Shown here piece after piece: positions 1-51,735 of a stretch of 51,735 nt of DNA. The DNA is from Deltaproteobacteria bacterium (GTDB taxonomy: Bacteria > Desulfobacterota > DSM-4660 > Desulfatiglandales > HGW-15). How positions within the stretch are numbered: the stretch's first letter is position 1; every line of letters begins with the position of its first letter. Where the stretch lies: the NCBI GenBank assembly GCA_037380925.1, contig JARRRH010000001.1:1-51735 (forward strand), written 5' to 3'. The notes beneath the pieces were generated by a model. The model was not told the DNA's origin. It did not search any database and was given only the letters and a program-made list of their open reading frames with translations. The position numbers and the translations under genes are program-made.

Positions 1-2
1 CA

Positions 3-233
3 CCCCTGGCCGACTCGATCGAATCAAAATACAATTTCTGGGGCCGAACGCACGCCTCCGAGCAGGACTCGGCGGCAATCGCAACTACCATCGTGAACCT
101 CGGCGAGTTTACCAATCTATCCGGAGCGCGAAGAGCCGCACATCGGAAAGGCCGAGCAGTTTGCGGCCACAGTGAGGGGTCTTTTTGCGCCCTGGCTCCG
201 TCCGCAAGCAAAGCGGTTTCGGAAGATCATTGA
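3..233 (+). CDS. 3' end of an upstream gene, product unknown (partial at window edge)
   Basis: This frame is open from the window edge to TGA at 231-233. Third codon positions are mostly G/C (PLADSIESKYNFWGRTHASEQDSAAIATTIVNLGEF...). No family recognised. It would overlap the next start by ~62 nt. Confidence 0.3.
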   Translation, partial: PLADSIESKYNFWGRTHASEQDSAAIATTIVNLGEFTNLSGARRAAHRKGRAVCGHSEGSFCALAPSASKAVSEDH

Positions 234-2070
234 ATCCGTCAATGCCCTCGAATCTCAGATTGAAATCTGGAATGACGAGAGACTCTTGGAGGAAAGCCGG
301 GCCCTCAGGCCCCGGCTGAGAAGCGAGGGGTACAGGGAAAACGTGGTGGCCCGGACCTTTGCCCTTGTCCGTGAAGCAGCACGTCGTGCGGTCGAGATGC
401 GGCACTTTGATGTCCAATTGATCGGCGGCTGGGTTTTGCTGCATGGCATGGTGGCGGAGATGGAAACGGGCGAGGGCAAGACCCTGGTAGCAACCCTTCC
501 TGCATGTACGGCCGCTCTGGCGGGCGTGCCCGTTCATATTATCACGGTCAACGATTACCTTGCCCAGCGTGATGCAGAGTGGATGGGTCCCATATACAGG
601 GCGCTGGGCCTCAAGGTGGGGGTCATCATTCATGGCATGGATCCCACAGCCAAGCGGGAGGCCTACCGTTGCGATGTCACCTACTGCACCAACAAGGAGA
701 TCGCTTTCGACTACTTGCGGGACCGGATTGTGCTTTGGGACAGGCCGACGCCGGTTCGTTTGCAGCTGGAGCGTCTCTACGGTGAAGACTCCAGAGTGAA
801 CCAGCTTCTCTTGCGCGGGCTTCACTACGGTATCGTGGATGAAGCAGACAGCGTGCTCATCGATGAGGCACGCACCCCGTTGATCATCTCTTCAGAGGGG
901 GAGAGTCTCTATGGTCCGAAGATTTACGAGCATGCCATGGGGGTTGCCAAGGGGCTCATTCCAAAACAGGATTACACGGTGTCTTCCAGCGAACGGACCG
1001 TAGAGCTGACGCACCGGGGTAAGGTACGGGTGAGGGATTTTGAGTGGGACGAGGTAGGGTTTCGCGCGAATGAAGAGCAGCGAGAGGAATTGATTCAACA
1101 GGCTCTTGTGGCCTTGCATCTTTTCAGCCGTGACAAGCATTATCTGATCAAGGATGGAAAGATACAAATTATCGATGAGTACACGGGCCGCTTAATGGCA
1201 GACCGATCGTGGGAGCGAGGACTCCACCAACTCATTGAGGTCAAAGAAAAGTGTGAGGTGACAAGGCGGAAAGAAACCCGGGCCAGAATCAGCTACCAGC
1301 GGTTTTTCCGCCGCTACTTGCGACTTGCCGGCATGACAGGCACAGCCCGGGAGGTCGCTGGAGAGCTATGGTCCATATACCGCATGCGCGTGGTGACCAT
1401 CCCGACCAATCGGCCCATGGACCGAAAGTCCCTTCCAGATCGGGTCTATCGCACGGCTGAAAGAAAGTGGGAAGCGATATCAGAGACCGTTTGTGACATG
1501 CATCGGGCGGGGCGGCCGGTCCTTGTAGGCACCCGGTCAGTTGAGGCGTCGGAACACTTGAGCGAACTCATGTCGGCTGCGGGTTTGCCCCACAGGGTGC
1601 TGAACGCCCGGCAAGACAAGGAAGAGGCGGAGATCATCGCACAGGCCGGTCAGTCGGGCAAAATCACGTTGGCTACCAACATGGCGGGACGGGGCACGGA
1701 TATCCGTCTTGGCCCGGGCGTAGCCGATCTGGGGGGGCTTCACGTGATTGCCACAGAACGTCACGAGTCGCGGCGGATCGACCGGCAGCTTTTTGGGCGT
1801 TGCGGTCGTCAGGGTGACCCTGGAACCAACGAGGCGGTGGTTTCCCTTGAAGATGAGCTCATGACCGCGTATATTGGGAGGGCCGTTCGATGGTTGGGCA
1901 TGCTTTTTTTGAGACATCCGCGAAGTCCGGCAACCCGGTGGATTGGAAGAATTTTGTTTCGAAGGGCTCAGCGGAGAGCTGAACGCCTGCATGGGCGGAT
2001 GCGACACGATCTCCTCAGGATGGATGAGCAGCTCAGCGAGTCCCTTGCTTTTACAGGCCGGCCTGAGTGA
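172..2070 (+). CDS. SecA-like ATPase, C-terminally truncated relative to canonical SecA (632 aa)
   Basis: GTG start at 172 is the only start codon in the open frame. SecA motor motifs are present: AEMETGEGKTLVATL (Walker A), VNDYLAQRDAEWMGPIY, VDEADSVLIDEARTPLIIS, TNMAGRGTDI, RIDRQLFGRCGRQGDPG, SLEDELM. The ORF ends ~80 aa after the last motif, so the wing domain, two-helix finger and C-terminal tail are absent. Confidence 0.85.
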   Translation: MRGLFAPWLRPQAKRFRKIIESVNALESQIEIWNDERLLEESRALRPRLRSEGYRENVVARTFALVREAARRAVEMRHFDVQLIGGWVLLHGMVAEMETGEGKTLVATLPACTAALAGVPVHIITVNDYLAQRDAEWMGPIYRALGLKVGVIIHGMDPTAKREAYRCDVTYCTNKEIAFDYLRDRIVLWDRPTPVRLQLERLYGEDSRVNQLLLRGLHYGIVDEADSVLIDEARTPLIISSEGESLYGPKIYEHAMGVAKGLIPKQDYTVSSSERTVELTHRGKVRVRDFEWDEVGFRANEEQREELIQQALVALHLFSRDKHYLIKDGKIQIIDEYTGRLMADRSWERGLHQLIEVKEKCEVTRRKETRARISYQRFFRRYLRLAGMTGTAREVAGELWSIYRMRVVTIPTNRPMDRKSLPDRVYRTAERKWEAISETVCDMHRAGRPVLVGTRSVEASEHLSELMSAAGLPHRVLNARQDKEEAEIIAQAGQSGKITLATNMAGRGTDIRLGPGVADLGGLHVIATERHESRRIDRQLFGRCGRQGDPGTNEAVVSLEDELMTAYIGRAVRWLGMLFLRHPRSPATRWIGRILFRRAQRRAERLHGRMRHDLLRMDEQLSESLAFTGRPE

Positions 2071-2086
2071 TGGAGGAGGGCTTTTG

Positions 2087-2917
2087 ATGAATCGAGTGTT
2101 CCCGAAAATCCCTTTAATGGGGCTTCTTGTTTTGCTGTGGGTGACAGGGGTTCGACCCCTTTCCGCCGTGGCGGAGCCGATGGAATTCGACGGACTGATC
2201 GAACCGAAGATGGTCGTCAAGGTTGGGAGCGGAGTCCCCGGCATTCTGGATAGCGTTAAGGTCGATCGCGGAGATATGATCCGAGAAGGCCAGGAGCTGG
2301 CAACCCTTCAATCGGATGTAGAGAGGACCACCATGGAGTTGGCGCGAGCCCGGGCGGAGCTGGTCGCGACAATCAAGGCCAAGCAGGAAGAGCTGGAATT
2401 CGCTAGGCGAAATCAGGAGCGGATCAGGGATTTGTATGAAAACAAGGCGCTCCCTTTTCAACAATGGGATGAAGTGGAGACCAAAAGGATTCTGGCGGAA
2501 CTTGGGCTGGCAGAAGCCTTGGAGAACAAGCGCCTGGCCGAATTTGAATATCGGCGAGCCAAAGCGGTATTGGAACGGATGACTATCAGGAGCCCGGTAA
2601 CGGGTGTGGTAGTCGAGCGGTTCTTACATCCGGGAGAGTACATTGAAGATCAGGCCATCTTGGAATTGGCCCAGATCGACCCCCTCCATGTTGAAGTGGT
2701 CATGCCCGTAGAAATGTATGGATCCATCAAGCCCGGCATGAACGCGACCATAAAGCCGGAGGCCCCTGTGAGAGGGTTTTACACGGCAACCGTTTTGATG
2801 GTGGACAAAGTGATCGATGCAGCAAGCGGCACCTTTGGTGTGCGTCTCCATCTGCCTAACCCGGACTTCAAGCTGCCGCCCGGCCTGAAATGCAAGGTCC
2901 TTTTTCAGCAGCACTAG
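2087..2917 (+). CDS. Efflux-type periplasmic adaptor (membrane fusion protein, HlyD/AcrA/MacA superfamily), 276 aa
   Basis: ATG at 2087 follows GGAGGAGGG (2072-2080), 17 nt after the SecA-like stop. N-terminal hydrophobic anchor/signal IPLMGLLVLLWVTGV. Lipoyl-like hairpin halves GILDSVKVDRGDMIREGQELATL and IRSPVTGVVVERF flank a coiled-coil stretch, followed by a beta-barrel-like C-terminus. Confidence 0.85.
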   Translation: MNRVFPKIPLMGLLVLLWVTGVRPLSAVAEPMEFDGLIEPKMVVKVGSGVPGILDSVKVDRGDMIREGQELATLQSDVERTTMELARARAELVATIKAKQEELEFARRNQERIRDLYENKALPFQQWDEVETKRILAELGLAEALENKRLAEFEYRRAKAVLERMTIRSPVTGVVVERFLHPGEYIEDQAILELAQIDPLHVEVVMPVEMYGSIKPGMNATIKPEAPVRGFYTATVLMVDKVIDAASGTFGVRLHLPNPDFKLPPGLKCKVLFQQH

Positions 2918-3713
2918 GGGATATTTGTAGGTTTTGAAGGTTTTCTGTGTCAAGATCCTTAGCCAGTAGGGCGTACTATAGGAAAGATTTTACCAAAAAG
3001 TGGCACGAGTTTACTTAGCGGGTGGTATTCTTTTCCACACCCGAAGCACGTTTCTGGCCGGCCGCAGTAATCGTCCGATATCTCTATAAAATAATGGGCT
3101 TTTTTGCCTCAAGAGACGGCACAGTTCTTGCTCTATAATGTTTGATTTTATGGGCAGCTTTTCGGGTACGGTGAGGTGCCTGCGGCGTGGTTTGTTTCGC
3201 CCGTTTTCTGTTGACAAAATAGAGACTTCGGGTTAAGAAATTATTGGTTTTGCCGCTCTTTATCAGCCTCTCTTGTTATCCGTTGATCGGTCTAAAAAGG
3301 AGCATCATCATTTCTATCAATCGTTGGACAGACGCGACAGACCAGATGAGATGCCGAGCCTCTAGACCTCCGGCCGTCGTGGCCACTTCCAGGACCACAG
3401 GGTCCAATCAGATTTTTCTTCCATCAATCTTCAGAAATTCGAATACCAGCTTGGCCGGCAAGCGAGCTGAACAAATTGCGGCTCTTGCCTGACATGCGCA
3501 ATATTCTGCCCCAACGTGTGTGTTCTTTACATAATCGATAAGCGGTGCATTTGGCTTTTTTCCGGGTCGAAATCATCAACTGTTCTTTAGGCTAAACGCC
3601 CTGCAGGGCAAACGAACCAGATATTCATTCTTTCCCATTTAACCCCTTTCTTCATCCAATGCGCAAGGCGACATCCTTTCTTCGCCTGGGCTTTGGAAAA
3701 ACGGAGACCGACC

Positions 3714-6700
3714 ATGGGACTCGCCAGACAAATCAAGAGATTGACGAAAAGAAAAAACGCTGCTGCAGCGAAAAAGCGGAGACGCAAGGCGTTTATTGAA
3801 CCCTTGGAGCCGCGCCTGCTCCTGGACGCCGAAACACTCTCCTATGCGGCGGGTGCCGGATCAGCTGTTGACCTGACGCTCCGACTGGACGACGTTACAG
3901 AGGAACTCCAGCTGATCGACAACGTCAATCAGTCTCTGTTGCAAAGCCAGGCGCTTGCCGACACGATCGGTGTTGAGATCATCGGTTCGGATCAGGACGA
4001 TACGCTGAGACTCGACCTTGACTTTGACGCCCTTTTCGACTCGATTCTGATGAGCTTTGACGGCGGGCTCGGCTGGGATACCTTAATCGGGCCATCTGTC
4101 GACAGCACATGGCACATTACCGGCGAAGATAGCGGCACGATTGGCAGCGTGGATTTCAACGACGTGGAGAACCTGAGCGGCGCTGCGGAAAATGAAGACA
4201 CATTTATCTTTGAGGCCGGGGGCAGTTTAAGCGGCGCGATTGAAGGCGGCGCGGGGGGCTTCGATAGTCTCATTCTCCAAGGTGGTCCTTACGACACGGT
4301 GATCTTCAAGCCGACTGGAGCTGATTCCGGGAGCATTCATCAGGACAGCGAAATTATTGCCTATTCAGGGTTGGAACCCATCCTGAGTCCAATCCCTGCA
4401 GACAATATTGTATTCGACCTCACTGAAGAGGATGACCAAGCTATCATAGAGGCAGCGTCTGGTTCCATGATGCAGATCATGAGTGCCAGTTCCATTCCCA
4501 CCTTCGAGACAACGTCGTTTAGCATCCCAAGCATATCCCTAACAATCAACGGTGATGATGGTGATGACAGTGTCACAGTAGCCAACGATTTGATCATGCC
4601 TGGCGCTGACCTGACGATCAACGCCGAAACGATAACTGTTGACCCCGGAGTCACCATGTCCACTCGCCAGATCGATGCGAGCGGGGATCCTTTGATCGAT
4701 TCCTCGACAGGAGATTCAGGAGACATTACGTTCACGGGTGAAACCATTACGGTGGGATCGGGATCAAATCTCTTGGCCCATGATGACCGAGGGATTCCCC
4801 TTGCTATTGCCGATCAGTCATCTCCCACAATCAAATGGACCCCGGATCAAAGTTACCCCGGGGTGGAGCAGGCCGGCACATCGGGTGGTGGCTCCGGGAT
4901 GAGAGTGGATATTGATGTTGACGGTGACCGCGAGCCGACCCTGGCTCTGGCGGATCCTGGATCCGGTTATGTGATCAACGAGATGGTGACCTTCAACGAT
5001 CCGGACGGGAACGGAAGCCCGATAACAGTCCGGGTCAGCGAACTCAATGGTGGAGACATCATCCTGGAAGCGAAGGCTACTGTCTCGGCCAGACCATTGA
5101 CGCCGGTGGACCCGCTTTTTGTGACTGACAATGCCGAAACAAAAATCGATCTCCTGGGGGCAACACTCAAGGGAAGGACGGTGGAGGTGACCGCCACTGC
5201 CGATACCTCCAAGACGACAAGCGAGGATGATGATCCCTTCACCACGTCTTTGGCAGACGCAGGGCTTTTGAACTTCTCCGAGTTTCTCGGATGGTCCTTC
5301 TCAAGAGCGACGGCTGAAGTGAAGATCGGTAGCAACACAACCATTGTAGCCGATAGCGACGCCATCATCAAGGCAGAAGCCGATTCGGAATCCATCATCA
5401 AGACCCTGGGGCTTGCATTGGGCGTCACCTATGCAGAATCTGAGGGTATCTCAAAGGCCTATGTTGAGAGTGGGGCCTCGATAACAGCAGGGGACAACGT
5501 AACCATAGAATCCACGACCACGAACACGGTTGAGGCTACGTCCTGGGCGGTTAAGGGAAAAATCCAATTCGCCCTGACCGACGCGACTTCAAACGCTGAT
5601 GCTTACATCGAAAACGGCGCCACGATCAACGCCGACAGCCTGAATGTCACCGCGGACATTACCAATGCGATTGAAACGACTGTCGAGCCCATGGAGCTTA
5701 CCGGGGAGTCGTCAGGCTTTGCTGTGGCCATAAGTCTGCTGACCTCCACTGCCAACGCCTATGTCGATTCCGGCATATCCATCCCGGGTGACATCAAGAT
5801 CACCGCTACGACCACCACCGAGAACAGGACCACCGCCTCGGCAGAGCCGAAAAGCACTGTTTCGGGTTTCGTCGATTCAATCAAAAAGATCTACACCTAT
5901 TTGAACCAGAAGAACAAACAGCCTGACGAGAAGACGCAAGCCTCCGATGACAAGCCCGAAAAATTTGAACTATCGGCAGCCGTGGCTATTGCCGAGGGGT
6001 CGAACACCACGAAGGCATATATCGGCAGCAATGCCGAGATCCGCTCCGGCGGCAGCGTTTTCGTGACCTCCAAGATAGAGGATGATTTTCGCCTGCTTGC
6101 AACCAGCGAGGCCGAAGAGGCCAAGGTCGGAATCAGTGCCGCGGTGGCAGTGGGCACGACCACAAACAAGGCCAAGGCCTATATCGACGATGGCGCAGAA
6201 GTGTCGGCGGCTAACCTGATGGAAATCAAAGCAAGCACGACGATCCCGAACCCGGCCGACTTTTCCTCGGTTCTCCCCGCTGACTTCTGGGAGGGATTGC
6301 AGCTCGCCTTCAGCGCCGAGGACATCGTCCAGGAGGTGACGACCTCTTATGTGCGCTCTGCAGCGGTAGGAGATGACGACACCGTCAAATTTGCGCTTGC
6401 AGGCAGTGTCAACATTCTCACCTTCGACAATACGGCCGAAGCCTATATCGGCGTGGGCGCGAAGATAAACCAGGATACAACCACCTACGTGCCTTCCGAG
6501 GAACAGACCGTCAGGGTCGATGCGAGCAACACGATCGCAACCGTCAACTTGGTGGGAGTTTTTTCCTTTACCCTCGACCCTGTCAGTTTGATTGAAGACC
6601 CGACAGGCATCTATGACTTCATGGGTTCAGCAGGCAAGGCCTCCCTCGGAGGGTCTTACAACCAGTTGAATTACAGGACCACCACCAAGGCCGTTATCAA

Positions 6701-9700
6701 AGACGGTGCGGATGTGGACGCCGAAAAAGAAGTCATCGTGGAAGCGACGTCGGATCAGTTTGACTTCCTGATGTCCGTGGCAGGAGGAGAGGCAGAGAAG
6801 TTCGGTATCAGCGGCGCGGTCTCCTATGCCAATCAGGACAGCCTGACCCTGGCTCAGATCCAGAGCGGCGCCGTGATCACCGGTGGTGCGCTCAGCGTTA
6901 CGGCAAGGGATGATACCAGGCACATCAATGTGACGGGCGGGGTCCTGCTTTCAGAGAACCTCGGCGTCGGAGCCTCCGTGGGGATCAACGAAATCGATAG
7001 GGAGACCTATGCAGTCATCGGCAGTCTCCCCACTGCGATTGGCGGGCCCTGGGAATTTACCTTCAACCAGAACGGCGACCAGGAACAGATTACGGCCCTC
7101 GAAGAACAGAATTTCAACGGTACCGTTGAATCGGCCACAATAACCGATGGGCAGTTGGGCGCCGGAGAGATCCAGAGTATTTCCCATGACGCGACCCAGG
7201 GGGAATTGACCTTTACTTTCGAGGATGAAACGACCGCAACACCTTTAGCCGTGGATGCCTCAGCTGAAGAAGTGGAAGCGGCATTGAACGGTCTGACGAC
7301 CATCGGTGACGCCGGCGGTGTCAATGTCACTGGAGGAGCAGGAGAGCCGTGGGAAATCCGCTTCAACCAGGTCGGCAACCGGGACCAAATCACCGCAGCA
7401 GGAGCCGGTGACTTCGACGGCACGGGCCCGCCGGAGGCTGCAACCGTGCGTGAAGGTGCCGACGACCTCTATGAACAGCAGCTCCTTTCGTCCACCGACG
7501 GCACGGAAGGAACACTGGCCTTTAATTACGAGGGGGATTCGTCTGCACCCGTCGCCCATGATGCTTCGGCTGCCGAGGTGGAGCGCGTTCTCAACGACCT
7601 GGACTCCATTCAGAACGCCGGGGGGGTCACGGTGAGCGGGGATGACGGCGGCCCCTGGACCATCGATTTCAACGACCCCGGCGACTGGGGGCAGATTACC
7701 GCGGAGGGTGTGGAAGCTTTCAACGGCAGCCTTGATCCGAGTACTACCAGGGAGGGAGACGCCACTACCCAGGAAGTGCAGCGGATCAACCACACGGGCA
7801 CCGAGGGGGCGTTCAGGCTCAGTTTCGGAGGCCAGACCACGCGGCCCATTGCCTATGATGCCTCGGCTGCCGAGGTGGAAAGCGCCCTGAATGAAATCGT
7901 TCCAGGCGGGATCAAGGTGACGGCTGCGCCCGGAGGAGACCCGGGCTCGGATACGGTCAAGGTATCAGGCGATGTGCTCCTGGACGCCACGTCGGACGGG
8001 AACTTTTACGTTTTCTCCCTTGCTGCCAGCGTGCGAACCAAGGGGGATGAAGGCGGAGAGTCCGAAGAGCCTGCCAACGGCGAGACGCCGGATGGCGCGG
8101 ACGTGGAAGATCCGCTGGACGGGGAGACACTGCCGGCGCTTTTCGGTGACGCAGAGGGGGCTCCCACAGAGGACGATGAAGGAAATCCGGGCGAACCATC
8201 GGTAGGTCAGGGCAAGACAGGTATCGGAATCGCGGGTGATGTTTCGATCAACACCATCACCGACTCGGCCATGGCCTACATCAATGACAGGGGAAAATTG
8301 ACCGCCAACTCAATCACCCTTTCGAGTCTCAACGAGACGGACCTGATCGCCGCAGCAGGCGCAGCCGCCATGTCGACAGGAGGAAGCGACAAGACATCCC
8401 TGGGTATTGCCGGCTCTTTTTCCAAAAACGTCCTGTCGGGCAAGACCAAGTCGTACATCGTCGGGGCCACCATCACCGAGACCCATGCTCTCACCCTGAC
8501 CGCCGAAAGGACGGGGGACATCTTTGCGCTTACGGCCGGTGGATCCCTGGTGCCCGATGAAAAAGGCATCGCCATCGCCGGCTCGGTCTCGCTCAACAAG
8601 ATCGAGAACGAAACCGAAACCTTTCTGGACAGGGTCCAGGCCGTCGCCGTCAAGAGCACCGATCCATCCAGTCAGAACATTGGGAACATTTTGCTGTCTT
8701 CGCTGGACACCTCCGAGATGCTCGTCATTGCAGGCTCCCTCAGTTACGGCGGCAAAGCCGGGATCGGTGCATCCGTGGCCTTGAACAAGAATTACAACAC
8801 CACCAAGGCCACCATCAGGGACTCGATCATCGAGCACGATGGCGGACTCATACTGGAAGCCATCAACGACAACGAGATCCAGTCTGGGGCAGCAGGTATC
8901 GCTGCCTCAAAGGACACCCTGGGGGCTTCCGGTGCGGTTTCCTTGAATTTCATCGACAACGAGGTGGAAGCATCGGTTTCCGGTTCCTCGAACAGAAACA
9001 GCACCGATAATGGGTCGATTTCACTCCTGGCCAAGGATGACTCCCTTATCGAGTCTCTTGCCGGAGCCGTGGGTGCTTCGAAGAAGATAGGGTTCGGCGG
9101 TGCTTTGGCCTACAACTCCATTGAAAACACCATCACGGCCTACATCGACGACTCAGAGCTCGAAACCTCGGGCAGCCTGAGTGTTCAGGCTCTGTCCCTC
9201 GGCAAGATCAAAACCATATCGGCCGGGGCGGCCGGCGCAGAGAAGTTTACGTTGGCCGGAGCTGTGTCTTTGAATTTCATTGAAAGTACCATAGATGCCC
9301 ATATCTCCAGCAGTCTGGACATTGATGCCACAGACTCAATCAGCGTCCTTGCAACGGACAGCGCGGCGATCAGCGCCTTGTCCGGGTCCGTGGCAGGAGC
9401 GGGAAAAGTGGCCATTGGTGCTTCCGTAGGCTACAACGATATCGCCAACACCACCACCGCCTCTATTGTGAGCTCAGACGTGAACTCATCAGGGGGCAAC
9501 ATTGTGGTGGGCGCAAGCGAGTCGGCAGACGTCACGGCCATTGCCGCCGGCGGGGCGGGTGCCGGAAAAGTTGCCATAGGCGGATCAGTGACGATCAATG
9601 ACATCGGCAACACCACCAAGGCGTACATCGGCGGAAACGCCACTGTCGTCGCCGACGGGAGCGTCGTGGTTGCTGCGCACGATGACCTGGGTATGATCCT

Positions 9701-12700
9701 TGTCGCAGGGGTTCTGGGCGGAGCCGGGACCGCCGCCATCGGCGTGTCGAACACCACTGTGGTCACGGACAACACGGTTGAAAGCTATATCGGCGATGCC
9801 CAGGTGACTGCGAGGGGCAAACAGGACACTGTCGATGTCGCGGCCGCTGAAAAGGACGACAACGGGAACAGGACGACGGAGGGCCTCACGGGACTCGCGG
9901 TTACGGCCACTTCATGGGAGGACATCCAGAGCTTCGCCGTGGCCGGTGAAGGGGCCGGTAAGGCTGCGATTGCAGGTTCGGCCACGGTGAATGTGCTCAC
10001 CGAAACAACGACGGCTTACATCGGCCAGGATGCCACCATCAACGGTGACAACGCGGACGCGGGCGTGACCCAGGATGTCAGTGTGGTGGCCTATGACGAC
10101 ACGGAAATCTTGAGCGTGGCGGGGGCGCTCTCCGGTGCCGGCACGGCCGCTATCGGGGCCGGTGCCGACGTGGGCGTCATCGAAAAAGAGACGCAGGCCT
10201 ACGTCTGGGCGAACACGGTCAATGCAAGGCGGAACGTCAAGGTCCAGGCCAACTCCACCGAGGACATCCTCTCTATCTCCGCCTCCCTGGGAGGAGCCGG
10301 GACAGCGGGTATTGCCGGGTCGGCGGGCGTGTATGTCATGGACAACAAAACTCGGGCCTTTATCGGAGATGATCCAACGGATACAGTCGATCTCACCGGT
10401 GCCACGACCACGGTTATGGCGGGCGGCAGCGTGCTGGTCTTTGCGATGGACGACTCCGAGCTCGACATCATTGCCGGGAACATCGCGGGCGCCGGCACGG
10501 CAGGCGTCGGGGTTAGTGCAGCGGTGACGGTGATCGACAAAACGACCGAGGCCTTCCTCGGTCCCAATGCTGATGTGACGGGCATGGGCGGGGGGAGCGG
10601 CGTCACCGCCTATACGGGTAAGTTTACCACCGGCTTTGTGCCCGATTCCGGATCAGACGACTTTGCCGCACTCCCGGCAGCGGAAATCAGCCAGGTGGAT
10701 GATGGCAACGACACGATTACCTTCACGGCTCCCCACGACTTCGCCACCGGTGAGGCGGTCATATACAGCAAGGGCAGCAGCGACATCAACATCGAGGGCG
10801 GTGAGAAGCTGGAAGACGGAGAGACTTACTATGTCATCGCCGGTGATACAGACGCGACACTGGGTCCCAGCGAGATCAAGCTCGCAGCCAACGAGCAGGA
10901 CGCCTACGACGGCAGTGCCATCAACTTGGCTGACTCTACCATATCCGGCACCCACAGCCTGACCGACGGCATTCCCAGTGCCCCGAATGGTGAGGTAACT
11001 GCGCCGGGACAACAGCTCGATACAACGGCCAACACCAACTTTGATAACAAAGGTGGTAATGATCTCAACCCTGACACGGACACCCAGACCAAGCAACGCA
11101 TGTCTGTTGCTGATCCTAAGACCGTCAAAGGTGTCGCTGTCACAGCAATCAACAAGGACGACATCGAGACCATTGGCGTCAGCGGCGGCGGCGCAGGGAC
11201 TGTGGCGGTCAACATTGGAGGTTCCGTCAATATCCTTTCGAGCAACACTTCGGCCTTTGTGGCGAGCGGTGCCAAGGTGAACAAGGGCACGGATACCGAC
11301 GCTGACCCCACCAGCGATCAGTCGGTGTTGGTGGCGGCAGGGAACGACCTGTACCACATGGGGATTGGAGGGGCCATTTCCATAGCCGGAACGGCTGCAG
11401 TGACGCCGGGCGCCGAAGTGACGGTGATCACGAACAATACGAAGGCATACGTGGATGACGGGGCGCTGGTCAAAGCCGAGAAAGATATCGAGGTGACAGC
11501 GAACGCGAGCGAGGACATCCTTTCCGTTGCTGCTGGTGTGGGCGGCTCGGGCACGGTGGGGATCGGGGTCGCGGCGTCCGTCCTCGTGATGGATAACACC
11601 ACCTACGCGTATATCGGAAAAGACGCCACCAGCCTGGGTGATCCCATAGATACTGATCCGAGTGGCGCCATGGGTGCTGTTGCAAAGGCGGGCGGGAATA
11701 TCCTGGTCTCGGCCAAGGATACCACCGAGACCTTCATGATCGCCGGCAGCCTTGGTCTGGGTTTTGGTGCAGCAGGGATTGGCGGTGCTGCCGGAGTTAC
11801 AGTGCTCGACAAAGACACCCAGGCCTTTGTGGGCCGTTACGCGACAGTCGATGCCAAAGGCAATGGCGGCTACCTGGCAGATCTCATCCTGGACGGCACA
11901 AACACCTCCTCCGGGTTCGGGACCGAAGCTGAGTTCCGGGGGCTCGCTGTGCAGGCACACTCCAAAGAAGACCTGTTCGTTATCGGCGCGAGCGCCGGAG
12001 GCGGGCTCTATGCCGGGTTGGCGGGCGGCGTCACGGTCGAGATCATCGATTCGGATACCCAAGCCTATATCGGCGAGTATGCAGACATCAACAAGGAGAC
12101 CACAAACGAAAATGAGGAAGATCAGTCCGTCAATGTATCGGCAGCCAATGACTTCTCCGTGTTTGCTCTGGGCGGCGGGCTCGGTATCGGTGCAGCCGGC
12201 ATTGCCGGAGGTATCGACGTGGGCATACTCCGAAACAGCACCACCGCCTACATCGGGGAGAACGCTGAGGTCTACGCCCACCACGATGTGGATGTGAATG
12301 CCCTTTCTAGGGAAGAGATTGATAGCTTTGGAATCAGTGTGGGTGCGGGCCTTGCGGGCATCTCCGGTTCGGTTTCGGTGTGGTCCATCGGAAGCGGATT
12401 CAGTTCCACCTATGGGTATACGGAAAAGGACAGCGACGGAAACGATGGCGCCACGCAGTCGGAAACCCCCCTGAATGAGAGTGATCTGACCTCTGTGCTG
12501 TCGTCCGAAAGCGACAAGCAAAGCGGCAAAGAAGGCGATCCGGGTGGGGGATTTTATTCGAACTTGGTCTCTTACAATGCCACAGACCAGAACGGTCCGG
12601 AGGATGACACGCCGGATAACACACAGCTTCTCGGAACCTCTACGAGTAGAGCGGGAAACCGGGTAGATTCAGGCACCTCCGAATCCCTGATAGGGGACTC

Positions 12701-12998
12701 GATGGCAGGGCCAAATCTTGCCGGCACCAGCGCTTATGTCGGAACCGGCGCCACGGTTATTGCCGAGGATGATATCAACATCCGGGCAATCGATCATCTT
12801 GAGTTTGATGTGATCGTAGGGAGTGCCGCTCTGGGAGGCTTGGGACTGGGCGGTTCCGTCGCGGTGCTGAGGCCCGGATACAGACGACGATATCCTTGTC
12901 CATGCCGGTTCTGTGGAGGATCTCTACGGCCTGGCCATCGCCGGACAGATCAGTGCAGGTCTCTCGCTGGGGGCTCAGGTGATCGTCATCAACGATAA
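3714..12998 (+). CDS. Giant LEPR-x-LL / beta-helix repeat protein, N-terminal part (repeat-like sequence ends at the frame break near 12875)
   Basis: ATG at 3714 lies 7 nt after GGAG (3703-3706); the tracked ORF opens at TTG 3693. N-terminus MGLARQIKRLTKRKNAAAAKKRRRKAFIEPLEPRLLLDAETL. The body is made of Gly/Ala/Asn-rich units such as AGGAGAGKVAIGGSVTINDIGNTTKAYIGGNATVVADGSVVVAA. The last ~40 codons of the ORF (RPGYRRRYPCPCRFCGG...) look like out-of-frame read-through. Confidence 0.85.
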   Translation: MGLARQIKRLTKRKNAAAAKKRRRKAFIEPLEPRLLLDAETLSYAAGAGSAVDLTLRLDDVTEELQLIDNVNQSLLQSQALADTIGVEIIGSDQDDTLRLDLDFDALFDSILMSFDGGLGWDTLIGPSVDSTWHITGEDSGTIGSVDFNDVENLSGAAENEDTFIFEAGGSLSGAIEGGAGGFDSLILQGGPYDTVIFKPTGADSGSIHQDSEIIAYSGLEPILSPIPADNIVFDLTEEDDQAIIEAASGSMMQIMSASSIPTFETTSFSIPSISLTINGDDGDDSVTVANDLIMPGADLTINAETITVDPGVTMSTRQIDASGDPLIDSSTGDSGDITFTGETITVGSGSNLLAHDDRGIPLAIADQSSPTIKWTPDQSYPGVEQAGTSGGGSGMRVDIDVDGDREPTLALADPGSGYVINEMVTFNDPDGNGSPITVRVSELNGGDIILEAKATVSARPLTPVDPLFVTDNAETKIDLLGATLKGRTVEVTATADTSKTTSEDDDPFTTSLADAGLLNFSEFLGWSFSRATAEVKIGSNTTIVADSDAIIKAEADSESIIKTLGLALGVTYAESEGISKAYVESGASITAGDNVTIESTTTNTVEATSWAVKGKIQFALTDATSNADAYIENGATINADSLNVTADITNAIETTVEPMELTGESSGFAVAISLLTSTANAYVDSGISIPGDIKITATTTTENRTTASAEPKSTVSGFVDSIKKIYTYLNQKNKQPDEKTQASDDKPEKFELSAAVAIAEGSNTTKAYIGSNAEIRSGGSVFVTSKIEDDFRLLATSEAEEAKVGISAAVAVGTTTNKAKAYIDDGAEVSAANLMEIKASTTIPNPADFSSVLPADFWEGLQLAFSAEDIVQEVTTSYVRSAAVGDDDTVKFALAGSVNILTFDNTAEAYIGVGAKINQDTTTYVPSEEQTVRVDASNTIATVNLVGVFSFTLDPVSLIEDPTGIYDFMGSAGKASLGGSYNQLNYRTTTKAVIKDGADVDAEKEVIVEATSDQFDFLMSVAGGEAEKFGISGAVSYANQDSLTLAQIQSGAVITGGALSVTARDDTRHINVTGGVLLSENLGVGASVGINEIDRETYAVIGSLPTAIGGPWEFTFNQNGDQEQITALEEQNFNGTVESATITDGQLGAGEIQSISHDATQGELTFTFEDETTATPLAVDASAEEVEAALNGLTTIGDAGGVNVTGGAGEPWEIRFNQVGNRDQITAAGAGDFDGTGPPEAATVREGADDLYEQQLLSSTDGTEGTLAFNYEGDSSAPVAHDASAAEVERVLNDLDSIQNAGGVTVSGDDGGPWTIDFNDPGDWGQITAEGVEAFNGSLDPSTTREGDATTQEVQRINHTGTEGAFRLSFGGQTTRPIAYDASAAEVESALNEIVPGGIKVTAAPGGDPGSDTVKVSGDVLLDATSDGNFYVFSLAASVRTKGDEGGESEEPANGETPDGADVEDPLDGETLPALFGDAEGAPTEDDEGNPGEPSVGQGKTGIGIAGDVSINTITDSAMAYINDRGKLTANSITLSSLNETDLIAAAGAAAMSTGGSDKTSLGIAGSFSKNVLSGKTKSYIVGATITETHALTLTAERTGDIFALTAGGSLVPDEKGIAIAGSVSLNKIENETETFLDRVQAVAVKSTDPSSQNIGNILLSSLDTSEMLVIAGSLSYGGKAGIGASVALNKNYNTTKATIRDSIIEHDGGLILEAINDNEIQSGAAGIAASKDTLGASGAVSLNFIDNEVEASVSGSSNRNSTDNGSISLLAKDDSLIESLAGAVGASKKIGFGGALAYNSIENTITAYIDDSELETSGSLSVQALSLGKIKTISAGAAGAEKFTLAGAVSLNFIESTIDAHISSSLDIDATDSISVLATDSAAISALSGSVAGAGKVAIGASVGYNDIANTTTASIVSSDVNSSGGNIVVGASESADVTAIAAGGAGAGKVAIGGSVTINDIGNTTKAYIGGNATVVADGSVVVAAHDDLGMILVAGVLGGAGTAAIGVSNTTVVTDNTVESYIGDAQVTARGKQDTVDVAAAEKDDNGNRTTEGLTGLAVTATSWEDIQSFAVAGEGAGKAAIAGSATVNVLTETTTAYIGQDATINGDNADAGVTQDVSVVAYDDTEILSVAGALSGAGTAAIGAGADVGVIEKETQAYVWANTVNARRNVKVQANSTEDILSISASLGGAGTAGIAGSAGVYVMDNKTRAFIGDDPTDTVDLTGATTTVMAGGSVLVFAMDDSELDIIAGNIAGAGTAGVGVSAAVTVIDKTTEAFLGPNADVTGMGGGSGVTAYTGKFTTGFVPDSGSDDFAALPAAEISQVDDGNDTITFTAPHDFATGEAVIYSKGSSDINIEGGEKLEDGETYYVIAGDTDATLGPSEIKLAANEQDAYDGSAINLADSTISGTHSLTDGIPSAPNGEVTAPGQQLDTTANTNFDNKGGNDLNPDTDTQTKQRMSVADPKTVKGVAVTAINKDDIETIGVSGGGAGTVAVNIGGSVNILSSNTSAFVASGAKVNKGTDTDADPTSDQSVLVAAGNDLYHMGIGGAISIAGTAAVTPGAEVTVITNNTKAYVDDGALVKAEKDIEVTANASEDILSVAAGVGGSGTVGIGVAASVLVMDNTTYAYIGKDATSLGDPIDTDPSGAMGAVAKAGGNILVSAKDTTETFMIAGSLGLGFGAAGIGGAAGVTVLDKDTQAFVGRYATVDAKGNGGYLADLILDGTNTSSGFGTEAEFRGLAVQAHSKEDLFVIGASAGGGLYAGLAGGVTVEIIDSDTQAYIGEYADINKETTNENEEDQSVNVSAANDFSVFALGGGLGIGAAGIAGGIDVGILRNSTTAYIGENAEVYAHHDVDVNALSREEIDSFGISVGAGLAGISGSVSVWSIGSGFSSTYGYTEKDSDGNDGATQSETPLNESDLTSVLSSESDKQSGKEGDPGGGFYSNLVSYNATDQNGPEDDTPDNTQLLGTSTSRAGNRVDSGTSESLIGDSMAGPNLAGTSAYVGTGATVIAEDDINIRAIDHLEFDVIVGSAALGGLGLGGSVAVLRPGYRRRYPCPCRFCGGSLRPGHRRTDQCRSLAGGSGDRHQR
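7047..7937 (+). repeat. Three tandem ~95-102-aa coding repeats inside the giant gene
   Basis: Units start at 7047, 7347 and 7653 (PWEFTFNQ / PWEIRFNQ / PWTIDFND). Each ends with a shared block ...G(E/T/A)(L/F).(F/L).(F/Y)......P(L/V/I)A.DASA(E/A)EVE.(A/V)LN.(L/I)......GG(V/I).V(T/S). Confidence 0.8.
12868..12879 (+). other. Frame break inside the giant gene (+1 shift needed at GG-CCC-GG)
   Basis: Frame 0 reads ...GGSVAVLRP(GYRRR...). The +1 frame has TGA at 12868-12870, then GPDTDDDILVHAGSVEDLYGLAIAGQISAGLSLGAQVIVINDNSTQTAFIG, which continues the same repeat type. Skipping one base at CCC-G (12873-12876) gives a continuous ~7,154-codon ORF. Confidence 0.7.
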
Positions 12999-15900
12999 CA
13001 GCACCCAGACCGCCTTCATCGGTCTCCCTGTTGTAGACGAGGCTAACAGCGCCACCATCGACCGGGCCGGAGGAACCGTAACCGTGGAGGCGAAGGCGGA
13101 CCGCACCATCGAGGCTGAACCCTACGGCGGCGGCATCAGCCTTGGGGGTTCCATCGGGGCATCGGTGGCGATTGTCAATGTGGGTGGTCACACGAAAGCT
13201 TACATTGATGATGCGCACATAGGCCAGGGAAGCGAATGGGTGGGAGCCGTATCCGTTATTGCCGAGTCTGTTGCAGACGTGGAAGCGTACTGCCTTGCTG
13301 TGTCTGGCGGGATCTTCTTCGGGATCAGCGGGTCCATTGCCATAGCCGACTATAGTCCCACCATCGAGGCCTCGATCATAGACGATGCGGACATCACGGT
13401 CGCCAACGACGTGACCATTGAATCCCATTCGCGGGCGGACGTGGAAACAGATGCCCTGGGCGTGAATGTGGGTGGACTGGCTGCCTTGGGGGCCTCCGTG
13501 GCCATTTCGACCAATGAACCTACGATAAATACCTTTATTGCCAATGCTGCTGTAATCGCTACCACCGGCAGCATCGCCCTTAGGTCCATACACAACTACG
13601 ATAAGACAGGGACCAGCAGGCTTGACCAGGGAGCGGATGCGAACGCCACCACAGGATCCGGCTCGCTGTTGCTCGGGGCAGCCGGGGCCTATGCCGAGGC
13701 TGAGACCTCGGCCATCGTCGATACTCACATCGGTATCGGTGCCACCCTTTTCGCCGGTGGCGATGTGAGCCTGGTGTCTCTGGTCAATAACGATGCGGAG
13801 GGCAAGACGACAGGGATCGGCGGTGGACTTGTAGGGATCGGTGTCAGCCTCGCCTATGCCACGGCCAGCGGCAGCACCTTGACCTATGTGGACGATGCGG
13901 ATGTGACAGCAGGCCACGATTTGGAAGTGACGACCTCTACGTATCAAGACGCCTGGGCCAAGTCATTGGCGGTGGCAGGGGGTATCCTGAGCGGAGCGGG
14001 GAACGTCAGTGAGGCGACGATCAAACCGTTTGTCAGCGCCCAGATCAGAAGCGGGGCCACGGTCAACGCCGCCAATGAGGTAATCGTCACTGCGAGTACA
14101 GAAGTGACCGGCGAGACAGACACAGAAGGCGTCAGCGCCGGCCTCCTGGCCGTGGGTGTGTCTGAAGCGGAGTCGACCGTCTCGTCTCTTGTGACAGCTT
14201 ATGTGGGCGGGGCGAACACTATCATCAAGGCAGGTAGCTTGTCCGTGACCGCCGCCCAGTCATACCCGACCGGCGACTATTCCGCGAAGTCCAGCGCGAC
14301 CGGGTCGTCCGGTGCGCTCGTGGCGGTCAATGCCACTGAAAGTACAGCCAAGACCACAGGCGTCGTGACCAGCTTTGTAGCAGACAATACAGTCCTTTCC
14401 ATTTCCGATTCGATCGAAATCAGTGCGGTCGGTGACAGCAATCAACGGGCGGAGGCCGACAGTAACAACTACGGCCTGGTCGCCGCCGGTGGCAATGAGG
14501 CCGACGCCGTCTCGAATGTCCAGACCAATGCACATCTCGGCAATGGGGTGACGATCGGAGCCGGGGATTCGATCGGAGGGCTGACGGACGGCGGACTCTA
14601 TTATGTCGTCGTGGATAAAGACAATCCCAACAAGGTGAAACTGGCCACCTCCTTCCAGAATGCCCTAAACAAGGATGCGGAAAATTATCCCGATCCCATA
14701 ACGGTCGACCTTGGCCACCCGGCCATCGTCAGGCCCGGTCACTCTCTCAGGCCTTACTCGCGCTCTTCGGCTGAAGGGATCGAGTTTGATCCTCTGACAG
14801 CGCTCGATGCCGATAACGACACGATCGACCTTGGTCCGGGGCACGATCTCTACACCGGCCAGACCGTGATCTACACAAAGGGAGCCGGACCGGCCGTGAC
14901 CATTTCAGCCAGTGGGGACGACTATAACTTTGCCCGGTCGGAAGCTGGAAGCGGCGGGCTGGTCGCCGGGAGTGCTGCCGAGGCGAATGTCACCGCCCTG
15001 AGTACGACGCGCGCTTATACCGCCGACGATACGGATCCCAACGATAGCATCCAGACCCGGCTGGAGGTTTCGAGCCTGACCATCAGGGCAGATCACACCG
15101 CTCATTTCGACAGCCGGACCAACACGCTCCAGGCCTCTGCGGTTGGATTTAGCGGTTCCTGGGCTACCAACATAGTCGGTTCCACGGTTGAGGCCGAGAT
15201 CGGCCGGAACGCTGACATTACCACCAAAGACCTTTTCGTTGATGCGATCAATACGTCGCGCAAGAACCTGGTGGGGCCCGATGAGTACAACGTCGAGGCC
15301 GGATCAGGCGGTGTGCTGCAGGGCAATGCCTCTGAGAGCGAGACGGACATTGCCAACATCACCCACGCCACCGTCGGCGCCGATGCGACGATCACGGTCA
15401 TCGGCAATCCTTTTCTCCCGGGTGAGTTCCGCGTGAGCGCCTTCAATGATGTGGAGGGTTACGACGACGTGAGGCTCGACTCCGGCGGACTTATCGTCGG
15501 ATCCGGTGCGACCTCTGCCATTCGAGCCGACACCAACGACGCCATCGTCACAATCGAGGACGGCGTCACCATAACTTCGGTCGGAGATGTGGACCTTGAG
15601 ACTCGGACCCGCGGTATCCTCAGGGTGGAACCCCAGGTTCACACCTACGGCCTGGCTTCGGCAGCGGTGGTGGACGGGCTCGCCCGCATGTGGAGCAAAA
15701 ACGAGGTCAACGTCGGCAACAGCGTCCTGATCGATGCCCTCGGGACGATCAATCTCCTTGCCGGCCGGAATAGCGATGGGACTTTGAGCTATTATGATAT
15801 CTTCTCCCACGGCGACGAGCTGAATGCCTCTGTCATTCCCATCAGTGACCTCGGCTCCCACGGAGAAATCAAGCGGGACCACATCATCACCGTCGGCACC

Positions 15901-18900
15901 ATGCCTGACAGCGGTACGGAACTGCGCAGCGCCCGGGATGTCAATCTATTGGCCGAGCTTTACCATAATGCGGAGATCACCGCATACGGCTCAGGCAAGA
16001 ACTGGATGACGGCCCTGGCCGGAGGCATTGACAGCATGTTCGGCTCGGACGGTATCTCGGAAGAGATGATCGGCGGGACAGCAACCAATGAGAAAAACGC
16101 CTCCGTAACAGTGAACGGCACCATCGAGGTCGGAACCCTGAAGAACCAGGAACTCGTTGTCGATAGTGCGGTGGACGAGCAAAATCAAAATCTGTTTATC
16201 TACGCAAGCACGCAGACCGGAGGGATCACCTTCACCCAGAGCACGGAGTCCCTTGCCAGCCAATTGAAGGACGAATATGAGTACTGGCAGGACCTGCTCT
16301 ACGAGTACTCCGACGGCGATCCGGATCATTGGACCCCCGAAGAGACGGCCTATTCGCTGGAGATTCAGCGGGTGGAACAGGAGATGAAGGACCTGGGCCT
16401 CTGGAATGATCACGGGACCGCCGACACAAGAGACGACGAGCCCATCACTTCTTACGCGGTGCCCTATGTCACCGTGAACAACATCTGGGCCCAGGCCGGC
16501 ACCATCAACGTGATGGGCCAGGACCTGCTGGGCAGCGGCAGTCTCAATGCTCCGGGGAACGTCACGGTGTCAATCACCAACAACAGCCCGGCATACCTCC
16601 GGGTCAACAAGATCACCATCCCGGACCATGTGGGCGGCCGGGTCAACTTCAATGGCGTTGATGTGGAAAGCAACGAGGACATCGCCGAGCTCAATGAGCA
16701 CAAGGCAACCTTTGATTCCTCCGTTGTAGATGAATCGAATGATTGGATCAACATAGAGACCGGCGGTTTCGCCACCGGCGATGCGGTGATCTACCGTAAC
16801 GCGGGGGATGGTGATGCTATCGGCGGACTGGTGGATGGAACCACCTATTACGTGATCGTTCTCGGTCCTGACAGGATGCAGCTGGCCGAAACAAAGACAG
16901 ACGCTGAGGCCGGGACCCCGGTGAACATCACGCTCTCGGGAGAGCCAAGTTCGCACCGCCTTACGGCGATCCCTGTTTTCAGCACCTTCGAGACGGCGAC
17001 CGGTACGTCAGAAGCCCCTGAGATCACCATCACGAATACCTTTGATGCAGACGCCCCTCACCCCTACGGGGAGGATGTGAGGACGTCTGAAGTCGAGATC
17101 GTCGGCGACATCAACAACATCCTGGGTCTGGTGGAGATTACCAGCGTGGGCAGCATTATGGTTCAGGCGAGCATCAACGCCGGTGACCTTCACATCGATT
17201 CCGAGAAGGGCAATTTTGTGATGAGTTACACGGACTCCATGTTCCACGTGGGTGGAAACCCCGGCGGGCTCGAGGGATATGGTTGGGATAACGTTGCAAG
17301 GTCTTACGAAAATTACACAGAGGGGAATACCACGATCACAACCTATCATTACTCCGGCAATGCCGCTTCGAATACGTCTATAAATAATGCCCTCTACAAC
17401 AGCCCCCCAGGGGAAAATATCATCACCGGAATGAATGTATTTATCAGTGCAAAGTACCTGAACATCAACGGCACCATACAGAGCGGCATGCCCGAGCGGC
17501 AGGTGACCATCGCCCGGAGTGAGGAGAATGCAATAAACGGGGCAGAGGAAGCGGCCAACTGGTGGCGGTTTGGGTATAAGGGGTACGCCGAGCTTTGGGT
17601 CAACATGTATGGACTTTCCACCCAGGATTACCGGTACTTCAAGTTGCCCGCCGATGCCGATGACAACATCGACGTCTACTACGACGCCGAGCTCGACCGT
17701 CTCGAGCTGGAGCCGGTGCAGGTGGAGGGCGGCAACATGCAGCTCTACGGTCAGATCCTGAGCACCGGTTACGGTAAGCTCAGGGTTCTGGACGGCTATG
17801 GCCAGATCAAAATCGAAAACCGGACCAAATACGACCTGGTCACCAAAACGCTCGATACAGGGCACGGGGTGCAGGGGCGGCTGAAGATTATCGACACCGC
17901 ATTTACTGATTTGGCGACCGGCATGCCGCGGGTCAGGGAGTACTGGCGCGAGAACGGCCAGGTTCAAATGAAAGAATATTTTCTCACCCCACCGGATGAG
18001 GATCCTGTTATCCTCTTTGAAGGGCAGGACGGTGGAGACCGGACGACAACCTACAGTCCGCTCGACGGCTGGCGTTATTACTGGAATACGGGCCGGAATT
18101 TCACAGAACAGACCATCACCACCTACGGGTCGTCGTCATGGTTGGATATCGATGCCCTGGCGGCTGATCCGAAAAATATCGTGGACGGTCCCCATCGGAC
18201 GAGCATGGAGCCCAGGGCTCTGCGGGAGGGAGAATATTTTGCCTACGAACCAAGCGTGACCGATGACTATACCTACGATTTCACCCGATATCTGGGCATG
18301 CTCGTGGAGAGCATCAACGTCAACAGCGATACCATTACCTTCACCACGGCTCACAACATCAAGGAAAACGCCCAGGCCGTTGTCTACAGAAAAGACACCG
18401 GAGGGGACATTGGCGGCCTCAAGAGTAACACGACCTACTTTGTGATCCTGGTCCCAAATAGCCCGAACACCATCAAACTGGCGAAAACCAAGAGCGAGGC
18501 GCTTGGTGGGACAGCCATTAACCTGACCGGCAGCCTCACGGGCACCCACCGGTTTGGAATAACCAGAAGGGAGCTGATCCGTCAATGGGAAACTTCCACC
18601 TGGTACGGGACCACAACCTATTACAAAAAGGTCGGCGAGTACACACCTCAGAAGGACGTCCACAGCCACAGTATTCGTGCCGACCGCGACATCGATATTG
18701 AGTTTATCGGCTGGGATGCGGGTGATCCAAACGTACAGGCCTCGGTCGCAACGAATAACAGCAACCTTCTGGTCGATGGGGCGGTCAGGAACGCGGTGGG
18801 CTCAACAACGCTCACTGCAGGCAAGGAGATCAAGCTGATCAATGACGAGGCTGTCATCGGAGGCCGGGATATCACGCTGAACGGCGGTACGGGGATCGGC

Positions 18901-21900
18901 AAGGATAAGACCCTGCGGACCAATTTGAATGGCGGTGTCTTGAATGCACAGACCAGCCCGGGCGACATCAGGGTGGAGGAGATTTCCGGTGAATTGAAGG
19001 TCGGGCATGTTGACGCCTTCGGGGACGTGGAACTGACAGCCCAGTATGATATTGTCGCAGAAGATTCGTCCAGCCTCGTGCGCGGGGGTAAGGTCACGCT
19101 GACCTCGAAATATGGGGATATCGGGACACTGGGAACGGATGGGACGGCTTCCGAACCCGCCTCCGATGCCCTGCCGCTGAGAGTCGATACCGGTGAGACG
19201 GGCCGGGACGTCCTTTTGGCGAAGGCAAGTGGAGAGGTGTATCTGAGTGAGGTGGACGGCGCCCTTCGCCTGGAAGGCGTCGAGACTTACGGTGATGTCC
19301 GCATCGAGGTCCTGAATGGGGACCTGGAGGATGGAAATCTGAACGAGGCTCGCGATACGCGGACCATACAGCAGTTGGAACAGATGTGGGACCGGATGTG
19401 GGCCACGGAGGCCACGGCGGACAACAGCATCAACGCAACGATCAGTGCCTACGAGAACGTCAAGACGCGCGACTACCACGCCTACTGGAGGTACCGTAAC
19501 CGGCAGACAGACGACTCCGTGAGCGGCTTGACCAACGGGGTCACCTATTATGTCGTGGTCGACAGCGACGATGCGAGCAGAATCAAATTGGCGGCAACGT
19601 CTGCAGATGCAACGGCCGCTGAGCCTGTTGTCCTGGATCTTACCGCCTCCACCGAAACAGGCGCCGAACATCGGCTCTACGCGTTAGGTACCTGGTCTCC
19701 CATTTTGTTTGCTTCCTCTGAATATTCTTCCGGTGGGGCTGTAGACAGTGATGCTGATACGATCTTTTTGGGGCCGCACAGTCTGACTACGGGCGACGCC
19801 GTGACCTACTACCGGGTGGTCCCCTACGATTCCACCTTCCAGGTGACGCTGTCGGATGCGGAAAGGGATTACTATACGGAATACTATTCGAACCAGGGTC
19901 TGGATCCTGAGACTGCCATCGCCACCTTGGAAAACAAGCGCACCACCGAATACCACACCCTTCACAGAACCTACGGGGATGTAGGCAACAGCAGTATGAT
20001 TTCCGATCTCAACGATCATGACGCGGACATCTACGATTCGACGTGGTCGTATGACGACGAAGACCCGAATCTCCACCGGACCTTCGGCGGCTCTGAAATA
20101 GCCGACTCGACCATCGACCTAAGTGTTCATGTCTTTACCAACGGCCAGGCCGTGATGTACCGGAGCGGCGGCGGTTCCATCACCGGACTGGAGGATGGGA
20201 AAATCTACTACGTCGTATTGGATGATGCCGATCCGGGCAAGATCGGGCTGGCAGCCACCCAGGCGGATGCAACGGCTCCCACACCGAAGACCATCACCTT
20301 CACCCACGAAAATGGCGACAGCCACTATTTCTCCGATGGCGAGGTGCTGAAGCAGCGGGCGGCCTGGAGCGAGAATCAACTTAAGAATTCGGTGAGCGCG
20401 ACCATCACGAGACCCAAGACTGTTTCCGGAACGACGATTACAAAGGAGGCGCCCAACATCAAGGGGAGCAATATCGCCCTGAAGGTCTCCGGTAATGTCG
20501 GTGTGGCCACAGGACAGTTCGAGATCACCCTGCCCTTGAGTTCCCTGAGCCCGGAGCAGAAGACAGCCCTGGCCGCTGCGGAGCGGGACGACGTGACCTT
20601 CTATGCGGATGAGGCCGGCACGATCAGGATCTCACCGGACGGGCTGTATGTGGCGGGCGTGGATGCCGGCGACAACAAGATTCTGTTTGATAGGAGCCAC
20701 GGTTTCTACAATGGTCAGGCCGTTATCTACACGAACGGAGGGAATCCAAGCATCGGGATCGAAGGAGGCGGGTCCCTGGTGGATGGGCAGACCTACTATG
20801 TCATCTCATCCGGCCTGGCCTCCAACGAAATCAGACTGGCAACGACCCAAGGAGGACCGGCCATTGACCTGGCCAGCGGTTTAACTGGTGACACCCAGAT
20901 CATATTTCCCAAAGTGGCCAAGTTGCGCATCGAGCTTGTGGAAGATGTGGATGTGGAAACCGACGGTGTGGTCACTGCAAGCGGCGGCAGCGATGTGAAT
21001 CTGGGTTCCGAGGGGATCATCCGGATCGACCAGGTGCTCGCCGGCGAGCCCGGAGAGATGGATGGGAAAGTCCGCCTCAAGGTGCAGGAGGCCCTGACCA
21101 ACGACAGAACGGATGACCTGGATCCGGTGAACATCAGAAGCGGGGATCTGATCTTGGAGGCGGAGGAGGAGAGTATCGGTTCCGCATCGGCAGCGCTCTT
21201 GCTTGACTTGGCCTCCGGAGCCTCCCTGATTGCCCGGGCCAATCATGATATCTACCTCCGTGGATACCAGTGCGATCTGAGCATCCAGGAAGTGTTCGCC
21301 AATGACTTCGTGGATCTTCGGGCCGACGGCTCTATCCTGGATGCCTTGGATGACGACAGCACCACGGCCGCCTGGAACATCAACGCCCACTCCGTGTATC
21401 TTGAGGCCGGGACCGGGGCGGATACAGAAGGTTCGATAGGCTCCGCCACCAACTATCTCGAGGTCGATCTGCACGGCTCGGCGCTCCCCGCATTTGCGGA
21501 CCAGGACATCTACCTCCATGACATTGCCGGCGATATGTATGTGGATGAGGTGATATCCTTCTATGGCAGTGTCGGGCTGAAGGCAGCGGCATCCATTCTG
21601 GATATTGACGAGGGTATTCCCGGCAATCCACTGGTCGATGTGTACGGGAATAACATCACCCTCGTGGCCGAATACGGAACCATCGGGGCCTCGGGCGACG
21701 ACCTGGATATCGACTCCTCTTTTTACGACCCGGGGACGCTGACCTCGTCCAGTGAATTCAATACCTATCTTATTGAACCGCTTGGAGATCTCAGCCTCTA
21801 CACGGTCCAGACCAACGCGGGCACGGCCTTCATTGCCGCTCCGGCGGGCCGGATCCTGAACGGCAATCCTGGCGGTCACAATGTCATCTCCGGCAAGACC

Positions 21901-24900
21901 TACCTGTTTGCGGCCCAGGATATCGGCGAAGTGGGGAATCCTATCACCACCGAGGTCGGCAATATCGAAGGCAAGTCCACGGCGGGCAGCACCTGGGTAA
22001 CGAACACCGGTCCGTTGACCGTGGGCGGGGTGGTGGACAGCTCTGACCCGGGGATGCTGGGTGGAGGGTCTGCCATCATCACGGCGACAAGTCCCATTAC
22101 TGTGGAAGAGGATTTGGTGTTCCCCAATGAAATCATCCTGACGGCAGGAGACTCCCCGGATGCCGGTGACGACCTGGTCGTGGTCAGCGGCAAGAGAGTC
22201 CAGTCAGAGTATGTGGAGTTGCGAGCAGGGGACAACTTGATCATTGAAGAAGACGCCGTGATCGAGGCGACAGCCCTGAAGCTCTTCGGAGATTACGGCA
22301 ATGCCGACCCGGAGGTCGGGTCCACCATAGACCCGCGGGGAGAGATCATTGCCACGTCGGTTGAGATCCTCGGTGAAGCCGACGGCGATGTGTTTGCTCT
22401 CGGGAATCTTTCGGCACCTGCGAGCGTTACAGGCGGGGGAGGGACAGACGAGCTGATCGGACCCGACGAGCCCGGTGGGCCGGACGGGCTCATCAATAGC
22501 TGGGAGATCCTGGGTCCCAACAGCGGCAATCTAAATGAGATGTTTATCATTTTTTCCGAGGTGGAGAGCCTTACCGGCGGCTCCGGGGATGACACTTTCT
22601 ATTTCCGCGGTCCCGGCAGCGTGGACGGCGTCGTGGACGGCGGTGCCGGGTTCGACATCCTGGACTTCCTCCAGTCCGATTATATCCAGCAGGCGGCTCA
22701 GGATTTCATAGACGTGGACCTGCCCATCGGAGACCCTCCTCCCGTGCCCTTTGCGGCAACCGGGGGGATTGTCCGGATCGAGGACATCAAGGTCATTCTC
22801 TTGGCGGAACTCCAGGAGGACGGCACGCTGGTTCTGAACATGGGGCCGCGGGCGGCGGAAAGGCTGACGATCAATACTGAAGACGGCGACGAGGTGTTTA
22901 CCCTGGGTCACGTGAAGGGGGATCCGGCCGATGCGGAGGGGGAGACCATAGCCGTGTCGGCCTTCGGCTTCACCCTGGAATATGACGGGGTTTCCTCAAT
23001 TCGCGGCTCGGGAGGCGAGGGGAACGACACCATCTTCCTCAGCAGTGACATCATGGCTCCGGCCGAACTGGACGGAGGTCCGGGGAGCGACACCTTGACG
23101 GGCGGTGCGGGCAACGACATTTTGCTCGGCGATGCGGGAATCATTACCCGCTCTTACAATGATGACGAGACCCTACGCAAAGATGTGCTTCTGACCGACG
23201 TGGGGATGATCACAGGTGCGTATACGCCAAGCGATTTAGGCTGGAAGGATGTGAGCTCAGCTGTTGTTTCGGATCTATTGGAAGCAGATCTCGTTCTGCT
23301 GACTGGTGCTTATAACGGTGACGGAAGCAAACATTTTGTTGAGAATTCGTGGGGTTGCCTAGAGTGGGAGACCCAGTTGCTTCTCGTCTTGCTCCTTGAG
23401 GACGGAGATGACATCCTTGACGGGGGTGCCGGGGATGACGCCCTGTTCGGCGGCCGCGGGAATGATTCAATTGGGGGCGGCGATGGGCGCGACTACCTGG
23501 TGGGCAACGCCGGGAATGACGACCTGGACGGCGGGGATGAAAACGACATTCTGGTGGGCGATGACGTCACGCGAATCGTACCTGACAGTCCGCTTCCCAA
23601 TGTGTTGCGCGGCCTCCATATGACGGGCGGGAACGGCCACGGTGGAGGAATCGTCCTGGGCGACTCGGGAACAACCATTGTGCCCATCGTCTCGGTTCTT
23701 CCCAATAAGGACCTAGACCCGCTTGTCGGCGTGACGACTCACGTCAGCAGCGACCTTCCCATCCTGCCGGATGACAATGTGCTTGACCGTGCTGATGGCA
23801 CGTACCTGGTGCCCTTGGCCTCGATCGTCACGGACGTGGGGCACCACCTTGATCTCCTTCCCGGCAATGATAGGCTCTTCGGAGGCGAAGGCGATGACAA
23901 GCTTGTAGGCGACAACGCGGTCGTTTTTTCTCCGGGCGTAACGATCAACCAGGCATTTCTTGAATCAGCCTTCGGTATGACATGGGATCTCCTCGCGGCC
24001 CTCGATGATTTCGGAGACTTGATCCATCGACTGCACGACGCCGTAGGAGATGGGGATAACTGCCACCCGTGCTACAGCTACGAGGATGTGGTTGTGGATC
24101 AGACATTCTGTCTGGGGAATGACTTCCTAGACGGCGGTGGCGGCAACGATTTTATGGTAGGCGACGAATTGACGTTGAAGGCCCCCTCGATTGGCGTGCC
24201 GACGGATCTGGTCCACGATTTCCACCACCTGATCAACGACCTTGAGGACGTTGGGGATGAGGCCGACTGGGCACTCCATGAGCTCGATGATGTGGCCCAT
24301 GACCTGCGGGATGACGTGATTCCCGTAAAGCACGGTAAAAAACGGATTAAGGGCCACCTCGTGCACCACATCGACCGCATCTTCGTCGGGAATGACTCGC
24401 TGGTGGGCGGTGACGGAGATGACCTCATGGTGGGTGACAACTGGAGCTACCTCGCACCTGAGATAACAGTCACATCAGGTGGATGGCCGGGCTACCATGG
24501 GTTCTGGCACCATGATCATGGTTGGGGATATGACCGCGGCAACCACTATGGGTGGTACAACGGAGGTCACAACAAGGATGGTCATGACGGACCGGGAGAC
24601 GTGTGGATCGTCGGTAAAGATACGATGGACGGCGGTGGAGGCAATGACGTGATGTTCGGTGACAGTATCGCGCTGACAGAGCCGACCATGGCCTCGACCG
24701 CAGATCTGTGCTGGTGGAAATTCGGAGCTGTTCATCACAAGGTCGAGGACATTCTTGATGACATTGTCAAGATGGGCCAGTATGGCGATGTCAGCGAGAG
24801 CTGCAACGCGGTGAACGGTGGCAATGATTACATTGTCGGCGGTGACGGGGATGACATGCTTTTCGGTCAGGGCGGTAATGACAAGCTCTACGGTGACGCC

Positions 24901-25179
24901 GGTAAGGACTTGCTGGTCGGCGGCTACGGTAAGGATAAGCTGGTCGGTGGTCCGGGCAAGGATAAGCTCATCCAGGGGGTTAGCCGTTACGAGGATTCCA
25001 AAGGGCATAAGCACAAAGGGTGCTATGAGACAAAATGTGCTCCCTGTGCCGCTTGGGTAAGGCATTTTGTGGGGCATCTTGGGAGTGATGGCAGCCACGA
25101 CCCTAACAGCGACATACAGGTGGTCCTTCCCGGCAGGGATCACGGCAAAGCCGACAAGGCCAAGGGAAGCAAGAAATAG
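12913..25179 (+). CDS. Giant beta-helix repeat / RTX protein, C-terminal part (frame open from 12871; probably the same gene as 3714..12875)
   Basis: 4,088-aa ORF that continues the repeat architecture of the upstream ORF. It contains dispersed TG.AV.Y...GL.DG.TYYV...I.LA.T modules and C-terminal RTX nonapeptide blocks (GGAGNDILLGDAG, GGAGDDALFGGRGNDSIGGGDGRDYLVGNAGNDDLDGGDENDILVGDD, GGDGDDMLFGQGGNDKLYGDAGKDLLVGGYGKDKLVGGPGKDKL). Confidence 0.85.
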   Translation: MEDLYGLAIAGQISAGLSLGAQVIVINDNSTQTAFIGLPVVDEANSATIDRAGGTVTVEAKADRTIEAEPYGGGISLGGSIGASVAIVNVGGHTKAYIDDAHIGQGSEWVGAVSVIAESVADVEAYCLAVSGGIFFGISGSIAIADYSPTIEASIIDDADITVANDVTIESHSRADVETDALGVNVGGLAALGASVAISTNEPTINTFIANAAVIATTGSIALRSIHNYDKTGTSRLDQGADANATTGSGSLLLGAAGAYAEAETSAIVDTHIGIGATLFAGGDVSLVSLVNNDAEGKTTGIGGGLVGIGVSLAYATASGSTLTYVDDADVTAGHDLEVTTSTYQDAWAKSLAVAGGILSGAGNVSEATIKPFVSAQIRSGATVNAANEVIVTASTEVTGETDTEGVSAGLLAVGVSEAESTVSSLVTAYVGGANTIIKAGSLSVTAAQSYPTGDYSAKSSATGSSGALVAVNATESTAKTTGVVTSFVADNTVLSISDSIEISAVGDSNQRAEADSNNYGLVAAGGNEADAVSNVQTNAHLGNGVTIGAGDSIGGLTDGGLYYVVVDKDNPNKVKLATSFQNALNKDAENYPDPITVDLGHPAIVRPGHSLRPYSRSSAEGIEFDPLTALDADNDTIDLGPGHDLYTGQTVIYTKGAGPAVTISASGDDYNFARSEAGSGGLVAGSAAEANVTALSTTRAYTADDTDPNDSIQTRLEVSSLTIRADHTAHFDSRTNTLQASAVGFSGSWATNIVGSTVEAEIGRNADITTKDLFVDAINTSRKNLVGPDEYNVEAGSGGVLQGNASESETDIANITHATVGADATITVIGNPFLPGEFRVSAFNDVEGYDDVRLDSGGLIVGSGATSAIRADTNDAIVTIEDGVTITSVGDVDLETRTRGILRVEPQVHTYGLASAAVVDGLARMWSKNEVNVGNSVLIDALGTINLLAGRNSDGTLSYYDIFSHGDELNASVIPISDLGSHGEIKRDHIITVGTMPDSGTELRSARDVNLLAELYHNAEITAYGSGKNWMTALAGGIDSMFGSDGISEEMIGGTATNEKNASVTVNGTIEVGTLKNQELVVDSAVDEQNQNLFIYASTQTGGITFTQSTESLASQLKDEYEYWQDLLYEYSDGDPDHWTPEETAYSLEIQRVEQEMKDLGLWNDHGTADTRDDEPITSYAVPYVTVNNIWAQAGTINVMGQDLLGSGSLNAPGNVTVSITNNSPAYLRVNKITIPDHVGGRVNFNGVDVESNEDIAELNEHKATFDSSVVDESNDWINIETGGFATGDAVIYRNAGDGDAIGGLVDGTTYYVIVLGPDRMQLAETKTDAEAGTPVNITLSGEPSSHRLTAIPVFSTFETATGTSEAPEITITNTFDADAPHPYGEDVRTSEVEIVGDINNILGLVEITSVGSIMVQASINAGDLHIDSEKGNFVMSYTDSMFHVGGNPGGLEGYGWDNVARSYENYTEGNTTITTYHYSGNAASNTSINNALYNSPPGENIITGMNVFISAKYLNINGTIQSGMPERQVTIARSEENAINGAEEAANWWRFGYKGYAELWVNMYGLSTQDYRYFKLPADADDNIDVYYDAELDRLELEPVQVEGGNMQLYGQILSTGYGKLRVLDGYGQIKIENRTKYDLVTKTLDTGHGVQGRLKIIDTAFTDLATGMPRVREYWRENGQVQMKEYFLTPPDEDPVILFEGQDGGDRTTTYSPLDGWRYYWNTGRNFTEQTITTYGSSSWLDIDALAADPKNIVDGPHRTSMEPRALREGEYFAYEPSVTDDYTYDFTRYLGMLVESINVNSDTITFTTAHNIKENAQAVVYRKDTGGDIGGLKSNTTYFVILVPNSPNTIKLAKTKSEALGGTAINLTGSLTGTHRFGITRRELIRQWETSTWYGTTTYYKKVGEYTPQKDVHSHSIRADRDIDIEFIGWDAGDPNVQASVATNNSNLLVDGAVRNAVGSTTLTAGKEIKLINDEAVIGGRDITLNGGTGIGKDKTLRTNLNGGVLNAQTSPGDIRVEEISGELKVGHVDAFGDVELTAQYDIVAEDSSSLVRGGKVTLTSKYGDIGTLGTDGTASEPASDALPLRVDTGETGRDVLLAKASGEVYLSEVDGALRLEGVETYGDVRIEVLNGDLEDGNLNEARDTRTIQQLEQMWDRMWATEATADNSINATISAYENVKTRDYHAYWRYRNRQTDDSVSGLTNGVTYYVVVDSDDASRIKLAATSADATAAEPVVLDLTASTETGAEHRLYALGTWSPILFASSEYSSGGAVDSDADTIFLGPHSLTTGDAVTYYRVVPYDSTFQVTLSDAERDYYTEYYSNQGLDPETAIATLENKRTTEYHTLHRTYGDVGNSSMISDLNDHDADIYDSTWSYDDEDPNLHRTFGGSEIADSTIDLSVHVFTNGQAVMYRSGGGSITGLEDGKIYYVVLDDADPGKIGLAATQADATAPTPKTITFTHENGDSHYFSDGEVLKQRAAWSENQLKNSVSATITRPKTVSGTTITKEAPNIKGSNIALKVSGNVGVATGQFEITLPLSSLSPEQKTALAAAERDDVTFYADEAGTIRISPDGLYVAGVDAGDNKILFDRSHGFYNGQAVIYTNGGNPSIGIEGGGSLVDGQTYYVISSGLASNEIRLATTQGGPAIDLASGLTGDTQIIFPKVAKLRIELVEDVDVETDGVVTASGGSDVNLGSEGIIRIDQVLAGEPGEMDGKVRLKVQEALTNDRTDDLDPVNIRSGDLILEAEEESIGSASAALLLDLASGASLIARANHDIYLRGYQCDLSIQEVFANDFVDLRADGSILDALDDDSTTAAWNINAHSVYLEAGTGADTEGSIGSATNYLEVDLHGSALPAFADQDIYLHDIAGDMYVDEVISFYGSVGLKAAASILDIDEGIPGNPLVDVYGNNITLVAEYGTIGASGDDLDIDSSFYDPGTLTSSSEFNTYLIEPLGDLSLYTVQTNAGTAFIAAPAGRILNGNPGGHNVISGKTYLFAAQDIGEVGNPITTEVGNIEGKSTAGSTWVTNTGPLTVGGVVDSSDPGMLGGGSAIITATSPITVEEDLVFPNEIILTAGDSPDAGDDLVVVSGKRVQSEYVELRAGDNLIIEEDAVIEATALKLFGDYGNADPEVGSTIDPRGEIIATSVEILGEADGDVFALGNLSAPASVTGGGGTDELIGPDEPGGPDGLINSWEILGPNSGNLNEMFIIFSEVESLTGGSGDDTFYFRGPGSVDGVVDGGAGFDILDFLQSDYIQQAAQDFIDVDLPIGDPPPVPFAATGGIVRIEDIKVILLAELQEDGTLVLNMGPRAAERLTINTEDGDEVFTLGHVKGDPADAEGETIAVSAFGFTLEYDGVSSIRGSGGEGNDTIFLSSDIMAPAELDGGPGSDTLTGGAGNDILLGDAGIITRSYNDDETLRKDVLLTDVGMITGAYTPSDLGWKDVSSAVVSDLLEADLVLLTGAYNGDGSKHFVENSWGCLEWETQLLLVLLLEDGDDILDGGAGDDALFGGRGNDSIGGGDGRDYLVGNAGNDDLDGGDENDILVGDDVTRIVPDSPLPNVLRGLHMTGGNGHGGGIVLGDSGTTIVPIVSVLPNKDLDPLVGVTTHVSSDLPILPDDNVLDRADGTYLVPLASIVTDVGHHLDLLPGNDRLFGGEGDDKLVGDNAVVFSPGVTINQAFLESAFGMTWDLLAALDDFGDLIHRLHDAVGDGDNCHPCYSYEDVVVDQTFCLGNDFLDGGGGNDFMVGDELTLKAPSIGVPTDLVHDFHHLINDLEDVGDEADWALHELDDVAHDLRDDVIPVKHGKKRIKGHLVHHIDRIFVGNDSLVGGDGDDLMVGDNWSYLAPEITVTSGGWPGYHGFWHHDHGWGYDRGNHYGWYNGGHNKDGHDGPGDVWIVGKDTMDGGGGNDVMFGDSIALTEPTMASTADLCWWKFGAVHHKVEDILDDIVKMGQYGDVSESCNAVNGGNDYIVGGDGDDMLFGQGGNDKLYGDAGKDLLVGGYGKDKLVGGPGKDKLIQGVSRYEDSKGHKHKGCYETKCAPCAAWVRHFVGHLGSDGSHDPNSDIQVVLPGRDHGKADKAKGSKK
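23005..24977 (+). repeat. RTX (GGxGxDxUx) calcium-binding repeat blocks separated by non-RTX spacers
   Basis: At least seven blocks of glycine/aspartate nonapeptides are visible in translation between these coordinates. Confidence 0.8.
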
Positions 25180-25221
25180 GGGAATTTAAAAGGCATCTTG
25201 CAGCCACGGAATGGAAAAGAG

Positions 25222-25265
25222 GGCCGAACCACACAAGGACAAACTTCTGGTGGTTCGGCCTTTTT
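25222..25265 (+). terminator. Intrinsic terminator after the giant gene
   Basis: An 11-bp perfect GC-rich stem, GGCCGAACCAC (25222-25232) / GTGGTTCGGCC (25250-25260), is followed directly by TTTTT (25261-25265), 43 nt after the stop codon. Confidence 0.8.
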
Positions 25266-25343
25266 AACGGTACAATAGATAAGGGCTTGAAACACAATAA
25301 GGCTGACTAATACAAACGCACTAAACAGAATAATGTCACTCTG

Positions 25344-26525
25344 GTGGAAAAGGAAGAGCATAGCAGTAAAGAGAATGGAAGAGGTTCAAATCCCGCAACG
25401 GAGAATACCCAGGTAAAGATCCGGTGGGATAGATCCGATACCCGGAGTGCCTACGCTGATCGTTTCAATGTGATGGTCACCCGGGAGGAGATTATTCTGT
25501 GTTTTGGTTTGAACCAGGCCCTTGATGTCGGCCAGAAGGAGATGACGGTTCAACTTTCGAACGGAATCGTCCTGAGTCCCTTTGCAGCCAAACGGTTAGC
25601 CAATGCACTGAACCGTGTCCTCCAGGACTATGAGTCCAAATATGGTCCTCTGAAGGTGAAGGCTGCGCCGTCAACGGATTGGGCTCAGATTGCGCCACTC
25701 AGCGAGAAGCCCCCCTTTTCTGAGAAAGCAGGCCTGCTTTTTCATCTCGTAAAAAACCTCAACACAGAATACGGTTTTGAGCGTTCTTTCAAGATTTCCG
25801 AAAAAACATTGCTTGGAAATCGATTCCTGTTCACCATGAGTAAGCACGCCATAAGACAAAATCCCGATGAAGCCATATTGAATATCTGCAGAAAAATGGA
25901 TATGCCGAAAAAATTGCTGGAAGTCTTCCATGGAAACTTGCCATCTGCAAATTATGTCCATTTCGGGTTTGAGGAGGACGAAAAAAGTTACATTTACAAA
26001 GCCTATTTGGAGTTCTGGACCGACTGGGAAAATGAAATTGGGAAAAAGTCAAATCCGTCCGACCCGTTCTTGGTGCATTTGGGATTCAAGTGGGACGTAT
26101 CCGAGCCTACCCGATGCGTACTGACAAGATACACTTGCTATCCTTTCCTTTCTGTGGAAAATATCCTGGAGAGGTTGTCAAAGGTCTTTTACGGTGACCG
26201 CTACAGAACCCCTTTTGAGATCGCAAAAGGCATTGTCACTCTTGCTTCAAATAGAATATCCCACGAAAAGATCTTATATATCGAGGCAGAAGAAGAGAAC
26301 AATCCGAGAAGATCATTCGACATGAATATGTACAGGGCCAAAGTTCGTTTAGAAGAACTTTACCCTCTTTTGATGGACATGTGCCAGCACTATTCAATTC
26401 CCACAGCGGAATTTGATATCTTATATGACCAATTCAAAGCCAAATTATTTGGCCACTTGTCCGGTGGTATTGACAGGGAGGGAAAGGATTTCTTAACCGT
26501 GTACTACGGGGTGGAAGGGCATTAA
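25344..26525 (+). CDS. DUF3467-like N-terminal module fused to an uncharacterised ~270-aa domain
   Basis: GTG start. Residues ~23-105 (QVKIRWDRSDTRSAYADRFNVMVTREEIILCFGLNQ...VQLSNGIVLSPFAAKRLANALNRVLQDYESKYGPL) fit the DUF3467 pattern as I recall it (YSN..i.hs..EFvlDF...RIvLtP.hAKRLl.aL..ni.kYE..fG). I do not recognise the remainder. Confidence 0.75.
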   Translation: MEKEEHSSKENGRGSNPATENTQVKIRWDRSDTRSAYADRFNVMVTREEIILCFGLNQALDVGQKEMTVQLSNGIVLSPFAAKRLANALNRVLQDYESKYGPLKVKAAPSTDWAQIAPLSEKPPFSEKAGLLFHLVKNLNTEYGFERSFKISEKTLLGNRFLFTMSKHAIRQNPDEAILNICRKMDMPKKLLEVFHGNLPSANYVHFGFEEDEKSYIYKAYLEFWTDWENEIGKKSNPSDPFLVHLGFKWDVSEPTRCVLTRYTCYPFLSVENILERLSKVFYGDRYRTPFEIAKGIVTLASNRISHEKILYIEAEEENNPRRSFDMNMYRAKVRLEELYPLLMDMCQHYSIPTAEFDILYDQFKAKLFGHLSGGIDREGKDFLTVYYGVEGH

Positions 26526-26590
26526 CTCAGGAAGCCTTGGAAGGTGCCGAGGCGACTGTTATCGTAGAATGTTAATTGTGAAAGAAGAGC

Positions 26591-27493
26591 ATGACTTACA
26601 CAAGAGTTGATCTTACCCAATACGTTGTCATTTCTATTTGTTTTAGTTGTAACAACGACTGCAGCATCTGTATGCTGTCGGGGCTTAAAAGAAAGTTTCC
26701 TGCCATAGGCTTCGACCGTTTCAAGAAAGTGATCATCGATATTGTGAATAGCGGCAGGTTCGAGAATCTGATCCTTTCAGGAGCAGAGGTGACGACCTTT
26801 AACGATCTGGACAAGTATGTCCAATTCGCCGCTTCTCTTGGATGGTTCAAGAAAATACAAGTACAGACAAACGGCAGAAGACTCAGTGAAAAAGGATATC
26901 TGAGGCATCTGATTGATGGTGGCGTCAATGAGTTCTTCATCAGCATCCACGGCCTTGACGACGTTCATGATGCGATCACGCGCATGCGAGGGTCCTTCAA
27001 AGAGACGAGGGAAGGCCTTAAAAACCTTGAAGCCTTTGACGTTAATGTGATCAGCAACACGGTTCTGACAAAAACCAATCTTCACGATATGGCTCGCCTC
27101 ATGACCTTTTTGTCCAATGAAAGGATCAGCGAGATTCAGTTGTGGAACTTCTTCCCTATGGAGAGAACGGACACCAAAGATCTTGTGGTAAGCATGAAGG
27201 ATTTCACGGAAGTTCTCCCCGAAATACTTTCCATTGTAAAGAGAGCCGGTAAGCCCTTGGTTTTGAAAAGTTTTCCCGAGTGTCTTTCTATGGGGGAGCC
27301 TGGGTTCTTCGACAGCTTGTTTCCGGTGACCGTGCTTCCAGATGTTTTTTGGAGAAAATTCAGCGAAAGCGGGTTCGGAACGTGTATTTACAGGCAGAGA
27401 GAGGAGTGCAAGGCTTGGAAATGCTGGGGTCTCTCCAGTGCCTATGTTCAGAAATACGGAGATGAAAGAAATCTCCTGAAGCCTATGATGTGA
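26591..27493 (+). CDS. Radical SAM protein (300 aa, single core, Cys-rich C-terminus)
   Basis: CNNDCSIC (CxxxCxxC) near the N-terminus, followed by LILSGAEVT and QVQTNG strands typical of the radical SAM half-barrel. C-terminal CIYRQREECKAWKCWG. Confidence 0.85.
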   Translation: MTYTRVDLTQYVVISICFSCNNDCSICMLSGLKRKFPAIGFDRFKKVIIDIVNSGRFENLILSGAEVTTFNDLDKYVQFAASLGWFKKIQVQTNGRRLSEKGYLRHLIDGGVNEFFISIHGLDDVHDAITRMRGSFKETREGLKNLEAFDVNVISNTVLTKTNLHDMARLMTFLSNERISEIQLWNFFPMERTDTKDLVVSMKDFTEVLPEILSIVKRAGKPLVLKSFPECLSMGEPGFFDSLFPVTVLPDVFWRKFSESGFGTCIYRQREECKAWKCWGLSSAYVQKYGDERNLLKPMM

Positions 27494-28362
27494 GAAAGAC
27501 CATGGACGGATTGGAATACATGACCGCTCAGGATGTCTTCTTTGATTTCTGCTTGTGGGAATACACCCCTCTAGCGCCCTGGGAAAACAAATTCAGCTCC
27601 TCAACCCTGCTTTTTCACTCCTTTAAAGTCGCCGGTCTCGATGAGCGGATTTTCGATCTTATCCAAGCGATCCGTAAAGGGATCGGTCTTTCACGCACAG
27701 TGTGGGGAGTCAAGCAGTTAGGAGACGATATCCGATGGGAATTCTACTTTTATGATTACAGGAGAAGAGAAAGGGAGAGGTCCATTACGAAAGTCCTGGA
27801 AATCATGCGGCCTTTTGTCCGCTGTGGGATGAAAGTCAATGAAAATTACCACTATTTCATGTTCTCTATCGATATTAGCGGCGATCTTTTTGCAAAAGCC
27901 ACGGAATTAGAAGAGATCCATATGTACATCGGCAACGTCGGCAGCACCGTTTCATCAGGAATCTGTTACTCCTTAAAAAATGAGGGGACAAGGCTTGAAA
28001 ATTTTTACTTCTTTTTTGATGCGAAAACACAGGGGGATGAGATCTTAGGTAAGGTCGTTAGTTCTGCCTATATTGACACAACCGTAATAAAAATCGATCA
28101 AATTCTCTGGCCTGAAATGAGAGACTGCAAGGTCATCGTGGTGGCCAACAAGCAGAGTAATGACGCCGTCTATTTTTCAAGAATCAATGTGGATCAGCTG
28201 ATCTTTTTCCTCAACAGGATGAACTATCCAAATGAGCTTATCTCTTTCATAGAGAAAAACAGGGCCAAGCTGGACCACCTGCAATATGACGTCGGTTATG
28301 ACTACAAGATGGACGGAAAAGATTTAATGATTCTGAAAAGCGGCTACTATGGGATTTTTTGA
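27490..28362 (+). CDS. Uncharacterised protein, distant paralog of the C-terminal domain of the 25344 gene
   Basis: GTG start overlaps the preceding stop (GTGA at 27490-27493); alternative ATG at 27502. By-eye collinear similarity to gene 25344: VWGVKQLGDDIRWEFYFYDY vs VHFGFEEDEKSYIYKAYLEF; ...DGKDLMILKSGYYGIF vs ...EGKDFLTVYYGVEGH. Confidence 0.7.
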   Translation: MRKTMDGLEYMTAQDVFFDFCLWEYTPLAPWENKFSSSTLLFHSFKVAGLDERIFDLIQAIRKGIGLSRTVWGVKQLGDDIRWEFYFYDYRRRERERSITKVLEIMRPFVRCGMKVNENYHYFMFSIDISGDLFAKATELEEIHMYIGNVGSTVSSGICYSLKNEGTRLENFYFFFDAKTQGDEILGKVVSSAYIDTTVIKIDQILWPEMRDCKVIVVANKQSNDAVYFSRINVDQLIFFLNRMNYPNELISFIEKNRAKLDHLQYDVGYDYKMDGKDLMILKSGYYGIF

Positions 28363-28394
28363 ATGACTGCTGGAAATGACCTTCGAGAGTAACG

Positions 28395-29507
28395 ATGATC
28401 ATCAGCATATACAACCTCCACAATATGTGTGAAAATAATACTTTTTTCCTCTCCAGAGCCTGGCGCTACTTTGAGCTCAACGGCCACACGGTCACGGATG
28501 CAGGGGATGAAGTTGACCTGGTTTTCATCGGCGGTTGTGCAGTCACGGACCTGATGCGTTCGCGGTGCGAAGACACTATCCTGAAAAGGATACAACAACT
28601 CCAGCAGGCATACTTTGTGATCTTCGGATGCCTGGCAGCCTTCCCGGAGGGATTCCGATCGATAACTGGCCGGAATGCTGATCGCCTTCGCCTTATTCCT
28701 TACCAGGACAGCGGTGAACTGGACGAACTGATTAAGGCACGGATCCCCTTTGACATGGTCAATATTAGTCGGCTGAAAGGACACGTACCCTACCAACCCC
28801 GGGTGGGGCCGGACGATTTCTATGTGCTGATCGCCCAGGGCTGCGTTAATAATTGCAGTTACTGCAACATAAAAAGGGCCAAGGGAAACGTGGTGAGCCG
28901 TTCGGAAGAAGCCATCGAGGGTGAGGTGAGGGAGTTATACTCTCTTGGAATCCGGACCGTGACGCTTTTGGGTGACGACTGCGGCTCGTATGGTCTCGAT
29001 CGCGGCTCGACCCTGCCGAAGTTGATCACGCAGCTCAGCAGGGTGGGGCCCGAGCTGCGGTACAAACTCTACACGGTTTTCCCTCCCCTTTTCCTACAAT
29101 ACGCCGCACAACTGGAGCCGTTCTTTGCACAGCGCCGCGTGCCGTATGTGTGCCTTCCAGTACAGTCAGCAGCCCCTCGGGTTCTGGACCTGATGAATCG
29201 GCACTACGATCCTGACCAGCTGGCAGGGGTGATCGCTCGTCTCAGGTGTCTGGATCCCGAGGTCTTTGTCTACTCCCATTTCATCTTTAACTTTCCGACG
29301 GAAACCTGGGGCGAATTCGAGCAGAGCATTGCTTTCGCACGGCACTTTGACCACTGTGTATTCATCGGCTACGGCGAAAATAGCTCGACGCGGGCAGCAG
29401 CGCTTACCCCGAAATGCAGCAACCATGAATTAGAGGACAAGGCGCGGCGACTTGAGGAGTTGGTCGAGCGGGGTGAGTTAAGGGCCTTCGTGGTGCCGTG
29501 CCCTTGA
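28395..29507 (+). CDS. MiaB/RimO-family methylthiotransferase-like radical SAM protein without a TRAM domain
   Basis: N-terminal three-Cys domain (NMCENN ... GGCAVTD ... FGCLAAF). Radical SAM core IAQGCVNNCSYCNIKRAKGNVVSRS...TLLGDDCGSYG. The protein ends soon after the core, leaving no room for a TRAM fold. Confidence 0.8.
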   Translation: MIISIYNLHNMCENNTFFLSRAWRYFELNGHTVTDAGDEVDLVFIGGCAVTDLMRSRCEDTILKRIQQLQQAYFVIFGCLAAFPEGFRSITGRNADRLRLIPYQDSGELDELIKARIPFDMVNISRLKGHVPYQPRVGPDDFYVLIAQGCVNNCSYCNIKRAKGNVVSRSEEAIEGEVRELYSLGIRTVTLLGDDCGSYGLDRGSTLPKLITQLSRVGPELRYKLYTVFPPLFLQYAAQLEPFFAQRRVPYVCLPVQSAAPRVLDLMNRHYDPDQLAGVIARLRCLDPEVFVYSHFIFNFPTETWGEFEQSIAFARHFDHCVFIGYGENSSTRAAALTPKCSNHELEDKARRLEELVERGELRAFVVPCP

Positions 29508-29566
29508 TCCCGGGATCGGGCTGGCCGTACACGCGTTTGGGGCTCAGGCCAAAACAGACGTGGTGA

Positions 29567-30748
29567 ATGAAAATGTTACCCAGCACACACGACTTTCAGC
29601 ATGGGATGATTTCCATTTTAAATGCGAGCAAACGGTGCGAGCCCAGCGCCTTTTTGTTCACGAAAGCGGTGAGGTTTTTTCTGGTGAACGGGTATGGCAT
29701 AGGGAACAATATCGACCAGAGCGAGATAATCCTGGTGAACACATGCTGCGTTACGGAAGACAAAATAGCAGCCTCCAGGGAGGCTCTCGACTGCGCCAGA
29801 AACCAAGGGAATGGAAAGCGGGTTGTCCTGTTCGGCTGTATGGCCAGTCTCCCTCTTCCGGGATTGGAACGGGAGTATCTGATCTGCATCGGCCCCAAGA
29901 ATCTGGACGCGCTGGATACTCATTTCCCGCACCATACGTCGGTCAATGATATCCCTGTCAATCAACTGTCCCCGCAGCTCTACGAACCAGGACAGGGACT
30001 CGGATACGGAGACTACTTTGTGCTGATTGCCCAGGGCTGCTCTAACCAGTGCTCCTACTGCAACATTAAGCGGTGCAAAGGAGAGGTGAGAAGCGAACCT
30101 GCCGAAAGGATCCTTCCGCAGATCCGGAGAGGCCTTTCCCTGGGGGTGCAGGAATTTGCCCTTTTGGCTGATGACTGTGCGAGCTATGGTCGTGATCTTG
30201 GGACCGACCTCGTGCAGCTCATTGAACAATTGTTCACCTCAAAACCCGATTTCGGTCTGAAACTGGGGTATGTTTATCCGCAATTTATCCTGAGGCATTT
30301 CACCAGGTTGAAGAAAATCTTCGGAACCGGACGGATCAGGTACCTCAACATTCCGGTGCAGTCAGGCTCACAAAGAATCCTGGATCTCATGAACCGGCGT
30401 TATTCCATCGACAGAGTAATGGAAGCCGTCCGGGAGTTGCACGAGGTGGCACCACGCACGACCTTCTGCACGCACATCATGATCAACTTTCCGACCGAGT
30501 CCCATGACGATTTTCTTAAATCCCTCGCGGTTGCAGATGGCTTCGACGAGGTGCTCTTCCTGCATTACTCGGACAATCAGGACACCGCCGCTGCCCGCAT
30601 CCTCCCTAAAGTGTCTGAGCCAGAGGTCCGCAGGCGGCTGGACATGGCTTCCCATTACGCGAATCATTGGAGGCGGGGGCAAAGCGCCGTCATCAAAGAT
30701 TTCAACTGTGATATCCCCTACAACATGCTTAGAACCATCGAAGGATAG
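29567..30748 (+). CDS. Second MiaB/RimO-family methylthiotransferase-like radical SAM protein without a TRAM domain
   Basis: KRCEPS ... NTCCVTED ... FGCMASL, then IAQGCSNQCSYCNIKRCKGEVRSE...LLADDCASYG. Paralog of the preceding gene. By alignment to that paralog, ATG 29606 (MISILNASKRCE) may be the true start. Confidence 0.8.
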   Translation: MKMLPSTHDFQHGMISILNASKRCEPSAFLFTKAVRFFLVNGYGIGNNIDQSEIILVNTCCVTEDKIAASREALDCARNQGNGKRVVLFGCMASLPLPGLEREYLICIGPKNLDALDTHFPHHTSVNDIPVNQLSPQLYEPGQGLGYGDYFVLIAQGCSNQCSYCNIKRCKGEVRSEPAERILPQIRRGLSLGVQEFALLADDCASYGRDLGTDLVQLIEQLFTSKPDFGLKLGYVYPQFILRHFTRLKKIFGTGRIRYLNIPVQSGSQRILDLMNRRYSIDRVMEAVRELHEVAPRTTFCTHIMINFPTESHDDFLKSLAVADGFDEVLFLHYSDNQDTAAARILPKVSEPEVRRRLDMASHYANHWRRGQSAVIKDFNCDIPYNMLRTIEG

Positions 30749-30751
30749 AAC

Positions 30752-32287
30752 ATGGCCCTGCCTCTGATAAAGGTCGTGCAGTTAACAGTAACAAACAGGT
30801 GCCAATGCAATTGTCAGCACTGTGGTGTCTCAAAGCTCCGACAAACGATCAAGGGCGAACTCACATTGAAGCAGATCGATTTACTATTTCGGGACTTCAA
30901 GCTTGCCGGATGCCTGGTCGTTGATTTATTCGGCGGCGAGCCCACGTTGCGTCAAGACCTCTTCGAAATCATCGAGCTTGGGAAATTCTATGGGTTCATC
31001 GTGTCGTTGGAAACGAACGGATATGTCGTGGATCACGCGTACATGGAACGGCTCGCTGCAGCAGGACTGGACCTGATTTATCTAAGCCTGGATGATTACC
31101 GGGCAGAGATCCATGACAGAATACGAAGGAAGAAGGGAAGCTTTGAGAGGGCTGTCCGTGCCCTGGAGCTTGGAGCAAAGACGGATATCGTCATGCACGT
31201 CTCGACGGTTCCTCAGACGCGCGAGTATTTCACCAATGGAAATATCAATCGGTTCATGGAGTTTGTGCTGGAGCACGGCGCGGAGCAGGTGCGTCTCCTG
31301 CTGCCCCGATTTGTCGGCCATTCGATTCGTGAGGGATGTGGTCCTCTGGGTGCCGGTGAAGAGAGGGAGCTCTTTTCCTATGTCTCCGCGGGCTATTACG
31401 ATTACATGTACGTGCATACCCCGGGGACGCCCCTTGGGGAGACTAATGTGTGCACGGCCAAGCAGGTCTTCTGTCACGTCATGAGTAACGGCTGGGTTGC
31501 GCCTTGCCCTTATTTTCCGCTGGTTTTCGGGGATGCAACGCGGGAATCGATCGTTGATATCTTTGAGCGTATCCAGGGACATCCTCTGGTGCGGCTTGGC
31601 GGCGACTATTGTCCTATGAGGAATGAGGAGTACATCAACACCCATATCCGAAAGTTGGGGCTCGATCGACCGTTTTTCCCTATTACGGTCGACAACCAGA
31701 TCAATCTCGGCGCTCCGTGCGGGGCGAGATGCCCGGGATGCGCTCACGGAGTGCGATCGGTTCCGAGGTCCGCTGACGAAATTGTTCGAGAGATAAGGGA
31801 GGTACCGTCAGAGTATAGGCGCCTAGAATTCTATGGGGGGGACGCATTCCTGCGGGATGACCTGTTTGCCATCCTCGACCACGTTTCTGCAGCAAAAAAT
31901 ATTACTTTGTGGTCGGCGTGCAGCCAAATGCCGAAAGACCGAGCTTTCATGGACCGCTTGCGATCCTATCGCATTGAGGCTATCAAGGTTCCTTTGCCTT
32001 TTCAGCCCATCGGTGACATTGGGCGCTCCGATCCCGGTAATGGGTTTAGAGAGGCATTGCAAGGAGCGTCCTCAATGAGTAGGTGGGGGTTTCCCATCCA
32101 CCTCTATGTACCGATGATTCGTATGGCAGAATTTCACGCGGCTTTTGCGACGAGCGTTCATGAGTTGGGCGCGGAAAGGCTATACGGTTTCGCAAGAGAC
32201 CTTGAACACCCCTTAGCCAATTCCGTCGCCTGCTTTGGCAGAGAACTGGAGCGTGTGCGGCTCTTATGGGCACGAGAAGCGACCTAA
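30752..32287 (+). CDS. Radical SAM protein with two tandem CxxxCxxC cores and a SPASM/twitch-like Cys cluster (511 aa)
   Basis: Core 1: NRCQCNCQHCG (30800-30823) then DLFGGEPTL. SPASM-like CTAKQVFCHVMSNGWVAPCPYFPLVFGD...YCPM. Core 2: PCGARCPGCAHG (31718-31741) then EFYGGDAFL. The two halves align to each other. Confidence 0.85.
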   Translation: MALPLIKVVQLTVTNRCQCNCQHCGVSKLRQTIKGELTLKQIDLLFRDFKLAGCLVVDLFGGEPTLRQDLFEIIELGKFYGFIVSLETNGYVVDHAYMERLAAAGLDLIYLSLDDYRAEIHDRIRRKKGSFERAVRALELGAKTDIVMHVSTVPQTREYFTNGNINRFMEFVLEHGAEQVRLLLPRFVGHSIREGCGPLGAGEERELFSYVSAGYYDYMYVHTPGTPLGETNVCTAKQVFCHVMSNGWVAPCPYFPLVFGDATRESIVDIFERIQGHPLVRLGGDYCPMRNEEYINTHIRKLGLDRPFFPITVDNQINLGAPCGARCPGCAHGVRSVPRSADEIVREIREVPSEYRRLEFYGGDAFLRDDLFAILDHVSAAKNITLWSACSQMPKDRAFMDRLRSYRIEAIKVPLPFQPIGDIGRSDPGNGFREALQGASSMSRWGFPIHLYVPMIRMAEFHAAFATSVHELGAERLYGFARDLEHPLANSVACFGRELERVRLLWAREAT

Positions 32288-32306
32288 ACCGGAAGGAAGC
32301 ACCAGG

Positions 32307-33542
32307 GTGAATTTCAATAAGAATCGGGTATTGCTACTTTATCCCGCTGCAGAGACAGTGCAATGGAACCTTATCCCGTTGTCGTTGCTCTACGTGGCTC
32401 AACCTCTTATCGAAGAGGGTATAAATGTGGAGATCATTGATCAAAGGCTTGAAAGAGATTTTTTTGGAAGAGTGCATCAACGAATCACTCCAGATCTTAT
32501 ATGTATCGGAATTAGCTGCATTACCGGGCCTCAAATAGAGCAGGTCATTAGGATCTCTGAATTCATCAGGAAGGTTACAAACACTCCTATCGTGCTTGGA
32601 GGACCCCATCCCACTCTCTTGCCCGAACAGACGCTCGAGTCTGGACTTGTCGATTATGTTGTGATCAGTAAAGGTGAAGTACCTTTTTTGAACCTTGTAA
32701 GAGCGCTGAAAATGAATGGATCTGCTCAGAGAGTTCCCCAGGTGGGGTACAAGGAAAACGGAAAAATTGTTATCCATAAAGGCCACGTGCCGGAAATCAT
32801 TGTTCGCAGAATACCCTACCACCTCGTCTCCCGGTACGGGAGACCTTCGACCGTTCCCATCATCTCTTCCTACGGGTGTCCATACCATTGCTCGTTTTGT
32901 GTGGAAAAGGTCTTACATCCGACCTACTATGAAATACCGATCCGTGATGTCTTGTTCATGGTCGAGGAAGCCCTAAGCCTAGGTCCAGAGTTCATAGACT
33001 TTATTGATGATAATTTTCTCCTAAACAGTAAAAGGGTGATTGAACTTTTTTCTTCCTGCCAGGGGAAAGGCCTCGACTTCCGTTGGTTATGTACGGGCAG
33101 GGTGGATGGGGTTTCAAGTCTGGATGACGAAACCTTGAGGTTTTTGAGAAAAAGGGGTTTGGTATGTATCTATTTCGGAATAGAATCTGGTTCTAAAAAG
33201 ATATTGAAATTGATTAATAAAAGGATAACGCCGGAGATGGTTCTAAGGCTCAATTTGAGACTGAGAAAAGAGGGGATCATCCCACACTACAGTTTTATGG
33301 CTGGGTTCCCAACGGAGACGGGAGAGGATATCGGAAAGACGATAGGATTAATGAATCGGCTGAAAGAGGAAAACCCCGAAGCCGTGATTTGGAAGATCAA
33401 CCAGTATACTCCTTATCCTGGCACCGAATTGTTCGACCTCGCCATCCAAAACGGTTTTAAGCCTCCTGAGAAATTCGAGGAATGGAGTCATATCCATTTT
33501 TATTCTAAACACCATGCGGGGCCATACGACCTGCACTACTAG
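32307..33542 (+). CDS. B12-binding-domain radical SAM protein (class B type)
   Basis: GTG 32307 follows GGAAGGAAG, 19 nt after the previous stop; the tracked ORF start at 32235 overlaps the upstream gene. Rossmann-like B12 domain (VLLLYPA..., ICIGISCITGPQ, PIVLGGPHPT), then SSYGCPYHCSFCVE. Confidence 0.8.
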   Translation: MNFNKNRVLLLYPAAETVQWNLIPLSLLYVAQPLIEEGINVEIIDQRLERDFFGRVHQRITPDLICIGISCITGPQIEQVIRISEFIRKVTNTPIVLGGPHPTLLPEQTLESGLVDYVVISKGEVPFLNLVRALKMNGSAQRVPQVGYKENGKIVIHKGHVPEIIVRRIPYHLVSRYGRPSTVPIISSYGCPYHCSFCVEKVLHPTYYEIPIRDVLFMVEEALSLGPEFIDFIDDNFLLNSKRVIELFSSCQGKGLDFRWLCTGRVDGVSSLDDETLRFLRKRGLVCIYFGIESGSKKILKLINKRITPEMVLRLNLRLRKEGIIPHYSFMAGFPTETGEDIGKTIGLMNRLKEENPEAVIWKINQYTPYPGTELFDLAIQNGFKPPEKFEEWSHIHFYSKHHAGPYDLHY

Positions 33543-33661
33543 TAAAAATGCATTAAATCACGTGAGACGGGCCCCTCTCCACCTTTCGCGTTGACCAGGA
33601 GAGAGGAAAGCACTAAATCTCATGTGCTTCTGCAAACAAGAATAGATCAGAAAAGGTTCAT

Positions 33662-35014
33662 ATGGCTTCGGGGAATCATCAACGGAAGAACCAAGGCAAA
33701 GAGTTTGATTATCTCTGCGTGGATGACTTTATTAAGAACCTCTTTGATGCCCGAGCCCTAGCGACTGCATTTGAAATACGGCTTATCGACTCCCTTCTTC
33801 AGGACAAACATGCCACGGTTGATTCCCTAACAGTACAATTGGGCATGGACAGCCGTGGAATGCGCTTACTTCTTGACCTTCTCCTTGCCAATCGCGTGGT
33901 CGAAAATAAGAATGGCGACCTGAGTCTCACAGAAGAGTTTGCTCATGCGCTACAATTTCGTGAGCTGTTAGAGTTGAAACTCATCATGACAAATTTCGCC
34001 GCCCATGACCTCTTGGATTACTTTAGTGAATTGGTGAGTCGCCCTGAGCAATTTGTGAACAAAGCCCGCTTTTTCAAATTATTTTCTTATAATAGATGTT
34101 TTGACTATAGCCAGGAGAATTACGAGCTGACCAAACGGTGGATGCGGATTACGACCGTCTTGACCAAATACGAGGCGCAGGCATGTATCAAATACCACGA
34201 CTTCAGCCGATACAGACGTATTTTGGACATCGGAGGAAACAGTGGCGAATTTGTCCGCCAGATTTGCAAGATATACCCGAGGGTTTCAGCTACGGTTTTT
34301 GACCTCCCTCTTGTTTGCGATATCGGGCTGGAGCATATCCGGTCCGAATCCGAAGCGGATAGGATAACATTTATTAAGGGAAACGCATTAACCGATCCTT
34401 TGCCGGAGGGTTTTGATCTGATCACCTTTAAATCCATGCTCCATGATTGGCCGGAAAGAGAGGCAAAGAAGTTCATGGAAAAAGCGATCCACTCTTTAGC
34501 GTCTGGAGGAACATTGCTGATTTTCGAGAGGGGTCCGATTGAAATTGGTGAGACTCCATTCCCGTATTCAATGATTCCATTCCTTGTTTTCTTCCATTCT
34601 TTCCGATCACCGGTAATATACGAAGAGCAGCTTGAAATGGACCACGCGACGTCATACATGGCGAAAGATAGCAAAGATAACAGCAGTGAGAAGTCCGGCA
34701 TGAGCAGCAGCGCCGCACAGGTCGGCGATCAGGTGAGAATCCGCTGGGACGGTTCCAACATGAGGAGCGCTTATGCCAACGTTTTCAATGTCACCGCTGC
34801 GAGGGAGGAAGTTGTCCTTTTGTTTGGGATGAACCAAGCCTTTGATGCGGGCCAGAAAGAACTCAAGGTCCAGCTCTCCGACCGAATCGTCCTGAGCCCG
34901 TTCACAGCCAAACGGATGCTTACCGTGCTAAACAATGTCATGAAGGACTACGAGTCGAAATACGGCCCCCTTGACGTGCAACCCTCTCAACCAACGGACT
35001 CTTCGTTACAATAG
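33662..35014 (+). CDS. Class I SAM-dependent O-methyltransferase (family-2 type with N-terminal winged-helix dimerisation region) fused to a C-terminal DUF3467-like module
   Basis: SAM motif RILDIGGNSGEF, then ATVFDLP, ITFIKGNAL, DLITFKSMLHDWPE and GGTLLIFE. C-terminal residues (34730-34978) QVRIRWDGSNMRSAYANVFNVTAAREEVVLLFGMNQ...RIVLSPFTAKRMLTVLNNVMKDYESKYGPL closely match the N-terminus of gene 25344. Confidence 0.8.
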   Translation: MASGNHQRKNQGKEFDYLCVDDFIKNLFDARALATAFEIRLIDSLLQDKHATVDSLTVQLGMDSRGMRLLLDLLLANRVVENKNGDLSLTEEFAHALQFRELLELKLIMTNFAAHDLLDYFSELVSRPEQFVNKARFFKLFSYNRCFDYSQENYELTKRWMRITTVLTKYEAQACIKYHDFSRYRRILDIGGNSGEFVRQICKIYPRVSATVFDLPLVCDIGLEHIRSESEADRITFIKGNALTDPLPEGFDLITFKSMLHDWPEREAKKFMEKAIHSLASGGTLLIFERGPIEIGETPFPYSMIPFLVFFHSFRSPVIYEEQLEMDHATSYMAKDSKDNSSEKSGMSSSAAQVGDQVRIRWDGSNMRSAYANVFNVTAAREEVVLLFGMNQAFDAGQKELKVQLSDRIVLSPFTAKRMLTVLNNVMKDYESKYGPLDVQPSQPTDSSLQ

Positions 35015-35147
35015 GTCAGCTCAAGTTTTGAAGTAGGGGACGTTGGTAGGCTTTGAACGATTTGATGTGCTCCACAGTGTATCAACCCCAGCGCCTGTTT
35101 TAACCAAAAAGGCCGTTAAGAAAGTCTGCAAAACGTACCAGCGTCCC

Positions 35148-36167
35148 CTAATAGCCGCCGTAGGCCTGGAGTTCCTCCTTGTTTATCTTGACGATCCAGG
35201 GGTCTTTGGACATGCGGAGGAGAGGCTTCATCTGCTGACCCGCAGCCAATGCCTCTGAAATGCCCTGAAAGAAACCAACGCGAAGCCTGATCCATTCCTC
35301 CCCTGCTAAAGAGCATTTGGTGAGGTAGACATGGTAACCGTTTTTCATGAGAAGAACGGCGGATTCAACCATTCCATCGGGGGACCGCCCTGAGGCAAGA
35401 TCGACCACCCAGAGCTTGTCGCCGAGTGCGTTCAAATTATGGGAGACCTCTTCAGGGGTCACATACTTGAGAGGAACCCCTTCGCGGAGATTCGCGTCCG
35501 GGAGGTTTTCTGACGCCTTCATCCCCCCAAACACATCCATGTTGAGACGGTAAATGGAAGGCCACTTGAGTGGGTCGCCGTAAACATCCTCGCGACCGGC
35601 GATCCTGAGAAGTGTATCGCCCTTTCGGACCCGGTAATGAGCATACTCGATGGTCCTGTCGGAATCTCCTTCTTTTTCCTCCCGGCCTGTCATTTCAGAG
35701 AAAGGGCCCGGGACTTTCTCGTCAACAGGCTTCGGAAGTTTCGGAGCTACTGCAACAGGTGGGGAATATGGGAGGGGCTTTTCGCTTAGAGCGGCAGGGG
35801 CCGTAAGTTGGCTTTGCAAGAGCTCGAGATTTGTCTTGGCTATCTCAAGCAGGTCCTTTCCCTCTAAGGACTGGATGTTGCTCAAATTGGCTTGTTCCAC
35901 AGGCTGAAGCGCGATCACCCTCTCGTACATTTTCCGAGCCTTTTCAAGGCGTCCTGTCTCGTGGTAGACAACCCCCATATTGACCAGTGCATAAGGGTTG
36001 TCCGGGTTCAGGGAGAGCGCCTCCTCCAGGTGAATTTCTGCTTCACCATAGTTGCCTCTTGAGATCTCTTCAAACCCCCTGTTTGAAAGGACCACGTCCT
36101 TATTGGCGCAACCGAGCCCAAAAGCACCGAGCAGGAGAACCACTGAGACCAACCGGAAACCCCTCAT
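35148..36167 (-). CDS. TPR / LysM-like / SPOR-domain envelope (lipo)protein
   Basis: ATG 36167 (MRGFRLVSVVLLLGAFGLGC, signal with Cys) follows GGGGA. TPR: GNYGEAEIHLEEALSLNPDNPYALVNMGVVYHETGRLEKARKMYERVIALQP. LysM-like: YRVRKGDTLLRIAG...WPSIYRLN. C-terminal SPOR-like: WVVDLASGRS...IRLRVGFFQGISEALAAG. Confidence 0.75.
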   Translation of the reverse strand: MRGFRLVSVVLLLGAFGLGCANKDVVLSNRGFEEISRGNYGEAEIHLEEALSLNPDNPYALVNMGVVYHETGRLEKARKMYERVIALQPVEQANLSNIQSLEGKDLLEIAKTNLELLQSQLTAPAALSEKPLPYSPPVAVAPKLPKPVDEKVPGPFSEMTGREEKEGDSDRTIEYAHYRVRKGDTLLRIAGREDVYGDPLKWPSIYRLNMDVFGGMKASENLPDANLREGVPLKYVTPEEVSHNLNALGDKLWVVDLASGRSPDGMVESAVLLMKNGYHVYLTKCSLAGEEWIRLRVGFFQGISEALAAGQQMKPLLRMSKDPWIVKINKEELQAYGGY

Positions 36168-36368
36168 AATATATCCCCATTTCCTAAATCGTATCGGTTC
36201 TCGATAATACACCTATTTGTGGGCAAATAGTAGGCAAGATTGGCAGGTTTTTAAGGTCTGCCTCGCCCGGGTGCACAGCATAAAATGTACTTCGATCAAA
36301 AAAGCGGTTGAGGATCTCTTAGCCGGCGGAGTTCAGGAAATCGTCGAGGATTTTCAGTGTTTTTTTGG

Positions 36369-36860
36369 TCACGGACAAGCGGATTTTTCGCTAGATTGGA
36401 GGGGTCTCTGGAACGACTTGCCGCAATGAAGATCGGTAGGTGTTGTGGGGTTCTCTGATTCTGTCCCTGAAGGAGAGTCAGTTTCAGAGAAGGCCGGAGC
36501 GCTGTTATGGGAGTTCATGTGGCATTTCCCTTCAAAGACAACGCCAGGCTCCATTACGAGCTGTTCAGTGGAAATATCCCCATAAAGCTTTCCGTTCTCT
36601 CTTATTTCCAAATGCTTTTTTGCAGTCGCATTTCCTATGAGCTCTCCAGCAACTAGGACACTTTGCGCTACAACGTCACCTTCTACTTTACCTGTTTTAC
36701 CAATGAGCATGGCGCCTTCGGATTCGATCCTTCCCTTGAAACGGCCATCAATCCGTACAGCCCCCTGGCTCGTCAGTGTTCCCTCAAAGAAGACTTCAGG
36801 GCCGATAATCGTATAAAAAGACTGGCTTTTTCCATTACCGTTTTTCGCTGTAAACCTCAC
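36369..36860 (-). CDS. Bactofilin (polymer-forming cytoskeletal protein)
   Basis: IIGPEVFFEGTLTSQGAVRIDGRFKGRIESEGAMLIGKTGKVEGDVVAQSVLVAGELIGNATAKKHLEIRENGKLYGDISTEQLVMEPGVVFEG is the classic bactofilin beta-helix repeat. GTG start 4 nt after the M23 gene stop. Confidence 0.85.
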   Translation of the reverse strand: MRFTAKNGNGKSQSFYTIIGPEVFFEGTLTSQGAVRIDGRFKGRIESEGAMLIGKTGKVEGDVVAQSVLVAGELIGNATAKKHLEIRENGKLYGDISTEQLVMEPGVVFEGKCHMNSHNSAPAFSETDSPSGTESENPTTPTDLHCGKSFQRPLQSSEKSACP

Positions 36861-36864
36861 CCTC

Positions 36865-37839
36865 TCATTCCTCCTGTGCCGTCAAAAGGAGGTTTTGATC
36901 CCAATCCATCATGTGGTGGAAGGGGTTTATGCACTTTCCATTCTTGTGCAGTTCATAGTGAAGGTGGTAACCCGTGCTTCTTCCGGAGTTTCCCATACAG
37001 GCGATCATCTCTCCTCTTTCCACATTCTGTCCCTTCTTCACTGAAGCTTTAAGCAAGTGGCCGTATTCGGTCTCATAGGCCGCATTGTGCCTTATCTTGA
37101 CAGTTAAGCCTAAAGAGCCGTTTTTGCCTACAAAGACCACTTTCCCTTTGGCAGGAGCCACTATCGGTGTTCCCTTCCAACCCGCAATGTCTATGCCCGT
37201 GTGAAACTGTTTTTTGCCGGTAAAGGGGCTTATCCTCATACCAAAGGGAGAAGAGATCCACGAATGCTGTGGATCAACTGGAGATATAGATGGTGTGTGC
37301 TCCAGCTTGTCCCTCCTCTCCTGAAGGGTGGTGATTATTTCCTGCAGATCCCCATCGAGCCGCCTGATCTCCGGGGGAGACAAAAAATCGGAAAAATTGG
37401 ACCTGTAAGCATTCATAAGGGTCAGGTTTTCAGAACCAGATAGATCGGATTCGGAGTGAAAATCCTGGGGAGCGATTTCCAAGCCTCCTTGCCCGATGGT
37501 CCCCTGACCAGAGCCCTGGGGTTCCAGTCCTAGGAAGTTCTGAATGAAACCGGCCTTTTCTCTGATTTTTAGAAGCTCCTTGTTCAGGTGATCAATCTTT
37601 TTCCTTTGCTCCTCCACCTGAAACTTTGCAGACTGGTTTTCCTTCTCTAAGTAATAAGACCTCTGAGCAAGGCGGTGAAAACGGTACATACTCCACGTCC
37701 CCGCACCTCCCAAGAACAGGGTGGCCACGAATGCACAGCAAAAAATCATCCAGAGAAAAGAAGGGAGAGAAATTTTCACAATCCTCTTTTCAGGACTGGA
37801 AGGCATGAACAGAAGGGTTTGATATGTTTTGCCCGGCAT
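36865..37839 (-). CDS. M23 family metallopeptidase (membrane-anchored, coiled-coil N-terminal region)
   Basis: HTGIDIAGWKGTPIVAPAKGKVVF...YGHL...GNSGRSTGYHLHYELHKNG (HxxxD and HxH motifs). N-terminal TM segment LWMIFCCAFVATLFLGGAG. Confidence 0.9.
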   Translation of the reverse strand: MPGKTYQTLLFMPSSPEKRIVKISLPSFLWMIFCCAFVATLFLGGAGTWSMYRFHRLAQRSYYLEKENQSAKFQVEEQRKKIDHLNKELLKIREKAGFIQNFLGLEPQGSGQGTIGQGGLEIAPQDFHSESDLSGSENLTLMNAYRSNFSDFLSPPEIRRLDGDLQEIITTLQERRDKLEHTPSISPVDPQHSWISSPFGMRISPFTGKKQFHTGIDIAGWKGTPIVAPAKGKVVFVGKNGSLGLTVKIRHNAAYETEYGHLLKASVKKGQNVERGEMIACMGNSGRSTGYHLHYELHKNGKCINPFHHMMDWDQNLLLTAQEE

Positions 37840-38321
37840 GAAATAGCTCCTTGTCTGTTCCGGCTGGGTCTATTACCTCATGGTTTACCCCTGTTAATGC
37901 GGCTTAAAGACACGTATTTTTCAGACATGAAAAAGCCCCGGGGCCATAAGGCGCCTCATCTCCAATCAACCTGCTAAATGCGAACACTCTGTAGCCATAG
38001 GGTGAAATGAACACAAAAATTACCGCTTTGTATGTTATTTCTTACACCCTGTCAAATCCAGGCCCCGTAAAAAGATATTTTTACAGGGCACGGGCCAACT
38101 TAGGTGCCTTATTTTCCTCAGGAAACAGGAATAACGCCTGGAAGATCAGAGAGCGCCCTGGTTAAAACAGATTTCTTTTCAGATAAATACACGCAAGACC
38201 CATACCATATTGAAACCCTTTCGCATTTCCTTTATAACTTCCCTGTTGACTTTACACGTGATCTCTGGGTACAGAGTCCAAGTCAAATGAATGTTCACTC
38301 TGAACATGGAGGAGGATGATC

Positions 38322-38987
38322 ATGAAAAAGCTCTTAATTCTCTTTTTGGTGGTTTCCTTTTTGTTGATGGGTATGGGATGTGCCGAGTGGAGCCGAACCC
38401 AGAAAGGGGCTGTGATCGGCGCGGGCGCCGGTGGTGCACTCGGGGGCCTGATCGGCCACAAAGCCGGCAGCACGGCTGTGGGGGTATTGCTTGGTGCAGC
38501 TATAGGAGGGGCAGCTGGAGCGTACATCGGTAACTATATGGATAAGCAGGCCGCTGAGATAGAAAGGGACATTGCCGGAGCACGTGTTGAGCGAGTGGGA
38601 GAAGGGATAAAGATAACCTTCAGCTCCGGAATTATGTTTGACGTCGACAAAGCTGACGTGAAGGATCAATACCGGGCAGAGCTTGGTGAACTTGCCACGA
38701 TCCTTAACAAATATGAAGACACGAATATCCTCCTTGAAGGGCACACAGACTCGACAGGCTCGGAAGAACACAATCTTGACTTGTCAAGAAGGCGGGCTCA
38801 ATCTGTAGGGAACTACCTCGCCACCCAGAATGTAAATGCCGCTCGCTTTGCGATAAACGGGTATGGTGAATCACAACCGATTGCAACCAACGACACCCCT
38901 GAAGGCAGGGCCCAAAACCGGCGTGTTGAGGTCGCCATATACGCTAATGAGAAACTGAAGAAAGCCGCTATGGAGAAAACAGGTTAG
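38322..38987 (+). CDS. OmpA-family protein with N-terminal glycine-zipper region (probable lipoprotein)
   Basis: ATG 38322 follows GGAGGAGG (38308-38315); ATG 38316 is also possible. [20 protein letters not shown], Gly-zipper [13 protein letters not shown]...[13 protein letters not shown], and OmpA C-like motifs [25 protein letters not shown]...NRRVEV. Confidence 0.9.
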
Positions 38988-39165
38988 CGGAACTTCAAGA
39001 GGCTTCTCCAAAAAAAGATCAAAGAGCTCTAAGGCCTTTGCCTCAATGCTCCGTGATGAGCCAGACGCGGTTCCGGCCAAATCACATGGGGAGAGGGCCA
39101 TTCCAAAAGGCGGGTCCTGCGGCCCGTCGACTGCAGCTTCAAAAGACAGAATGAAAGGAAGAGGC

Positions 39166-40887
39166 ATGGTCTTTAAACATGACGTCGTCATTGTTGGTGC
39201 GGGGTTGGCCGGAGTGAGGGTAGCCCTTGAGCTGGCGGGCAAAGTCGACGTTGCGGTGATCAGCAAGGTTTATCCTACCAGATCACATTCAGGCGCTGCT
39301 CAGGGAGGCATGGCCGCTGCACTGGGGAACGAAGAAGAGGATTCCTGGGAATGGCACATGTTTGATACGGTCAAAGGCGGTGATTACCTGACGGATCAGG
39401 ACATGGCCGAAATCCTGGCCAAAGCGGCCCCGAGAGCAGTCTATGAGCTGGAGCACTTGGGTGTGCCGTTCAATCGCAATGCGAAAGGAAAGATAGCTCA
39501 GAGGACCTTTGGCGGACATACCAGCGATTTTGGGAAGAAGACGGTCAAGAGAGCTTGTTACGCTTCCGACCACACCGGCCGGGTCATGATGGACACCCTT
39601 TATGCGGAGTCGGGACGGCGTGGGATAAAAGTCTACCCGGAGTTTTACATGGTGGACCTGATTCGACAGGAGGCCGGGGTGACGGGTGTGGTAGCCTATG
39701 AACTCGCCACGGGCGAGGTGCACTTCTTTCACAGCCGTGCCCTTGTCCTTGCCACGGGCGGCTTTGGAAAGCTCTACCAGACCACATCGAACGGCCATGC
39801 CAACACGGGTGACGGCGCTGCTCTTGCATACCGGGCCGGTATTCCGCTGGAGGATTTGGAGTTCGTGCAGTTTCATCCGACAGGCATCTACGGCCTTGGT
39901 GTTCTTATCAGTGAGGCGGCAAGGGGAGAAGGTGGAATACTTCGGAATGATAAAGGGGAGCGGTTTATGGAAAAATACGCCCCCACCATTAAAGACCTTG
40001 CTGCAAGGGATGTGGTCTCTAGAGCCATCGAAAAGGAAATACGGGAAGGCAGGGGGATCAACGGAAAGGACTATGTTCACCTGGATTTGACCCACCTGGG
40101 AAAAGACGTTCTTTCGGAAAAACTTCACGAGATTGCATCCTTTGCAAGAATCTATGCAGGCATCGAGCCGGCGGAAGAGCCTATTCCGGTGAAACCCACC
40201 TGTCACTACATGATGGGTGGAATTCCTGCCAATGCCGGAGGTCAGGTCCTGGATGAAAAGCAGCAGCCGGTGACCGGGCTCTACGCGGTAGGCGAGTGCG
40301 CCTGTCTCTCTCTTCACGGTGCAAACCGCCTGGGGACCAACTCTCTCCTCGATTTGATCGTCTTCGGTCGTCTGGCAGGAGAAAATATTTTGCAGGGAAT
40401 AGGCAGCCTGGCCTGGATAGAACCGCAGCCCCAACCTGAAAAGGCAACCATCGAGCGTATCAAGGAGCTGAAGGAGAGAAAAAAGGGCGAGAGGATCGCC
40501 TCGGTGAGGCGATCTCTTCAAAGCCTCATGATGGAGCACTGCGCCAGTTTTCGAACAGAGGAAGGCCTCGGCAAGGCCAGCTCTGCCGTCAGCGACCTCA
40601 AGGCACAGTACGAGCATGTCCTCCTACATGACAAGGGCACTCGGTTTAACACGGACCTCACGGAAGCGATGGAACTGCGAGGCCTGCTGGACCTGGCTGA
40701 AGCGATTATCCTCTCGGCGGAACTGAGAGAAGAAAGCCGCGGTGCTCATTTCCGGGAAGATTACCCGGATCGGGACGACCAGAACTGGCTGAAGCATACC
40801 CTGGTTCAAGAAACAGAAGGGGTGCCTCGGCCCTTTTACAAACCGGTGACCATCACCCGGTTCCAACCAAAACCGAGGGAATATTGA
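39166..40887 (+). CDS. sdhA: Succinate dehydrogenase / fumarate reductase flavoprotein subunit
   Basis: ATG 39166 follows [42 protein letters not shown] (FAD-His site), FVQFHPTG, and the SdhA/FrdA C-terminal domain. The direction of catalysis cannot be told from sequence. Confidence 0.9.
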
Positions 40888-40889
40888 TC

Positions 40890-41594
40890 ATGGAAGTCCA
40901 CTTCAAGATTTTTCGGTATGATCCCGCTGTTGACCCGGGTCCCTATTACCGACATTACAAGGTAGAGGCGAATCCGCAGGACCGGATACTGGACTGCCTG
41001 AACCGCATCAAGTGGGAGCAGGACGGGACCCTCAGCTATCGCATGTCCTGCGGCCACGGCGTGTGCGGGTCAGACGGGATGAGGATCAACGGGACGTGTG
41101 GCCTCGCCTGCCAGAAAATCATTAAAGACTACACGTGCCCTGAGATTGTTCTGGAGCCCCTGCCTGTGTTCAGAGTCCTCAAAGACCTGGTGGTGGACAT
41201 GGATTCCTTTCTGGAGGGGATCAACGCGGTGAAACCGTACCTCATACCCAGGGAAAAGCCGGACAAAGAAATCCTCCAGAGCCCGGAGGACCGGAAAAAA
41301 GTGGATGAGGTGGTTCGTTGCATCCTGTGTGCCTGCTGCACCGCGAGTTGCCCGGTCATGGGTTACAACAAGAATTACGTGGGACCCGCCGCCCTTGTCT
41401 GGATGTATCGCTATATTTTCGACTCTCGAGATGATGCCCACGAAGAGCGGCTGAGACAGGCTGATGCCCCGAACGGTGCTTGGCCCTGCGTCAACCACTT
41501 TGAATGCACCCGGGTGTGCCCCAAGGACATTCCGGTTACAAAGTCCATCAACACGATCAAGAGAGAGATAAAAAAGGCTCTGGGGAAAACCTAG
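40890..41594 (+). CDS. sdhB: Succinate dehydrogenase / fumarate reductase iron-sulfur subunit
   Basis: ATG 40890 is 9 nt after GAGGGA; TTG 40884 overlaps the sdhA stop. Cluster ligands SCGHGVCGSDGMRINGTCGLAC, CILCACCTASCP and CVNHFECTRVCP. Confidence 0.9.
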   Translation: MEVHFKIFRYDPAVDPGPYYRHYKVEANPQDRILDCLNRIKWEQDGTLSYRMSCGHGVCGSDGMRINGTCGLACQKIIKDYTCPEIVLEPLPVFRVLKDLVVDMDSFLEGINAVKPYLIPREKPDKEILQSPEDRKKVDEVVRCILCACCTASCPVMGYNKNYVGPAALVWMYRYIFDSRDDAHEERLRQADAPNGAWPCVNHFECTRVCPKDIPVTKSINTIKREIKKALGKT

Positions 41595-41622
41595 TGGATC
41601 TCTGAACCATGAGGAGGATCTT

Positions 41623-42804
41623 ATGGGCTTGAAGGAGAAATACGCTGTTGTAGGCGTGGGGTACACGCCGCAGGGCCGGGTTCCTGACAGAACCTCCCTG
41701 AGTTTTCATCTTGAGGCCGCAGCAAACGCAATTCGTGATGCCGGGCTCAAGAGGGAGGACATTGACGGGCTGATCTGTTACAGGCATTTTCCTCCTTGTA
41801 GCGGCGAAGGAGAGGTGACCCCTCAAATCGTGGTACAGCACCTGGGGATAAGCCCGGCCTACCTGAGCCAGGATGCCAATTGATCCAGAAGCCACCTCCA
41901 GCACGCAGTTGGCGTGTTAGATGCAGGGCTGTGTAACTATGTGGTTATTACCTACGGGCACAGTGCTCTTTCAGGTGGTGGAATGGAGCTCTTGCTCAAA
42001 GAGGTAACCCGGGAAGATGCTGTGTTTGGTCATTCTGGTCTGTTCGGCCACTTCGGAGCAACCGGCGGATACGCCCTTGCTGCAAGACGGGCCATGCATG
42101 CCTTTAACACCGGACCGGACACCTGGAAACACATTGCCGTGGGAGAACGAAAATGGGCAAATCTGAATCCAAAGGCGGTGATGTACAAACAGAAAATGAC
42201 CTTTGAAGACTACTATGATGCAAGATGGGTTGTGGAGCCGTTTCGCCTCCTTGATACTTGTCTTATCAATGACGGGGGGCGCGCTGTGGTGGTGACCTCT
42301 ACAGAAAGAGCAAAAGATCTCAGACACCCTCCTGCCCTTATCTTGGGCATGGGCCAGCACAACCCCTCTTGGGAAATCTCTCAAGCCACCTACATGGCGG
42401 GACCAACAGGTGCGAAGAGAGCCGGGGAGGCGGCCTTTAAGATGGCAGGGCTCAGCCTTGAGGATGTTGATGCATGTCAAATCTACGATTGCTTTACTTA
42501 CACGGTCGAGATCACCCTCCAGGACTATGGGTTTTTCGGCCCGGGAGAAGGCAAAGACTGGTTTAAGGACGGGACCATTGAACCGGGTGGAAAGATGCCT
42601 GTGAACACGTCCGGAGGGCAGCTCTCAGAAGCTTATTTCATGGGGCTTACCCCCCTTTCGGAAGCAGTCATGCAAATCATGGGGCGTTGTGGCGAGAGGC
42701 AACTGGGGCCAAGGACGAAAACCAGGGAGCCCAACATCATCCTTTGCAGTGATAACGGAGGAGTGCTTCAATCTCATTCCTGCTATATTCTGGGGAGGAC
42801 CTGA
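41623..42804 (+). CDS. Thiolase-like (SCP-x/DUF35-partnered type) protein with an in-frame TGA at codon 87: candidate selenoprotein, otherwise a pseudogene
   Basis: ATG 41623 follows GAGGAGGA. The 86-aa N-terminal ORF (MGLKEKYAVVGVGYTPQG...) and ORF 41914..42804 are in the same frame, separated only by TGA 41881-41883. Read-through gives ...SQDAN-U-SRSHLQHAVGVLDAGLCNYVVITYG, resembling thiolase ...NN-C-A(S/T)G....A...I..G..D.V. Confidence 0.6.
41900..41918 (+). promoter_or_regulatory. SECIS-like hairpin 17 nt downstream of the in-frame UGA
   Basis: AGCACGC-AGUUG-GCGUGUU forms a 7-bp stem (five central Watson-Crick pairs of which four are G-C, plus a G-U and an A-U at the base) with a 5-nt apical loop AGUUG (41907-41911). 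Confidence 0.35.
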
Positions 42805-42809
42805 TACAA

Positions 42810-43220
42810 ATGGTTGATAAAAAGCCTTTGCCCGTGCCGAACGCGGATACCAAACCCTTTTGGGATGGTTGTAGGGAGCATGAATTAAGGTTCCAGAGGT
42901 GCTGGGAGTGCGGCCATGTGCGCTGGCCTCCATCCACGTTTTGCCCCAAATGCCACTCAGGCGCCCATGATATGATCACAGCGAGCGGGAAAGGGAGGGT
43001 GTTCACCTTCGCCGTCTATCACCAGGCACACCACCCGGCGTTCAGGGATGAAGTGCCCTATGTGGTCGCTGTTGTAGAACTCGAGGAAGGTGTGCGCCTG
43101 CTTTCCAACATTGTGGGATGCAGACACGATGAGGTGAGATGCGAGATGCCGGTAGAGGTGACCTGGGAGGATCTAAGCGAAGAGTTCAGCCTGCCGCAAT
43201 TCAAGCCCCGCTCTTTGTAA
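42810..43220 (+). CDS. DUF35 family Zn-ribbon / OB-fold protein (thiolase partner)
   Basis: ATG 42810 follows GGGGAGGA, 5 nt after the thiolase stop. Four-Cys ribbon CWECGHVRWPPSTFCPKC, then an OB-fold segment GKGRVFTFAVYH...PYVVAVVELEEGVRLLSNI. Confidence 0.85.
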   Translation: MVDKKPLPVPNADTKPFWDGCREHELRFQRCWECGHVRWPPSTFCPKCHSGAHDMITASGKGRVFTFAVYHQAHHPAFRDEVPYVVAVVELEEGVRLLSNIVGCRHDEVRCEMPVEVTWEDLSEEFSLPQFKPRSL

Positions 43221-43285
43221 CGTCCTTTGCTTTTTCCCGGCTTTAGACACAAAAATTTCTAAACGTTCACCTTCTGTCAAAACGG

Positions 43286-45406
43286 TCAATACCCCGTAGC
43301 ACATCCTCCCGAATACTCCGAATCCACTGAAACCGGACCGCTCACCTCTGGGCGGTCCTCGGTTTTTCGGTAGCCGAAGGAAAGGACCTGGTCCTTTTTG
43401 CTTCCGTAACGATAAACGGTGATGCCTTTGCACTTGAGCTTGTGGGCCAGGAGATAGATCTTTCTCACATCATCCACGGTGGCATCCACAGGCAGGTTGA
43501 TGGTCTTGGAAACGGAGTTGTCCGTATATTTCTGACAGGCAGCCTGGATCTGCACGTGTTCCTGAGGGGTCACGTCAAAGGCCGTCACAAAGGTCCGTTT
43601 CACATCTCCAGGAATCCCCTTGATTTTCTTCAGAGAGCCGGATCGGGCGATCTCCCCAATCAGATCGTTGCTGTAAAAACCCCTTGCTTTGGCCTCTTCT
43701 TCAAAGTAAGAATTCACCTCGAAGAGTGTCGTCCCTGACAAAACATTTCGAACAAAGGAGATGGCGAACAAGGGTTCTATACCGCTCGAGCAGCCTGCGA
43801 TCATACTAATCGTCCCGGTGGGTGCCACCGTGTTAACTGTAGCATTGCGCATCCTGGTATCTTTTTTCGCGTAGACTGACTTCTCATAATTTGGAAATGG
43901 CCCACGCTGTGCAGCCAGAGACTGAGACGTCCTTAGAGATTCTCTGCGGATGAAGTGCATGAGTCTTTCGGCAAAATCGACCGCCTCGGATGAATGGTAA
44001 GGCATCTGTAATCTGATCAACATATCGGCAAAACCCATTACCCCCAACCCGATCTTCCGGTTTGCAAAAGTGATGTTTCGTATCTGCGGCAGGGGGAATT
44101 TGTTCACTTCTATGACGTCATCGAGAAAACGGATACCCCATGCGATTTGTTCTTTCAGCTTTTCCCAATCCACCTCGCTCCCCTTCACCATCCTTCCCAG
44201 GTTAACAGAAGCCAGGTTGCAGCTCTCATAGGGCAAGAGAGGCAACTCGCCGCATGGGTTTGTGGCTTCAATTTTCCCTGCCATAGGCGTTGGGTTTCTG
44301 CGATTGATCTCATCCAGAAATATCAAACCAGGGTCTCCGGTATGCCACGCCGCGTTGATGATCAAGTCGAAGACAGCCCGTGCCTTGGCGCTTCCGGTTT
44401 TCTTGCCCGTTCTCGGGTTCACAAGGTTATAGGACTTGTCCCCAATAACCGCGTCCATGAAATTGTCTGTGGCTCCGACGGATATGTTGAAATTGGAAAG
44501 ACGGTCCTTTTCCAGCTTGGCTTCAACGAAATCCACGATATCCGGGTGGTCGCAGCGCAGGATACCCATGTTGGCACCGCGCCGTCTCCCTCCCTGCACG
44601 ATCACGCCGGTGGCTTTATCGAAGATTTCCATGAACGAAACCGGACCCGAAGCCTCTCCTTTGGTTGAGGCCACAAGATCGCCTTGAGGGCGCAACCGCG
44701 AAAAGCTGAACCCGGTGCCGCCACCCGTTTGATGGATCGTGGCCATGTCCTTGAGCGCCTCGAATATTCCTGCTATGGAATCTTCAACGGGAATGACAAA
44801 GCATGCAGAAAGCTGTCCGAGTGAAGTCGCCGCATTCATTAGAGTGGGAGAGTTCGGCATGAACTCTAGGTTCCGCATCATGTGATAAAAACGTTCTTCA
44901 GCCTCCTCCGGACCCACGGGGGACTTGAAGTTCTTTTCCGCCTCTGCCACATGAGACGCAACCCTTCGAAAGAGTTCACTCGGGGTCTCTATGACCTTTC
45001 TTGCATCATCCTTCAAAAGGTAACGTCTTCTCAACACCTCCAAGGTGTTCAGGGGCAGTTTCAGGTCATCCTTTAGGCCAAGGGCCGATTTGGCTACGCG
45101 GACTTCAGTTCGCTTTTCCCTGTAAAGGATGTAGGCTTTCGCGATGTGGCTGTAGCCTTCTTCCATTAGCGCGGCTTCGACGATATCTTGGATACCCTCA
45201 ACCGTAGGGATTTTATTCTTGAAGGCAGATCCCGCCTTATGAATCACCGCGTCGGTGACGGAAGAGCCGATTTTGATTGATCTGGGCTCATCTCGAAGTA
45301 CTGCATAGGCTGCCTTCTGAATGGCCCGTTCGATCTTTCCGCGGTCAAATGGAACAGCGGACCCATCCCGTTTTTTTATCTGTCTGAAGCGTGTTGTTTT
45401 AGCCAT
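43286..45406 (-). CDS. nrdJ: Class II (adenosylcobalamin-dependent) ribonucleotide reductase with N-terminal ATP-cone
   Basis: ATP-cone IKKRDGSAVPFDRGKIERAIQKA. Catalytic region NPCGELPLLPYESCNLASVNL, SNFNISV and TVAPTGTISMIAGCSSGIEP. ATG 45406 follows GGAGAGG; the upstream in-frame ATG 45445 is an alternative. Confidence 0.9.
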   Translation of the reverse strand: MAKTTRFRQIKKRDGSAVPFDRGKIERAIQKAAYAVLRDEPRSIKIGSSVTDAVIHKAGSAFKNKIPTVEGIQDIVEAALMEEGYSHIAKAYILYREKRTEVRVAKSALGLKDDLKLPLNTLEVLRRRYLLKDDARKVIETPSELFRRVASHVAEAEKNFKSPVGPEEAEERFYHMMRNLEFMPNSPTLMNAATSLGQLSACFVIPVEDSIAGIFEALKDMATIHQTGGGTGFSFSRLRPQGDLVASTKGEASGPVSFMEIFDKATGVIVQGGRRRGANMGILRCDHPDIVDFVEAKLEKDRLSNFNISVGATDNFMDAVIGDKSYNLVNPRTGKKTGSAKARAVFDLIINAAWHTGDPGLIFLDEINRRNPTPMAGKIEATNPCGELPLLPYESCNLASVNLGRMVKGSEVDWEKLKEQIAWGIRFLDDVIEVNKFPLPQIRNITFANRKIGLGVMGFADMLIRLQMPYHSSEAVDFAERLMHFIRRESLRTSQSLAAQRGPFPNYEKSVYAKKDTRMRNATVNTVAPTGTISMIAGCSSGIEPLFAISFVRNVLSGTTLFEVNSYFEEEAKARGFYSNDLIGEIARSGSLKKIKGIPGDVKRTFVTAFDVTPQEHVQIQAACQKYTDNSVSKTINLPVDATVDDVRKIYLLAHKLKCKGITVYRYGSKKDQVLSFGYRKTEDRPEVSGPVSVDSEYSGGCATGY

Positions 45407-45699
45407 ACCTCTCCCCGGCACCCTTCTTTTGCCCATGGAATCCATACAGTCCGGCTCAAACTTCGCAAGTTTATCCTTTCTCGATAAATACTTGAATAGG
45501 GTGGACCCTGTATTTTGTGAAGAAGGAAACCGTATTTTGAAGATTTCCTATGACATTGCCAAAGGCGGAGCATTAATAAAACCCGAGCGGGCCCGCTATT
45601 TTTGGCTGGTCCATGGACTGTTCTGCGTTGAACATGGGCATAAGACGTGATAAATATCCATGATACAAAATCGGCCTAAAAGGGGAAAGGGGAGGCGGG

Positions 45700-46263
45700 A
45701 TTAAGGTTTACACCGGCACAGGGGATTTTGGCAAAACAGGCCTTTTCAGCGGTGAGCGGGTGGAGAAAAGCCATCCACGCATAGAGGCTTATGGAGAGGT
45801 GGATGAGCTCAATACCTTTTTGGGCCTCCTTGTCTCGAATTTGCCCGTGGACCAAGGGGAAATCATCCGGGAGATTCAGGATGTTCAGTCCTTGCTGTTT
45901 CACATCGGTGCGCGACTCTCCTGTTCAGGAGCCTCGCCTTTGCTTCAATCCCTCAGGCAGATTCGGGAAGAGGACATCAGGGGACTGGAGCGGACCATTG
46001 ATCGAATGGAGAAGAAACTGCCCTCTCTGACAGGCTTCATTCTTCCGGGGGGTGATCCCTGCGCAGCATTATCTCACGTGTCGAGAGCCGTGTGCAGAAG
46101 AGCGGAAAGACGGGTGGCGGTCCTCACCGGAAAAGGGGAAGAAAAAAACCAGTTCAACATGATCCTGATCTATTTGAACAGGCTTTCGGATTATCTTTTC
46201 GTGCTTGCGCGATACGTGAACCAGATGATGGGTGTGCATGACATCCCTTGGAAAAGGAGATGA
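45700..46263 (+). CDS. PduO-type ATP:cob(I)alamin adenosyltransferase, probable ATT start
   Basis: The conserved family N-terminus IKVYTGTGDFGKTGLFSGERV is encoded in frame upstream of the first canonical start (GTG 45760). No ATG, GTG or TTG lies between the in-frame TGA (45661) and 45760. ATT 45700 sits 4 nt after GGAGG (45691-45695). Downstream: RIEAYGEVDELN and LNRLSDYLFVLAR. Confidence 0.75.
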   Translation: MKVYTGTGDFGKTGLFSGERVEKSHPRIEAYGEVDELNTFLGLLVSNLPVDQGEIIREIQDVQSLLFHIGARLSCSGASPLLQSLRQIREEDIRGLERTIDRMEKKLPSLTGFILPGGDPCAALSHVSRAVCRRAERRVAVLTGKGEEKNQFNMILIYLNRLSDYLFVLARYVNQMMGVHDIPWKRR

Positions 46264-46937
46264 CAAAACTCGTCCAAGGAGATCCTTCCCATTTGTATGA
46301 ACTCACGCTGGTCTCCAGAAACCGGGTGAGCGAGAAGGCCCAGGAACTGATATTCGACCGGCCTGCCGATTTCACCTTTTCTCCGGGTCAGCGCATTCGC
46401 ATCATCCGTGAAAAGGAGGAAAGAGAGTACACGCCGATTTCGGCACCCCCGGACCCTCACCTTGCGCTTCTCGTCAGAATAGTTGAAGGCGGGGTCCTAT
46501 CCCCTGTTCTTGCCGGAGCAGAAGTTGGAACATCCTTCCCCTTTACCGGACCCTACGGCTACTTTGTCTGGCTCCCTTCGGAGAGGCCTGCTGTCTTTGT
46601 TGCCACCGGAACCGGTGTGGCGCCTTTCATCTCCATGGCACGATCCGGAGTCAGGGGTTTCGTTTTGGTTCATGGCGTGAGAAAGGAACAAGAGCTCTAT
46701 GAACGGTCTTTGCTCCGGAGAGCGGCAAGTGCTTATGTCGCGTGCCTTTCGAGCCGCGCCCGTGGCGTCGAGGGCGATGTGTTTGAGGGGAGAGTCACTC
46801 ACTACCTGAGGAGCCGGTTGAGTTCGGGAGTGTATGATTTCTATCTCTGCGGGAGAAAAGACATGATTCGAGAGGTGACCCTGATCGCGGATGAGCGATT
46901 TCCCGGCTCCTGTGTTTATACGGAGCCCTTTTATTGA
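46248..46937 (+). CDS. Ferredoxin-NADP reductase-like flavin oxidoreductase (FAD-binding plus NAD(P)-binding domains)
   Basis: REYTPIS (RxY(T/S) flavin motif), VATGTGVAPFISM (NAD(P) motif), and C-terminal YLCGRKDM. The start is ambiguous: TTG 46248, or ATG 46260 overlapping the previous stop (ATGA). Confidence 0.75.
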   Translation: MEKEMTKLVQGDPSHLYELTLVSRNRVSEKAQELIFDRPADFTFSPGQRIRIIREKEEREYTPISAPPDPHLALLVRIVEGGVLSPVLAGAEVGTSFPFTGPYGYFVWLPSERPAVFVATGTGVAPFISMARSGVRGFVLVHGVRKEQELYERSLLRRAASAYVACLSSRARGVEGDVFEGRVTHYLRSRLSSGVYDFYLCGRKDMIREVTLIADERFPGSCVYTEPFY

Positions 46938-46989
46938 TAACCGCGGTTTGCTGCTCCTTCGATTTAGCTCCGGCGCGACACGCAAGGCA

Positions 46990-49464
46990 TCAGTGCAAGC
47001 GTTCCTGGAGGCGGTCGATGAAGCTCTTGTGGCGAGCTGCCTGGAGGTTAAGGTGACGGTCGAGTTCGAGTTTTATCCAGTCTTCGATAAACACCCAGAC
47101 TAGACAGTAGGCCCAGACCAAGCCTACATACGACCACGGGACCGGCGTCACGAAAATGCCGAACCCAACAATCATTGCCGCTACCATTTGAGTCGCCACA
47201 ACCGCAAAAAAGAGGGCCGGGGCAGGGTATGGCTTTTTGAAGAAAGGCTGTTTGCTCCTGACGACAAACAAGGTGAGATGCCCTGCAACAGCCAGCTTGA
47301 GATAGATAAACGAACGAAGTTGGTCGGGAGACATGTCGAGAAGGAATACGCCGATGAGCATAATCCCAAACGTTTCAGCTACTCCAACCAGGCCGAGTGT
47401 TGTAGAGATCGTAAGCACCCGCCTCATATTCCAGCGCACCGGCTGGGGATCAAGCCAGGTATTGTCGTAGGCGATGACCATAATAGGAATATCGTTGAGC
47501 AAAGCCAGGAGTATGATCAGGATAGTGGTAACAGGATAAAAATCAAAAATCAGCATGGTCAGCACTACGAAGAACAAAACGCGAATCGTTTCTGTAATCC
47601 GGTAGACCGCGTAACTGTTCATCCGTTCGAATATGCGCCGGGCTTCCTCAATGGCTTTTATGATCACCGAAAGCCCAGGGGCTGACAGAACGAGGGCCGC
47701 CGCTGACCTGGCCGCGCTGGTGGCGCCTGATACGGCAATGCCCACATCCGCCTGCTTGAGTGCAGGAGCATCGTTTACACCGTCCCCTGTCATCCCCACA
47801 ATATGGTTTCGCGCTTGTAATGCTTTGATAATGCCGTACTTGTGTTCGGGGAAGACCTGAGCGAAGCCATCTGCTTTTTCGATTTTGCCGATCGTCGCAT
47901 TGCTCAAATGATCGGGATCTTCCTTCTCCGGGAAGATTTCATCAGCAGAGCGGATATTTGTGTTCATTTGCAGTTGACGGGAAATTTCTTTTGCGATAGC
48001 CGTGTTGTCCCCGGTGACCATCTTGACTTGAATTCCATGCTCTATAGACTGTTGGATGATAGGGGCTGAATCTTCTCTCGGTGGGTCGTACAGCGGCAAG
48101 AAGCCCAGCAATCTCCATGGCTCATTCGGACTGTTTCTCCGGGAAACGCCAAGTGTACGGTATCCCTTGGAGGCGAGATCGTCGACCGTTTTCTTTGCCT
48201 TGTCTTCAGTCGAGTTATCGAGCTCGCATTGTTGAATAATGACCTGGGGCGCTCCTTTGCTCACTTGAAAAGTCCGGCCGTCCTGATCCTTAACAGTCGC
48301 CTCCGTCCGTTTCCGGACGGGATCGAAGGGCACAAAATCAATCAGTTGGTAAGCCTTGAGTTTTTCTTGGTCTTCGAGAGCTCCGCGAACCGCCTGATCG
48401 ATGGCATCCAGCTCCTCCTCTTTTGAGGCCAGTGCTCCGATAAGAATCAGGCTCTGAGTATCTTGGGCGTCGAAGATGACCGGGTCGCCCAGAGTGAGCT
48501 CATTCTTGGTCAGTGTCCCGGTTTTGTCCACGCACAAGACATCGATTCCTGCAATTTCCTCGATGGAACGCAATCGAGAGACAATAGCCTTTTCCTTGGA
48601 GAGCATTACTGCCCCCAAAGCCATAGTGACCGAAAGGACCGCGGGCAGAGCTACAGGAATTGCGGCTACCACCAAGATTAAGACAAACTGAAAAATGCTG
48701 AGAATCGACTCGCCGCGATACAGCTGTGTGATGATAAGGATAAGTGCAAGGCCGAGGCTGATGTAAATCAGATAATCGGCAATATGGAGGACAGTCTTTT
48801 GAAAGTGTGAAATAGCACCTGCCTTTTTCACCAGTCGGGCCGTGCGCCCGAATTTGGTGCGGGTTCCGGTCTCTATTACAAGAGAATCCATTTCCCCTCT
48901 CTTGATCACAGAACCGGAATAGGCCATATCTTCTTGGGCCTTGTCCACAGGCAAGGATTCGCCTGTGAGCGCGGACTCGTCAACACTCACATAATCTCCC
49001 TCTACGAGCTTGACGTCGGCTGGGACGATATCCCCCCTGAAGATGCGAATGTAATCTCCAGGCACGAGTTCCCTGGCAGGAACATCTTGCCATTCCCCGT
49101 CTCGCAGGACCCGTGCTCTTGGAGCGAGGTGGCCTTTCAACTCCTCCAGGGCATTAGAGGCTTGATGCTCCTGCCAGAAGCCAACGAGTGCATTGAAGAG
49201 TAGCAGGACCAAAATGATGTCAAATTCCGCCCAATGGTGCACCAAAGCTGAGAGAATTGCCGCCACCTCGATCATCCACGGGATGGGGCCCCAGAAGTAA
49301 CTTAAGAACTGGAGGATGGGATTCTTTTTCTCTTCTTCGATAGTATTCGGGCCATACTGTTCCAGCCGGCTAAGCGCTTCCTCTTTGGTCAGACCTTTTG
49401 AAGCACTTTGAGATTCCTCGGTTCGTTCTGCCCGCCTGTATTCTTGAGCATCGTCAGAATGCAT
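46990..49464 (-). CDS. P-type ATPase, type IIIA (plasma-membrane H+-ATPase-like)
   Basis: GLTKEEALSRLEQYGPNTIEEEKKNPILQFLSYFWGPIPWMIE, CVDKTGTLTKN, MVTGDNTAIAKEISRQLQM and MTGDGVNDAPALKQADVGIAV. ATG 49464 (MHSDDAQEY...) is preferred over the tracked start at 49608, whose extra 48 aa have no family counterpart. Confidence 0.8.
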   Translation of the reverse strand: MHSDDAQEYRRAERTEESQSASKGLTKEEALSRLEQYGPNTIEEEKKNPILQFLSYFWGPIPWMIEVAAILSALVHHWAEFDIILVLLLFNALVGFWQEHQASNALEELKGHLAPRARVLRDGEWQDVPARELVPGDYIRIFRGDIVPADVKLVEGDYVSVDESALTGESLPVDKAQEDMAYSGSVIKRGEMDSLVIETGTRTKFGRTARLVKKAGAISHFQKTVLHIADYLIYISLGLALILIITQLYRGESILSIFQFVLILVVAAIPVALPAVLSVTMALGAVMLSKEKAIVSRLRSIEEIAGIDVLCVDKTGTLTKNELTLGDPVIFDAQDTQSLILIGALASKEEELDAIDQAVRGALEDQEKLKAYQLIDFVPFDPVRKRTEATVKDQDGRTFQVSKGAPQVIIQQCELDNSTEDKAKKTVDDLASKGYRTLGVSRRNSPNEPWRLLGFLPLYDPPREDSAPIIQQSIEHGIQVKMVTGDNTAIAKEISRQLQMNTNIRSADEIFPEKEDPDHLSNATIGKIEKADGFAQVFPEHKYGIIKALQARNHIVGMTGDGVNDAPALKQADVGIAVSGATSAARSAAALVLSAPGLSVIIKAIEEARRIFERMNSYAVYRITETIRVLFFVVLTMLIFDFYPVTTILIILLALLNDIPIMVIAYDNTWLDPQPVRWNMRRVLTISTTLGLVGVAETFGIMLIGVFLLDMSPDQLRSFIYLKLAVAGHLTLFVVRSKQPFFKKPYPAPALFFAVVATQMVAAMIVGFGIFVTPVPWSYVGLVWAYCLVWVFIEDWIKLELDRHLNLQAARHKSFIDRLQERLH

Positions 49465-49661
49465 AATCCAGGCCCTCAAGCGATCATCTGCACAAAATTC
49501 TCCCCCCTTAACCTCCTCCGCAGAAAGCCACGACTCGGAGGACGGAAAAGGATGAGAAAGGAGTATCCACCGTAGCCTCTCTAATTTTTGTATGAATAGC
49601 AGGCCCACCCATTCAGGGAATAAGCGATTCCCTGTATTTGCCTTTTCAACTGGGTGTATTT

Positions 49662-51566
49662 TCAGTATATTTCGGGCCGAGAAGTGGAAGGTTGAAGCTT
49701 GAGCTTTCCTTTCCCGGGTTCAGGATGCAGTGCTTTACCATGAACCAGCCGGGCGGAATTGAGGACGACGAGGACGGAACTCATATGGTGAAATAGAGCC
49801 GCCAGCCAGGGGCTTAAGAGCCCGGCGGTGGCCAGTGCAATTCCGGCCGTGTTGAAGCCGATGGCCCAGGCGTAATTCTGTTTAATGACTCCGATCAACT
49901 TTTTTCCCATTTTGATGACGGCCAGCACGCTTGTGGGGTCATCCCGCAACACGATAATATCGGAGGACTGGATGGCCAAGTCGGCCTTGCCTCGTCCGAT
50001 GGATATCCCCACGTCTGCCGCGACCAGCGATACGGCGTCATTAACCCCGTCACCCACCATGACCGTGGGGCCCTGAGCGCTGAGGTTTTTTACAATGGCT
50101 GTCTTTTCCTCTGGCTTCAATCCGCAACGATATCCATCCGACGCGATGAATTCAGCTACGCGCTCTGCTTCGGACTCTTCATTGTCACCGGTGGCAAGCT
50201 CGACCCTTCTTATTCCCAACTCATGAAGTGCCTGACCAAGGCCTTTAGCATAATCTTTTAATTCATCCTGAATGACTATGGCGCCGGCGATCTTACCGTC
50301 AATGCAGATCCAGATAGCCCTTCCCTTGGTCCTTAGATCCGGGGGCGCAGCCATGCCGAGGGCGTTCACTGTTTCTTTGGATCCTAAAACAACATCTCTT
50401 CCTTCGACAGAGGACTTTATGCCAAGACCCGGAAGATACTTGGACTCCTCCGCCTTTAAAGGCCTTACACCGCTGGCCGATGCGTAAGATATGATCGCAT
50501 TGGCCATGGGATGGTTAAAACCAGCTTCAACAGAAGCGGCAATCTGAAGCAATTTATCCTGAGATAGGTCGAAGGATTCAATCCCCACTACCTTTGGCTC
50601 ACCCAGTGTGACAGTCCCTGTTTTGTCAAGAACCGCGTTTACCGCGCGGCCTGCCACCTCTAAGGGGATCCCGCCGCGCACCAGAATTCCTTGCCCGCTC
50701 AAGCCCCCGATTGCCGCGGCAAAAGCCGTGGGCACGGAAAGAGCCCACGCGCAGGGACAAGCCACTGCGGTCACGGCGGCCATACGGATGAGACCTGCGC
50801 TAAAATCACCAGCCAAGCCGCCGGTGAAAAGAAAAACGCCCACAGCATACAGAACCACTCCGGAAATGAAAAACTGTACAATTTTATGAGCTGTCCGGTG
50901 AATCTGGGGTTTTACTTTCAGAGATTTTTCGATCTCCTTGCCTATCACATGGATAAAACTGTTGTCTCCCGCTTTGGCGGCTCGGACCTTTACCTGCGAA
51001 GTGAGGCTTATGGAGCCCGAGGTTATAAAATCGCCTGCCTTCTTGAATACTGGAAACGGCTCACCGGTGATGACGGACTCGTCAATAGAAGAAGCTCCGT
51101 CTACAATCTCTCCGTCCACCGGTATCATTTCTCCCTGCGGAACAATGGCCACATCACCCTGGCGCACGTGTTCGACAGGCATTTCCAGGATTTTCCCGTC
51201 TCTCATAATCCGGACGGCCTTAGCCCTTTCTTTGGTAAGGGCATCGATCTTACGCCGGGTCCTCTCGATTATGGTGAAGGATACAGCAAGCCCCATGCTG
51301 ATAAACCACGCTACAAGCGCACCGCTGAGGGGTTGTCCCGCCAGAAACGAGACCACCATAACCGTTACGACCAAAAGATCCGCCGTAACCCGCTTACTTT
51401 GGGATAAAGAAAGGAACAAGGCTTTCAGGTACATGAAAAAGCAGATGGTATAGAAGATCAGGCCAATCCACCTGAATGTCTCTAACCCTGTTCCTTCATA
51501 GGCAGCAAAACTCAGAACAGCCACGAGTGCCATTACCGTCCTGAGAGCAAATACTTTTGCAGTCAT
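49662..51566 (-). CDS. Heavy-metal-translocating P1B-type ATPase lacking an N-terminal metal-binding domain
   Basis: CPC motif (AVACPCAWALSVPTA), DKTGTVTLG, GDGVNDAVSLVAADVGISIG and HHMSSVLVVLNSARL. ATG 51566 is 5 nt after GAGG; TTG 51584 is the alternative. No CxxC HMA domain. Metal specificity not assignable. Confidence 0.85.
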   Translation of the reverse strand: MTAKVFALRTVMALVAVLSFAAYEGTGLETFRWIGLIFYTICFFMYLKALFLSLSQSKRVTADLLVVTVMVVSFLAGQPLSGALVAWFISMGLAVSFTIIERTRRKIDALTKERAKAVRIMRDGKILEMPVEHVRQGDVAIVPQGEMIPVDGEIVDGASSIDESVITGEPFPVFKKAGDFITSGSISLTSQVKVRAAKAGDNSFIHVIGKEIEKSLKVKPQIHRTAHKIVQFFISGVVLYAVGVFLFTGGLAGDFSAGLIRMAAVTAVACPCAWALSVPTAFAAAIGGLSGQGILVRGGIPLEVAGRAVNAVLDKTGTVTLGEPKVVGIESFDLSQDKLLQIAASVEAGFNHPMANAIISYASASGVRPLKAEESKYLPGLGIKSSVEGRDVVLGSKETVNALGMAAPPDLRTKGRAIWICIDGKIAGAIVIQDELKDYAKGLGQALHELGIRRVELATGDNEESEAERVAEFIASDGYRCGLKPEEKTAIVKNLSAQGPTVMVGDGVNDAVSLVAADVGISIGRGKADLAIQSSDIIVLRDDPTSVLAVIKMGKKLIGVIKQNYAWAIGFNTAGIALATAGLLSPWLAALFHHMSSVLVVLNSARLVHGKALHPEPGKGKLKLQPSTSRPEIY

Positions 51567-51735
51567 CTGAACCTCACTTCGCAATCCTCTGATAAAGTAC
51601 TTTTTTAGCCTCCGGTGTGATTATAATGCAGGCCCGGGCTTCACTTTTAGAAGAAATAATACCGCAAGGCAGACAAAAAGCCAATGTGGACCGCCATCAG
51701 AAGCATATCATACATAAGGCTATCGGATGAAAAAA

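What the first reader, a model, noticed from the sequence alone, without database searches (positions are those of the whole stretch)
25344..35014. Eight-gene operon with six radical-SAM cores, two methylthiotransferase-like enzymes, a B12-rSAM, an O-methyltransferase and unknown scaffold proteins: candidate undescribed modification/biosynthetic system
Seen in sequence: eight co-directional genes have gaps of 65, -4 (GTGA overlap), 32, 59, 3, 19 and 119 nt. The operon is bounded upstream by a strong terminator (25222-25265) and downstream by a convergent gene. The products are as follows. (1) A DUF3467-like module plus an unknown domain. (2) A small rSAM (CNNDCSIC). (3) An unknown paralog of the domain in gene 1. 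(4, 5) Two MiaB/RimO-like rSAMs with the extra N-terminal three-Cys cluster but no TRAM domain. (6) A 511-aa protein with two CxxxCxxC cores plus a SPASM-like cluster. (7) A B12-binding rSAM (CPYHCSFC). (8) A family-2 O-methyltransferase fused to a second DUF3467-like module. Established knowledge: MiaB/RimO enzymes install methylthio groups on tRNA or ribosomal protein S12. Class B rSAMs typically methylate unactivated carbons. SPASM rSAMs commonly crosslink or modify peptides. Inference: this is a multi-step radical tailoring pathway (C-S, C-C and O-methyl chemistry). I do not recognise the gene combination as any characterised cluster. I found no precursor-peptide gene, protease, transporter or regulator in the operon. 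The substrate could be a protein or peptide encoded elsewhere, one of the operon's own products, or a small molecule such as a methylthiolated or methylated aromatic or lipid.
Basis: partly seen in the sequence, partly recalled or inferred. Interest (0 to 1): 0.85.

Follow-up and report, generated by a model that had tools for sequence, protein, structure and literature searches.

The report
Enzyme cluster linked to giant secreted proteins
The eight-gene radical-SAM operon is real, but it is a mosaic: a widely conserved, uncharacterised enzyme core (two prenyltransferase-fold proteins, a radical-SAM enzyme and an O-methyltransferase) that sits beside giant secreted "LEPR-XLL" proteins and a dedicated SecA-type export set in many bacterial phyla, and probably modifies those proteins before export.

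Summary
All eight ORFs, their spacing, motifs, domains and the upstream hairpin are confirmed. The operon is not one co-conserved unit.

- **Core.** g2 (small radical SAM), g3 and the g8 O-methyltransferase, usually with g1, recur in about 80 species-level genomes from many phyla. g3 keeps 50-71% identity.
- **Fold.** The two "unknown scaffold" proteins (g1 C-domain, g3) are predicted ABBA prenyltransferase barrels. In three relatives the methyltransferase is fused to isopentenyl-diphosphate isomerase. g2-g3 fusions exist.
- **Context.** In 29 of 39 long loci the core lies within 10 kb of a giant gene. Where the giant's N-terminus is visible it usually carries the LEPR-XLL motif. A SecA paralog, HlyD-type adaptors, an M50 protease fusion and TolC are often nearby. 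In the window, the SecA paralog, an adaptor and a ~7,160-aa LEPR-XLL/RTX gene sit directly upstream.
- **Accessory genes.** g4-g6 (two TRAM-less MiaB/RimO-like enzymes plus a double radical SAM) form a separate cassette. It stands alone in four genomes and is embedded in the system in some Desulfobacterota. g7 is also accessory.

Best reading (about 0.45): a cytoplasmic maturation module (prenylation, methylation, radical chemistry) for the giant exported protein. The main rival is a small prenylated aromatic metabolite. I found no literature describing it.

The parts
172..2070 (+). SecA paralog, 632 aa. It has the DEAD motor, the preprotein-crosslinking domain and the P-loop domain, and lacks the C-terminal third of housekeeping SecA.
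   Evidence: Pfam hits SecA_DEAD, SecA_PP_bind and P-loop_SecA. It scores below the cut-off of every SecA/SecA2 equivalog. A SecA+MFP pair lies next to the core in 11 or more genome loci and in L096 and L100.
2087..2917 (+). HlyD/RND-type membrane-fusion (periplasmic adaptor) protein. The likely start is the ATG at 2087; the longest ORF starts at 1943.
   Evidence: Pfam HlyD_D23 and HlyD_3. TIGR01730 RND_mfp scores 113 bits against a cut-off of 95. It is conserved immediately after the SecA paralog in relatives.
3693..25179 (+). Giant secreted-type protein gene of about 7,160 aa. It is read as two ORFs (3693-12998 and 12913-25179) that look like one gene broken by a frameshift near 12870. The N-terminus is a basic stretch plus the LEPR-XLL motif (IEPLEPRLLLDAE, nt ~3795-3857). 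It carries 15 LktA_tand_53 repeats and C-terminal RTX repeats.
   Evidence: NF012209 LEPR-XLL scores 20.9 bits against a cut-off of 17. NF012206 has 15 stretches. HemolysinCabind is present. The frame continuation is shown. The same motif is found on 28 distinct giant ORFs next to the core in other genomes.
25217..25265 (+). Intrinsic-terminator-like hairpin plus a U-run between the giant gene and g1.
   Evidence: Fold energy is -28.8 kcal/mol, z = -6.46, with 0 of 200 shuffles as stable. The consensus scan missed it because its loop exceeds 8 nt.
25344..26525 (+). g1: an N-terminal DUF3467 domain (nt ~25377-25655) fused to an ABBA prenyltransferase-fold domain (nt ~25716-26522).
   Evidence: PF11950 scores 67 bits. 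In the AF2 model the C-domain has pLDDT about 90 and ten strands in alpha-beta-beta-alpha order. Foldseek top hits are CdpNPT, LimF, PagF, DMATS and KgpF, with E from 9e-8, probability 1.0. Relatives often carry two tandem copies of the C-domain in proteins of 680-716 aa.
26591..27493 (+). g2: small radical-SAM enzyme of 300 aa (CNNDCSIC) with four C-terminal Cys. It is a core component and its stop overlaps the g3 start (GTGA).
   Evidence: PF04055. The best NCBIfam hits, HxsC4, HxsC and TrsS, are far below cut-off. The closest PDB hits are GDGT-MAS and SkfB at E = 2e-8. It is present in 71 of 80 loci and in 39 of 39 long loci. It is fused to g3 in P0361 and P0399.
27490..28362 (+). g3: 290-aa ABBA prenyltransferase-fold protein with no Pfam family. 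It is the most conserved marker of the system.
   Evidence: Word-indexed search finds 1766 homologs. There are 523 clusters at 50% identity among 1.84 billion representatives. It keeps 50-71% identity across phyla. AF2 gives pLDDT 86.7 and pTM 0.88. Foldseek hits FamD1, AmbP1/3, KgpF, LimF, EpzP, NphB and CloQ with E from 1.3e-7 and TM 0.45-0.53.
28395..29507 (+). g4: MiaB/RimO-like radical-SAM enzyme of 370 aa, with an auxiliary-cluster Cys triad and no TRAM domain. Accessory cassette gene 1.
   Evidence: TIGR00089 scores 167 bits against a cut-off of 251. UPF0004 scores 24.6 against 27. The Cys residues are invariant. It stands alone with g5 and g6 in L092-L095.
29567..30748 (+). g5: MiaB/RimO-like radical-SAM enzyme of 393 aa, with no TRAM domain. 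Accessory cassette gene 2.
   Evidence: TIGR00089 scores 188 bits against 251. UPF0004 scores 30.8 against 27. The family has only 211 hits. C24, C60, C91, C158, C162 and C165 are invariant.
30752..32287 (+). g6: 511-aa protein with two radical-SAM cores and a weak SPASM/twitch-like Cys cluster between them. Accessory cassette gene 3.
   Evidence: PF04055 gives two stretches. PF13186 scores 19.1 against 21.5. AhbD, WgkB, NirJ and MftC-like hits are all far below cut-off. It always follows the g5 homolog in L092-L095, L099 and L100.
32307..33542 (+). g7: class B (B12-binding) radical-SAM enzyme of 411 aa (CPYHCSFC). Accessory.
   Evidence: PF02310 scores 66.6 bits and PF04055 81.4 bits, both above cut-off. 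The best NCBIfam hits are PhpK, BchE and ApyD-like, all below cut-off. Homologs lie next to the core only in L014, L063 and L089.
33662..35014 (+). g8: family-2 O-methyltransferase with a dimerisation domain (nt ~33737-34528) fused to a second DUF3467 domain (nt ~34694-34975). The methyltransferase is a core component.
   Evidence: PF00891 scores 91.8 bits and PF11950 71.1 bits. The closest solved relatives are DnrK, AlpH and hydroxyindole OMT. The methyltransferase is present in 65 of 80 loci and 36 of 39 long loci. In L008, L012 and L016 it is fused to isopentenyl-diphosphate isomerase.

Best explanation
The operon is the enzyme block of a larger, widespread and uncharacterised system. That system is built around giant (7,000-18,000 aa) RTX-type surface or secreted proteins that start with a basic stretch and the motif RRKx-Phi-(F/L)Ex-Phi-E(P/Q)R-Phi-LLSA(D/E), the 'LEPR-XLL' motif.

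Shown:
- The invariant enzymes are g2 (radical SAM), g3 (ABBA prenyltransferase fold) and the g8 O-methyltransferase.
- They are usually joined by g1 (DUF3467 plus one or two further ABBA domains) and by stand-alone DUF3467 proteins.
- They are syntenic with the giant gene, a SecA paralog, three HlyD-type adaptors (one fused to GAF, one to an M50 metalloprotease) and TolC.

Inferred:
- The enzymes act in the cytoplasm on the giant protein before or during export. They transfer a prenyl group from DMAPP or a longer diphosphate (g3, g1), methylate (g8) and perform a radical-SAM step coupled to g3 (g2).
- The DUF3467 domains fused to g1 and g8 dock the enzymes onto the substrate or onto the SecA-type motor.
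- In this Desulfobacterota lineage a separately mobile cassette has been recruited to add further marks. The cassette is g4-g6 (two TRAM-less methylthiotransferase-like enzymes plus a double radical SAM), together with a B12 radical-SAM methylase (g7). The added marks would be methylthio, C-methyl or crosslinks.

The modified residue or residues are unknown. The invariant Glu-x-x-Glu-x-Arg of the N-terminal motif is the prime candidate, because it is the only part of the giant proteins that I saw conserved across phyla (only the N-termini were compared), as g3 is.
For: Synteny:
- g3 homologs were fetched from 80 species-level genomes.
- g2 is present in 71 of 80 loci, the methyltransferase in 65 of 80 and the g1 C-domain in 56 of 80. 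In the 39 loci of 17 kb or more, g2 is in 39 of 39 and the methyltransferase in 36 of 39.
- 29 of those 39 loci have a giant gene within 10 kb, and 32 of 39 have a giant gene or an export component.
- 28 distinct neighbouring giants carry the LEPR-XLL motif.
- Complete layouts are seen in L096 (17,800-aa gene), L099 (9,253 aa) and L100. The window itself has SecA, the adaptor, the giant gene and then g1-g8.

Chemistry:
- Both unknown domains are predicted as 10-strand ABBA barrels matching aromatic and peptide prenyltransferases at probability 1.0.
- IDI is fused to the methyltransferase in three loci. NF002995 scores 150 bits against a cut-off of 127.
- g2-g3 fusion proteins exist, and in the window the two genes overlap by 4 nt.

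Protein rather than metabolite:
- No scaffold-building enzymes are conserved.
- The only conserved small ORF is DUF3467.
- DUF3467 is fused to two different enzymes and also sits beside the giant gene.
- The M50 fusion resembles the daptide leader protease at E = 2.6e-40.
- The nearest relatives of g2 are peptide-modifying enzymes, HxsC, TrsS and SkfB.
- RimO, a relative of g4 and g5, modifies a protein (established knowledge).
Against: - There is no direct evidence for any modification or for the substrate.
- The ABBA assignment rests on predicted structure with TM of only 0.45-0.53 and about 10% identity. There is no Pfam prenyltransferase hit, and the catalytic residues could not be checked.
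- The closest solved relatives of the methyltransferase are all small-molecule aromatic O-methyltransferases.
- ABBA enzymes mostly act on small aromatics.
- 7 of 39 long loci show no giant or export gene within 10 kb.
- At least one neighbouring giant, in Anabaena (L075), lacks the LEPR-XLL motif.
- DUF3467 is absent from the minimal Burkholderiales-type loci, so it cannot be the universal motif reader.
- The g4-g6 cassette occurs alone in four unrelated contexts. Its substrate therefore need not be the giant protein.
- A strong terminator separates the giant gene from g1 in the window.
Confidence: 0.45

Rival explanations
1. The core makes a small prenylated, O-methylated aromatic metabolite, for example one derived from indole, tryptophan or a phenol. 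g4-g7 would add methylthio or C-methyl groups. The metabolite would be co-regulated or co-exported with the giant adhesin, or sensed by the GAF-HlyD protein. DUF3467 would be only an assembly scaffold.
For: - The closest solved relatives of the methyltransferase are DnrK, AlpH and hydroxyindole OMT.
- The top structural hits of g3 are the indole prenyltransferases FamD1 and AmbP1/3.
- IDI fusions exist.
- Burkholderiales and cyanobacterial loci add a Trp-halogenase-like gene (10 loci) and a 2OG-Fe(II) oxygenase (16 loci).
- A GAF small-molecule-binding domain sits on an adaptor.
- A terminator separates the operon from the giant gene.
Against: - No conserved enzyme could build or activate a scaffold.
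- No dedicated small-molecule pump or regulator is conserved.
- This reading does not explain why a binding domain (DUF3467) is fused to two enzymes and also encoded next to the giant gene.
- It does not explain why 29 of 39 long loci have a giant gene within 10 kb.
- Halogenases, prenyltransferases and O-methyltransferases of these families are also used on peptides in RiPP pathways (established knowledge).
Confidence: 0.25
2. The DUF3467 proteins are themselves the substrate or carrier. The enzymes would modify a residue of, or build a product on, the roughly 110-aa DUF3467 protein. That protein would then act with the SecA paralog or the giant protein, for example as a lipidated chaperone or plug.
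For: - Stand-alone DUF3467 is the only conserved small ORF.
- One to three copies occur per locus, often next to the giant gene.
- The domain has nearly invariant Trp, Phe and Lys positions.
Against: - A substrate fused to both a prenyltransferase-fold protein and a methyltransferase, at opposite termini, would be unusual.
- DUF3467 is missing from the minimal OMT-g3-g2 loci, although g3 is as conserved there.
- DUF3467 is a broad family found outside this system (Pfam description).
Confidence: 0.1
3. The eight genes are unrelated housekeeping radical-SAM genes (tRNA or ribosomal methylthiotransferases, cofactor maturases) that merely lie next to each other.
For: - g4 and g5 are automatically annotated as MiaB, RimO or CDKAL1 in some sources.
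- The g4-g6 cassette can stand alone.
- GC content differs between blocks.
Against: - All eight fall below every equivalog cut-off.
- g4 and g5 lack the TRAM domain.
- The core genes are syntenic across many phyla.
- g4-g6 are embedded between g3 and the methyltransferase in several independent contigs, in different orders (L010, L063, L089, L099, L100).
- g2-g3 fusions exist.
Confidence: 0.03

Closest known systems
Cyanobactin-type peptide prenyltransferases (PagF, LimF, KgpF, PirF, DciF) and bacterial ABBA aromatic prenyltransferases (NphB, CloQ, FamD1, AmbP1/3)
   Same: g3 and the g1 C-domain have the same predicted 10-strand alpha-beta-beta-alpha barrel. A DMAPP-supplying IDI is fused into the cluster in relatives. 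They partner with methyltransferases, as in some cyanobactin pathways.
   Different: Identity is only about 10% and there is no Pfam or NCBIfam membership. There is no short precursor peptide, heterocyclase or subtilisin-like protease. They are coupled, and sometimes fused, to a radical-SAM enzyme. They are linked to giant proteins of 7,000-18,000 aa and to export genes.
RimO/MiaB/MtaB radical-SAM methylthiotransferases
   Same: g4 and g5 have the UPF0004 N-domain with its three-Cys auxiliary cluster and the radical-SAM core. RimO shows that this family can act on a protein (Asp88 of S12; established knowledge).
   Different: They have no TRAM domain and score 167 and 188 bits against the family cut-off of 251. 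They occur as a pair with a double radical-SAM protein, either alone or inside the giant-protein system. Their activity is unknown.
Accessory Sec (SecA2/SecY2) loci of Gram-positive bacteria, which glycosylate and export serine-rich-repeat adhesins
   Same: The logic is the same: a very large adhesin-like protein, a dedicated SecA paralog, cytoplasmic modifying enzymes and small accessory proteins are encoded together (established knowledge, compared).
   Different: The hosts are diderm. No SecY2, Asp1-3 or glycosyltransferases were seen. The SecA paralog is below every SecA2 equivalog cut-off. The partners are HlyD-type adaptors, an M50 fusion and TolC. The enzymes are prenyltransferase-fold, radical-SAM and O-methyltransferase proteins.
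RTX toxin activation by HlyC/CyaC acyltransferases before type I secretion
   Same: A lipid-type modification enzyme is co-encoded with an RTX-repeat protein that leaves through a TolC-type duct (established knowledge). The window's giant protein has C-terminal RTX repeats.
   Different: The proposed lipid is a prenyl group, not acyl-ACP. There is no HlyC-family gene. No ABC transporter lies within 10 kb in L096 or L100, or in the window among the larger ORFs that were annotated. The conserved signal is N-terminal.
Proteusin/polytheonamide-type RiPP tailoring (several radical-SAM enzymes including B12 C-methyltransferases)
   Same: Several radical-SAM enzymes plus a class B methylase (g7) and a SAM methyltransferase lie in one operon with no scaffold-building enzymes.
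   Different: There is no NHLP or Nif11 precursor and no RRE domain. The putative substrate is about two orders of magnitude larger.

Membership tests
MiaB/RimO radical-SAM methylthiotransferases (g4, g5) | N-terminal UPF0004 domain with three conserved Cys for the auxiliary [4Fe-4S] cluster | tested here: met
   PF00919 scores 24.6 bits in g4 (just below the cut-off of 27) and 30.8 bits in g5. C24, C60 and C91 (g5 numbering) are invariant in 13 family members including g4.
MiaB/RimO radical-SAM methylthiotransferases (g4, g5) | C-terminal TRAM domain | tested here: not met
   There is no TRAM hit. Alignments to TIGR00089 stop at about position 361 of 429, and the proteins are 370 and 393 aa long.
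MiaB/RimO radical-SAM methylthiotransferases (g4, g5) | Score above the curated family cut-off (TIGR00089, 251 bits) or above any equivalog cut-off | tested here: not met
   The scores are 167.3 and 188.3 bits. All MiaB, MtaB and RimO equivalogs are far below cut-off.
MiaB/RimO radical-SAM methylthiotransferases (g4, g5) | Methylthiolation activity | not testable with these tools
   This needs a biochemical assay.
ABBA (PT-barrel) aromatic/peptide prenyltransferases (g1 C-domain, g3) | Ten-strand antiparallel barrel built from alpha-beta-beta-alpha units | tested here: met
   The AF2 models show 10 strands in that order, with pLDDT 86.7 for g3 and about 90 for the g1 C-domain. All significant Foldseek PDB hits listed are ABBA prenyltransferases, with E as low as 9e-8 and probability 1.0. 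This is a predicted, not a solved, structure.
ABBA (PT-barrel) aromatic/peptide prenyltransferases (g1 C-domain, g3) | Sequence membership in a known prenyltransferase family | tested here: not met
   There is no Pfam or NCBIfam hit at E <= 0.01. There is no PDB sequence hit.
ABBA (PT-barrel) aromatic/peptide prenyltransferases (g1 C-domain, g3) | Prenyl-diphosphate binding and transfer | not testable with these tools
   Support is only indirect. IDI is fused to the cluster's methyltransferase in L008, L012 and L016. None is present in the window. Conserved Lys, Arg and Tyr lie on strands, but their orientation was not checked.
RiPP biosynthetic gene cluster | Short precursor-peptide gene in or next to the cluster | tested here: not met
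   There is no ORF in the intergenic gaps. Across 84 loci the only conserved small ORF is DUF3467.
RiPP biosynthetic gene cluster | Leader-recognition element and leader protease or exporter | tested here: inconclusive
   There is no RRE/PqqD hit. DUF3467 fusions could play that role. An M50-HlyD protein related to the daptide protease is present in relatives but not on this contig.
Class B (cobalamin) radical-SAM enzymes (g7) | N-terminal B12-binding domain plus a radical-SAM core | tested here: met
   PF02310 scores 66.6 bits (cut-off 32.1) and PF04055 81.4 bits. No equivalog cut-off is reached.
SPASM/twitch radical-SAM enzymes (g6) | C-terminal auxiliary-cluster SPASM domain | tested here: inconclusive
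   PF13186 scores 19.1 bits against a cut-off of 21.5, over residues 234-272 only.
Family-2 O-methyltransferases (g8) | Methyltransf_2 catalytic domain with an N-terminal dimerisation domain | tested here: met
   PF00891 scores 91.8 bits (cut-off 22.3). PF08100 scores 23.3, slightly below its cut-off of 25.6. PDB relatives include DnrK and ASMT.
LEPR-XLL domain giant proteins (upstream gene) | N-terminal LEPRxLL motif on a very large protein | tested here: met
   NF012209 scores 20.9 bits (cut-off 17) at residues 35-55 of a roughly 7,160-aa reading frame.
Accessory Sec (SecA2) system | SecA2 equivalog plus SecY2/Asp accessory genes | tested here: not met
   The SecA paralog scores 463-618 bits against cut-offs of 725-1100 for the four SecA2 models. 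No SecY2 or Asp genes were seen in the Pfam listings of L096 and L100.
Type I secretion system | ABC transporter plus HlyD adaptor plus TolC-like protein | tested here: not met
   Adaptors and OEP are present. No ABC transporter lies within 10 kb in L096 or L100, or among the window's annotated larger ORFs. One could be encoded elsewhere.

The most novel reading that the evidence does not exclude
Diderm bacteria from many phyla would possess an unrecognised export-and-maturation pathway for their largest proteins. An N-terminal LEPR-XLL signal would be read in the cytoplasm. The protein would be covalently prenylated by ABBA-fold enzymes working with a fused or coupled radical-SAM partner, and methylated. 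In some lineages it would also be methylthiolated or C-methylated. It would then be driven out by a SecA-paralog motor through an M50/GAF/HlyD-TolC conduit that contains no ABC transporter. This would be the first bacterial protein prenylation of non-RiPP proteins and a new secretion route.
Probability: 0.25. Interest if true: 0.95.

Novelty: new variant of a known kind. Interest (0 to 1): 0.8.

Why it matters
Giant RTX-type surface proteins are among the largest bacterial gene products. How they are recognised, anchored and exported is largely unknown for the LEPR-XLL class, which so far exists only as an annotation label.

This work links them to three things:
- A defined, very conserved enzyme set. 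g3 keeps more than 50% identity from Desulfobacterota to cyanobacteria.
- Two new ABBA-fold families with a radical-SAM partner.
- A SecA paralog.

That turns the open question into testable experiments: mass shifts on the N-terminal fragment, DMAPP turnover, and knock-outs in Nostoc or Anabaena.

If the substrate is the protein, this would extend prenylation and RimO-like chemistry to giant secreted proteins. If it is a metabolite, it would define a new widespread prenylated natural-product class tied to adhesin loci. Either way, it assigns a predicted fold, and with it a likely chemistry, to several thousand 'hypothetical proteins'.

Tried and rejected
- **g1C-g3 paralogy by sequence.** BLASTP and hhalign of 81- and 64-sequence profiles were both negative. 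Only the predicted fold is shared.
- **Sequence searches of PDB.** Searches with g1, g3 and a DUF3467 profile gave nothing significant.
- **PHROGs.** There was only a weak DUF3467-like hit.
- **PADLOC.** There was only generic radical-SAM-core similarity to pVip, so this is not a defence system.
- **Rfam scan of 24900-35400.** There were no riboswitches or RNAs.
- **Consensus promoter/terminator scan.** Counts were at or below shuffle expectation, and the scan missed the long-loop terminator.
- **Metagenome scan with g6.** It returned only 4 loci.
- **Search for conserved small ORFs.** Only DUF3467 and its antisense shadows were found.
- **Search for the end of an M50-HlyD gene upstream of SecA at the contig edge.** Nothing was found.
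- **P0436, a 3,798-aa 'giant + g3' protein.** I judged it a probable gene-call chimera and did not use it as evidence.
- **Literature searches.** Searches for DUF3467, LEPR-XLL, DUF4347 and combinations of SecA, HlyD, giant, radical SAM and prenyltransferase found no functional description.
- **HxsC membership of g2.** Rejected: 72-93 bits against cut-offs of 268-500.
- **One script timed out** and was rerun.

Full report
**Observation**

The eight co-directional ORFs exist at the stated coordinates. Pfam and NCBIfam confirm the domain calls:
- g1: DUF3467 plus a region with no family.
- g2: a 300-aa radical-SAM protein.
- g3: no family at all.
- g4 and g5: a UPF0004 domain plus a radical-SAM core, aligned to the MiaB/RimO model only up to about position 361 of 429, so there is no TRAM domain. 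They score 167 and 188 bits against a cut-off of 251.
- g6: two radical-SAM stretches and a sub-threshold SPASM hit.
- g7: a B12-binding domain plus a radical-SAM core.
- g8: Methyltransf_2 plus a second DUF3467.

The auxiliary-cluster Cys triad and the CxxxCxxC motif are invariant in the g4/g5 family. The hairpin at 25217-25265 is very stable (-28.8 kcal/mol, z = -6.5). No gene reaches any curated equivalog cut-off.

One statement fails. g3 is not a detectable sequence paralog of the g1 C-domain, since BLASTP gives E = 5 and hhalign gives probability 0.4%.

**What the 'unknown' proteins are**

AlphaFold2 models were built on alignments of homologs. The g3 model has pLDDT 86.7 and pTM 0.88. 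The g1 C-domain model has pLDDT about 90. Both show ten antiparallel strands in alpha-beta-beta-alpha order.

Foldseek against the PDB returns aromatic and peptide prenyltransferases of the ABBA/PT-barrel class as all the significant hits listed. The hits are FamD1, AmbP1/3, KgpF, LimF, PagF, PirF, CdpNPT, DMATS, EpzP, NphB and CloQ. E-values reach 1e-7, probability is 1.0, TM is 0.45-0.53 and identity is about 10%.

There is independent support. In three relatives (L008, L012, L016) the cluster's O-methyltransferase carries an N-terminal isopentenyl-diphosphate isomerase. NF002995 scores 150 bits against a cut-off of 127.

**The operon is a mosaic**

g3 has 1766 homologs in the word-indexed search, and the top 120 are at least 66% identical. 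It forms 523 clusters at 50% identity among 1.84 billion representatives. A genome scan returned 190 relatives, of which 80 loci were kept. They come from Desulfobacterota, Burkholderiales, Rhodocyclales, Alphaproteobacteria, Planctomycetota, Acidobacteriota, Methylomirabilota, Rokubacteria and cyanobacteria, including cultured Nostoc and Anabaena. Identity is 50-71%.

I searched the window's proteins against six-frame ORFs of these loci:

| Component | Loci of 80 | Long loci (>= 17 kb) of 39 |
|---|---|---|
| g2 | 71 | 39 |
| O-methyltransferase | 65 | 36 |
| g1 C-domain | 56 | 29 |
| DUF3467 | 32 | 17 |
| g4, g5, g6 or g7 (each) | 2-3 | 1-2 |

The minimal invariant set is the methyltransferase plus g3 plus g2. 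g2-g3 fusion proteins exist (P0361, P0399), and the two genes overlap by 4 nt in the window.

The g5 family is small, with 211 hits. In four long contigs the g4-g5-g6 trio stands alone in unrelated neighbourhoods (L092-L095). In L005, L010, L089, L099 and L100 it is embedded after g3, as it is here. In L063 it lies upstream of g2 together with g7, in a different order. In the window the trio also differs in GC content: 0.53-0.55 against 0.43-0.48 for its neighbours.

**What the core is attached to**

The first contigs examined already showed genes of 13,997, 17,152 and 18,352 aa beside the core. Among the 39 long loci, 29 have a giant gene within 10 kb, and 32 have a giant gene or an export component.

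Wherever the giant's N-terminus is visible, it almost always has a basic stretch followed by RRKx-Phi-(F/L)Ex-Phi-E(P/Q)R-Phi-LLSA(D/E). The basic stretch averages 7.5 K/R in 30 residues. This holds for 28 distinct proteins. The motif is NCBIfam's LEPR-XLL domain. The window's upstream gene has it at residues 35-55, together with 15 LktA_tand_53 repeats and C-terminal RTX repeats. Its two ORFs look like one gene of about 7,160 aa broken by a frameshift near 12870.

Recurrent partners in the 80 loci are:
- a truncated SecA paralog followed by an HlyD/RND-type adaptor (11-13 loci; in the window these lie at 172-2917);
- a GAF-HlyD fusion (13 loci);
- an M50-metalloprotease-HlyD fusion related to the daptide leader protease at E = 2.6e-40 (12 loci);
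- TolC-like OEP (15-17 loci);
- stand-alone DUF3467 genes placed next to the giant gene;
- a 203-aa P-loop kinase-like protein (17 loci).

L096 and L100 show the whole system in one stretch with no ABC transporter. The window is a whole contig that starts inside this export block. The GAF and M50 genes are therefore probably beyond its left end.

Burkholderiales and cyanobacterial variants add SapC, a 2OG-Fe(II) oxygenase and a Trp-halogenase-like gene. SapC is the unknown-function member of the sapCDEF locus of Campylobacter fetus (PMC4943207). That locus encoding the S-layer type I secretion apparatus is from my own knowledge.

**Most likely mechanism**

Shown: the synteny, the folds, the fusions and the motif. 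Inferred: everything else.

I read the operon as the cytoplasmic maturation block for the adjacent giant exported protein.
- The ABBA proteins g3 and g1 transfer a prenyl group.
- g2 performs a coupled radical step.
- g8 methylates.
- The DUF3467 domains, fused to two different enzymes and also encoded beside the substrate gene, dock the enzymes to the substrate or to the SecA-type motor.
- In this lineage g4-g6 and g7 add extra marks.

The arguments for a protein substrate are as follows.
- No scaffold-building enzymes are conserved.
- The only conserved small ORF is DUF3467.
- The nearest relatives of g2 are peptide-modifying enzymes.
- An M50 protease related to a RiPP leader protease is present.
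- RimO provides a precedent for this enzyme family acting on a protein.
- The only part of the giant proteins I saw conserved across phyla (only the N-termini were compared) is the N-terminal motif, which mirrors the unusual conservation of g3.

The arguments against are as follows.
- The methyltransferase's solved relatives are all small-molecule aromatic O-methyltransferases.
- ABBA enzymes mostly prenylate small aromatics.
- Seven long loci lack a nearby giant or export gene.
- One neighbouring giant lacks the motif (L075).
- DUF3467 is absent from the minimal loci.
- The trio can live alone.

I put the protein-maturation model at about 0.45 and a prenylated aromatic metabolite at about 0.25. 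DUF3467 as substrate or carrier gets about 0.10 and chance adjacency about 0.03. The remainder is unassigned.

**Comparison with known systems**

In logic, the system works most like the accessory-Sec loci of Gram-positive bacteria, which combine a giant adhesin, a dedicated SecA paralog and cytoplasmic modifying enzymes. It also resembles HlyC-type lipidation of RTX proteins before export. In chemistry, it is closest to cyanobactin-type peptide prenylation and to proteusin-type multi-radical-SAM tailoring.

It is a member of none of these.
- The SecA2 equivalog cut-offs are not met.
- No SecY2, Asp, HlyC or ABC transporter was seen.
- There is no precursor peptide or RRE.
- g4 and g5 fail the TRAM and score criteria of the MiaB/RimO family.
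- g1C and g3 fail sequence membership of any prenyltransferase family.

**Novelty and verdict**

Searches of 8 million full texts found no functional description of DUF3467, LEPR-XLL, or this gene combination.

The finding is real and more interesting than a lone operon, but differently from how it was framed. The key unit is a pan-phylum system associated with giant proteins, and the headline methylthiotransferase pair is an accessory insert. I rate it a new variant of a known kind (modification enzymes coupled to export of a large surface protein). There is a 0.25 chance that it represents a new secretion-plus-prenylation pathway. Interest is 0.8.

Noticed in passing
window 3693-25179 (junction ~12850-13000): The 3101-aa and 4088-aa ORFs overlap by 86 nt. 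The second frame continues the repeat pattern right after the first frame degenerates into Arg/Cys-rich sequence. This is probably one gene of about 7,160 aa with a frameshift, either an assembly error or a pseudogene.
   Followed up: partly
window 172-2917: A truncated SecA paralog (632 aa) is followed by an RND/HlyD-type adaptor at the very start of the contig. In relatives this pair is preceded by GAF-HlyD and M50-HlyD fusion genes, and no ABC transporter is nearby. This hints at a SecA-powered tripartite exporter.
   Followed up: partly
L031, L030, L075 and about 16-19 other loci (e.g. L031:6640-8965, 12183-14465): Burkholderiales and cyanobacterial versions of the core carry SapC (19 loci), a PF13759 2OG-Fe(II) oxygenase (16 loci) and a Trp-halogenase-like gene (10 loci) beside OMT-g3-g2 and TolC. 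The same trio of families is known to me from TonB-receptor loci, where its function is unknown.
   Followed up: partly
L008, L012:10861-12477, L016: Isopentenyl-diphosphate isomerase is fused to the N-terminus of the cluster's O-methyltransferase.
   Followed up: yes
P0361 (600 aa), P0399 (1031 aa): These are natural fusions of the g2-type radical-SAM enzyme with the g3 ABBA-fold domain. P0399 has two radical-SAM stretches.
   Followed up: partly
giant-protein N-termini in 28 loci (e.g. L031:14357-, L069:11056-): The residues just before the LEPR-XLL motif often read RRKALF, which resembles a twin-arginine (Tat) consensus. No hydrophobic h-region follows. In many Burkholderiales and Rhodocyclales (Betaproteobacteria) loci a poly-proline run follows the motif.
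   Followed up: no
L001:6133-6744, L096:9372-9986, L097:13965-14579 and 17 of the 80 genome loci: A 203-204-aa P-loop protein recurs inside the core. It matches uridine-kinase-like PRK08233 below cut-off and has no Pfam hit. It is not present in the window.
   Followed up: no
window 28395-32287 vs flanks: g4-g6 have GC 0.53-0.55, whereas g1-g3 have 0.43-0.46 and g7-g8 have 0.45-0.48. This is consistent with the trio being an inserted block.
   Followed up: yes
L095:7566-12684: One stand-alone cassette has three consecutive TRAM-less MiaB-like genes before the double radical-SAM gene, instead of two.
   Followed up: no
P0436 (3798 aa): This protein call starts with a LEPR-XLL N-terminus and ends in a partial g3 domain. 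It is probably a gene-call or assembly chimera, but it again places a giant gene next to g3.
   Followed up: partly
window 35148-37839 (- strand): A TPR/SPOR protein, a bactofilin and an M23 peptidase lie convergent to the operon. They look like a cell-envelope or division block unrelated to the finding. Further downstream are OmpA, succinate dehydrogenase/fumarate reductase subunits, a class II-like ribonucleotide reductase and two P-type ATPases.
   Followed up: no

What the first reader, a model, noticed from the sequence alone, without database searches (positions are those of the whole stretch)
25344..35014. Eight-gene operon with six radical-SAM cores, two methylthiotransferase-like enzymes, a B12-rSAM, an O-methyltransferase and unknown scaffold proteins: candidate undescribed modification/biosynthetic system
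Seen in sequence: eight co-directional genes have gaps of 65, -4 (GTGA overlap), 32, 59, 3, 19 and 119 nt. The operon is bounded upstream by a strong terminator (25222-25265) and downstream by a convergent gene. The products are as follows. (1) A DUF3467-like module plus an unknown domain. (2) A small rSAM (CNNDCSIC). (3) An unknown paralog of the domain in gene 1. (4, 5) Two MiaB/RimO-like rSAMs with the extra N-terminal three-Cys cluster but no TRAM domain. (6) A 511-aa protein with two CxxxCxxC cores plus a SPASM-like cluster. (7) A B12-binding rSAM (CPYHCSFC). (8) A family-2 O-methyltransferase fused to a second DUF3467-like module. Established knowledge: MiaB/RimO enzymes install methylthio groups on tRNA or ribosomal protein S12. 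Class B rSAMs typically methylate unactivated carbons. SPASM rSAMs commonly crosslink or modify peptides. Inference: this is a multi-step radical tailoring pathway (C-S, C-C and O-methyl chemistry). I do not recognise the gene combination as any characterised cluster. I found no precursor-peptide gene, protease, transporter or regulator in the operon. The substrate could be a protein or peptide encoded elsewhere, one of the operon's own products, or a small molecule such as a methylthiolated or methylated aromatic or lipid.
Basis: partly seen in the sequence, partly recalled or inferred. Interest (0 to 1): 0.85.

Follow-up and report, generated by a model that had tools for sequence, protein, structure and literature searches.

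The report
Prenyltransferase and radical SAM gene cluster
A salt-marsh sulfate-reducer-like bacterium carries a mobile, modular set of genes for two prenyl-transferring enzymes, several radical SAM enzymes and a methyltransferase; it most likely makes an unknown prenylated, methylthiolated small molecule, and it sits repeatedly next to genes for giant secreted surface proteins.

Summary
A strong terminator (25217-25265, ΔG -29.5 kcal/mol) ends the giant gene just upstream. The convergent gene downstream codes for a TPR protein. The unknown C-terminal domain of gene 1 and the whole of gene 3 are ABBA/PT-barrel aromatic prenyltransferases (VIA Z 15.9 and 13.1 to CymD, FgaPT2, DMATS1, auraA, PatF, LimF, etc.). 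So the cluster holds two prenyltransferases, three radical SAM classes, two MTTase-like enzymes without a TRAM domain, and a small-molecule-type O-methyltransferase. It is not one fixed operon. The core (DUF3467-prenyltransferase, rSAM, prenyltransferase, OMT plus a DUF3467 module) is co-conserved in dozens of metagenomic loci. Two TRAM-less MTTases plus a SPASM rSAM form a separate cassette. That cassette travels with the core but also occurs alone elsewhere. The B12-rSAM is present in only a subset of loci. The cluster is rare among Desulfobacterota genomes (4/401) and lower in GC than its flanks. In most loci it sits beside giant RTX/Ig adhesin genes and, in several, an accessory SecA plus an HlyD-like membrane-fusion protein. 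Best reading: a mobile cluster for a prenylated, radical-SAM-tailored aromatic small molecule. Modification of the adjacent adhesin is a less likely alternative. The product is unknown.

The parts
25217..25265 (+). rho-independent terminator ending the upstream giant RTX gene (stop 25179); the cluster transcript would start downstream of it
   Evidence: 16-bp GC-rich stem, loop 17, then TTTTT; MFE -29.5 kcal/mol, z -5.9
25344..26525 (+). g1: N-terminal DUF3467 module (res 12-104) fused to an ABBA/PT-barrel aromatic prenyltransferase domain (res ~121-393)
   Evidence: Pfam DUF3467; AF2 model pLDDT 80; Foldseek top hits CdpNPT, LimF, DMATS1, PagF; VIA Z 15.9 CymD, 15.0 FunA, 14.3 DMATS1, 14.1 FgaPT2/PatF, next unrelated Z<=9.8
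26591..27493 (+). g2: small radical SAM enzyme without SPASM (CNNDCSIC); conserved partner of the core
   Evidence: Pfam Radical_SAM; co-conserved in nearly all loci
27490..28362 (+). g3: ABBA/PT-barrel aromatic prenyltransferase (290 aa, no Pfam model); the most conserved core gene
   Evidence: 461 remote relatives; AF2 model pLDDT 95.7 with 81-sequence MSA; Foldseek FAMD1, AmbP3, AmbP1, KgpF, EpzP, DciF; VIA Z 13.1 auraA, 13.0 FgaPT2, 12.9 CdpNPT
28395..29507 (+). g4: TRAM-less MiaB/RimO-like methylthiotransferase (MTTase cassette, gene 1); frequently directly follows g3
   Evidence: UPF0004 + Radical_SAM, no TRAM; TIGR00089 below cut-off; 62-85% homologs next to g3 in many loci
29567..30748 (+). 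g5: second TRAM-less MTTase, member of a distinct ~390-aa clade
   Evidence: 211 close homologs
30752..32287 (+). g6: radical SAM/SPASM enzyme, last gene of the mobile MTTase cassette
   Evidence: Radical_SAM + SPASM; same 3-gene cassette at ~60% identity without the PT core in L110-L113
32307..33542 (+). g7: B12-binding radical SAM enzyme (likely C-methyltransferase); GTG start at 32307, alternative TTG at 32235
   Evidence: B12-binding + Radical_SAM; best NCBIfam PhpK/BchE/HpnR-type B12-rSAM; orthologs at 68-79% only in cluster loci
33662..35014 (+). g8: family-2 O-methyltransferase (small-molecule type) with a C-terminal DUF3467 module; split into OMT + standalone DUF3467 in the dominant populations of two metagenomes
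   Evidence: Methyltransf_2 + Dimerisation + DUF3467; PDB relatives DnrK, hydroxyindole OMT, AlpH, CalO6; 14-nt deletion 34637-34650 in X1/X2 contigs
12913..25179 (+). context: giant RTX Ca-binding-repeat protein (4088 aa) directly upstream; a recurrent neighbour of the cluster core
   Evidence: HemolysinCabind; giant ORFs next to the core in ~12/16 long loci vs ~3-11% baseline
172..2917 (+). context: accessory SecA-like motor ATPase (172-2070) and HlyD-family membrane-fusion protein (1943-2917), also found beside the cluster in L109 and L038
   Evidence: housekeeping SecA elsewhere on contig C52

Best explanation
The region is a mobile, modular biosynthetic gene cluster for a prenylated small molecule, probably aromatic or indole-like. 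Shown: the core genes and their folds and motifs. Inferred: the steps below. (1) The two PT-barrel (ABBA) prenyltransferases, g3 and the C-terminal domain of g1, attach prenyl groups from DMAPP/GPP to an aromatic acceptor taken from primary metabolism; Trp, an indole, Tyr or a phenol are the most likely. (2) The small radical SAM enzyme g2 (always in the core) and, where present, the SPASM enzyme g6 carry out radical rearrangement or C-C bond formation. (3) The two TRAM-less MTTases g4/g5 put methylthio groups on sp2 carbons of the scaffold, as MiaB does on adenine. (4) The B12-rSAM g7 C-methylates. (5) The family-2 OMT g8 O-methylates a phenolic or hydroxyindole oxygen. The DUF3467 modules, fused to the prenyltransferase and the OMT or encoded alone, are inferred to be docking or substrate-handling adaptors that assemble the enzymes. 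The product may leave the cell through the TolC/HlyD-type export genes found near the cluster in some genomes.
For: Two PT-barrel prenyltransferases by structure (VIA Z 15.9 and 13.1; Foldseek E 1e-7 to 1e-8). Their closest solved relatives are small-molecule indole, Trp and Tyr prenyltransferases (DMATS1, FgaPT2, CdpNPT, AmbP1/3, FAMD1) as well as cyclic-peptide prenyltransferases. The OMT's closest solved relatives are small-molecule natural-product OMTs (DnrK, hydroxyindole OMT, AlpH, CalO6). The radical SAM set is complete and motif-intact. No conserved small ORF or precursor peptide lies in the cluster. The core DUF3467-PT → rSAM → PT → OMT (+DUF3467) order is conserved in dozens of independent loci. 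The cluster is accessory and horizontally spread: 4/401 Desulfobacterota genomes, GC 0.43-0.48 against 0.52-0.58 in the flanks, and all genes single-copy next to separate housekeeping MTTases.
Against: The product was not observed and the acceptor is unknown. The prenyltransferase relatives include peptide-prenylating enzymes (LimF, PagF, PatF, KgpF), so a peptide or protein acceptor is not excluded. The MTTase/SPASM cassette also occurs without the prenyltransferase core, so it may not act on the same substrate. No dedicated aromatic-precursor gene (PKS, shikimate branch, NRPS) lies in the cluster. The core repeatedly sits next to giant secreted adhesins rather than small-molecule exporters.
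Confidence: 0.5

Rival explanations
1. The cluster modifies a protein: the giant RTX/Ig/cadherin adhesins encoded next to it. Cytoplasmic prenylation, methylthiolation and methylation would happen before export through an accessory SecA/HlyD/TolC route. This would be like accessory SecA2 systems, whose dedicated enzymes glycosylate serine-rich-repeat adhesins.
For: Giant adhesin genes sit next to the prenyltransferase core in ~12 of 16 long loci; this genome has only 5 ORFs of 1500 aa or more, and random 20-kb windows hit one ~3-11% of the time. An accessory SecA paralog and an HlyD-family protein sit next to the cluster in the window, L109 and L038, and a TolC in L015. Peptide-prenylating enzymes are among the prenyltransferase structural relatives. 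The DUF3467 modules could be docking domains.
Against: No precedent for a protein that large being prenylated by an ABBA prenyltransferase. The OMT is of the small-molecule type. The MTTase cassette without the core has no giant neighbours. Giant genes are common in MAGs and the synteny could reflect a shared island. I ran no complex or docking test.
Confidence: 0.2
2. Composite genomic island: the prenyltransferase core makes one product, and the co-mobile MTTase-MTTase-SPASM cassette (and the B12-rSAM) do unrelated jobs. For example, the cassette may modify a protein or nucleic acid substrate of its own.
For: The cassette (same gene order, ~60% identity) occurs alone in L110/L111, L112 and L113. 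The B12-rSAM is present in only part of the core loci. g4-g6 have a GC content different from g1-g3/g7-g8.
Against: The cassette recurs with the core in at least 7 independent loci (window, L030, L061, L065, L080, L109, L114). g4 often lies immediately after g3 even in short loci. Repeated co-mobility suggests a functional link.
Confidence: 0.2
3. A RiPP-like pathway whose precursor peptide is encoded elsewhere in the genome, with the DUF3467 modules acting as leader-binding (RRE-like) domains.
For: rSAM/SPASM enzymes and peptide prenyltransferases (LimF, KgpF, PatF) are among the relatives. DUF3467 is fused to or next to several enzymes.
Against: No conserved small ORF in or near the cluster in any locus. 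DUF3467 has no sequence-detectable similarity to any solved structure, and its predicted fold (4 strands + 1 long helix, low confidence) was not tested against RREs. The OMT is of the small-molecule type.
Confidence: 0.07
4. Tailoring of a membrane lipid or isoprenoid quinone (for example a methylthiolated prenyl-quinone, like methionaquinone).
For: Both prenylation and methylthiolation appear; the B12-rSAM's NCBIfam neighbours include lipid and hopanoid B12-rSAMs.
Against: Quinone prenylation uses membrane UbiA/MenA enzymes, not soluble ABBA barrels. The cluster is too sparse in genomes for a respiratory quinone.
Confidence: 0.03

Closest known systems
Indole/Trp prenyltransferase (DMATS/ABBA PT-barrel) biosynthetic clusters, e.g. 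cyanobacterial hapalindole/ambiguine (AmbP1, AmbP3, FamD1) and fungal DMATS
   Same: A soluble PT-barrel prenyltransferase (two here) as the chemistry-defining step; tailoring by methyltransferases; g3's closest solved folds are FAMD1/AmbP3/AmbP1 and g1's are CymD/FunA/DMATS1/FgaPT2.
   Different: No isonitrile synthases, oxygenases or Trp-processing genes. Instead: radical SAM enzymes of three classes, two TRAM-less MTTases and DUF3467 fusion modules; it is found in Desulfobacterota-like anaerobes. Sequence identity to any characterised PT is low (about 10% in structural alignments).
Cyanobactin / kawaguchipeptin peptide prenyltransferases (PatF, PagF, PirF, LimF, KgpF)
   Same: Same PT-barrel fold; these are among the top structural matches.
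   Different: No precursor peptide, protease (PatA/PatG) or heterocyclase; OMT of small-molecule type.
tRNA ms2i6A formation (MiaA prenylation + MiaB methylthiolation)
   Same: The chemistry adds a prenyl group and a methylthio group, like ms2i6A on tRNA; g4/g5 are MiaB/RimO-family MTTases with the N-terminal Cys-triad domain.
   Different: MiaA is a P-loop isopentenyltransferase, not a PT-barrel; the cluster's MTTases lack the TRAM RNA-binding domain and form their own clade; the genome keeps separate housekeeping MTTases.
Accessory SecA2/SecY2 systems that export glycosylated serine-rich-repeat adhesins with dedicated cytoplasmic modifying enzymes
   Same: An accessory SecA paralog and giant adhesins are encoded next to a set of dedicated modifying enzymes.
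   Different: The modifying enzymes here are prenyltransferases and radical SAM enzymes, not glycosyltransferases; an HlyD-type MFP replaces SecY2/Asp proteins; no evidence that the adhesin is the substrate.
Radical SAM RiPP maturation clusters (ranthipeptides, sactipeptides and the like)
   Same: Several radical SAM enzymes including a SPASM enzyme (g6 hits WgkB, StsB, PqqE-type models).
   Different: No precursor peptide, no RRE detected, no transporter or protease in the operon; prenyltransferases and a small-molecule OMT point to a non-peptide product.

Membership tests
ABBA/PT-barrel aromatic prenyltransferase (g1 C-domain, g3) | PT-barrel fold of 10 antiparallel beta strands from repeated beta-beta-alpha-alpha units | tested here: met
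   AF2 models show ββαα repeats; VIA Z 15.9/13.1 to known ABBA PTs, then a clear drop to Z<10
ABBA/PT-barrel aromatic prenyltransferase (g1 C-domain, g3) | prenyl transfer activity on an aromatic acceptor | not testable with these tools
   needs in vitro assay with DMAPP/GPP and acceptors
MiaB/RimO methylthiotransferase family (g4, g5) | N-terminal MTTase domain with three conserved Cys | tested here: met
   UPF0004 hits; Cys triads C12/C48/C79 (g4) and C24/C60/C91 (g5) (sequence)
MiaB/RimO methylthiotransferase family (g4, g5) | radical SAM core CxxxCxxC | tested here: met
   QGCVNNCSYC / QGCSNQCSYC
MiaB/RimO methylthiotransferase family (g4, g5) | C-terminal TRAM domain (present in MiaB, RimO, MtaB) | tested here: not met
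   no PF01938 hit even at E<10; TIGR00089 match ends before the TRAM region
MiaB/MtaB/RimO housekeeping orthologs | over-threshold match to an equivalog model (MiaB, MtaB, RimO) | tested here: not met
   all scores below curated cut-offs; genome has two separate over-threshold MTTases
B12-binding radical SAM methyltransferase (g7) | B12-binding domain + rSAM core | tested here: met
   PF02310 + PF04055, CPYHCSFC; NCBIfam PhpK/BchE/HpnR-type B12-rSAMs below cut-off
SPASM radical SAM (g6) | C-terminal SPASM auxiliary cluster domain | tested here: met
   PF13186 SPASM hit at residues 234-272 plus many Cys
Family-2 (plant-type) small-molecule O-methyltransferase (g8) | Methyltransf_2 catalytic domain plus N-terminal dimerisation domain | tested here: met
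   PF00891 + PF08100; PDB relatives DnrK, ASMT, AlpH
RiPP biosynthetic cluster | precursor peptide gene in or near the cluster | tested here: not met
   no conserved small ORF in intergenic or flanking space across loci
RiPP biosynthetic cluster | RRE (PqqD-like) leader-binding domain | tested here: inconclusive
   DUF3467 profile found no solved structure; its fold was not separately modelled
Characterised cluster in the literature (MIBiG-type match) | published gene set matching DUF3467-PT + rSAM + PT + OMT (+ MTTases, SPASM, B12-rSAM) | tested here: not met
   full-text searches found no such cluster; MIBiG and antiSMASH themselves not available

The most novel reading that the evidence does not exclude
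The cluster is a dedicated protein-modification system for the giant RTX/Ig/cadherin adhesins encoded beside it. Soluble PT-barrel prenyltransferases and TRAM-less MTTases would prenylate and methylthiolate the adhesin (or peptides cut from it) before it leaves through an accessory SecA/HlyD/TolC route. This would parallel SecA2 systems that glycosylate serine-rich-repeat adhesins, but with radical and prenyl chemistry never seen on a secreted protein.
Probability: 0.15. Interest if true: 0.9.

Novelty: new variant of a known kind. Interest (0 to 1): 0.6.

Why it matters
If the best reading holds, this is an undescribed family of prenylated natural products from anaerobic sediment bacteria (Desulfobacterota-like). 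ABBA prenyltransferases are known mainly from Actinomycetes, fungi and cyanobacteria. Here they are combined with radical SAM methylthiolation, B12-dependent methylation and O-methylation, a chemistry that could give sulfur-containing prenylated aromatics. The TRAM-less MTTase cassette is a distinct, widespread enzyme clade (211 close homologs) with no known substrate. Testing it would show whether MTTases act on small molecules or proteins outside tRNA and ribosomal protein S12. If the rival holds (prenylation and methylthiolation of a secreted giant adhesin), it would be a new kind of protein surface modification.

Tried and rejected
Literature: full-text searches for DUF3467 (one irrelevant hit), for rSAM+MTTase+OMT clusters, prenyltransferase+B12-rSAM, Desulfobacterota BGC+prenyltransferase, methionaquinone, TRAM-less MTTases, and SecA+HlyD+RTX adhesin found no description of this cluster. 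Defence-system reading rejected: PADLOC gave only generic viperin-like rSAM hits and a weak OMT hit. Precursor search: no conserved small ORF. Expression: no RNA holder listed among sequencing runs; this says nothing either way. GTDB genome-contig scan with g1 found only one relative (L004), where the g1 homolog sits next to a dihaem cytochrome and RND efflux genes rather than the rSAM set. Considered and set aside: that g4/g5 are housekeeping MiaB/RimO (the genome has two separate over-threshold MTTases), and that the eight genes are one obligate unit (the MTTase cassette occurs alone).

Full report
What is there. The window (51,735 bp) is contig C1 of a 4.0-Mb, 659-contig MAG (83% complete). 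Protein names of relatives point to Desulfobacterota (Syntrophobacterales/Desulfobacterales). The organism occurs in salt-marsh and marine-sediment metagenomes. Domains are confirmed. g1: DUF3467 + unknown C-domain. g2: small rSAM, CNNDCSIC. g3: no Pfam. g4 and g5: MTTase N-domain with its Cys triad plus an rSAM core, but no TRAM domain even at E<10, 35% identical to each other. g6: rSAM + SPASM. g7: B12-binding rSAM, CPYHCSFC, start GTG 32307. g8: family-2 OMT + C-terminal DUF3467, 61% identical to g1's DUF3467. Upstream, a strong terminator (16-bp GC-rich stem at 25217-25265 followed by T5; MFE -29.5 kcal/mol, z -5.9) ends the 4088-aa RTX-repeat gene that stops at 25179. Downstream, a convergent TPR/SPOR gene (35148-36212).

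The key new fact: two prenyltransferases. Gene 3 was modelled with an 81-sequence MSA of remote relatives (pLDDT 95.7). g1 was modelled with a 29-sequence MSA (pLDDT 80). Both are ABBA/PT-barrel aromatic prenyltransferases. For g3, Foldseek top hits are FAMD1, AmbP3, AmbP1, KgpF, EpzP, DciF, NphB and CloQ (E 3.5e-8 to 1e-4), and VIA gives Z 13.1 auraA, 13.0 FgaPT2, 12.9 CdpNPT, then nothing above Z 6.3 outside the PT family. For g1's C-domain (residues ~121-393), VIA gives Z 15.9 CymD, 15.0 FunA, 14.4 auraA, 14.3 DMATS1, 14.1 FgaPT2/PatF, with the first unrelated fold at Z 9.8. Atlas embeddings had already pointed to PTase_Orf2/Trp_DMAT. The two prenyltransferases share no detectable sequence similarity, so they belong to different PT subfamilies. 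The DUF3467 module has no sequence-detectable solved relative. Its Atlas neighbours are only standalone DUF3467 proteins. A standalone copy elsewhere in the genome lies next to an FHA-domain protein (L001).

Co-conservation. A metagenome scan seeded with g3 returned 80 loci. Tallied with tblastn together with gene-neighbourhood look-ups, they show a conserved core in this order: DUF3467-prenyltransferase (sometimes with two PT domains, ~700 aa) → small rSAM (g2) → prenyltransferase (g3) → family-2 OMT, with DUF3467 as a separate small gene or fused. In many loci g4 directly follows g3. The full set g4-g5-g6(-g7) is conserved at 70-79% identity in L030, L061, L065 and L080, and partly in L109 and L114. 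The B12-rSAM is present in only a subset (L061, L068, L080, L081). Its best relative inside the MAG's own family is only 35% identical. The cluster is rare and accessory. A g3 homologue is found in 4/401 Desulfobacterota genomes. The core genes have GC 0.43-0.48 against 0.52-0.58 for the flanking genes. Each cluster gene is single-copy, and the genome keeps two separate over-threshold housekeeping MTTases. So these are not adjacent housekeeping rSAM genes.

Modularity. The MTTase-MTTase-SPASM trio also travels on its own. The same three genes, in the same order at ~60% identity, occur without any prenyltransferase, OMT or DUF3467 in L110/L111 (a Thermodesulfobacteriota contig; preceded by a DUF3192 protein), L112 (a 2.4-Mb contig) and L113 (a 646-kb contig next to heme genes). 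g5 belongs to a distinct clade of ~390-aa TRAM-less MTTases with 211 close homologs. The eight genes are therefore a recurrent composite: prenyltransferase core + mobile MTTase/SPASM cassette + optional B12-rSAM. Reads from marsh metagenomes cover the region contiguously at ~35-40x. In the two best-matching runs, though, the dominant population has a 14-nt deletion at 34637-34650. That deletion frameshifts g8 into a 325-aa OMT followed by a standalone DUF3467 gene from ATG 34657, which is the split form seen in most other loci. The OMT-DUF3467 fusion is thus strain-specific or a MAG artifact.

Neighbourhood. The prenyltransferase core sits beside giant secreted-type proteins (RTX Ca-binding repeats, Ig, cadherin, PKD) in about 12 of 16 long loci, usually directly upstream on the same strand. 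This genome has only five ORFs of at least 1500 aa, and random 20-kb windows hit one ~3-11% of the time. The cassette-only loci have no such neighbour. The window also begins with an accessory SecA-like ATPase (632 aa; housekeeping SecA elsewhere, on contig C52) and an HlyD-family membrane-fusion protein. The same pair sits next to the cluster in L109 (directly adjacent) and L038, and L015 has a TolC right after the OMT.

Mechanism (inferred). The cluster most likely builds a prenylated aromatic small molecule. Two PT-barrel enzymes attach prenyl groups (their closest solved relatives prenylate indoles, Trp, Tyr, diketopiperazines or cyclic peptides). The radical SAM enzymes rearrange or cross-link the scaffold (g2, g6). 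The TRAM-less MTTases add SCH3 to sp2 carbons, as MiaB does on adenine C2. The B12-rSAM C-methylates, and the small-molecule-type OMT methylates a phenolic or hydroxyindole oxygen; its closest solved relatives are DnrK, hydroxyindole OMT, AlpH and CalO6. The DUF3467 modules are probably adaptors. Direct evidence covers the enzyme identities and the conservation. It does not cover the substrate, the order of steps or the product. No precursor peptide gene is conserved anywhere near the cluster, which argues against a standard RiPP. The strongest rival is modification of the adjacent giant adhesin before export, which fits the synteny but has no precedent. A second rival is a composite island whose cassette acts on a different substrate.

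Comparison and novelty. The chemistry resembles ABBA prenyltransferase natural-product clusters (hapalindole/ambiguine AmbP, FamD, DMATS). The prenyl + methylthio combination is reminiscent of tRNA ms2i6A (MiaA/MiaB), but the enzymes here belong to different families: MiaA is a P-loop isopentenyltransferase, and these MTTases lack TRAM. The link to an adhesin and accessory SecA resembles SecA2 systems for serine-rich-repeat adhesins. None of these is a member match. I found no described cluster with this gene set. I rate it a new variant of a known kind (a prenylated natural-product cluster with radical SAM tailoring). Interest is 0.6: it combines unusual enzymology (TRAM-less MTTases acting beyond tRNA or S12) with ABBA prenyltransferases in anaerobes, and has an intriguing adhesin link, but the product is unknown.

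Noticed in passing
window 3693-12998 and 12913-25179: Two giant + strand ORFs (3101 aa and 4088 aa, the second with RTX Ca-binding repeats) overlap by 86 nt in different frames. This may be one frameshifted giant gene (a MAG error or a real frameshift) or two genes.
   Followed up: no
window 172-2070 and 1943-2917: An accessory, truncated SecA paralog (632 aa; motor domains only) and an HlyD-family membrane-fusion protein, with the housekeeping SecA elsewhere (contig C52). The same pair is found next to the cluster and RTX/HlyD proteins in L109 and L038, which may be an unusual secretion system for giant adhesins.
   Followed up: partly
L110 (Thermodesulfobacteriota contig), L112, L113: A standalone MTTase-MTTase(-MTTase)-SPASM rSAM cassette, with no prenyltransferase, forms a distinct TRAM-less MTTase clade (211 close homologs). 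In L110/L111 a DUF3192 small protein precedes it: a separate, uncharacterised modification system.
   Followed up: partly
L001 (G000 contig C276, 710-1054): A standalone DUF3467 protein (114 aa, ~51-60% identical to the cluster's DUF3467 modules) next to an FHA-domain protein and a 429-aa membrane protein, so DUF3467 also works outside this cluster.
   Followed up: no
L015/L107 (G009) 6133-6744; L080 17296-17919; L109 12606-13451: Some cluster variants include a ~205-aa P-loop kinase of the PRK08233/uridine-kinase-like family, which could phosphorylate a nucleoside-like or other substrate.
   Followed up: partly
window 34637-34650: Marsh-metagenome populations carry a 14-nt deletion that splits g8 into an OMT and a standalone DUF3467 gene. 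In one low-depth contig (run X6), 22271 is joined to 34713, hinting at a relative that lacks most of the cluster at this site.
   Followed up: partly
L004 (GTDB MAG SpSt-1152, DSAQ01000235): A g1 homolog (DUF3467-PT, 50% identical) without the rSAM genes, next to a dihaem cytochrome c and an RND efflux system.
   Followed up: no

What the first reader, a model, noticed from the sequence alone, without database searches (positions are those of the whole stretch)
25344..35014. Eight-gene operon with six radical-SAM cores, two methylthiotransferase-like enzymes, a B12-rSAM, an O-methyltransferase and unknown scaffold proteins: candidate undescribed modification/biosynthetic system
Seen in sequence: eight co-directional genes have gaps of 65, -4 (GTGA overlap), 32, 59, 3, 19 and 119 nt. 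The operon is bounded upstream by a strong terminator (25222-25265) and downstream by a convergent gene. The products are as follows. (1) A DUF3467-like module plus an unknown domain. (2) A small rSAM (CNNDCSIC). (3) An unknown paralog of the domain in gene 1. (4, 5) Two MiaB/RimO-like rSAMs with the extra N-terminal three-Cys cluster but no TRAM domain. (6) A 511-aa protein with two CxxxCxxC cores plus a SPASM-like cluster. (7) A B12-binding rSAM (CPYHCSFC). (8) A family-2 O-methyltransferase fused to a second DUF3467-like module. Established knowledge: MiaB/RimO enzymes install methylthio groups on tRNA or ribosomal protein S12. Class B rSAMs typically methylate unactivated carbons. SPASM rSAMs commonly crosslink or modify peptides. 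Inference: this is a multi-step radical tailoring pathway (C-S, C-C and O-methyl chemistry). I do not recognise the gene combination as any characterised cluster. I found no precursor-peptide gene, protease, transporter or regulator in the operon. The substrate could be a protein or peptide encoded elsewhere, one of the operon's own products, or a small molecule such as a methylthiolated or methylated aromatic or lipid.
Basis: partly seen in the sequence, partly recalled or inferred. Interest (0 to 1): 0.85.

Follow-up and report, generated by a model that had tools for sequence, protein, structure and literature searches.

The report
Tailoring genes for a giant exported protein
The radical-SAM operon is real and matches no described pathway, and it recurs across bacterial phyla next to a giant surface-type protein and a dedicated SecA-like export machine, so it most likely modifies that giant protein.

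Summary
The eight ORFs, their spacing, the six radical-SAM cores and the upstream terminator are all present as described.

Two details do not hold:
- Gene 3 has no sequence similarity to gene 1. Both are predicted ABBA (aromatic prenyltransferase) barrels, so they share a fold only.
- The O-methyltransferase–DUF3467 "fusion" is probably an assembly collapse of about 200 nt. Public contigs and relatives show two separate genes.

The main result is the context.
- **Core module.** Genes 1, 2, 3 and the O-methyltransferase form a conserved four-gene module. It sits beside LEPR-XLL giant proteins of up to 19,211 aa.
- **Export set.** Where DUF3467 is present, the module also sits beside an export set. 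This comprises a SecA-like ATPase without wing/scaffold, a PqqD-like/M50-protease/HlyD fusion, two membrane-fusion proteins and free DUF3467 proteins.
- **This genome.** All of these parts are present. The giant gene lies directly upstream (3693–25179) and the rest on contig C276.
- **Add-on cassette.** The methylthiotransferase-like pair plus the double radical-SAM gene recurs inside this module in two different gene orders. It also occurs free-standing, in two genomes that still carry the export system.
- **B12 enzyme.** It was found only here and in one close relative.

Best reading: an accessory tailoring module for the giant exported protein. The chemistry and the substrate are inferred, not shown. 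I found no description of this system in the searched literature.

The parts
172..2070 (+). SecA-like ATPase (SecA_DEAD, preprotein cross-linking and P-loop domains; no wing/scaffold domain). The true start is probably near position 100.
   Evidence: Pfam. NCBIfam: it matches SecA models only to about position 600 of 790-814, below all cut-offs. Orthologues of 662-664 aa sit in the same system in 12 or more loci. Frame check.
1943..2917 (+). Small HlyD/RND-type membrane-fusion (periplasmic adaptor) protein
   Evidence: Pfam. TIGR01730 scores 113 bits, above its cut-off of 94.9. It follows the SecA-like gene in L004, L005, L007, L068, G201 and G255.
3693..12998 (+). Giant protein, N-terminal part (probable Met at 3714). 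It has a polybasic N-terminus and the LEPR-XLL motif FIEPLEPRLLLDAE at 3792-3833. Its last ~40 residues look like out-of-frame read-through.
   Evidence: NF012209 LEPR-XLL scores 23.7 bits, above its cut-off of 17. Sequence.
12913..25179 (+). Giant protein, C-terminal part. It probably forms one gene with 3693-12998, broken by a one-base frame change near 12868-12880. Features: 16 RTX-like GGxGxD repeats at 22432-24970; a His/Trp/Tyr-rich stretch at 24478-24591; a conserved C-terminal motif at 25015-25134.
   Evidence: RTX repeats PF00353, E = 5e-24. Frames. The C-terminal motif is shared with L007 and L009, and in shorter form with L005, L016 and L052. Coordinates.
25217..25265 (+). Intrinsic-terminator-like hairpin with a U-run, between the giant gene and g1
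   Evidence: Fold -28.8 kcal/mol, z = -6.46; 0 of 200 shuffles fold as well.
25344..26525 (+). g1: DUF3467 module (about residues 12-104) plus an ABBA prenyltransferase-fold barrel (about residues 122-393)
   Evidence: PF11950, 67 bits. AF2 model with the C-domain at pLDDT mostly above 90. The top 50 Foldseek hits are all ABBA prenyltransferases. VIA Z = 16.4, 249 residues, 3.8 A against CymD/DMATS. 941 homologues.
26591..27493 (+). g2: small radical-SAM enzyme (CNNDCSIC; four further C-terminal Cys). It always co-occurs with g3 and is sometimes fused to it.
   Evidence: Pfam and NCBIfam; the best named hits are HxsC4/HxsC, far below cut-off. g2 and g3 occur together in 24 of 24 loci. Fusions P0123 and P0156.
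27490..28362 (+). g3: second ABBA prenyltransferase-fold barrel, with no sequence similarity to g1
   Evidence: AF2 pLDDT 95.4. Foldseek top hits are FamD1, AmbP3, KgpF, EpzP, NphB and CloQ. VIA Z = 13.3, 249 of 290 residues. hhalign against g1 is negative. 461 representative clusters.
28395..29507 (+). g4: MiaB/RimO-like radical-SAM enzyme, TRAM-less
   Evidence: UPF0004 plus Radical_SAM. TIGR00089 scores 167 bits, below its cut-off of 251. Cys spacing.
29567..30748 (+). g5: MiaB/RimO-like radical-SAM enzyme, TRAM-less; 35% identical to g4
   Evidence: The family has about 200 clusters.
30752..32287 (+). g6: 511-aa protein with two radical-SAM cores and a weak SPASM-like Cys cluster. It always follows the methylthiotransferase-like gene(s).
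   Evidence: Two Radical_SAM stretches; SPASM at 19.1 bits, below cut-off. Synteny.
32307..33542 (+). g7: B12-binding radical-SAM enzyme (class B)
   Evidence: PF02310 plus PF04055. The best named hit is the PhpK family, 127 bits against a cut-off of 600. An orthologue was seen only in L008.
33662..34636 (+). g8, OMT part: family-2 (small-molecule aromatic type) O-methyltransferase. In this assembly it lacks about the last 29 residues.
   Evidence: PF00891, 92 bits. The nearest solved relatives are DnrK, ASMT, AlpH, DtpM and MmcR. The alignment to the L008 OMT stops at residue 325 of 354.
34637..34650 (+). Junction where public contigs carry about 200 additional bases (probable assembly collapse)
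   Evidence: Joint 34636->34651 in X1, X2 and X3, with loose ends that continue the OMT frame and supply an RBS.
34658..35014 (+). g8, DUF3467 part: most likely a separate DUF3467 gene
   Evidence: PF11950, 71 bits. 61% identical to the free-standing DUF3467 of L008. Alignment A3.

Best explanation
The operon is the enzymatic tailoring module of a larger, conserved system that matures and exports one giant protein.

**Substrate.** The LEPR-XLL/RTX giant gene lies directly upstream (3693-25179, about 7,100 aa once the frame break is read through).

**Export set.**
- A SecA-like ATPase without the wing/scaffold domain.
- A fusion of a PqqD-like domain, an intramembrane M50 metalloprotease and a HlyD domain.
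- A GAF-HlyD adaptor.
- A small HlyD adaptor.
- Free DUF3467 proteins.

**Proposed mechanism (inferred).**
1. The giant protein is made in the cytoplasm.
2. DUF3467 modules occur both free, beside the translocon genes, and fused to the g1 enzyme. I propose that they dock the enzymes to the substrate or to the export complex.
3. Two ABBA-fold barrels (g1, g3), working with the g2 radical-SAM enzyme and an aromatic-type O-methyltransferase, modify side chains.
4. In this lineage a recruited cassette adds methylthio-type or other radical chemistry (g4-g6) and B12-dependent methylation (g7).
5. The N-terminal LEPR-XLL region is recognised and cut by the M50 fusion. The SecA-like motor and the adaptors then pass the protein across the envelope, and the C-terminal RTX repeats fold outside.

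**Shown here:** gene content, predicted folds, synteny and co-occurrence.

**Inferred:** that the giant protein is the substrate, the role of DUF3467, all of the chemistry and the export route.
For: **1. Synteny of the whole operon.**
- L008 (g1 81% identical) keeps g1-g7, the OMT and DUF3467 in the same order.
- L066, L067 and L068 keep g1, g2, g3, g4, g5, g6 and (where present) the OMT, next to giant ORFs.
- L068 holds the complete system in one piece, through to the SecA-like gene and the MFP.

**2. Core module.**
- In 45 species-level loci found with g1, g2 and g3 occur together in 24 and never alone. The OMT is present in 20.
- g2-g3 fusion proteins exist.

**3. Link to the giant protein and the exporter.**
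- Giant ORFs of 1,500 aa or more (up to 19,211 aa in G201, a genome of the same family) flank the module.
- N-termini carry LEPR-XLL-type motifs in the window, in L041, L045, L048 and L049 and in G201.
- The translocon genes lie within 10 kb in 13 of 31 loci that have DUF3467, and in 0 of 14 that lack it.
- In a sample of 400 species genomes of the phylum, g1 was found in 5 and strong M715 orthologues in 10. Both were found in 3, against 0.125 expected if independent.

**4. The same system is complete in this genome.** Contig C276 carries DUF3467, the GAF-MFP and M715, and it ends where the window starts with the SecA-like gene.

**5. Peptide-maturation (RiPP)-like parts.** The N-terminal half of M715 matches the daptide intramembrane metalloprotease model at E = 5e-44. 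It also gives weak PqqD-like hits.

**6. Enzyme folds.**
- The g1 C-domain and g3 are ABBA barrels.
- Conserved Lys/Arg/Tyr/Asp residues recur at alternating positions on the strands.
- ABBA enzymes of cyanobactin pathways (PagF, LimF, KgpF, DciF, all among the hits) prenylate peptide side chains (established knowledge).

**7. The g4/g6 cassette is tied to the system in three ways.**
- After g3: window, L008, L066-L068.
- Between g1 and g2: G255.
- Free-standing: L063 and L064, whose genomes G410 and G411 both carry an M715 orthologue with DUF3467 beside it. The third free-standing locus, L065, lies in a genome that is not held, so it could not be searched.

**8. Precedent.** RimO, a member of the same superfamily, methylthiolates a protein residue (established knowledge).
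Against: - No modification has been observed. Nothing here shows that any of the enzymes touches the giant protein.
- The OMT's nearest solved relatives, and most ABBA enzymes, act on small aromatic molecules.
- A strong terminator separates the giant gene from g1.
- The translocon occurs without the g1 module in 7 of 10 genomes with strong M715 orthologues. L007 and L009 have g1 but no g2, g3 or OMT. The module is therefore dispensable for export.
- G410 has the g4-g6-type cassette, but no g1 was found there.
- Candidate target motifs in the giant protein do not track the presence or absence of the enzymes.
- The PqqD-like and SPASM matches are below their cut-offs.
- The locus in this assembly shows a frame break in the giant gene, and possibly one in M715. 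It may be damaged or mis-assembled.
Confidence: 0.55

Rival explanations
1. Small-molecule pathway. The ABBA barrels, radical-SAM enzymes and OMT build a prenylated, methylated or methylthiolated aromatic metabolite or lipid-like cofactor. The compound is used with the giant protein, for example as a ligand, an anchor or a co-exported compound. It is not made on the giant protein's own residues.
For: - The OMT is closest to small-molecule aromatic O-methyltransferases (DnrK, ASMT, MmcR, CalO6).
- Most solved ABBA relatives use small aromatic acceptors.
- No enzyme of the operon carries a recognisable peptide-recognition (PqqD/RRE) domain.
- A terminator separates the operon from the giant gene.
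- The g4-g6 cassette also stands alone in other neighbourhoods.
Against: - No scaffold-forming genes for an aromatic core (PKS, NRPS, chorismate-derived) lie in the operon or in the conserved neighbourhood.
- g1 is fused to DUF3467, the same module that stands free beside the translocon genes.
- The module is found next to giant genes in several phyla.
Confidence: 0.2
2. The enzymes act on another protein of the system, not on the giant protein. The target could be the multi-copy, highly conserved DUF3467 proteins used as a carrier or substrate, or a translocon component.
For: - DUF3467 occurs in 2-4 copies per locus.
- It is unusually conserved: 64% mean column identity, against about 45-50% identity for g1 across the same loci.
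- It has a variable Ser/Gly/Thr-rich N-terminal tail.
- It is fused to g1.
Against: - No conserved Cys- or aromatic-rich tail typical of carrier or scaffold peptides is visible.
- DUF3467 also occurs widely outside this system: Thermus, Bacteroides and Methanosarcina controls.
- In beta- and gamma-proteobacterial, cyanobacterial and Pirellulales loci the g1 family lacks DUF3467 yet still sits beside LEPR-XLL giants.
Confidence: 0.1
3. Unrelated housekeeping radical-SAM genes (tRNA, ribosome or cofactor modification) that merely lie next to each other and next to the giant gene.
For: - g4 and g5 belong to the MiaB/RimO superfamily, and some sources annotate them as tRNA or S12 methylthiotransferases.
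- The g4-g6 cassette is free-standing in L063-L065.
Against: - The order is conserved in five loci, and a second arrangement exists in G255.
- The g5 clade was found in 0 of 400 other genomes of the phylum at E <= 1e-80. It is therefore not housekeeping.
- Both searchable genomes with a free-standing cassette carry the export system.
- All named equivalog cut-offs are missed and the TRAM domain is absent.
Confidence: 0.05

Closest known systems
Cyanobactin-type peptide prenyltransferases (PagF, LimF, PirF, KgpF, DciF) and DMATS/CloQ/NphB ABBA enzymes
   Same: The g1 C-domain and g3 have the ten-stranded ABBA barrel. VIA gives Z = 16.4 and 13.3 over about 249 residues. Conserved basic and Tyr residues recur at alternating strand positions. 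Some ABBA enzymes modify ribosomal peptides.
   Different: No sequence-level match to any ABBA Pfam or NCBIfam family. g1 is fused to DUF3467 or occurs as a tandem double barrel. One barrel is partnered with, and sometimes fused to, a radical-SAM enzyme. Activity and prenyl donor are untested.
RimO/MiaB/MtaB methylthiotransferases
   Same: g4 and g5 have the UPF0004 three-Cys domain plus a radical-SAM core. RimO modifies a protein residue.
   Different: No TRAM domain. Scores are below every family cut-off. They occur as a pair or triple followed by a double radical-SAM protein. The clade is rare.
Type I secretion of giant RTX adhesins (LapA/LapBCE with the LapG protease; the ice-binding adhesin MpIBP)
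   Same: A giant protein with C-terminal RTX repeats, HlyD-type adaptors, and an N-terminal element with a dedicated protease.
   Different: No ABC transporter gene in the locus. The ATPase is a SecA paralogue. The protease is an intramembrane M50 fused to a HlyD domain. The N-terminus is LEPR-XLL. Tailoring enzymes are co-encoded.
Accessory Sec system (SecA2/SecY2/Asp with glycosyltransferases) for serine-rich repeat adhesins
   Same: An extra SecA paralogue is encoded with a very large surface protein and with enzymes that modify it before export.
   Different: No second SecY in G000, G201 or G255. No Asp proteins. A diderm-type set of adaptors. The enzymes are radical-SAM, ABBA and OMT types rather than glycosyltransferases.
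Omnitrophota giant proteins ('Archaeovorins'; West-Roberts et al. 2023, bioRxiv 10.1101/2023.11.21.568195)
   Same: Giant proteins associated with SecA DEAD and preprotein-binding domains that lack the wing/scaffold, together with methyltransferase and radical-SAM domains.
   Different: In Omnitrophota these are domains fused into the giant polypeptide, which has many transmembrane helices. Here they are separate genes, with ABBA barrels, DUF3467 and an M50-HlyD fusion.
RiPP maturation systems with leader recognition and an intramembrane protease (daptides; YydH/LiaK epipeptides) and heavily radical-SAM-tailored proteusins
   Same: The M715 N-terminal half is homologous to the daptide protease (E = 5e-44) and has a PqqD-like region. 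Class B and SPASM-like radical-SAM enzymes and methyltransferases act as tailoring enzymes.
   Different: The putative precursor is 7,000-19,000 aa, not a peptide. The protease is fused to a HlyD domain. The score is below the equivalog cut-off (151 against 300 bits). No RRE is recognisable on the tailoring enzymes.

Membership tests
MiaB/RimO methylthiotransferase family (g4, g5) | N-terminal UPF0004 domain with three conserved Cys for the auxiliary cluster | tested here: met
   PF00919 hits (g5 at 30.8 bits, above cut-off; g4 at 24.6 bits, just below). Cys spacing C12-C48-C79 and C24-C60-C91.
MiaB/RimO methylthiotransferase family (g4, g5) | Central radical-SAM CxxxCxxC core | tested here: met
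   CVNNCSYC and CSNQCSYC; PF04055 above cut-off.
MiaB/RimO methylthiotransferase family (g4, g5) | C-terminal TRAM domain | tested here: not met
   No TRAM hit. The proteins end at model position ~361 of 429.
MiaB/RimO methylthiotransferase family (g4, g5) | Score above the curated family cut-off (TIGR00089, 251 bits) or any equivalog cut-off | tested here: not met
   167 and 188 bits. All equivalogs (RimO, MiaB, MtaB) are far below cut-off.
ABBA aromatic prenyltransferases (g1 C-domain, g3) | Ten-stranded antiparallel barrel of repeated alpha-beta-beta-alpha units | tested here: met
   On predicted structures only: pLDDT above 90 for the g1 C-domain and 95 for g3. Foldseek E = 3e-7 and 7e-8, with all top hits ABBA enzymes. 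VIA Z = 16.4 and 13.3.
ABBA aromatic prenyltransferases (g1 C-domain, g3) | Sequence membership in a described ABBA family | tested here: not met
   No Pfam or NCBIfam hit for these regions. A profile search of PDB sequences found nothing.
ABBA aromatic prenyltransferases (g1 C-domain, g3) | Prenyl-diphosphate binding and transfer to an aromatic or peptide acceptor | not testable with these tools
   Only an indirect hint: invariant Lys/Arg/Tyr/Asp/Glu at alternating strand positions.
Class B (B12-dependent) radical-SAM enzymes (g7) | N-terminal B12-binding domain plus radical-SAM core | tested here: met
   PF02310 at 66 bits and PF04055 at 81 bits, both above cut-off; CPYHCSFC. No named equivalog is reached.
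SPASM/twitch radical-SAM maturases (g6) | C-terminal SPASM Cys-rich domain above cut-off | tested here: inconclusive
   PF13186 at 19.1 bits against a cut-off of 21.5. Cys at 234, 241, 252 and 287, followed by a second CxxxCxxC core.
LEPR-XLL giant proteins (upstream gene) | N-terminal LEPR-XLL domain (NF012209) on a very large protein | tested here: met
   23.7 bits against a cut-off of 17; motif FIEPLEPRLLLDAE. 3101 + 4088 aa in two frames.
RiPP-type maturation system | Leader-recognition (PqqD/RRE) domain | tested here: inconclusive
   A PqqD-like region in M715 only, at 22.0 bits against a cut-off of 23.4; ScmD E = 2e-4. None in g1-g8.
RiPP-type maturation system | Short precursor peptide with a leader and a core | tested here: not met
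   No small precursor gene. Intergenic gaps in the operon are 119 nt or less. The only candidate substrate is a giant protein.
Type I secretion system | ABC transporter with a HlyD adaptor and an RTX substrate | tested here: not met
   Adaptors and RTX repeats are present. No ABC transporter gene is called in the conserved block of L004, L005, L007 or L068, nor between 1 and 25179 of the window. Genome-wide use of a distant ABC or TolC was not tested.
Accessory Sec (SecA2/SecY2) | Second SecY and Asp proteins | tested here: not met
   One SecY match each in G000, G201 and G255.

The most novel reading that the evidence does not exclude
A previously unrecognised envelope-spanning export and maturation machine treats a 7,000-19,000-aa LEPR-XLL protein the way RiPP pathways treat a peptide.
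- An N-terminal leader is read and cut by a PqqD-like/M50/HlyD fusion.
- A wing-less SecA paralogue, rather than an ABC transporter, drives transport through HlyD-type adaptors.
- DUF3467 modules recruit a new clade of ABBA prenyltransferase-fold enzymes, radical-SAM enzymes, TRAM-less methylthiotransferases and a B12 methylase. These decorate the giant protein before or during export.
Probability: 0.35. Interest if true: 0.92.

Novelty: new variant of a known kind. Interest (0 to 1): 0.8.

Why it matters
- **A function for LEPR-XLL proteins.** If the reading holds, it gives a first functional context to a widespread class of giant bacterial proteins. It also gives one to DUF3467 and to two large unannotated protein families (941 hits for g1; 461 representative clusters for g3).
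- **A new way to power export.** It points to export of very large proteins across a diderm envelope by a SecA paralogue coupled to HlyD-type adaptors.
- **New enzymology.** It would extend ABBA prenyltransferase, methylthiotransferase and class B radical-SAM chemistry to a protein substrate of unprecedented size.
- **A testable link to Omnitrophota.** The still unexplained SecA-like, methyltransferase and radical-SAM domains inside Omnitrophota giant proteins become open to experiment, because here the same kinds of part are separate, expressible genes.

Tried and rejected
- **Complex prediction.** SecA-like protein (alignment A4) with DUF3467 (A3): no answer, score 0.00. This is not evidence either way.
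- **Expression.** No RNA holder is listed among the public runs, so expression is unknown.
- **DUF3467 fold.**
  - No solved relative by sequence or profile.
  - The protein atlas returned only DUF3467 clusters.
  - It was modelled poorly within g1.
  - SecB was not found in 13 related genomes, so a SecB/DUF3467 profile comparison could not be made. A SecB-like role is only a guess from the predicted strand-strand-strand-strand-helix pattern.
- **g1 against g3.** No similarity by BLASTP or hhalign.
- **Profile of g1 against PDB sequences.** Nothing.
- **PADLOC.** Only generic viperin-like radical-SAM matches; the locus is not a known defence system.
- **Rfam on the whole window.** No match.
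- **Consensus scan.** No more promoter- or terminator-like sites than in shuffles, and it missed the large-loop terminator.
- **Literature.** Searches for DUF3467, LEPR-XLL, SecA-like with membrane-fusion proteins, ABBA with radical SAM and giant, TRAM-less methylthiotransferases in RiPPs, and SecA/HlyD/M50/PqqD returned no description of this system.
- **g5 orthologues.** Not found in 400 other genomes of the phylum at E <= 1e-80.
- **Motif correlation.** I looked for a link between giant-protein C-terminal motifs and the presence of g2, g3 or OMT. None is apparent.
- **HxsC lead.** g2's nearest named relatives are maturases of His-Xaa-Ser repeat peptides, and the giant protein has a His/Trp/Tyr-rich stretch. 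I noted this and did not pursue it. L007 and L009 have the stretch without g2.

Full report
**1. The observation**

All eight ORFs exist on the + strand with the stated coordinates and spacing.
- g1: DUF3467 plus an unannotated 270-aa domain.
- g2: a small radical-SAM enzyme (CNNDCSIC).
- g3: no family hit.
- g4 and g5: MiaB/RimO-like, with the UPF0004 three-Cys pattern and no TRAM domain. They are 35% identical to each other.
- g6: two radical-SAM cores with a sub-threshold SPASM match.
- g7: B12-binding plus radical-SAM domains.
- g8: a family-2 O-methyltransferase plus DUF3467.

The hairpin at 25217-25265 is strong (-28.8 kcal/mol, z = -6.5). The downstream gene is convergent. No named NCBIfam equivalog comes near its cut-off for any of the eight products.

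**2. Two corrections**

*g3 is not a sequence paralogue of g1.* BLASTP and hhalign find nothing. Structure prediction does show that both are ABBA prenyltransferase-fold barrels.
- g1 residues ~122-393: pLDDT mostly above 90. The top 50 Foldseek hits are all ABBA enzymes. VIA gives Z = 16.4 over 249 residues at 3.8 A.
- g3: pLDDT 95.4, Z = 13.3 over 249 of 290 residues.
- In both alignments, invariant Lys/Arg/Tyr/Asp/Glu residues sit at alternating strand positions. I read this as a conserved cavity inside the barrel (inference).

*The OMT-DUF3467 fusion is very likely not real.*
- g8 aligns to relatives' OMTs only to residue 325 of about 354, then runs into a DUF3467 that begins with its own Met.
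- Contigs from three public runs, carrying most of the local depth, leave the window at 34636 and rejoin at 34651. One of these runs has no differences from the window at all.
- The loose ends continue the OMT frame (GLNFLDIKVK). They also supply an AAGGAG site ahead of the DUF3467 start.
- One 741-nt record implies that about 200 extra bases lie between the two points (inference from record lengths).
- Relatives encode two genes here.

**3. What surrounds the operon**

Upstream in the window lie three things.
- A 632-aa SecA paralogue. It has DEAD, preprotein-binding and P-loop domains but no wing/scaffold.
- A HlyD/RND-type adaptor.
- Two huge ORFs of 3101 and 4088 aa in different frames.

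The tail of the first huge ORF looks like out-of-frame read-through, and the second continues the same Gly/Ala/Ser-rich pattern. They are probably one gene with a one-base frame change near 12868-12880. This was not checked against reads.

The giant protein has these features.
- It starts with a polybasic stretch and FIEPLEPRLLLDAE, which is the NCBIfam LEPR-XLL domain (23.7 bits against a cut-off of 17).
- It ends with RTX repeats.
- It has a His/Trp/Tyr-rich stretch. This is the most aromatic 40-residue window in the protein.
- It has a C-terminal motif shared with relatives.

A second contig of the same genome, C276, carries a free DUF3467 gene, a GAF-HlyD adaptor and a 715-aa protein that I call M715. 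C276 ends where the window begins, and the gene order matches that of relatives. M715 combines three parts:
- a weak PqqD-like region;
- an intramembrane M50 metalloprotease homologous to the daptide protease (E = 5e-44, below the equivalog cut-off);
- a C-terminal HlyD domain.

**4. Comparative genomics**

*Size and range of the g1 family.* g1 has 941 detectable homologues. It was found in 45 species-level genome loci spanning Desulfobacterota, Rokubacteria, Verrucomicrobiota, Acidobacteriota, beta- and gamma-proteobacteria, Pirellulales and cyanobacteria.

*Gene content within 10 kb of g1 in those 45 loci.*

| Feature | Loci |
|---|---|
| g2 and g3 together (never one alone) | 24 |
| OMT | 20 |
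| SecA-like and/or M715 genes | 13 |
| Giant ORF of 1,500 aa or more | about 14 |

These are lower bounds, because many contigs end nearby. The translocon genes were seen only where DUF3467 is present: 13 of 31 loci against 0 of 14.

*Further support.*
- g2-g3 fusion proteins exist.
- Long g1 relatives are DUF3467-ABBA-ABBA tandems.
- A high-quality genome of the same family, G201, shows the full layout on one contig. The order is DUF3467-ABBA-ABBA, g2, g3, OMT, a 19,211-aa LEPR-XLL ORF, two DUF3467 genes, GAF-HlyD, M715, SecA-like and the adaptor. The ordinary 963-aa SecA lies a few kb further on.
- In a sample of 400 species genomes of the phylum, strong M715 orthologues occur in 10 and g1 in 5. 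Both occur in 3.

The export set is therefore the broader system, and the g1 module is an accessory to it.

**5. The extra radical-SAM genes**

- g4, g5 and g6 keep the same position (after g3, before the OMT) in L008, L066, L067 and L068.
- In G255 a g6 orthologue (59% identical) and one g4 orthologue (62%) lie between g1 and g2. This is a second, independent arrangement.
- The cassette also stands alone in unrelated neighbourhoods (L063-L065).
- The genomes of L063 and L064 each carry an M715 orthologue with DUF3467 beside it. One of them also has g1. The genome of L065 is not held and was not searched.
- The g5 clade is rare: it was found in 0 of 400 other genomes of the phylum at E <= 1e-80.
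- g7 has an orthologue only in L008. Distant B12 radical-SAM genes lie near the module in L012 and L016.

These genes are therefore linked to the system and are not housekeeping neighbours.

**6. Mechanism**

*Shown:* the parts, the predicted folds, the synteny and the co-occurrence.

*Inferred:*
- The giant protein is the substrate.
- DUF3467 is a docking or chaperone module shared by the enzymes and the translocon. It is very conserved, at 64% mean column identity.
- ABBA barrels with g2 and the OMT modify aromatic or other side chains.
- g4-g7 add methylthio-type and methyl chemistry.
- The M50 fusion removes the LEPR-XLL leader.
- The SecA-like motor and the adaptors export the protein.

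No second SecY exists in three genomes checked, so the channel is unknown.

The main rival is a small-molecule product. The OMT's closest solved relatives and most ABBA enzymes favour it. The absence of any scaffold-forming genes, and the DUF3467 fusion, argue against it.

**7. Comparison with known systems**

The system shares features with four kinds of known system.
- Type I secretion of RTX adhesins.
- The accessory Sec system.
- RiPP maturation.
- The Omnitrophota giant proteins, which carry wing-less SecA, methyltransferase and radical-SAM domains within one polypeptide.

It meets the defining set of none of them (see the membership tests). I found no description of it in the searched literature.

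**8. Verdict**

- The finding is real and matches no described pathway.
- Its interpretation changes from "self-contained orphan operon" to [quoted passage not shown].
- The organism is an uncultured Desulfobacterota-type bacterium. A genome of the same family is labelled Desulfobacteraceae.
- The operon DNA occurs in marsh, salt-marsh and marine-sediment metagenomes from several studies.
- Function remains computational inference.

Noticed in passing
window 3693-25179 (frame change near 12868-12880): The 3101-aa and 4088-aa ORFs look like one LEPR-XLL/RTX giant gene of about 7,100 codons, split by a one-base frame change in a GGCCCGG stretch. It could be a real lesion or an assembly error.
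   Followed up: partly
G000 contig C276 (loci L001, L054-L057), about 3405-5391: The M715 (PqqD-like/M50/HlyD) gene of this genome is matched in two overlapping frames (3405-4223 and 4213-5391). This suggests a second frame break in the same system. C276 probably abuts the start of the window.
   Followed up: partly
window 25035: Contigs from three public runs diverge from the window here. They read ...VEPCASWVKH, the variant of the giant protein's C-terminal motif seen in L007 and L009. Co-occurring strains therefore differ in the giant protein's C-terminus.
   Followed up: no
window 24478-24591: A His/Trp/Tyr-rich stretch (15 of 40 residues), conserved in the giants of L007 and L009. It is the most aromatic segment of a protein otherwise poor in these residues, and a candidate modification site.
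   Followed up: partly
window 97-171: The SecA-like ORF is open from the stop at about 94-96, and relatives are about 32 residues longer. Its start is probably upstream of the listed GTG at 172.
   Followed up: partly
L063, L064, L065: Free-standing cassettes of two or three TRAM-less methylthiotransferase-like genes plus a ~510-aa double radical-SAM gene, in unrelated neighbourhoods. In L065 the cassette lies next to hemE/hemH/hemY-like genes.
   Followed up: partly
P0194 (3798 aa) and P0156 (1031 aa): The g3-type barrel also occurs at the C-terminus of a 3798-aa protein. It also occurs fused behind two radical-SAM stretches in a 1031-aa protein.
   Followed up: partly
window 43286-46263: A ribonucleotide reductase large subunit with an ATP-cone, and a cob(I)alamin adenosyltransferase, lie about 10 kb downstream. 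[quoted passage not shown]
   Followed up: no
window 35148-37839 (- strand): A TPR/SPOR protein, a bactofilin and an M23 peptidase form a convergent cell-envelope/cytoskeleton cluster directly downstream. It is not conserved with the system in other loci.
   Followed up: no
L033, L034, L053: g1-type ABBA barrels without DUF3467 occur in cultured organisms: Anabaenopsis tanganyikae CS-531, Anabaenopsis elenkinii CCIBt3563 and, weakly, Massilia sp. H-1. None of the other module genes lies within 10 kb.
   Followed up: no

What the first reader, a model, noticed from the sequence alone, without database searches (positions are those of the whole stretch)
41623..42804. In-frame TGA at the expected catalytic-Cys position of a thiolase-like enzyme, with a SECIS-like hairpin: candidate selenocysteine thiolase
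Seen in sequence: the two tracked ORFs (41623-41883 and 41914-42804) are in the same frame and are interrupted only by TGA at 41881-41883, which is codon 87. Read-through gives ...PAYLSQDAN-[TGA]-SRSHLQHAVGVLDAGLCNYVVITYGH. Established knowledge: thiolases carry their nucleophilic Cys at about residue 85-90, in ...NN-C-A(S/T)G....A...I..G..D.V(L/V)... . The context here fits if a ~2-residue gap is allowed. Seventeen nt after the TGA lies a 7-bp stem with a 5-nt loop AGUUG (41900-41918). As I recall, bacterial SECIS elements are hairpins whose apical loop lies roughly 16-37 nt 3' of the UGA and begins with or contains a conserved G, often GU. Inference: the gene may encode a Sec-for-Cys thiolase-like enzyme. 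Sulfate-reducer and syntroph-type lineages are rich in selenoproteins. The alternatives are a nonsense mutation (TGC or TGG to TGA) or a sequencing error.
Basis: partly seen in the sequence, partly recalled or inferred. Interest (0 to 1): 0.65.

Follow-up and report, generated by a model that had tools for sequence, protein, structure and literature searches.

The report
Selenocysteine-containing thiolase-like enzyme gene
The in-frame stop codon is real and almost certainly encodes selenocysteine in the active-site loop of a thiolase-fold enzyme; the same recoded gene occurs in at least 180 other sequences from sulfate-reducing and syntrophic bacteria, and this family is missing from the current catalogue of bacterial selenoproteins.

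Summary
One 393-codon thiolase-fold gene (41623-42804) is interrupted only by TGA at 41881-41883, and a 7-bp hairpin with loop AGUUG follows at 41900-41918.

It is not a mutation or a sequencing error. The same TGA sits at the same column in 4 near-identical contigs, in at least 118 diverse metagenome loci, and in 64 of the 80 best species-representative genomes. These include the isolates Desulfatibacillum alkenivorans DSM 16219 and Desulfatitalea alkaliphila. All other parsed homologues have Cys there.

- **Selection:** both halves of the gene are under equal purifying selection (dN/dS 0.083 and 0.082).
- **Integrity:** 161 of 166 TGA forms keep an intact 3' reading frame.
- **RNA constraint:** wobble positions inside the hairpin are nearly frozen in TGA forms but free in Cys forms. 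The hairpin meets all four criteria of the bacterial SECIS model.
- **Partner gene:** the only conserved neighbour is a DUF35 zinc-ribbon/OB-fold gene (42810-43220).

The Sec lies in the loop that carries the thiolase nucleophile. Its exact register is uncertain by about one residue.

No thiolase-like family appears in the May 2026 catalogue of 119 prokaryotic selenoprotein families or in NCBIfam. Sec machinery could not be checked in this genome, and there is no biochemical evidence.

The parts
41611..41617 (+). Ribosome-binding site GAGGAGG, 5 nt before the ATG
   Evidence: Read directly from the sequence.
41623..42804 (+). Complete selenoprotein gene: a 393-codon SCP2-thiolase-like enzyme with Sec at codon 87 and a terminal TGA stop
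   Evidence: Translation. Pfam Thiolase_C_1, E = 1.5e-41. Homologues are 66-82% identical over the full length. AF2 models show a thiolase fold, and Foldseek top hits are 4u4e, 6ok1 and 9myr.
41881..41883 (+). UGA codon 87, read as selenocysteine
   Evidence: Aligned with an invariant Cys in Cys-form homologues. TGA is conserved in 186 loci. Codons directly 3' of it keep their amino acids while their wobble bases vary.
41900..41918 (+). SECIS core hairpin: 7-bp stem and 5-nt apical loop
   Evidence: -10.4 kcal/mol. Wobble positions at +20 to +35 are near-invariant in 159 unique TGA forms but variable in 13 Cys forms.
41907..41911 (+). Apical loop AGUUG; its G (41908) and U (41909) are invariant in all 149 aligned TGA forms
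   Evidence: Alignment A3; column counts. Matches the N-G-[G/U] loop rule of the bSECIS model.
42484..42495 (+). YDCF motif (Tyr288, Asp289, Cys290, Phe291); Cys290 is the counterpart of the SCP2-thiolase acid/base Cys and of Sal Cys304
   Evidence: Y288, D289 and C290 are invariant in 129 of 129 family members; F291 is invariant in the 20-sequence alignment A1. Aligned to YDHF of Ltp2 and YDCY of Sal. Residue roles come from PMC12329534.
42634..42636 (+). Tyr338, at the position of the thiolase GHP histidine and of Ltp2 Tyr344
   Evidence: Invariant in 129 of 129 members. Alignments to 7yvy (..RGHPVG..) and 6ok1 (..GEAYIHG..).
42810..43220 (+). DUF35 partner gene (136 aa): C4 zinc ribbon (CWEC-x10-CPKC) plus OB fold
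   Evidence: Pfam zf-ChsH2 and OB_ChsH2_C; translation. It is the only neighbour conserved across loci, found in 61 of the 78 parsed loci (the window plus 77 of the 80 genome loci).

Best explanation
41623-42804 is one gene for a selenoprotein. This part is shown by comparison with other sequences.

The rest of the mechanism is inferred from the established bacterial recoding pathway. When the ribosome reaches UGA-87, the hairpin 16 nt downstream acts as a bacterial SECIS element. Its loop is N-G-U-N-N, closed by three G-C pairs. It recruits SelB-GTP-Sec-tRNA(Sec), so selenocysteine is inserted and translation continues to the TGA at 42802.

The product is a 393-residue enzyme with an SCP2-thiolase fold. 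It most likely pairs with the DUF35 zinc-ribbon/OB-fold protein encoded next to it, as BbsAB, the archaeal thiolase/HMG-CoA synthase complex, Ltp2-ChsH2 and Sal-Shy do. This pairing is inferred from the conserved gene pair.

Sec87 sits in the strand-to-helix loop that holds the acyl-accepting cysteine in thiolases. Cys290 of the YDCF motif sits where SCP2 thiolases have their acid/base cysteine. The most likely chemistry is therefore thiolytic cleavage, or Claisen condensation, of a 3-oxoacyl-CoA through an acyl-selenoester on Sec87, with Cys290 protonating the leaving enolate.

Both thiolase histidines are replaced by invariant tyrosines (Tyr288, Tyr338). A selenol is already ionised at neutral pH, so it would not need the activating histidine. 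This may be why Sec is the predominant form in this family. The chemistry is inference and has not been shown.
For: - **Cys at the TGA column.** Seen in all full-length homologues examined.
- **TGA is widespread.** Of the 80 best GTDB species loci, 64 have TGA and 13 have Cys. TGA forms are only 64-100% identical to one another, median 72%.
- **Gene integrity.** 161 of 166 have 297-306 codons after the TGA. dN/dS is 0.083 upstream and 0.082 downstream over 510 pairs.
- **RNA-level constraint specific to TGA forms.** Wobble entropy at +20 to +35 is 0-0.67 bits in TGA forms and 1.0-1.83 bits in Cys forms. Flanking wobble positions show mostly 1.1-1.9 bits in TGA forms. Mean hairpin energy is -10.2 kcal/mol in TGA forms and -6.2 in Cys forms.
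- **bSECIS criteria met.** Loop 5 nt, stem 7 bp, G at loop position 2 followed by U, 23 nt from UGA to the loop, and -10.4 kcal/mol.
- **TGA is an ordinary stop elsewhere in the window.** It ends 13 of 25 genes, including this one.
- **A host genus decodes Sec.** D. alkenivorans AK-01 is listed with 20 selenoprotein genes.
- **Fold and residues.**
- **DUF35 pairing.**
Against: - No selA, selB, selD or tRNA-Sec gene lies in the window or in the 60 related loci scanned. The Sec trait of this organism is therefore assumed from its relatives.
- Base-pair covariation neither supports nor refutes the stem, because the stem hardly varies. One stem pair is an A-C mismatch in 60 of 149 sequences.
- No Rfam SECIS model matches.
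- The register of Sec87 relative to the thiolase nucleophile is uncertain. With the catalytic columns masked it aligns at 0 (6esq) or +1 (7yvy, hhalign). The spacing to the conserved Gly is 15 residues instead of the universal 17. In the confident model of the Cys form (pLDDT 89.7) the residue lies in a 7-residue loop, four residues before the helix begins.
- The closest solved relatives are retro-aldolases or uncharacterised proteins that lack the nucleophile, not true thiolases.
- The substrate is unknown, and the gene context beyond DUF35 is not conserved.
Confidence: 0.85

Rival explanations
1. Sec is inserted as described, but the enzyme is not a thiolase. It would be a retro-aldolase like Ltp2 or Sal, or another C-C lyase or acyltransferase, that uses the Tyr288/Cys290 dyad (plus Tyr338). 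Residue 87 would then have a different role, such as general acid/base, substrate positioning or a redox switch, rather than carrying an acyl group.
For: - The best PDB matches are 4u4e, Ltp2 (6ok1) and Sal (9myr), which are aldolases or uncharacterised proteins.
- Both Ltp2 catalytic tyrosines and the Sal Tyr/Cys dyad are invariant here.
- Both thiolase histidines are absent.
- Masked alignments put Sec87 up to one residue off the nucleophile position.
- In the model the residue sits in a loop, not at the helix N-terminus.
Against: - The characterised aldolases have Gly at the nucleophile position. The Sal authors take that as the reason thiolysis is impossible. This family instead keeps an invariant Cys or Sec in that loop (129 of 129).
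- The partner here is a free-standing DUF35 protein rather than the DUF35 domain of a hydratase (ChsH2, Shy), the arrangement described for Ltp2 and Sal.
- Neighbours, where informative, are beta-oxidation-type genes and not steroid genes.
Confidence: 0.3
2. The TGA is a nonsense mutation or a sequencing/assembly error, and the gene is a pseudogene.
For: Taken alone, a single in-frame TGA is one substitution away from TGC or TGT. Gene callers treat it as two ORFs.
Against: - The same TGA is present in 186 loci from many samples and lineages.
- Reading frames are intact on both sides.
- dN/dS is about 0.08 on both sides.
- The RNA hairpin downstream is conserved only in TGA forms.
Confidence: 0.01
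3. The gene is genuinely split. Translation ends at UGA to give an 86-residue peptide, and a second polypeptide starts downstream (GTG 41914 in the window). The two pieces then assemble, and the hairpin serves translational coupling.
For: Both halves are under purifying selection, which a split gene would also show.
Against: - Codons between the TGA and any downstream start (S-R-S-H-L-Q-H-A-V-G) keep their amino acids while their wobble bases vary. They are therefore translated in frame directly after the UGA.
- The first downstream start codon differs from one gene call to the next (296-, 287- and 273-aa calls).
- A split at exactly the codon that is Cys in the unsplit homologues, in 186 loci, would be an unexplained coincidence.
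- The hairpin loop carries the SelB-type G-U signature.
Confidence: 0.03
4. UGA is read through as a standard amino acid (Cys, Trp or Gly), either by a reassigned code or by near-cognate suppression, without selenium.
For: Some bacterial lineages reassign UGA (general knowledge). Sec machinery was not seen in the window.
Against: - TGA ends 13 of 25 genes in the window, including this gene at a C-terminus that matches its homologues.
- The hairpin fits the SECIS model and is conserved only with TGA.
- The lineages that carry the TGA form (Desulfobacterales, Syntrophales and relatives) are known Sec users.
Confidence: 0.03

Closest known systems
DUF35-associated and SCP2-type thiolases: archaeal acetoacetyl-CoA thiolase (6esq/6et9, 7yvy), benzoylsuccinyl-CoA thiolase BbsAB (7pxp), and zebrafish and trypanosomatid SCP2 thiolases
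   Same: - Same fold.
- A Cys-type residue in the N-beta3/N-alpha3 loop.
- An xDCF motif with the acid/base Cys.
- An adjacent DUF35 zinc-ribbon/OB-fold partner, as in BbsA and the archaeal complex.
   Different: - Selenocysteine replaces the loop cysteine in most members.
- Both catalytic histidines (HDCF, GHP) are tyrosines.
- The helix after the nucleophile loop is 2 residues shorter.
- Sequence similarity to true thiolases is low (E = 1e-20 to 1e-38, against 1e-69 to 1e-80 for 4u4e).
Thiolase-fold retro-aldolases Ltp2-ChsH2(DUF35) (6ok1) and Sal-Shy(DUF35) (9myr), and the uncharacterised 4u4e
   Same: - These are the closest solved structures.
- The YDxF tyrosine, the second Ltp2 tyrosine and the Sal cysteine are all present and invariant.
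- They also form DUF35 partnerships.
   Different: - They have Gly at the nucleophile position and cannot form an acyl-enzyme. This family keeps Sec or Cys there.
- Their DUF35 is a domain of a hydratase. Here it is a separate 136-aa protein.
- There is no steroid-degradation context.
Catalogued bacterial selenoproteins with a Sec/Cys pair and a coding-region SECIS; among them the predicted CTP-synthase-related glutamine amidotransferase (GxUxG)
   Same: - In-frame UGA aligned with Cys in homologues.
- A hairpin that fits the consensus bSECIS model.
- Occurrence in selenoprotein-rich Deltaproteobacteria.
- From my own knowledge, the GxUxG motif lies where glutamine amidotransferases carry their nucleophilic Cys, so that family would be a precedent for Sec as an acyl-accepting nucleophile rather than a redox centre. 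The table read gives only the motif.
   Different: - No thiolase-fold family is among the 119 families and subfamilies listed in May 2026.
- No NCBIfam model reaches its cut-off.
- Most catalogued families are thiol-oxidoreductase-like with UxxC or CxxU motifs. This one has no such motif.
The 'selenium-containing thiolase' of Clostridium kluyveri (Hartmanis and Stadtman, 1982; recalled from memory, not checked here)
   Same: A thiolase reported to contain selenium.
   Different: As I recall, the selenium there was in selenomethionine, incorporated non-specifically, not in a UGA-encoded selenocysteine. It is also a different, classical thiolase family.

Membership tests
Bacterial selenoprotein gene (UGA recoded through a coding-region SECIS) | In-frame UGA at a position that is Cys in homologues | tested here: met
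   16 of 16 full-length homologues and 13 of 13 Cys-form genome loci have Cys at the TGA column.
Bacterial selenoprotein gene (UGA recoded through a coding-region SECIS) | UGA conserved in diverged orthologues, with both flanks intact and under purifying selection | tested here: met
   186 TGA loci at 64-100% pairwise identity. 161 of 166 have intact 3' halves. dN/dS is 0.083 upstream and 0.082 downstream.
Bacterial selenoprotein gene (UGA recoded through a coding-region SECIS) | Hairpin meeting the bSECIS model: loop 3-9 nt, upper stem 4-16 bp, G in the first two loop positions, 16-37 nt from UGA to loop, MFE at or below -7.5 kcal/mol | tested here: met
   Criteria from PMC13188914. Here the loop is 5 nt (AGUUG), the stem 7 bp, the spacing 23 nt and the MFE -10.4 kcal/mol.
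Bacterial selenoprotein gene (UGA recoded through a coding-region SECIS) | Hairpin constrained at the RNA level, beyond what the protein requires, and only when UGA is present | tested here: met
   Wobble entropy is 0-0.67 bits in the hairpin of 159 TGA forms, 1.0-1.83 bits in 13 Cys forms and mostly 1.1-1.9 bits at flanking wobble positions of TGA forms.
Bacterial selenoprotein gene (UGA recoded through a coding-region SECIS) | Compensatory base-pair changes in the stem | tested here: inconclusive
   The stem is nearly invariant. There is one C-G to U-A double change (L012). The covariation score does not exceed the shuffles. One stem pair is an A-C mismatch in 60 of 149 sequences.
Bacterial selenoprotein gene (UGA recoded through a coding-region SECIS) | selA, selB, selC (tRNA-Sec) and selD in the same genome | not testable with these tools
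   None is present in the 51.7-kb window or in 60 related loci. The rest of the genome is not available. Indirect evidence: the genus Desulfatibacillum, which carries the TGA form (L146), is listed with 20 selenoprotein genes.
Bacterial selenoprotein gene (UGA recoded through a coding-region SECIS) | Selenium in the protein (75Se labelling or a Sec peptide by mass spectrometry) | not testable with these tools
   This needs an experiment.
Thiolase (SCP2 type or DUF35-associated) | Thiolase fold | tested here: met
   Pfam Thiolase_C_1. AF2 models have pTM 0.79 and 0.91. Foldseek probability is 1.00 to thiolase-fold structures.
Thiolase (SCP2 type or DUF35-associated) | Nucleophilic Cys at the start of helix N-alpha3, 17 residues before the conserved Gly | tested here: inconclusive
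   Unmasked HMMER aligns U87 with the 7yvy Cys. With the catalytic columns masked it aligns at 0 (6esq) or +1 (7yvy, hhalign). The spacing to Gly102 is 15, not 17. In the model the residue lies in a loop four residues before the helix.
Thiolase (SCP2 type or DUF35-associated) | Acid/base Cys in the HDCF-type motif | tested here: met
   YDCF, with Cys290 invariant in 129 of 129 members. The equivalence is stated in PMC12329534.
Thiolase (SCP2 type or DUF35-associated) | Catalytic histidines (the GHP loop, and His of HDCF) | tested here: not met
   Both positions hold invariant Tyr (Tyr338, Tyr288).
Thiolase (SCP2 type or DUF35-associated) | Thiolytic or Claisen activity on 3-oxoacyl-CoA | not testable with these tools
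   This needs an enzyme assay.
Ltp2/Sal thiolase-fold retro-aldolases | Catalytic Tyr of the YDxF/Y motif, plus a second Tyr (Ltp2) or the motif Cys (Sal) | tested here: met
   Tyr288, Cys290 and Tyr338 are invariant. Alignments to 6ok1 and 9myr. Residue roles.
Ltp2/Sal thiolase-fold retro-aldolases | Loss of the nucleophilic Cys (Gly at that position) | tested here: not met
   Sec or Cys is invariant in that loop. Sal and Ltp2 have Gly there.
Ltp2/Sal thiolase-fold retro-aldolases | DUF35 partner is the C-terminal domain of a MaoC hydratase (ChsH2, Shy), within a steroid side-chain degradation cluster | tested here: not met
   The partner is a stand-alone 136-aa DUF35 protein. Neighbours vary between loci, and no steroid-degradation gene was seen among the clusters that were annotated.

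The most novel reading that the evidence does not exclude
This would be the first natural enzyme of the thiolase superfamily that uses selenocysteine as its acyl-carrying nucleophile. It would form an acyl-selenoester during C-C bond cleavage or formation, in an active site that has dispensed with the activating histidines. It would be the predominant form of this enzyme across Desulfobacterota (Syntrophales, Desulfobacterales, Desulfatiglandales), and it has gone unnoticed because gene callers split it into two ORFs.
Probability: 0.5. Interest if true: 0.8.

Novelty: new variant of a known kind. Interest (0 to 1): 0.72.

Why it matters
Nearly all known selenoproteins are redox enzymes. A selenocysteine in the nucleophile loop of a thiolase-fold enzyme would extend selenium biochemistry to acyl-transfer and C-C bond chemistry in central acyl-CoA metabolism. 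The organisms concerned are anaerobes that degrade fatty acids and hydrocarbons.

It also offers a natural Sec/Cys pair for asking why selenium is preferred over sulfur when no redox cycle is involved. Both forms exist, some of them 78-89% identical to each other. Three Cys forms still carry the SECIS hairpin.

There is a practical consequence too. The gene is mis-annotated in public data as an 86-aa orphan plus a truncated 'acetyl-CoA acetyltransferase'. As a result, selenoproteome counts and metabolic reconstructions for these lineages miss it. A dedicated annotation model, together with a place in the selenoprotein catalogues, would correct this.

Tried and rejected
- **Rfam.** No SECIS or other family matched, either at gathering scores over the whole window or at E up to 10 around the hairpin, where only noise appeared.
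- **tRNA-Sec and Sec machinery.** None was found in the window. A tRNA-Sec scan of 60 related loci found only ordinary tRNAs.
- **Covariation in the hairpin.** Tested with the count of structure pairs and RNAalifold, and uninformative because the stem is almost invariant.
- **Link to the upstream sdhA/sdhB genes.** Considered and rejected. They match housekeeping succinate dehydrogenase models above cut-off and are not conserved next to the gene in other loci.
- **RefSeq annotation of the isolates' genes.** The look-up failed because it does not accept 'U' in a sequence.
- **Fixing the register of residue 87.** Tried with masked profiles and a second, confident AF2 model. This narrowed the register to within about one residue but did not settle it, because model coordinates and residue-level superpositions are not available.
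- **Peters, Rother and Boll 2004.** This paper on D. multivorans selenoproteins could not be read.
Full report
**Observation.** Translating window 41623-42804 on the + strand gives 393 codons. There is one internal stop, TGA at 41881-41883 (codon 87), and a terminal TGA. A GAGGAGG ribosome-binding site lies 5 nt before the ATG. A hairpin lies downstream of the TGA: a 7-bp stem (41900-41906 with 41912-41918) and a loop AGUUG (41907-41911). Folded alone, 41896-41922 gives -10.4 kcal/mol with z = -2.96. In a 71-nt context the fold is unremarkable (z = -0.09). On this sequence alone, however, the hairpin would be weak evidence.

**What the gene is.** The read-through protein matches Pfam Thiolase_C_1 (E = 1.5e-41). 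The next gene, 42810-43220, encodes a 136-aa DUF35 protein with a ChsH2-type zinc ribbon and OB fold, and a canonical CxxC-x10-CxxC site. The upstream genes are a bona fide succinate dehydrogenase flavoprotein and iron-sulfur subunit. They are not conserved next to this gene elsewhere. No NCBIfam model reaches its cut-off for the thiolase-like protein.

**The TGA corresponds to Cys.** A protein search returned many full-length homologues (66-77% identity, 382-407 aa). It also returned three near-identical (97-99%) truncated proteins that begin just after the TGA. In the alignment, all 16 full-length homologues have Cys exactly at the TGA column..SQ[DE]AN-C-[SA]R[ST]H... The contigs that encode the truncated proteins come from two samples and represent two strain variants. 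All of them have the same TGA, preceded where the contig reaches far enough by an 86-codon ORF. This excludes a sequencing error.

**The TGA form is widespread.** Of these, 118 are true homologues with diverse flanking sequence. I also scanned one genome per GTDB species with the family profile. Among the best 80 loci, 64 have TGA and 13 have TGC or TGT. The carriers are Syntrophaceae, Smithella and other Syntrophales, Desulfatiglandales, Desulfobacteraceae, Desulfatitalea, Desulfarculaceae and Desulfomonilia. They include the isolates Desulfatibacillum alkenivorans DSM 16219 and Desulfatitalea alkaliphila M08but. The window's closest named relative is a Deltaproteobacteria MAG at 82% identity (L125), also with TGA. 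TGA forms are 64-100% identical to each other, median 72%. Most Cys forms are nested among them, with nearest neighbours that are Sec forms at 78-89% identity.

**It is not a pseudogene.**
- Of 166 TGA forms with a complete 3' part, 161 have 297-306 codons after the TGA, and 147 have exactly 300.
- Over 510 pairs at 80-97% nucleotide identity, dN/dS is 0.083 for the 81 codons before the TGA and 0.082 for the 300 codons after it.
- The codons immediately after the TGA (S-R-S-H-L) keep their amino acids while their third bases vary. Translation therefore continues in frame through the UGA.
- TGA is an ordinary stop in this genome: it ends 13 of 25 genes, including this one. A reassigned genetic code is therefore excluded.

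**SECIS.** In 159 unique TGA-form segments, the third-codon positions at +20, +23, +26, +29, +32 and +35 (counting from the T of TGA) have entropies of 0-0.67 bits. The flanking third positions mostly have 1.1-1.9 bits. The same six positions in the 13 Cys forms have 1.0-1.83 bits. The constrained stretch is exactly the hairpin CAGCACGC-AGUUG-GCGUGCU. Mean hairpin energy is -10.2 kcal/mol in TGA forms and -6.2 in Cys forms. Three Cys forms retain the hairpin, as expected after a recent Sec-to-Cys change.

The loop varies (AGUUG, GGUCG, CGUUG, CGUGG and others), but its G and U are invariant in all 149 aligned sequences. The published consensus model for bacterial SECIS elements requires four things (PMC13188914): a 3-9-nt loop; a 4-16-bp upper stem; a G in the first two loop positions, usually followed by G or U; and 16-37 nt between UGA and the loop with MFE at or below -7.5 kcal/mol. 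The window's element gives 5 nt, 7 bp, A-G-U, 23 nt and -10.4 kcal/mol, so it meets all of them.

Formal covariation tests are uninformative because the stem barely varies. There is one compensatory C-G to U-A change, and one stem pair is an A-C mismatch in 60 of 149 sequences. Rfam has no matching model.

**Sec machinery.** The window has no selA, selB, selD or tRNA-Sec gene, and neither do 60 related loci. This defining feature therefore could not be tested for this organism. Indirectly, D. alkenivorans AK-01 and D. aliphaticivorans are each listed with 20 selenoprotein genes (supplement of PMC5029168). Deltaproteobacteria are the classic selenoprotein-rich group (PMC1794560).

**What the enzyme is like.** The closest solved structures are:
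- 4u4e, an uncharacterised 'thiolase' (E = 8.5e-80 with the family profile);
- the retro-aldolases Ltp2-ChsH2(DUF35), 6ok1, and Sal-Shy(DUF35), 9myr.

True thiolases are more distant (7yvy, 6esq, BbsB, SCP2 thiolases). Two AF2 models give a thiolase fold. The window protein with X at residue 87 gives pLDDT 70.7, and the Cys-form P0001 with 117 sequences gives pLDDT 89.7 and pTM 0.91.

Across 129 family members, Tyr288, Asp289 and Cys290 (motif YDCF), Asn328 and Tyr338 are invariant, and residue 87 is always Sec or Cys. According to PMC12329534:
- The Tyr of YDxF is the catalytic base of Ltp2 and Sal.
- The Cys of that motif is the catalytic acid of Sal, and corresponds to the acid/base Cys of SCP2 thiolases.
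- Ltp2 uses a second Tyr that aligns with our Tyr338.
- Sal has Gly where thiolases have the nucleophilic Cys, which is why it cannot perform thiolysis.

This family therefore combines the aldolase-type tyrosines with both thiolase-type cysteine positions, and it lacks both thiolase histidines.

**Register of residue 87.** In every solved relative, the nucleophile position, or its Gly replacement, lies 17 residues before the conserved Gly of the I..G..(D/E)VV segment. Here Sec87 is 15 residues before Gly102.
- Ordinary HMMER alignment places Sec87 on the 7yvy Cys with a 2-residue gap. That alignment is attracted by the Cys-Cys match.
- With the catalytic columns masked on both sides, HMMER places the 6esq nucleophile on the Sec column but the 7yvy nucleophile one residue earlier.
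- hhalign also places it one residue earlier, with modest confidence.
- In the confident model of the Cys form, the residue sits in the middle of a 7-residue loop between the strand and a shortened helix.

The residue is thus in the nucleophile loop, within about one residue of the canonical position, and it is the only Cys or Sec there. I could not obtain a residue-level superposition. I take the nucleophile role as the most likely reading, at roughly 55-60% given that Sec is inserted, with an Ltp2/Sal-like or other role as the main rival.

**Context and function.** Only the DUF35 gene directly downstream is conserved; the clustering found it in 61 of the 78 parsed loci (the window plus 77 of the 80 genome loci). 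Other neighbours vary between loci. In a minority of loci they are enoyl-CoA hydratase (8), acyl-CoA dehydrogenase (5), AMP-dependent ligase (5), TetR regulators (5), SDR (3), HpaB/AbfD-like (4) and hydantoinase-like (4) genes. This fits acyl-CoA metabolism but does not identify a substrate.

**Novelty.** I found no paper in the library that links selenocysteine with a thiolase:
- None of five exact phrases for such an enzyme occurs.
- 53 papers hold both 'thiolase' and 'selenocysteine'. I opened three of the anaerobe papers among them, and in none is selenocysteine mentioned in connection with a thiolase; in two it occurs only in the reference list. The other listed titles are on unrelated subjects.
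- The one paper that holds DUF35 together with the selenium terms is a review of modified ribonucleosides.
- 'Thiolase' and 'acetyltransferase' are absent from the main selenoproteome papers.
- They are also absent from Table 1 of the May 2026 review, which lists 119 prokaryotic selenoprotein families and subfamilies, including those known only from GenBank annotation.

Public gene calls split the gene into an 86-aa ORF and a truncated acetyltransferase. I therefore rate it a new variant of a known kind. The recoding mechanism is standard and the enzyme superfamily is known, but the combination has not been described. It could still be recorded somewhere I could not search.

**Verdict.** The finding is real, and its interpretation is largely correct. 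My confidence that this is a genuine Sec-encoding gene is about 0.85-0.9. What remains uncertain is the untested Sec machinery and the lack of biochemical data. My confidence that Sec87 is the acyl-accepting nucleophile of a thiolase-type reaction is about 0.5.

Noticed in passing
window 172-25179 (+): Two giant ORFs: 3693-12998 (3101 aa) and 12913-25179 (4088 aa, with RTX calcium-binding repeats at its C-terminus). They are preceded by a short SecA-like gene (172-2070, 632 aa) and an HlyD-like gene (1943-2917). The first 1000 residues of both giants have no Pfam match.
   Followed up: partly
window 25344-35014 (+): A cluster of five radical-SAM genes: 26591-27493, 28395-29507, 29567-30748, 30752-32287 and 32235-33542. 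Two are MiaB/UPF0004-like and one has a B12-binding domain. The cluster is bracketed by two DUF3467 proteins, the second of which is fused to an O-methyltransferase. Function unknown.
   Followed up: no
window 42022-42057 (+): An imperfect 18-nt tandem duplication inside the selenoprotein gene (VFGHSG / LFGHFG). It gives a 6-codon insertion found only in the window and its near-identical relatives L001-L004.
   Followed up: partly
L126, L190 and L196 (Cys-form genes in genome loci): Three of the 13 Cys-form genes still carry the SECIS hairpin downstream of TGT or TGC (-12 to -15 kcal/mol). This looks like a relic of a recent Sec-to-Cys replacement.
   Followed up: partly
L002 839-2020, L003 165-1346, L004 288-1469: Public gene calls split the selenoprotein gene into an 86-aa ORF with no Pfam hit and a 273-296-aa 'acetyl-CoA acetyltransferase'. 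The family is systematically mis-annotated.
   Followed up: yes
L127, about 930-421 nt upstream of the Sec codon, and 3 other genome loci: A C_GCAxxG_C_C family gene lies next to the thiolase-like gene in 4 loci. This family has catalogued Sec-containing members. I did not check whether these copies contain Sec.
   Followed up: no
L056 184-249 (-) and downstream: One metagenome TGA form has a degraded hairpin (CAGCAAGC..GACGTGC) and a frame disruption 52 codons after the TGA. It is probably a true pseudogene or an assembly error, one of 5 such cases among 166.
   Followed up: no
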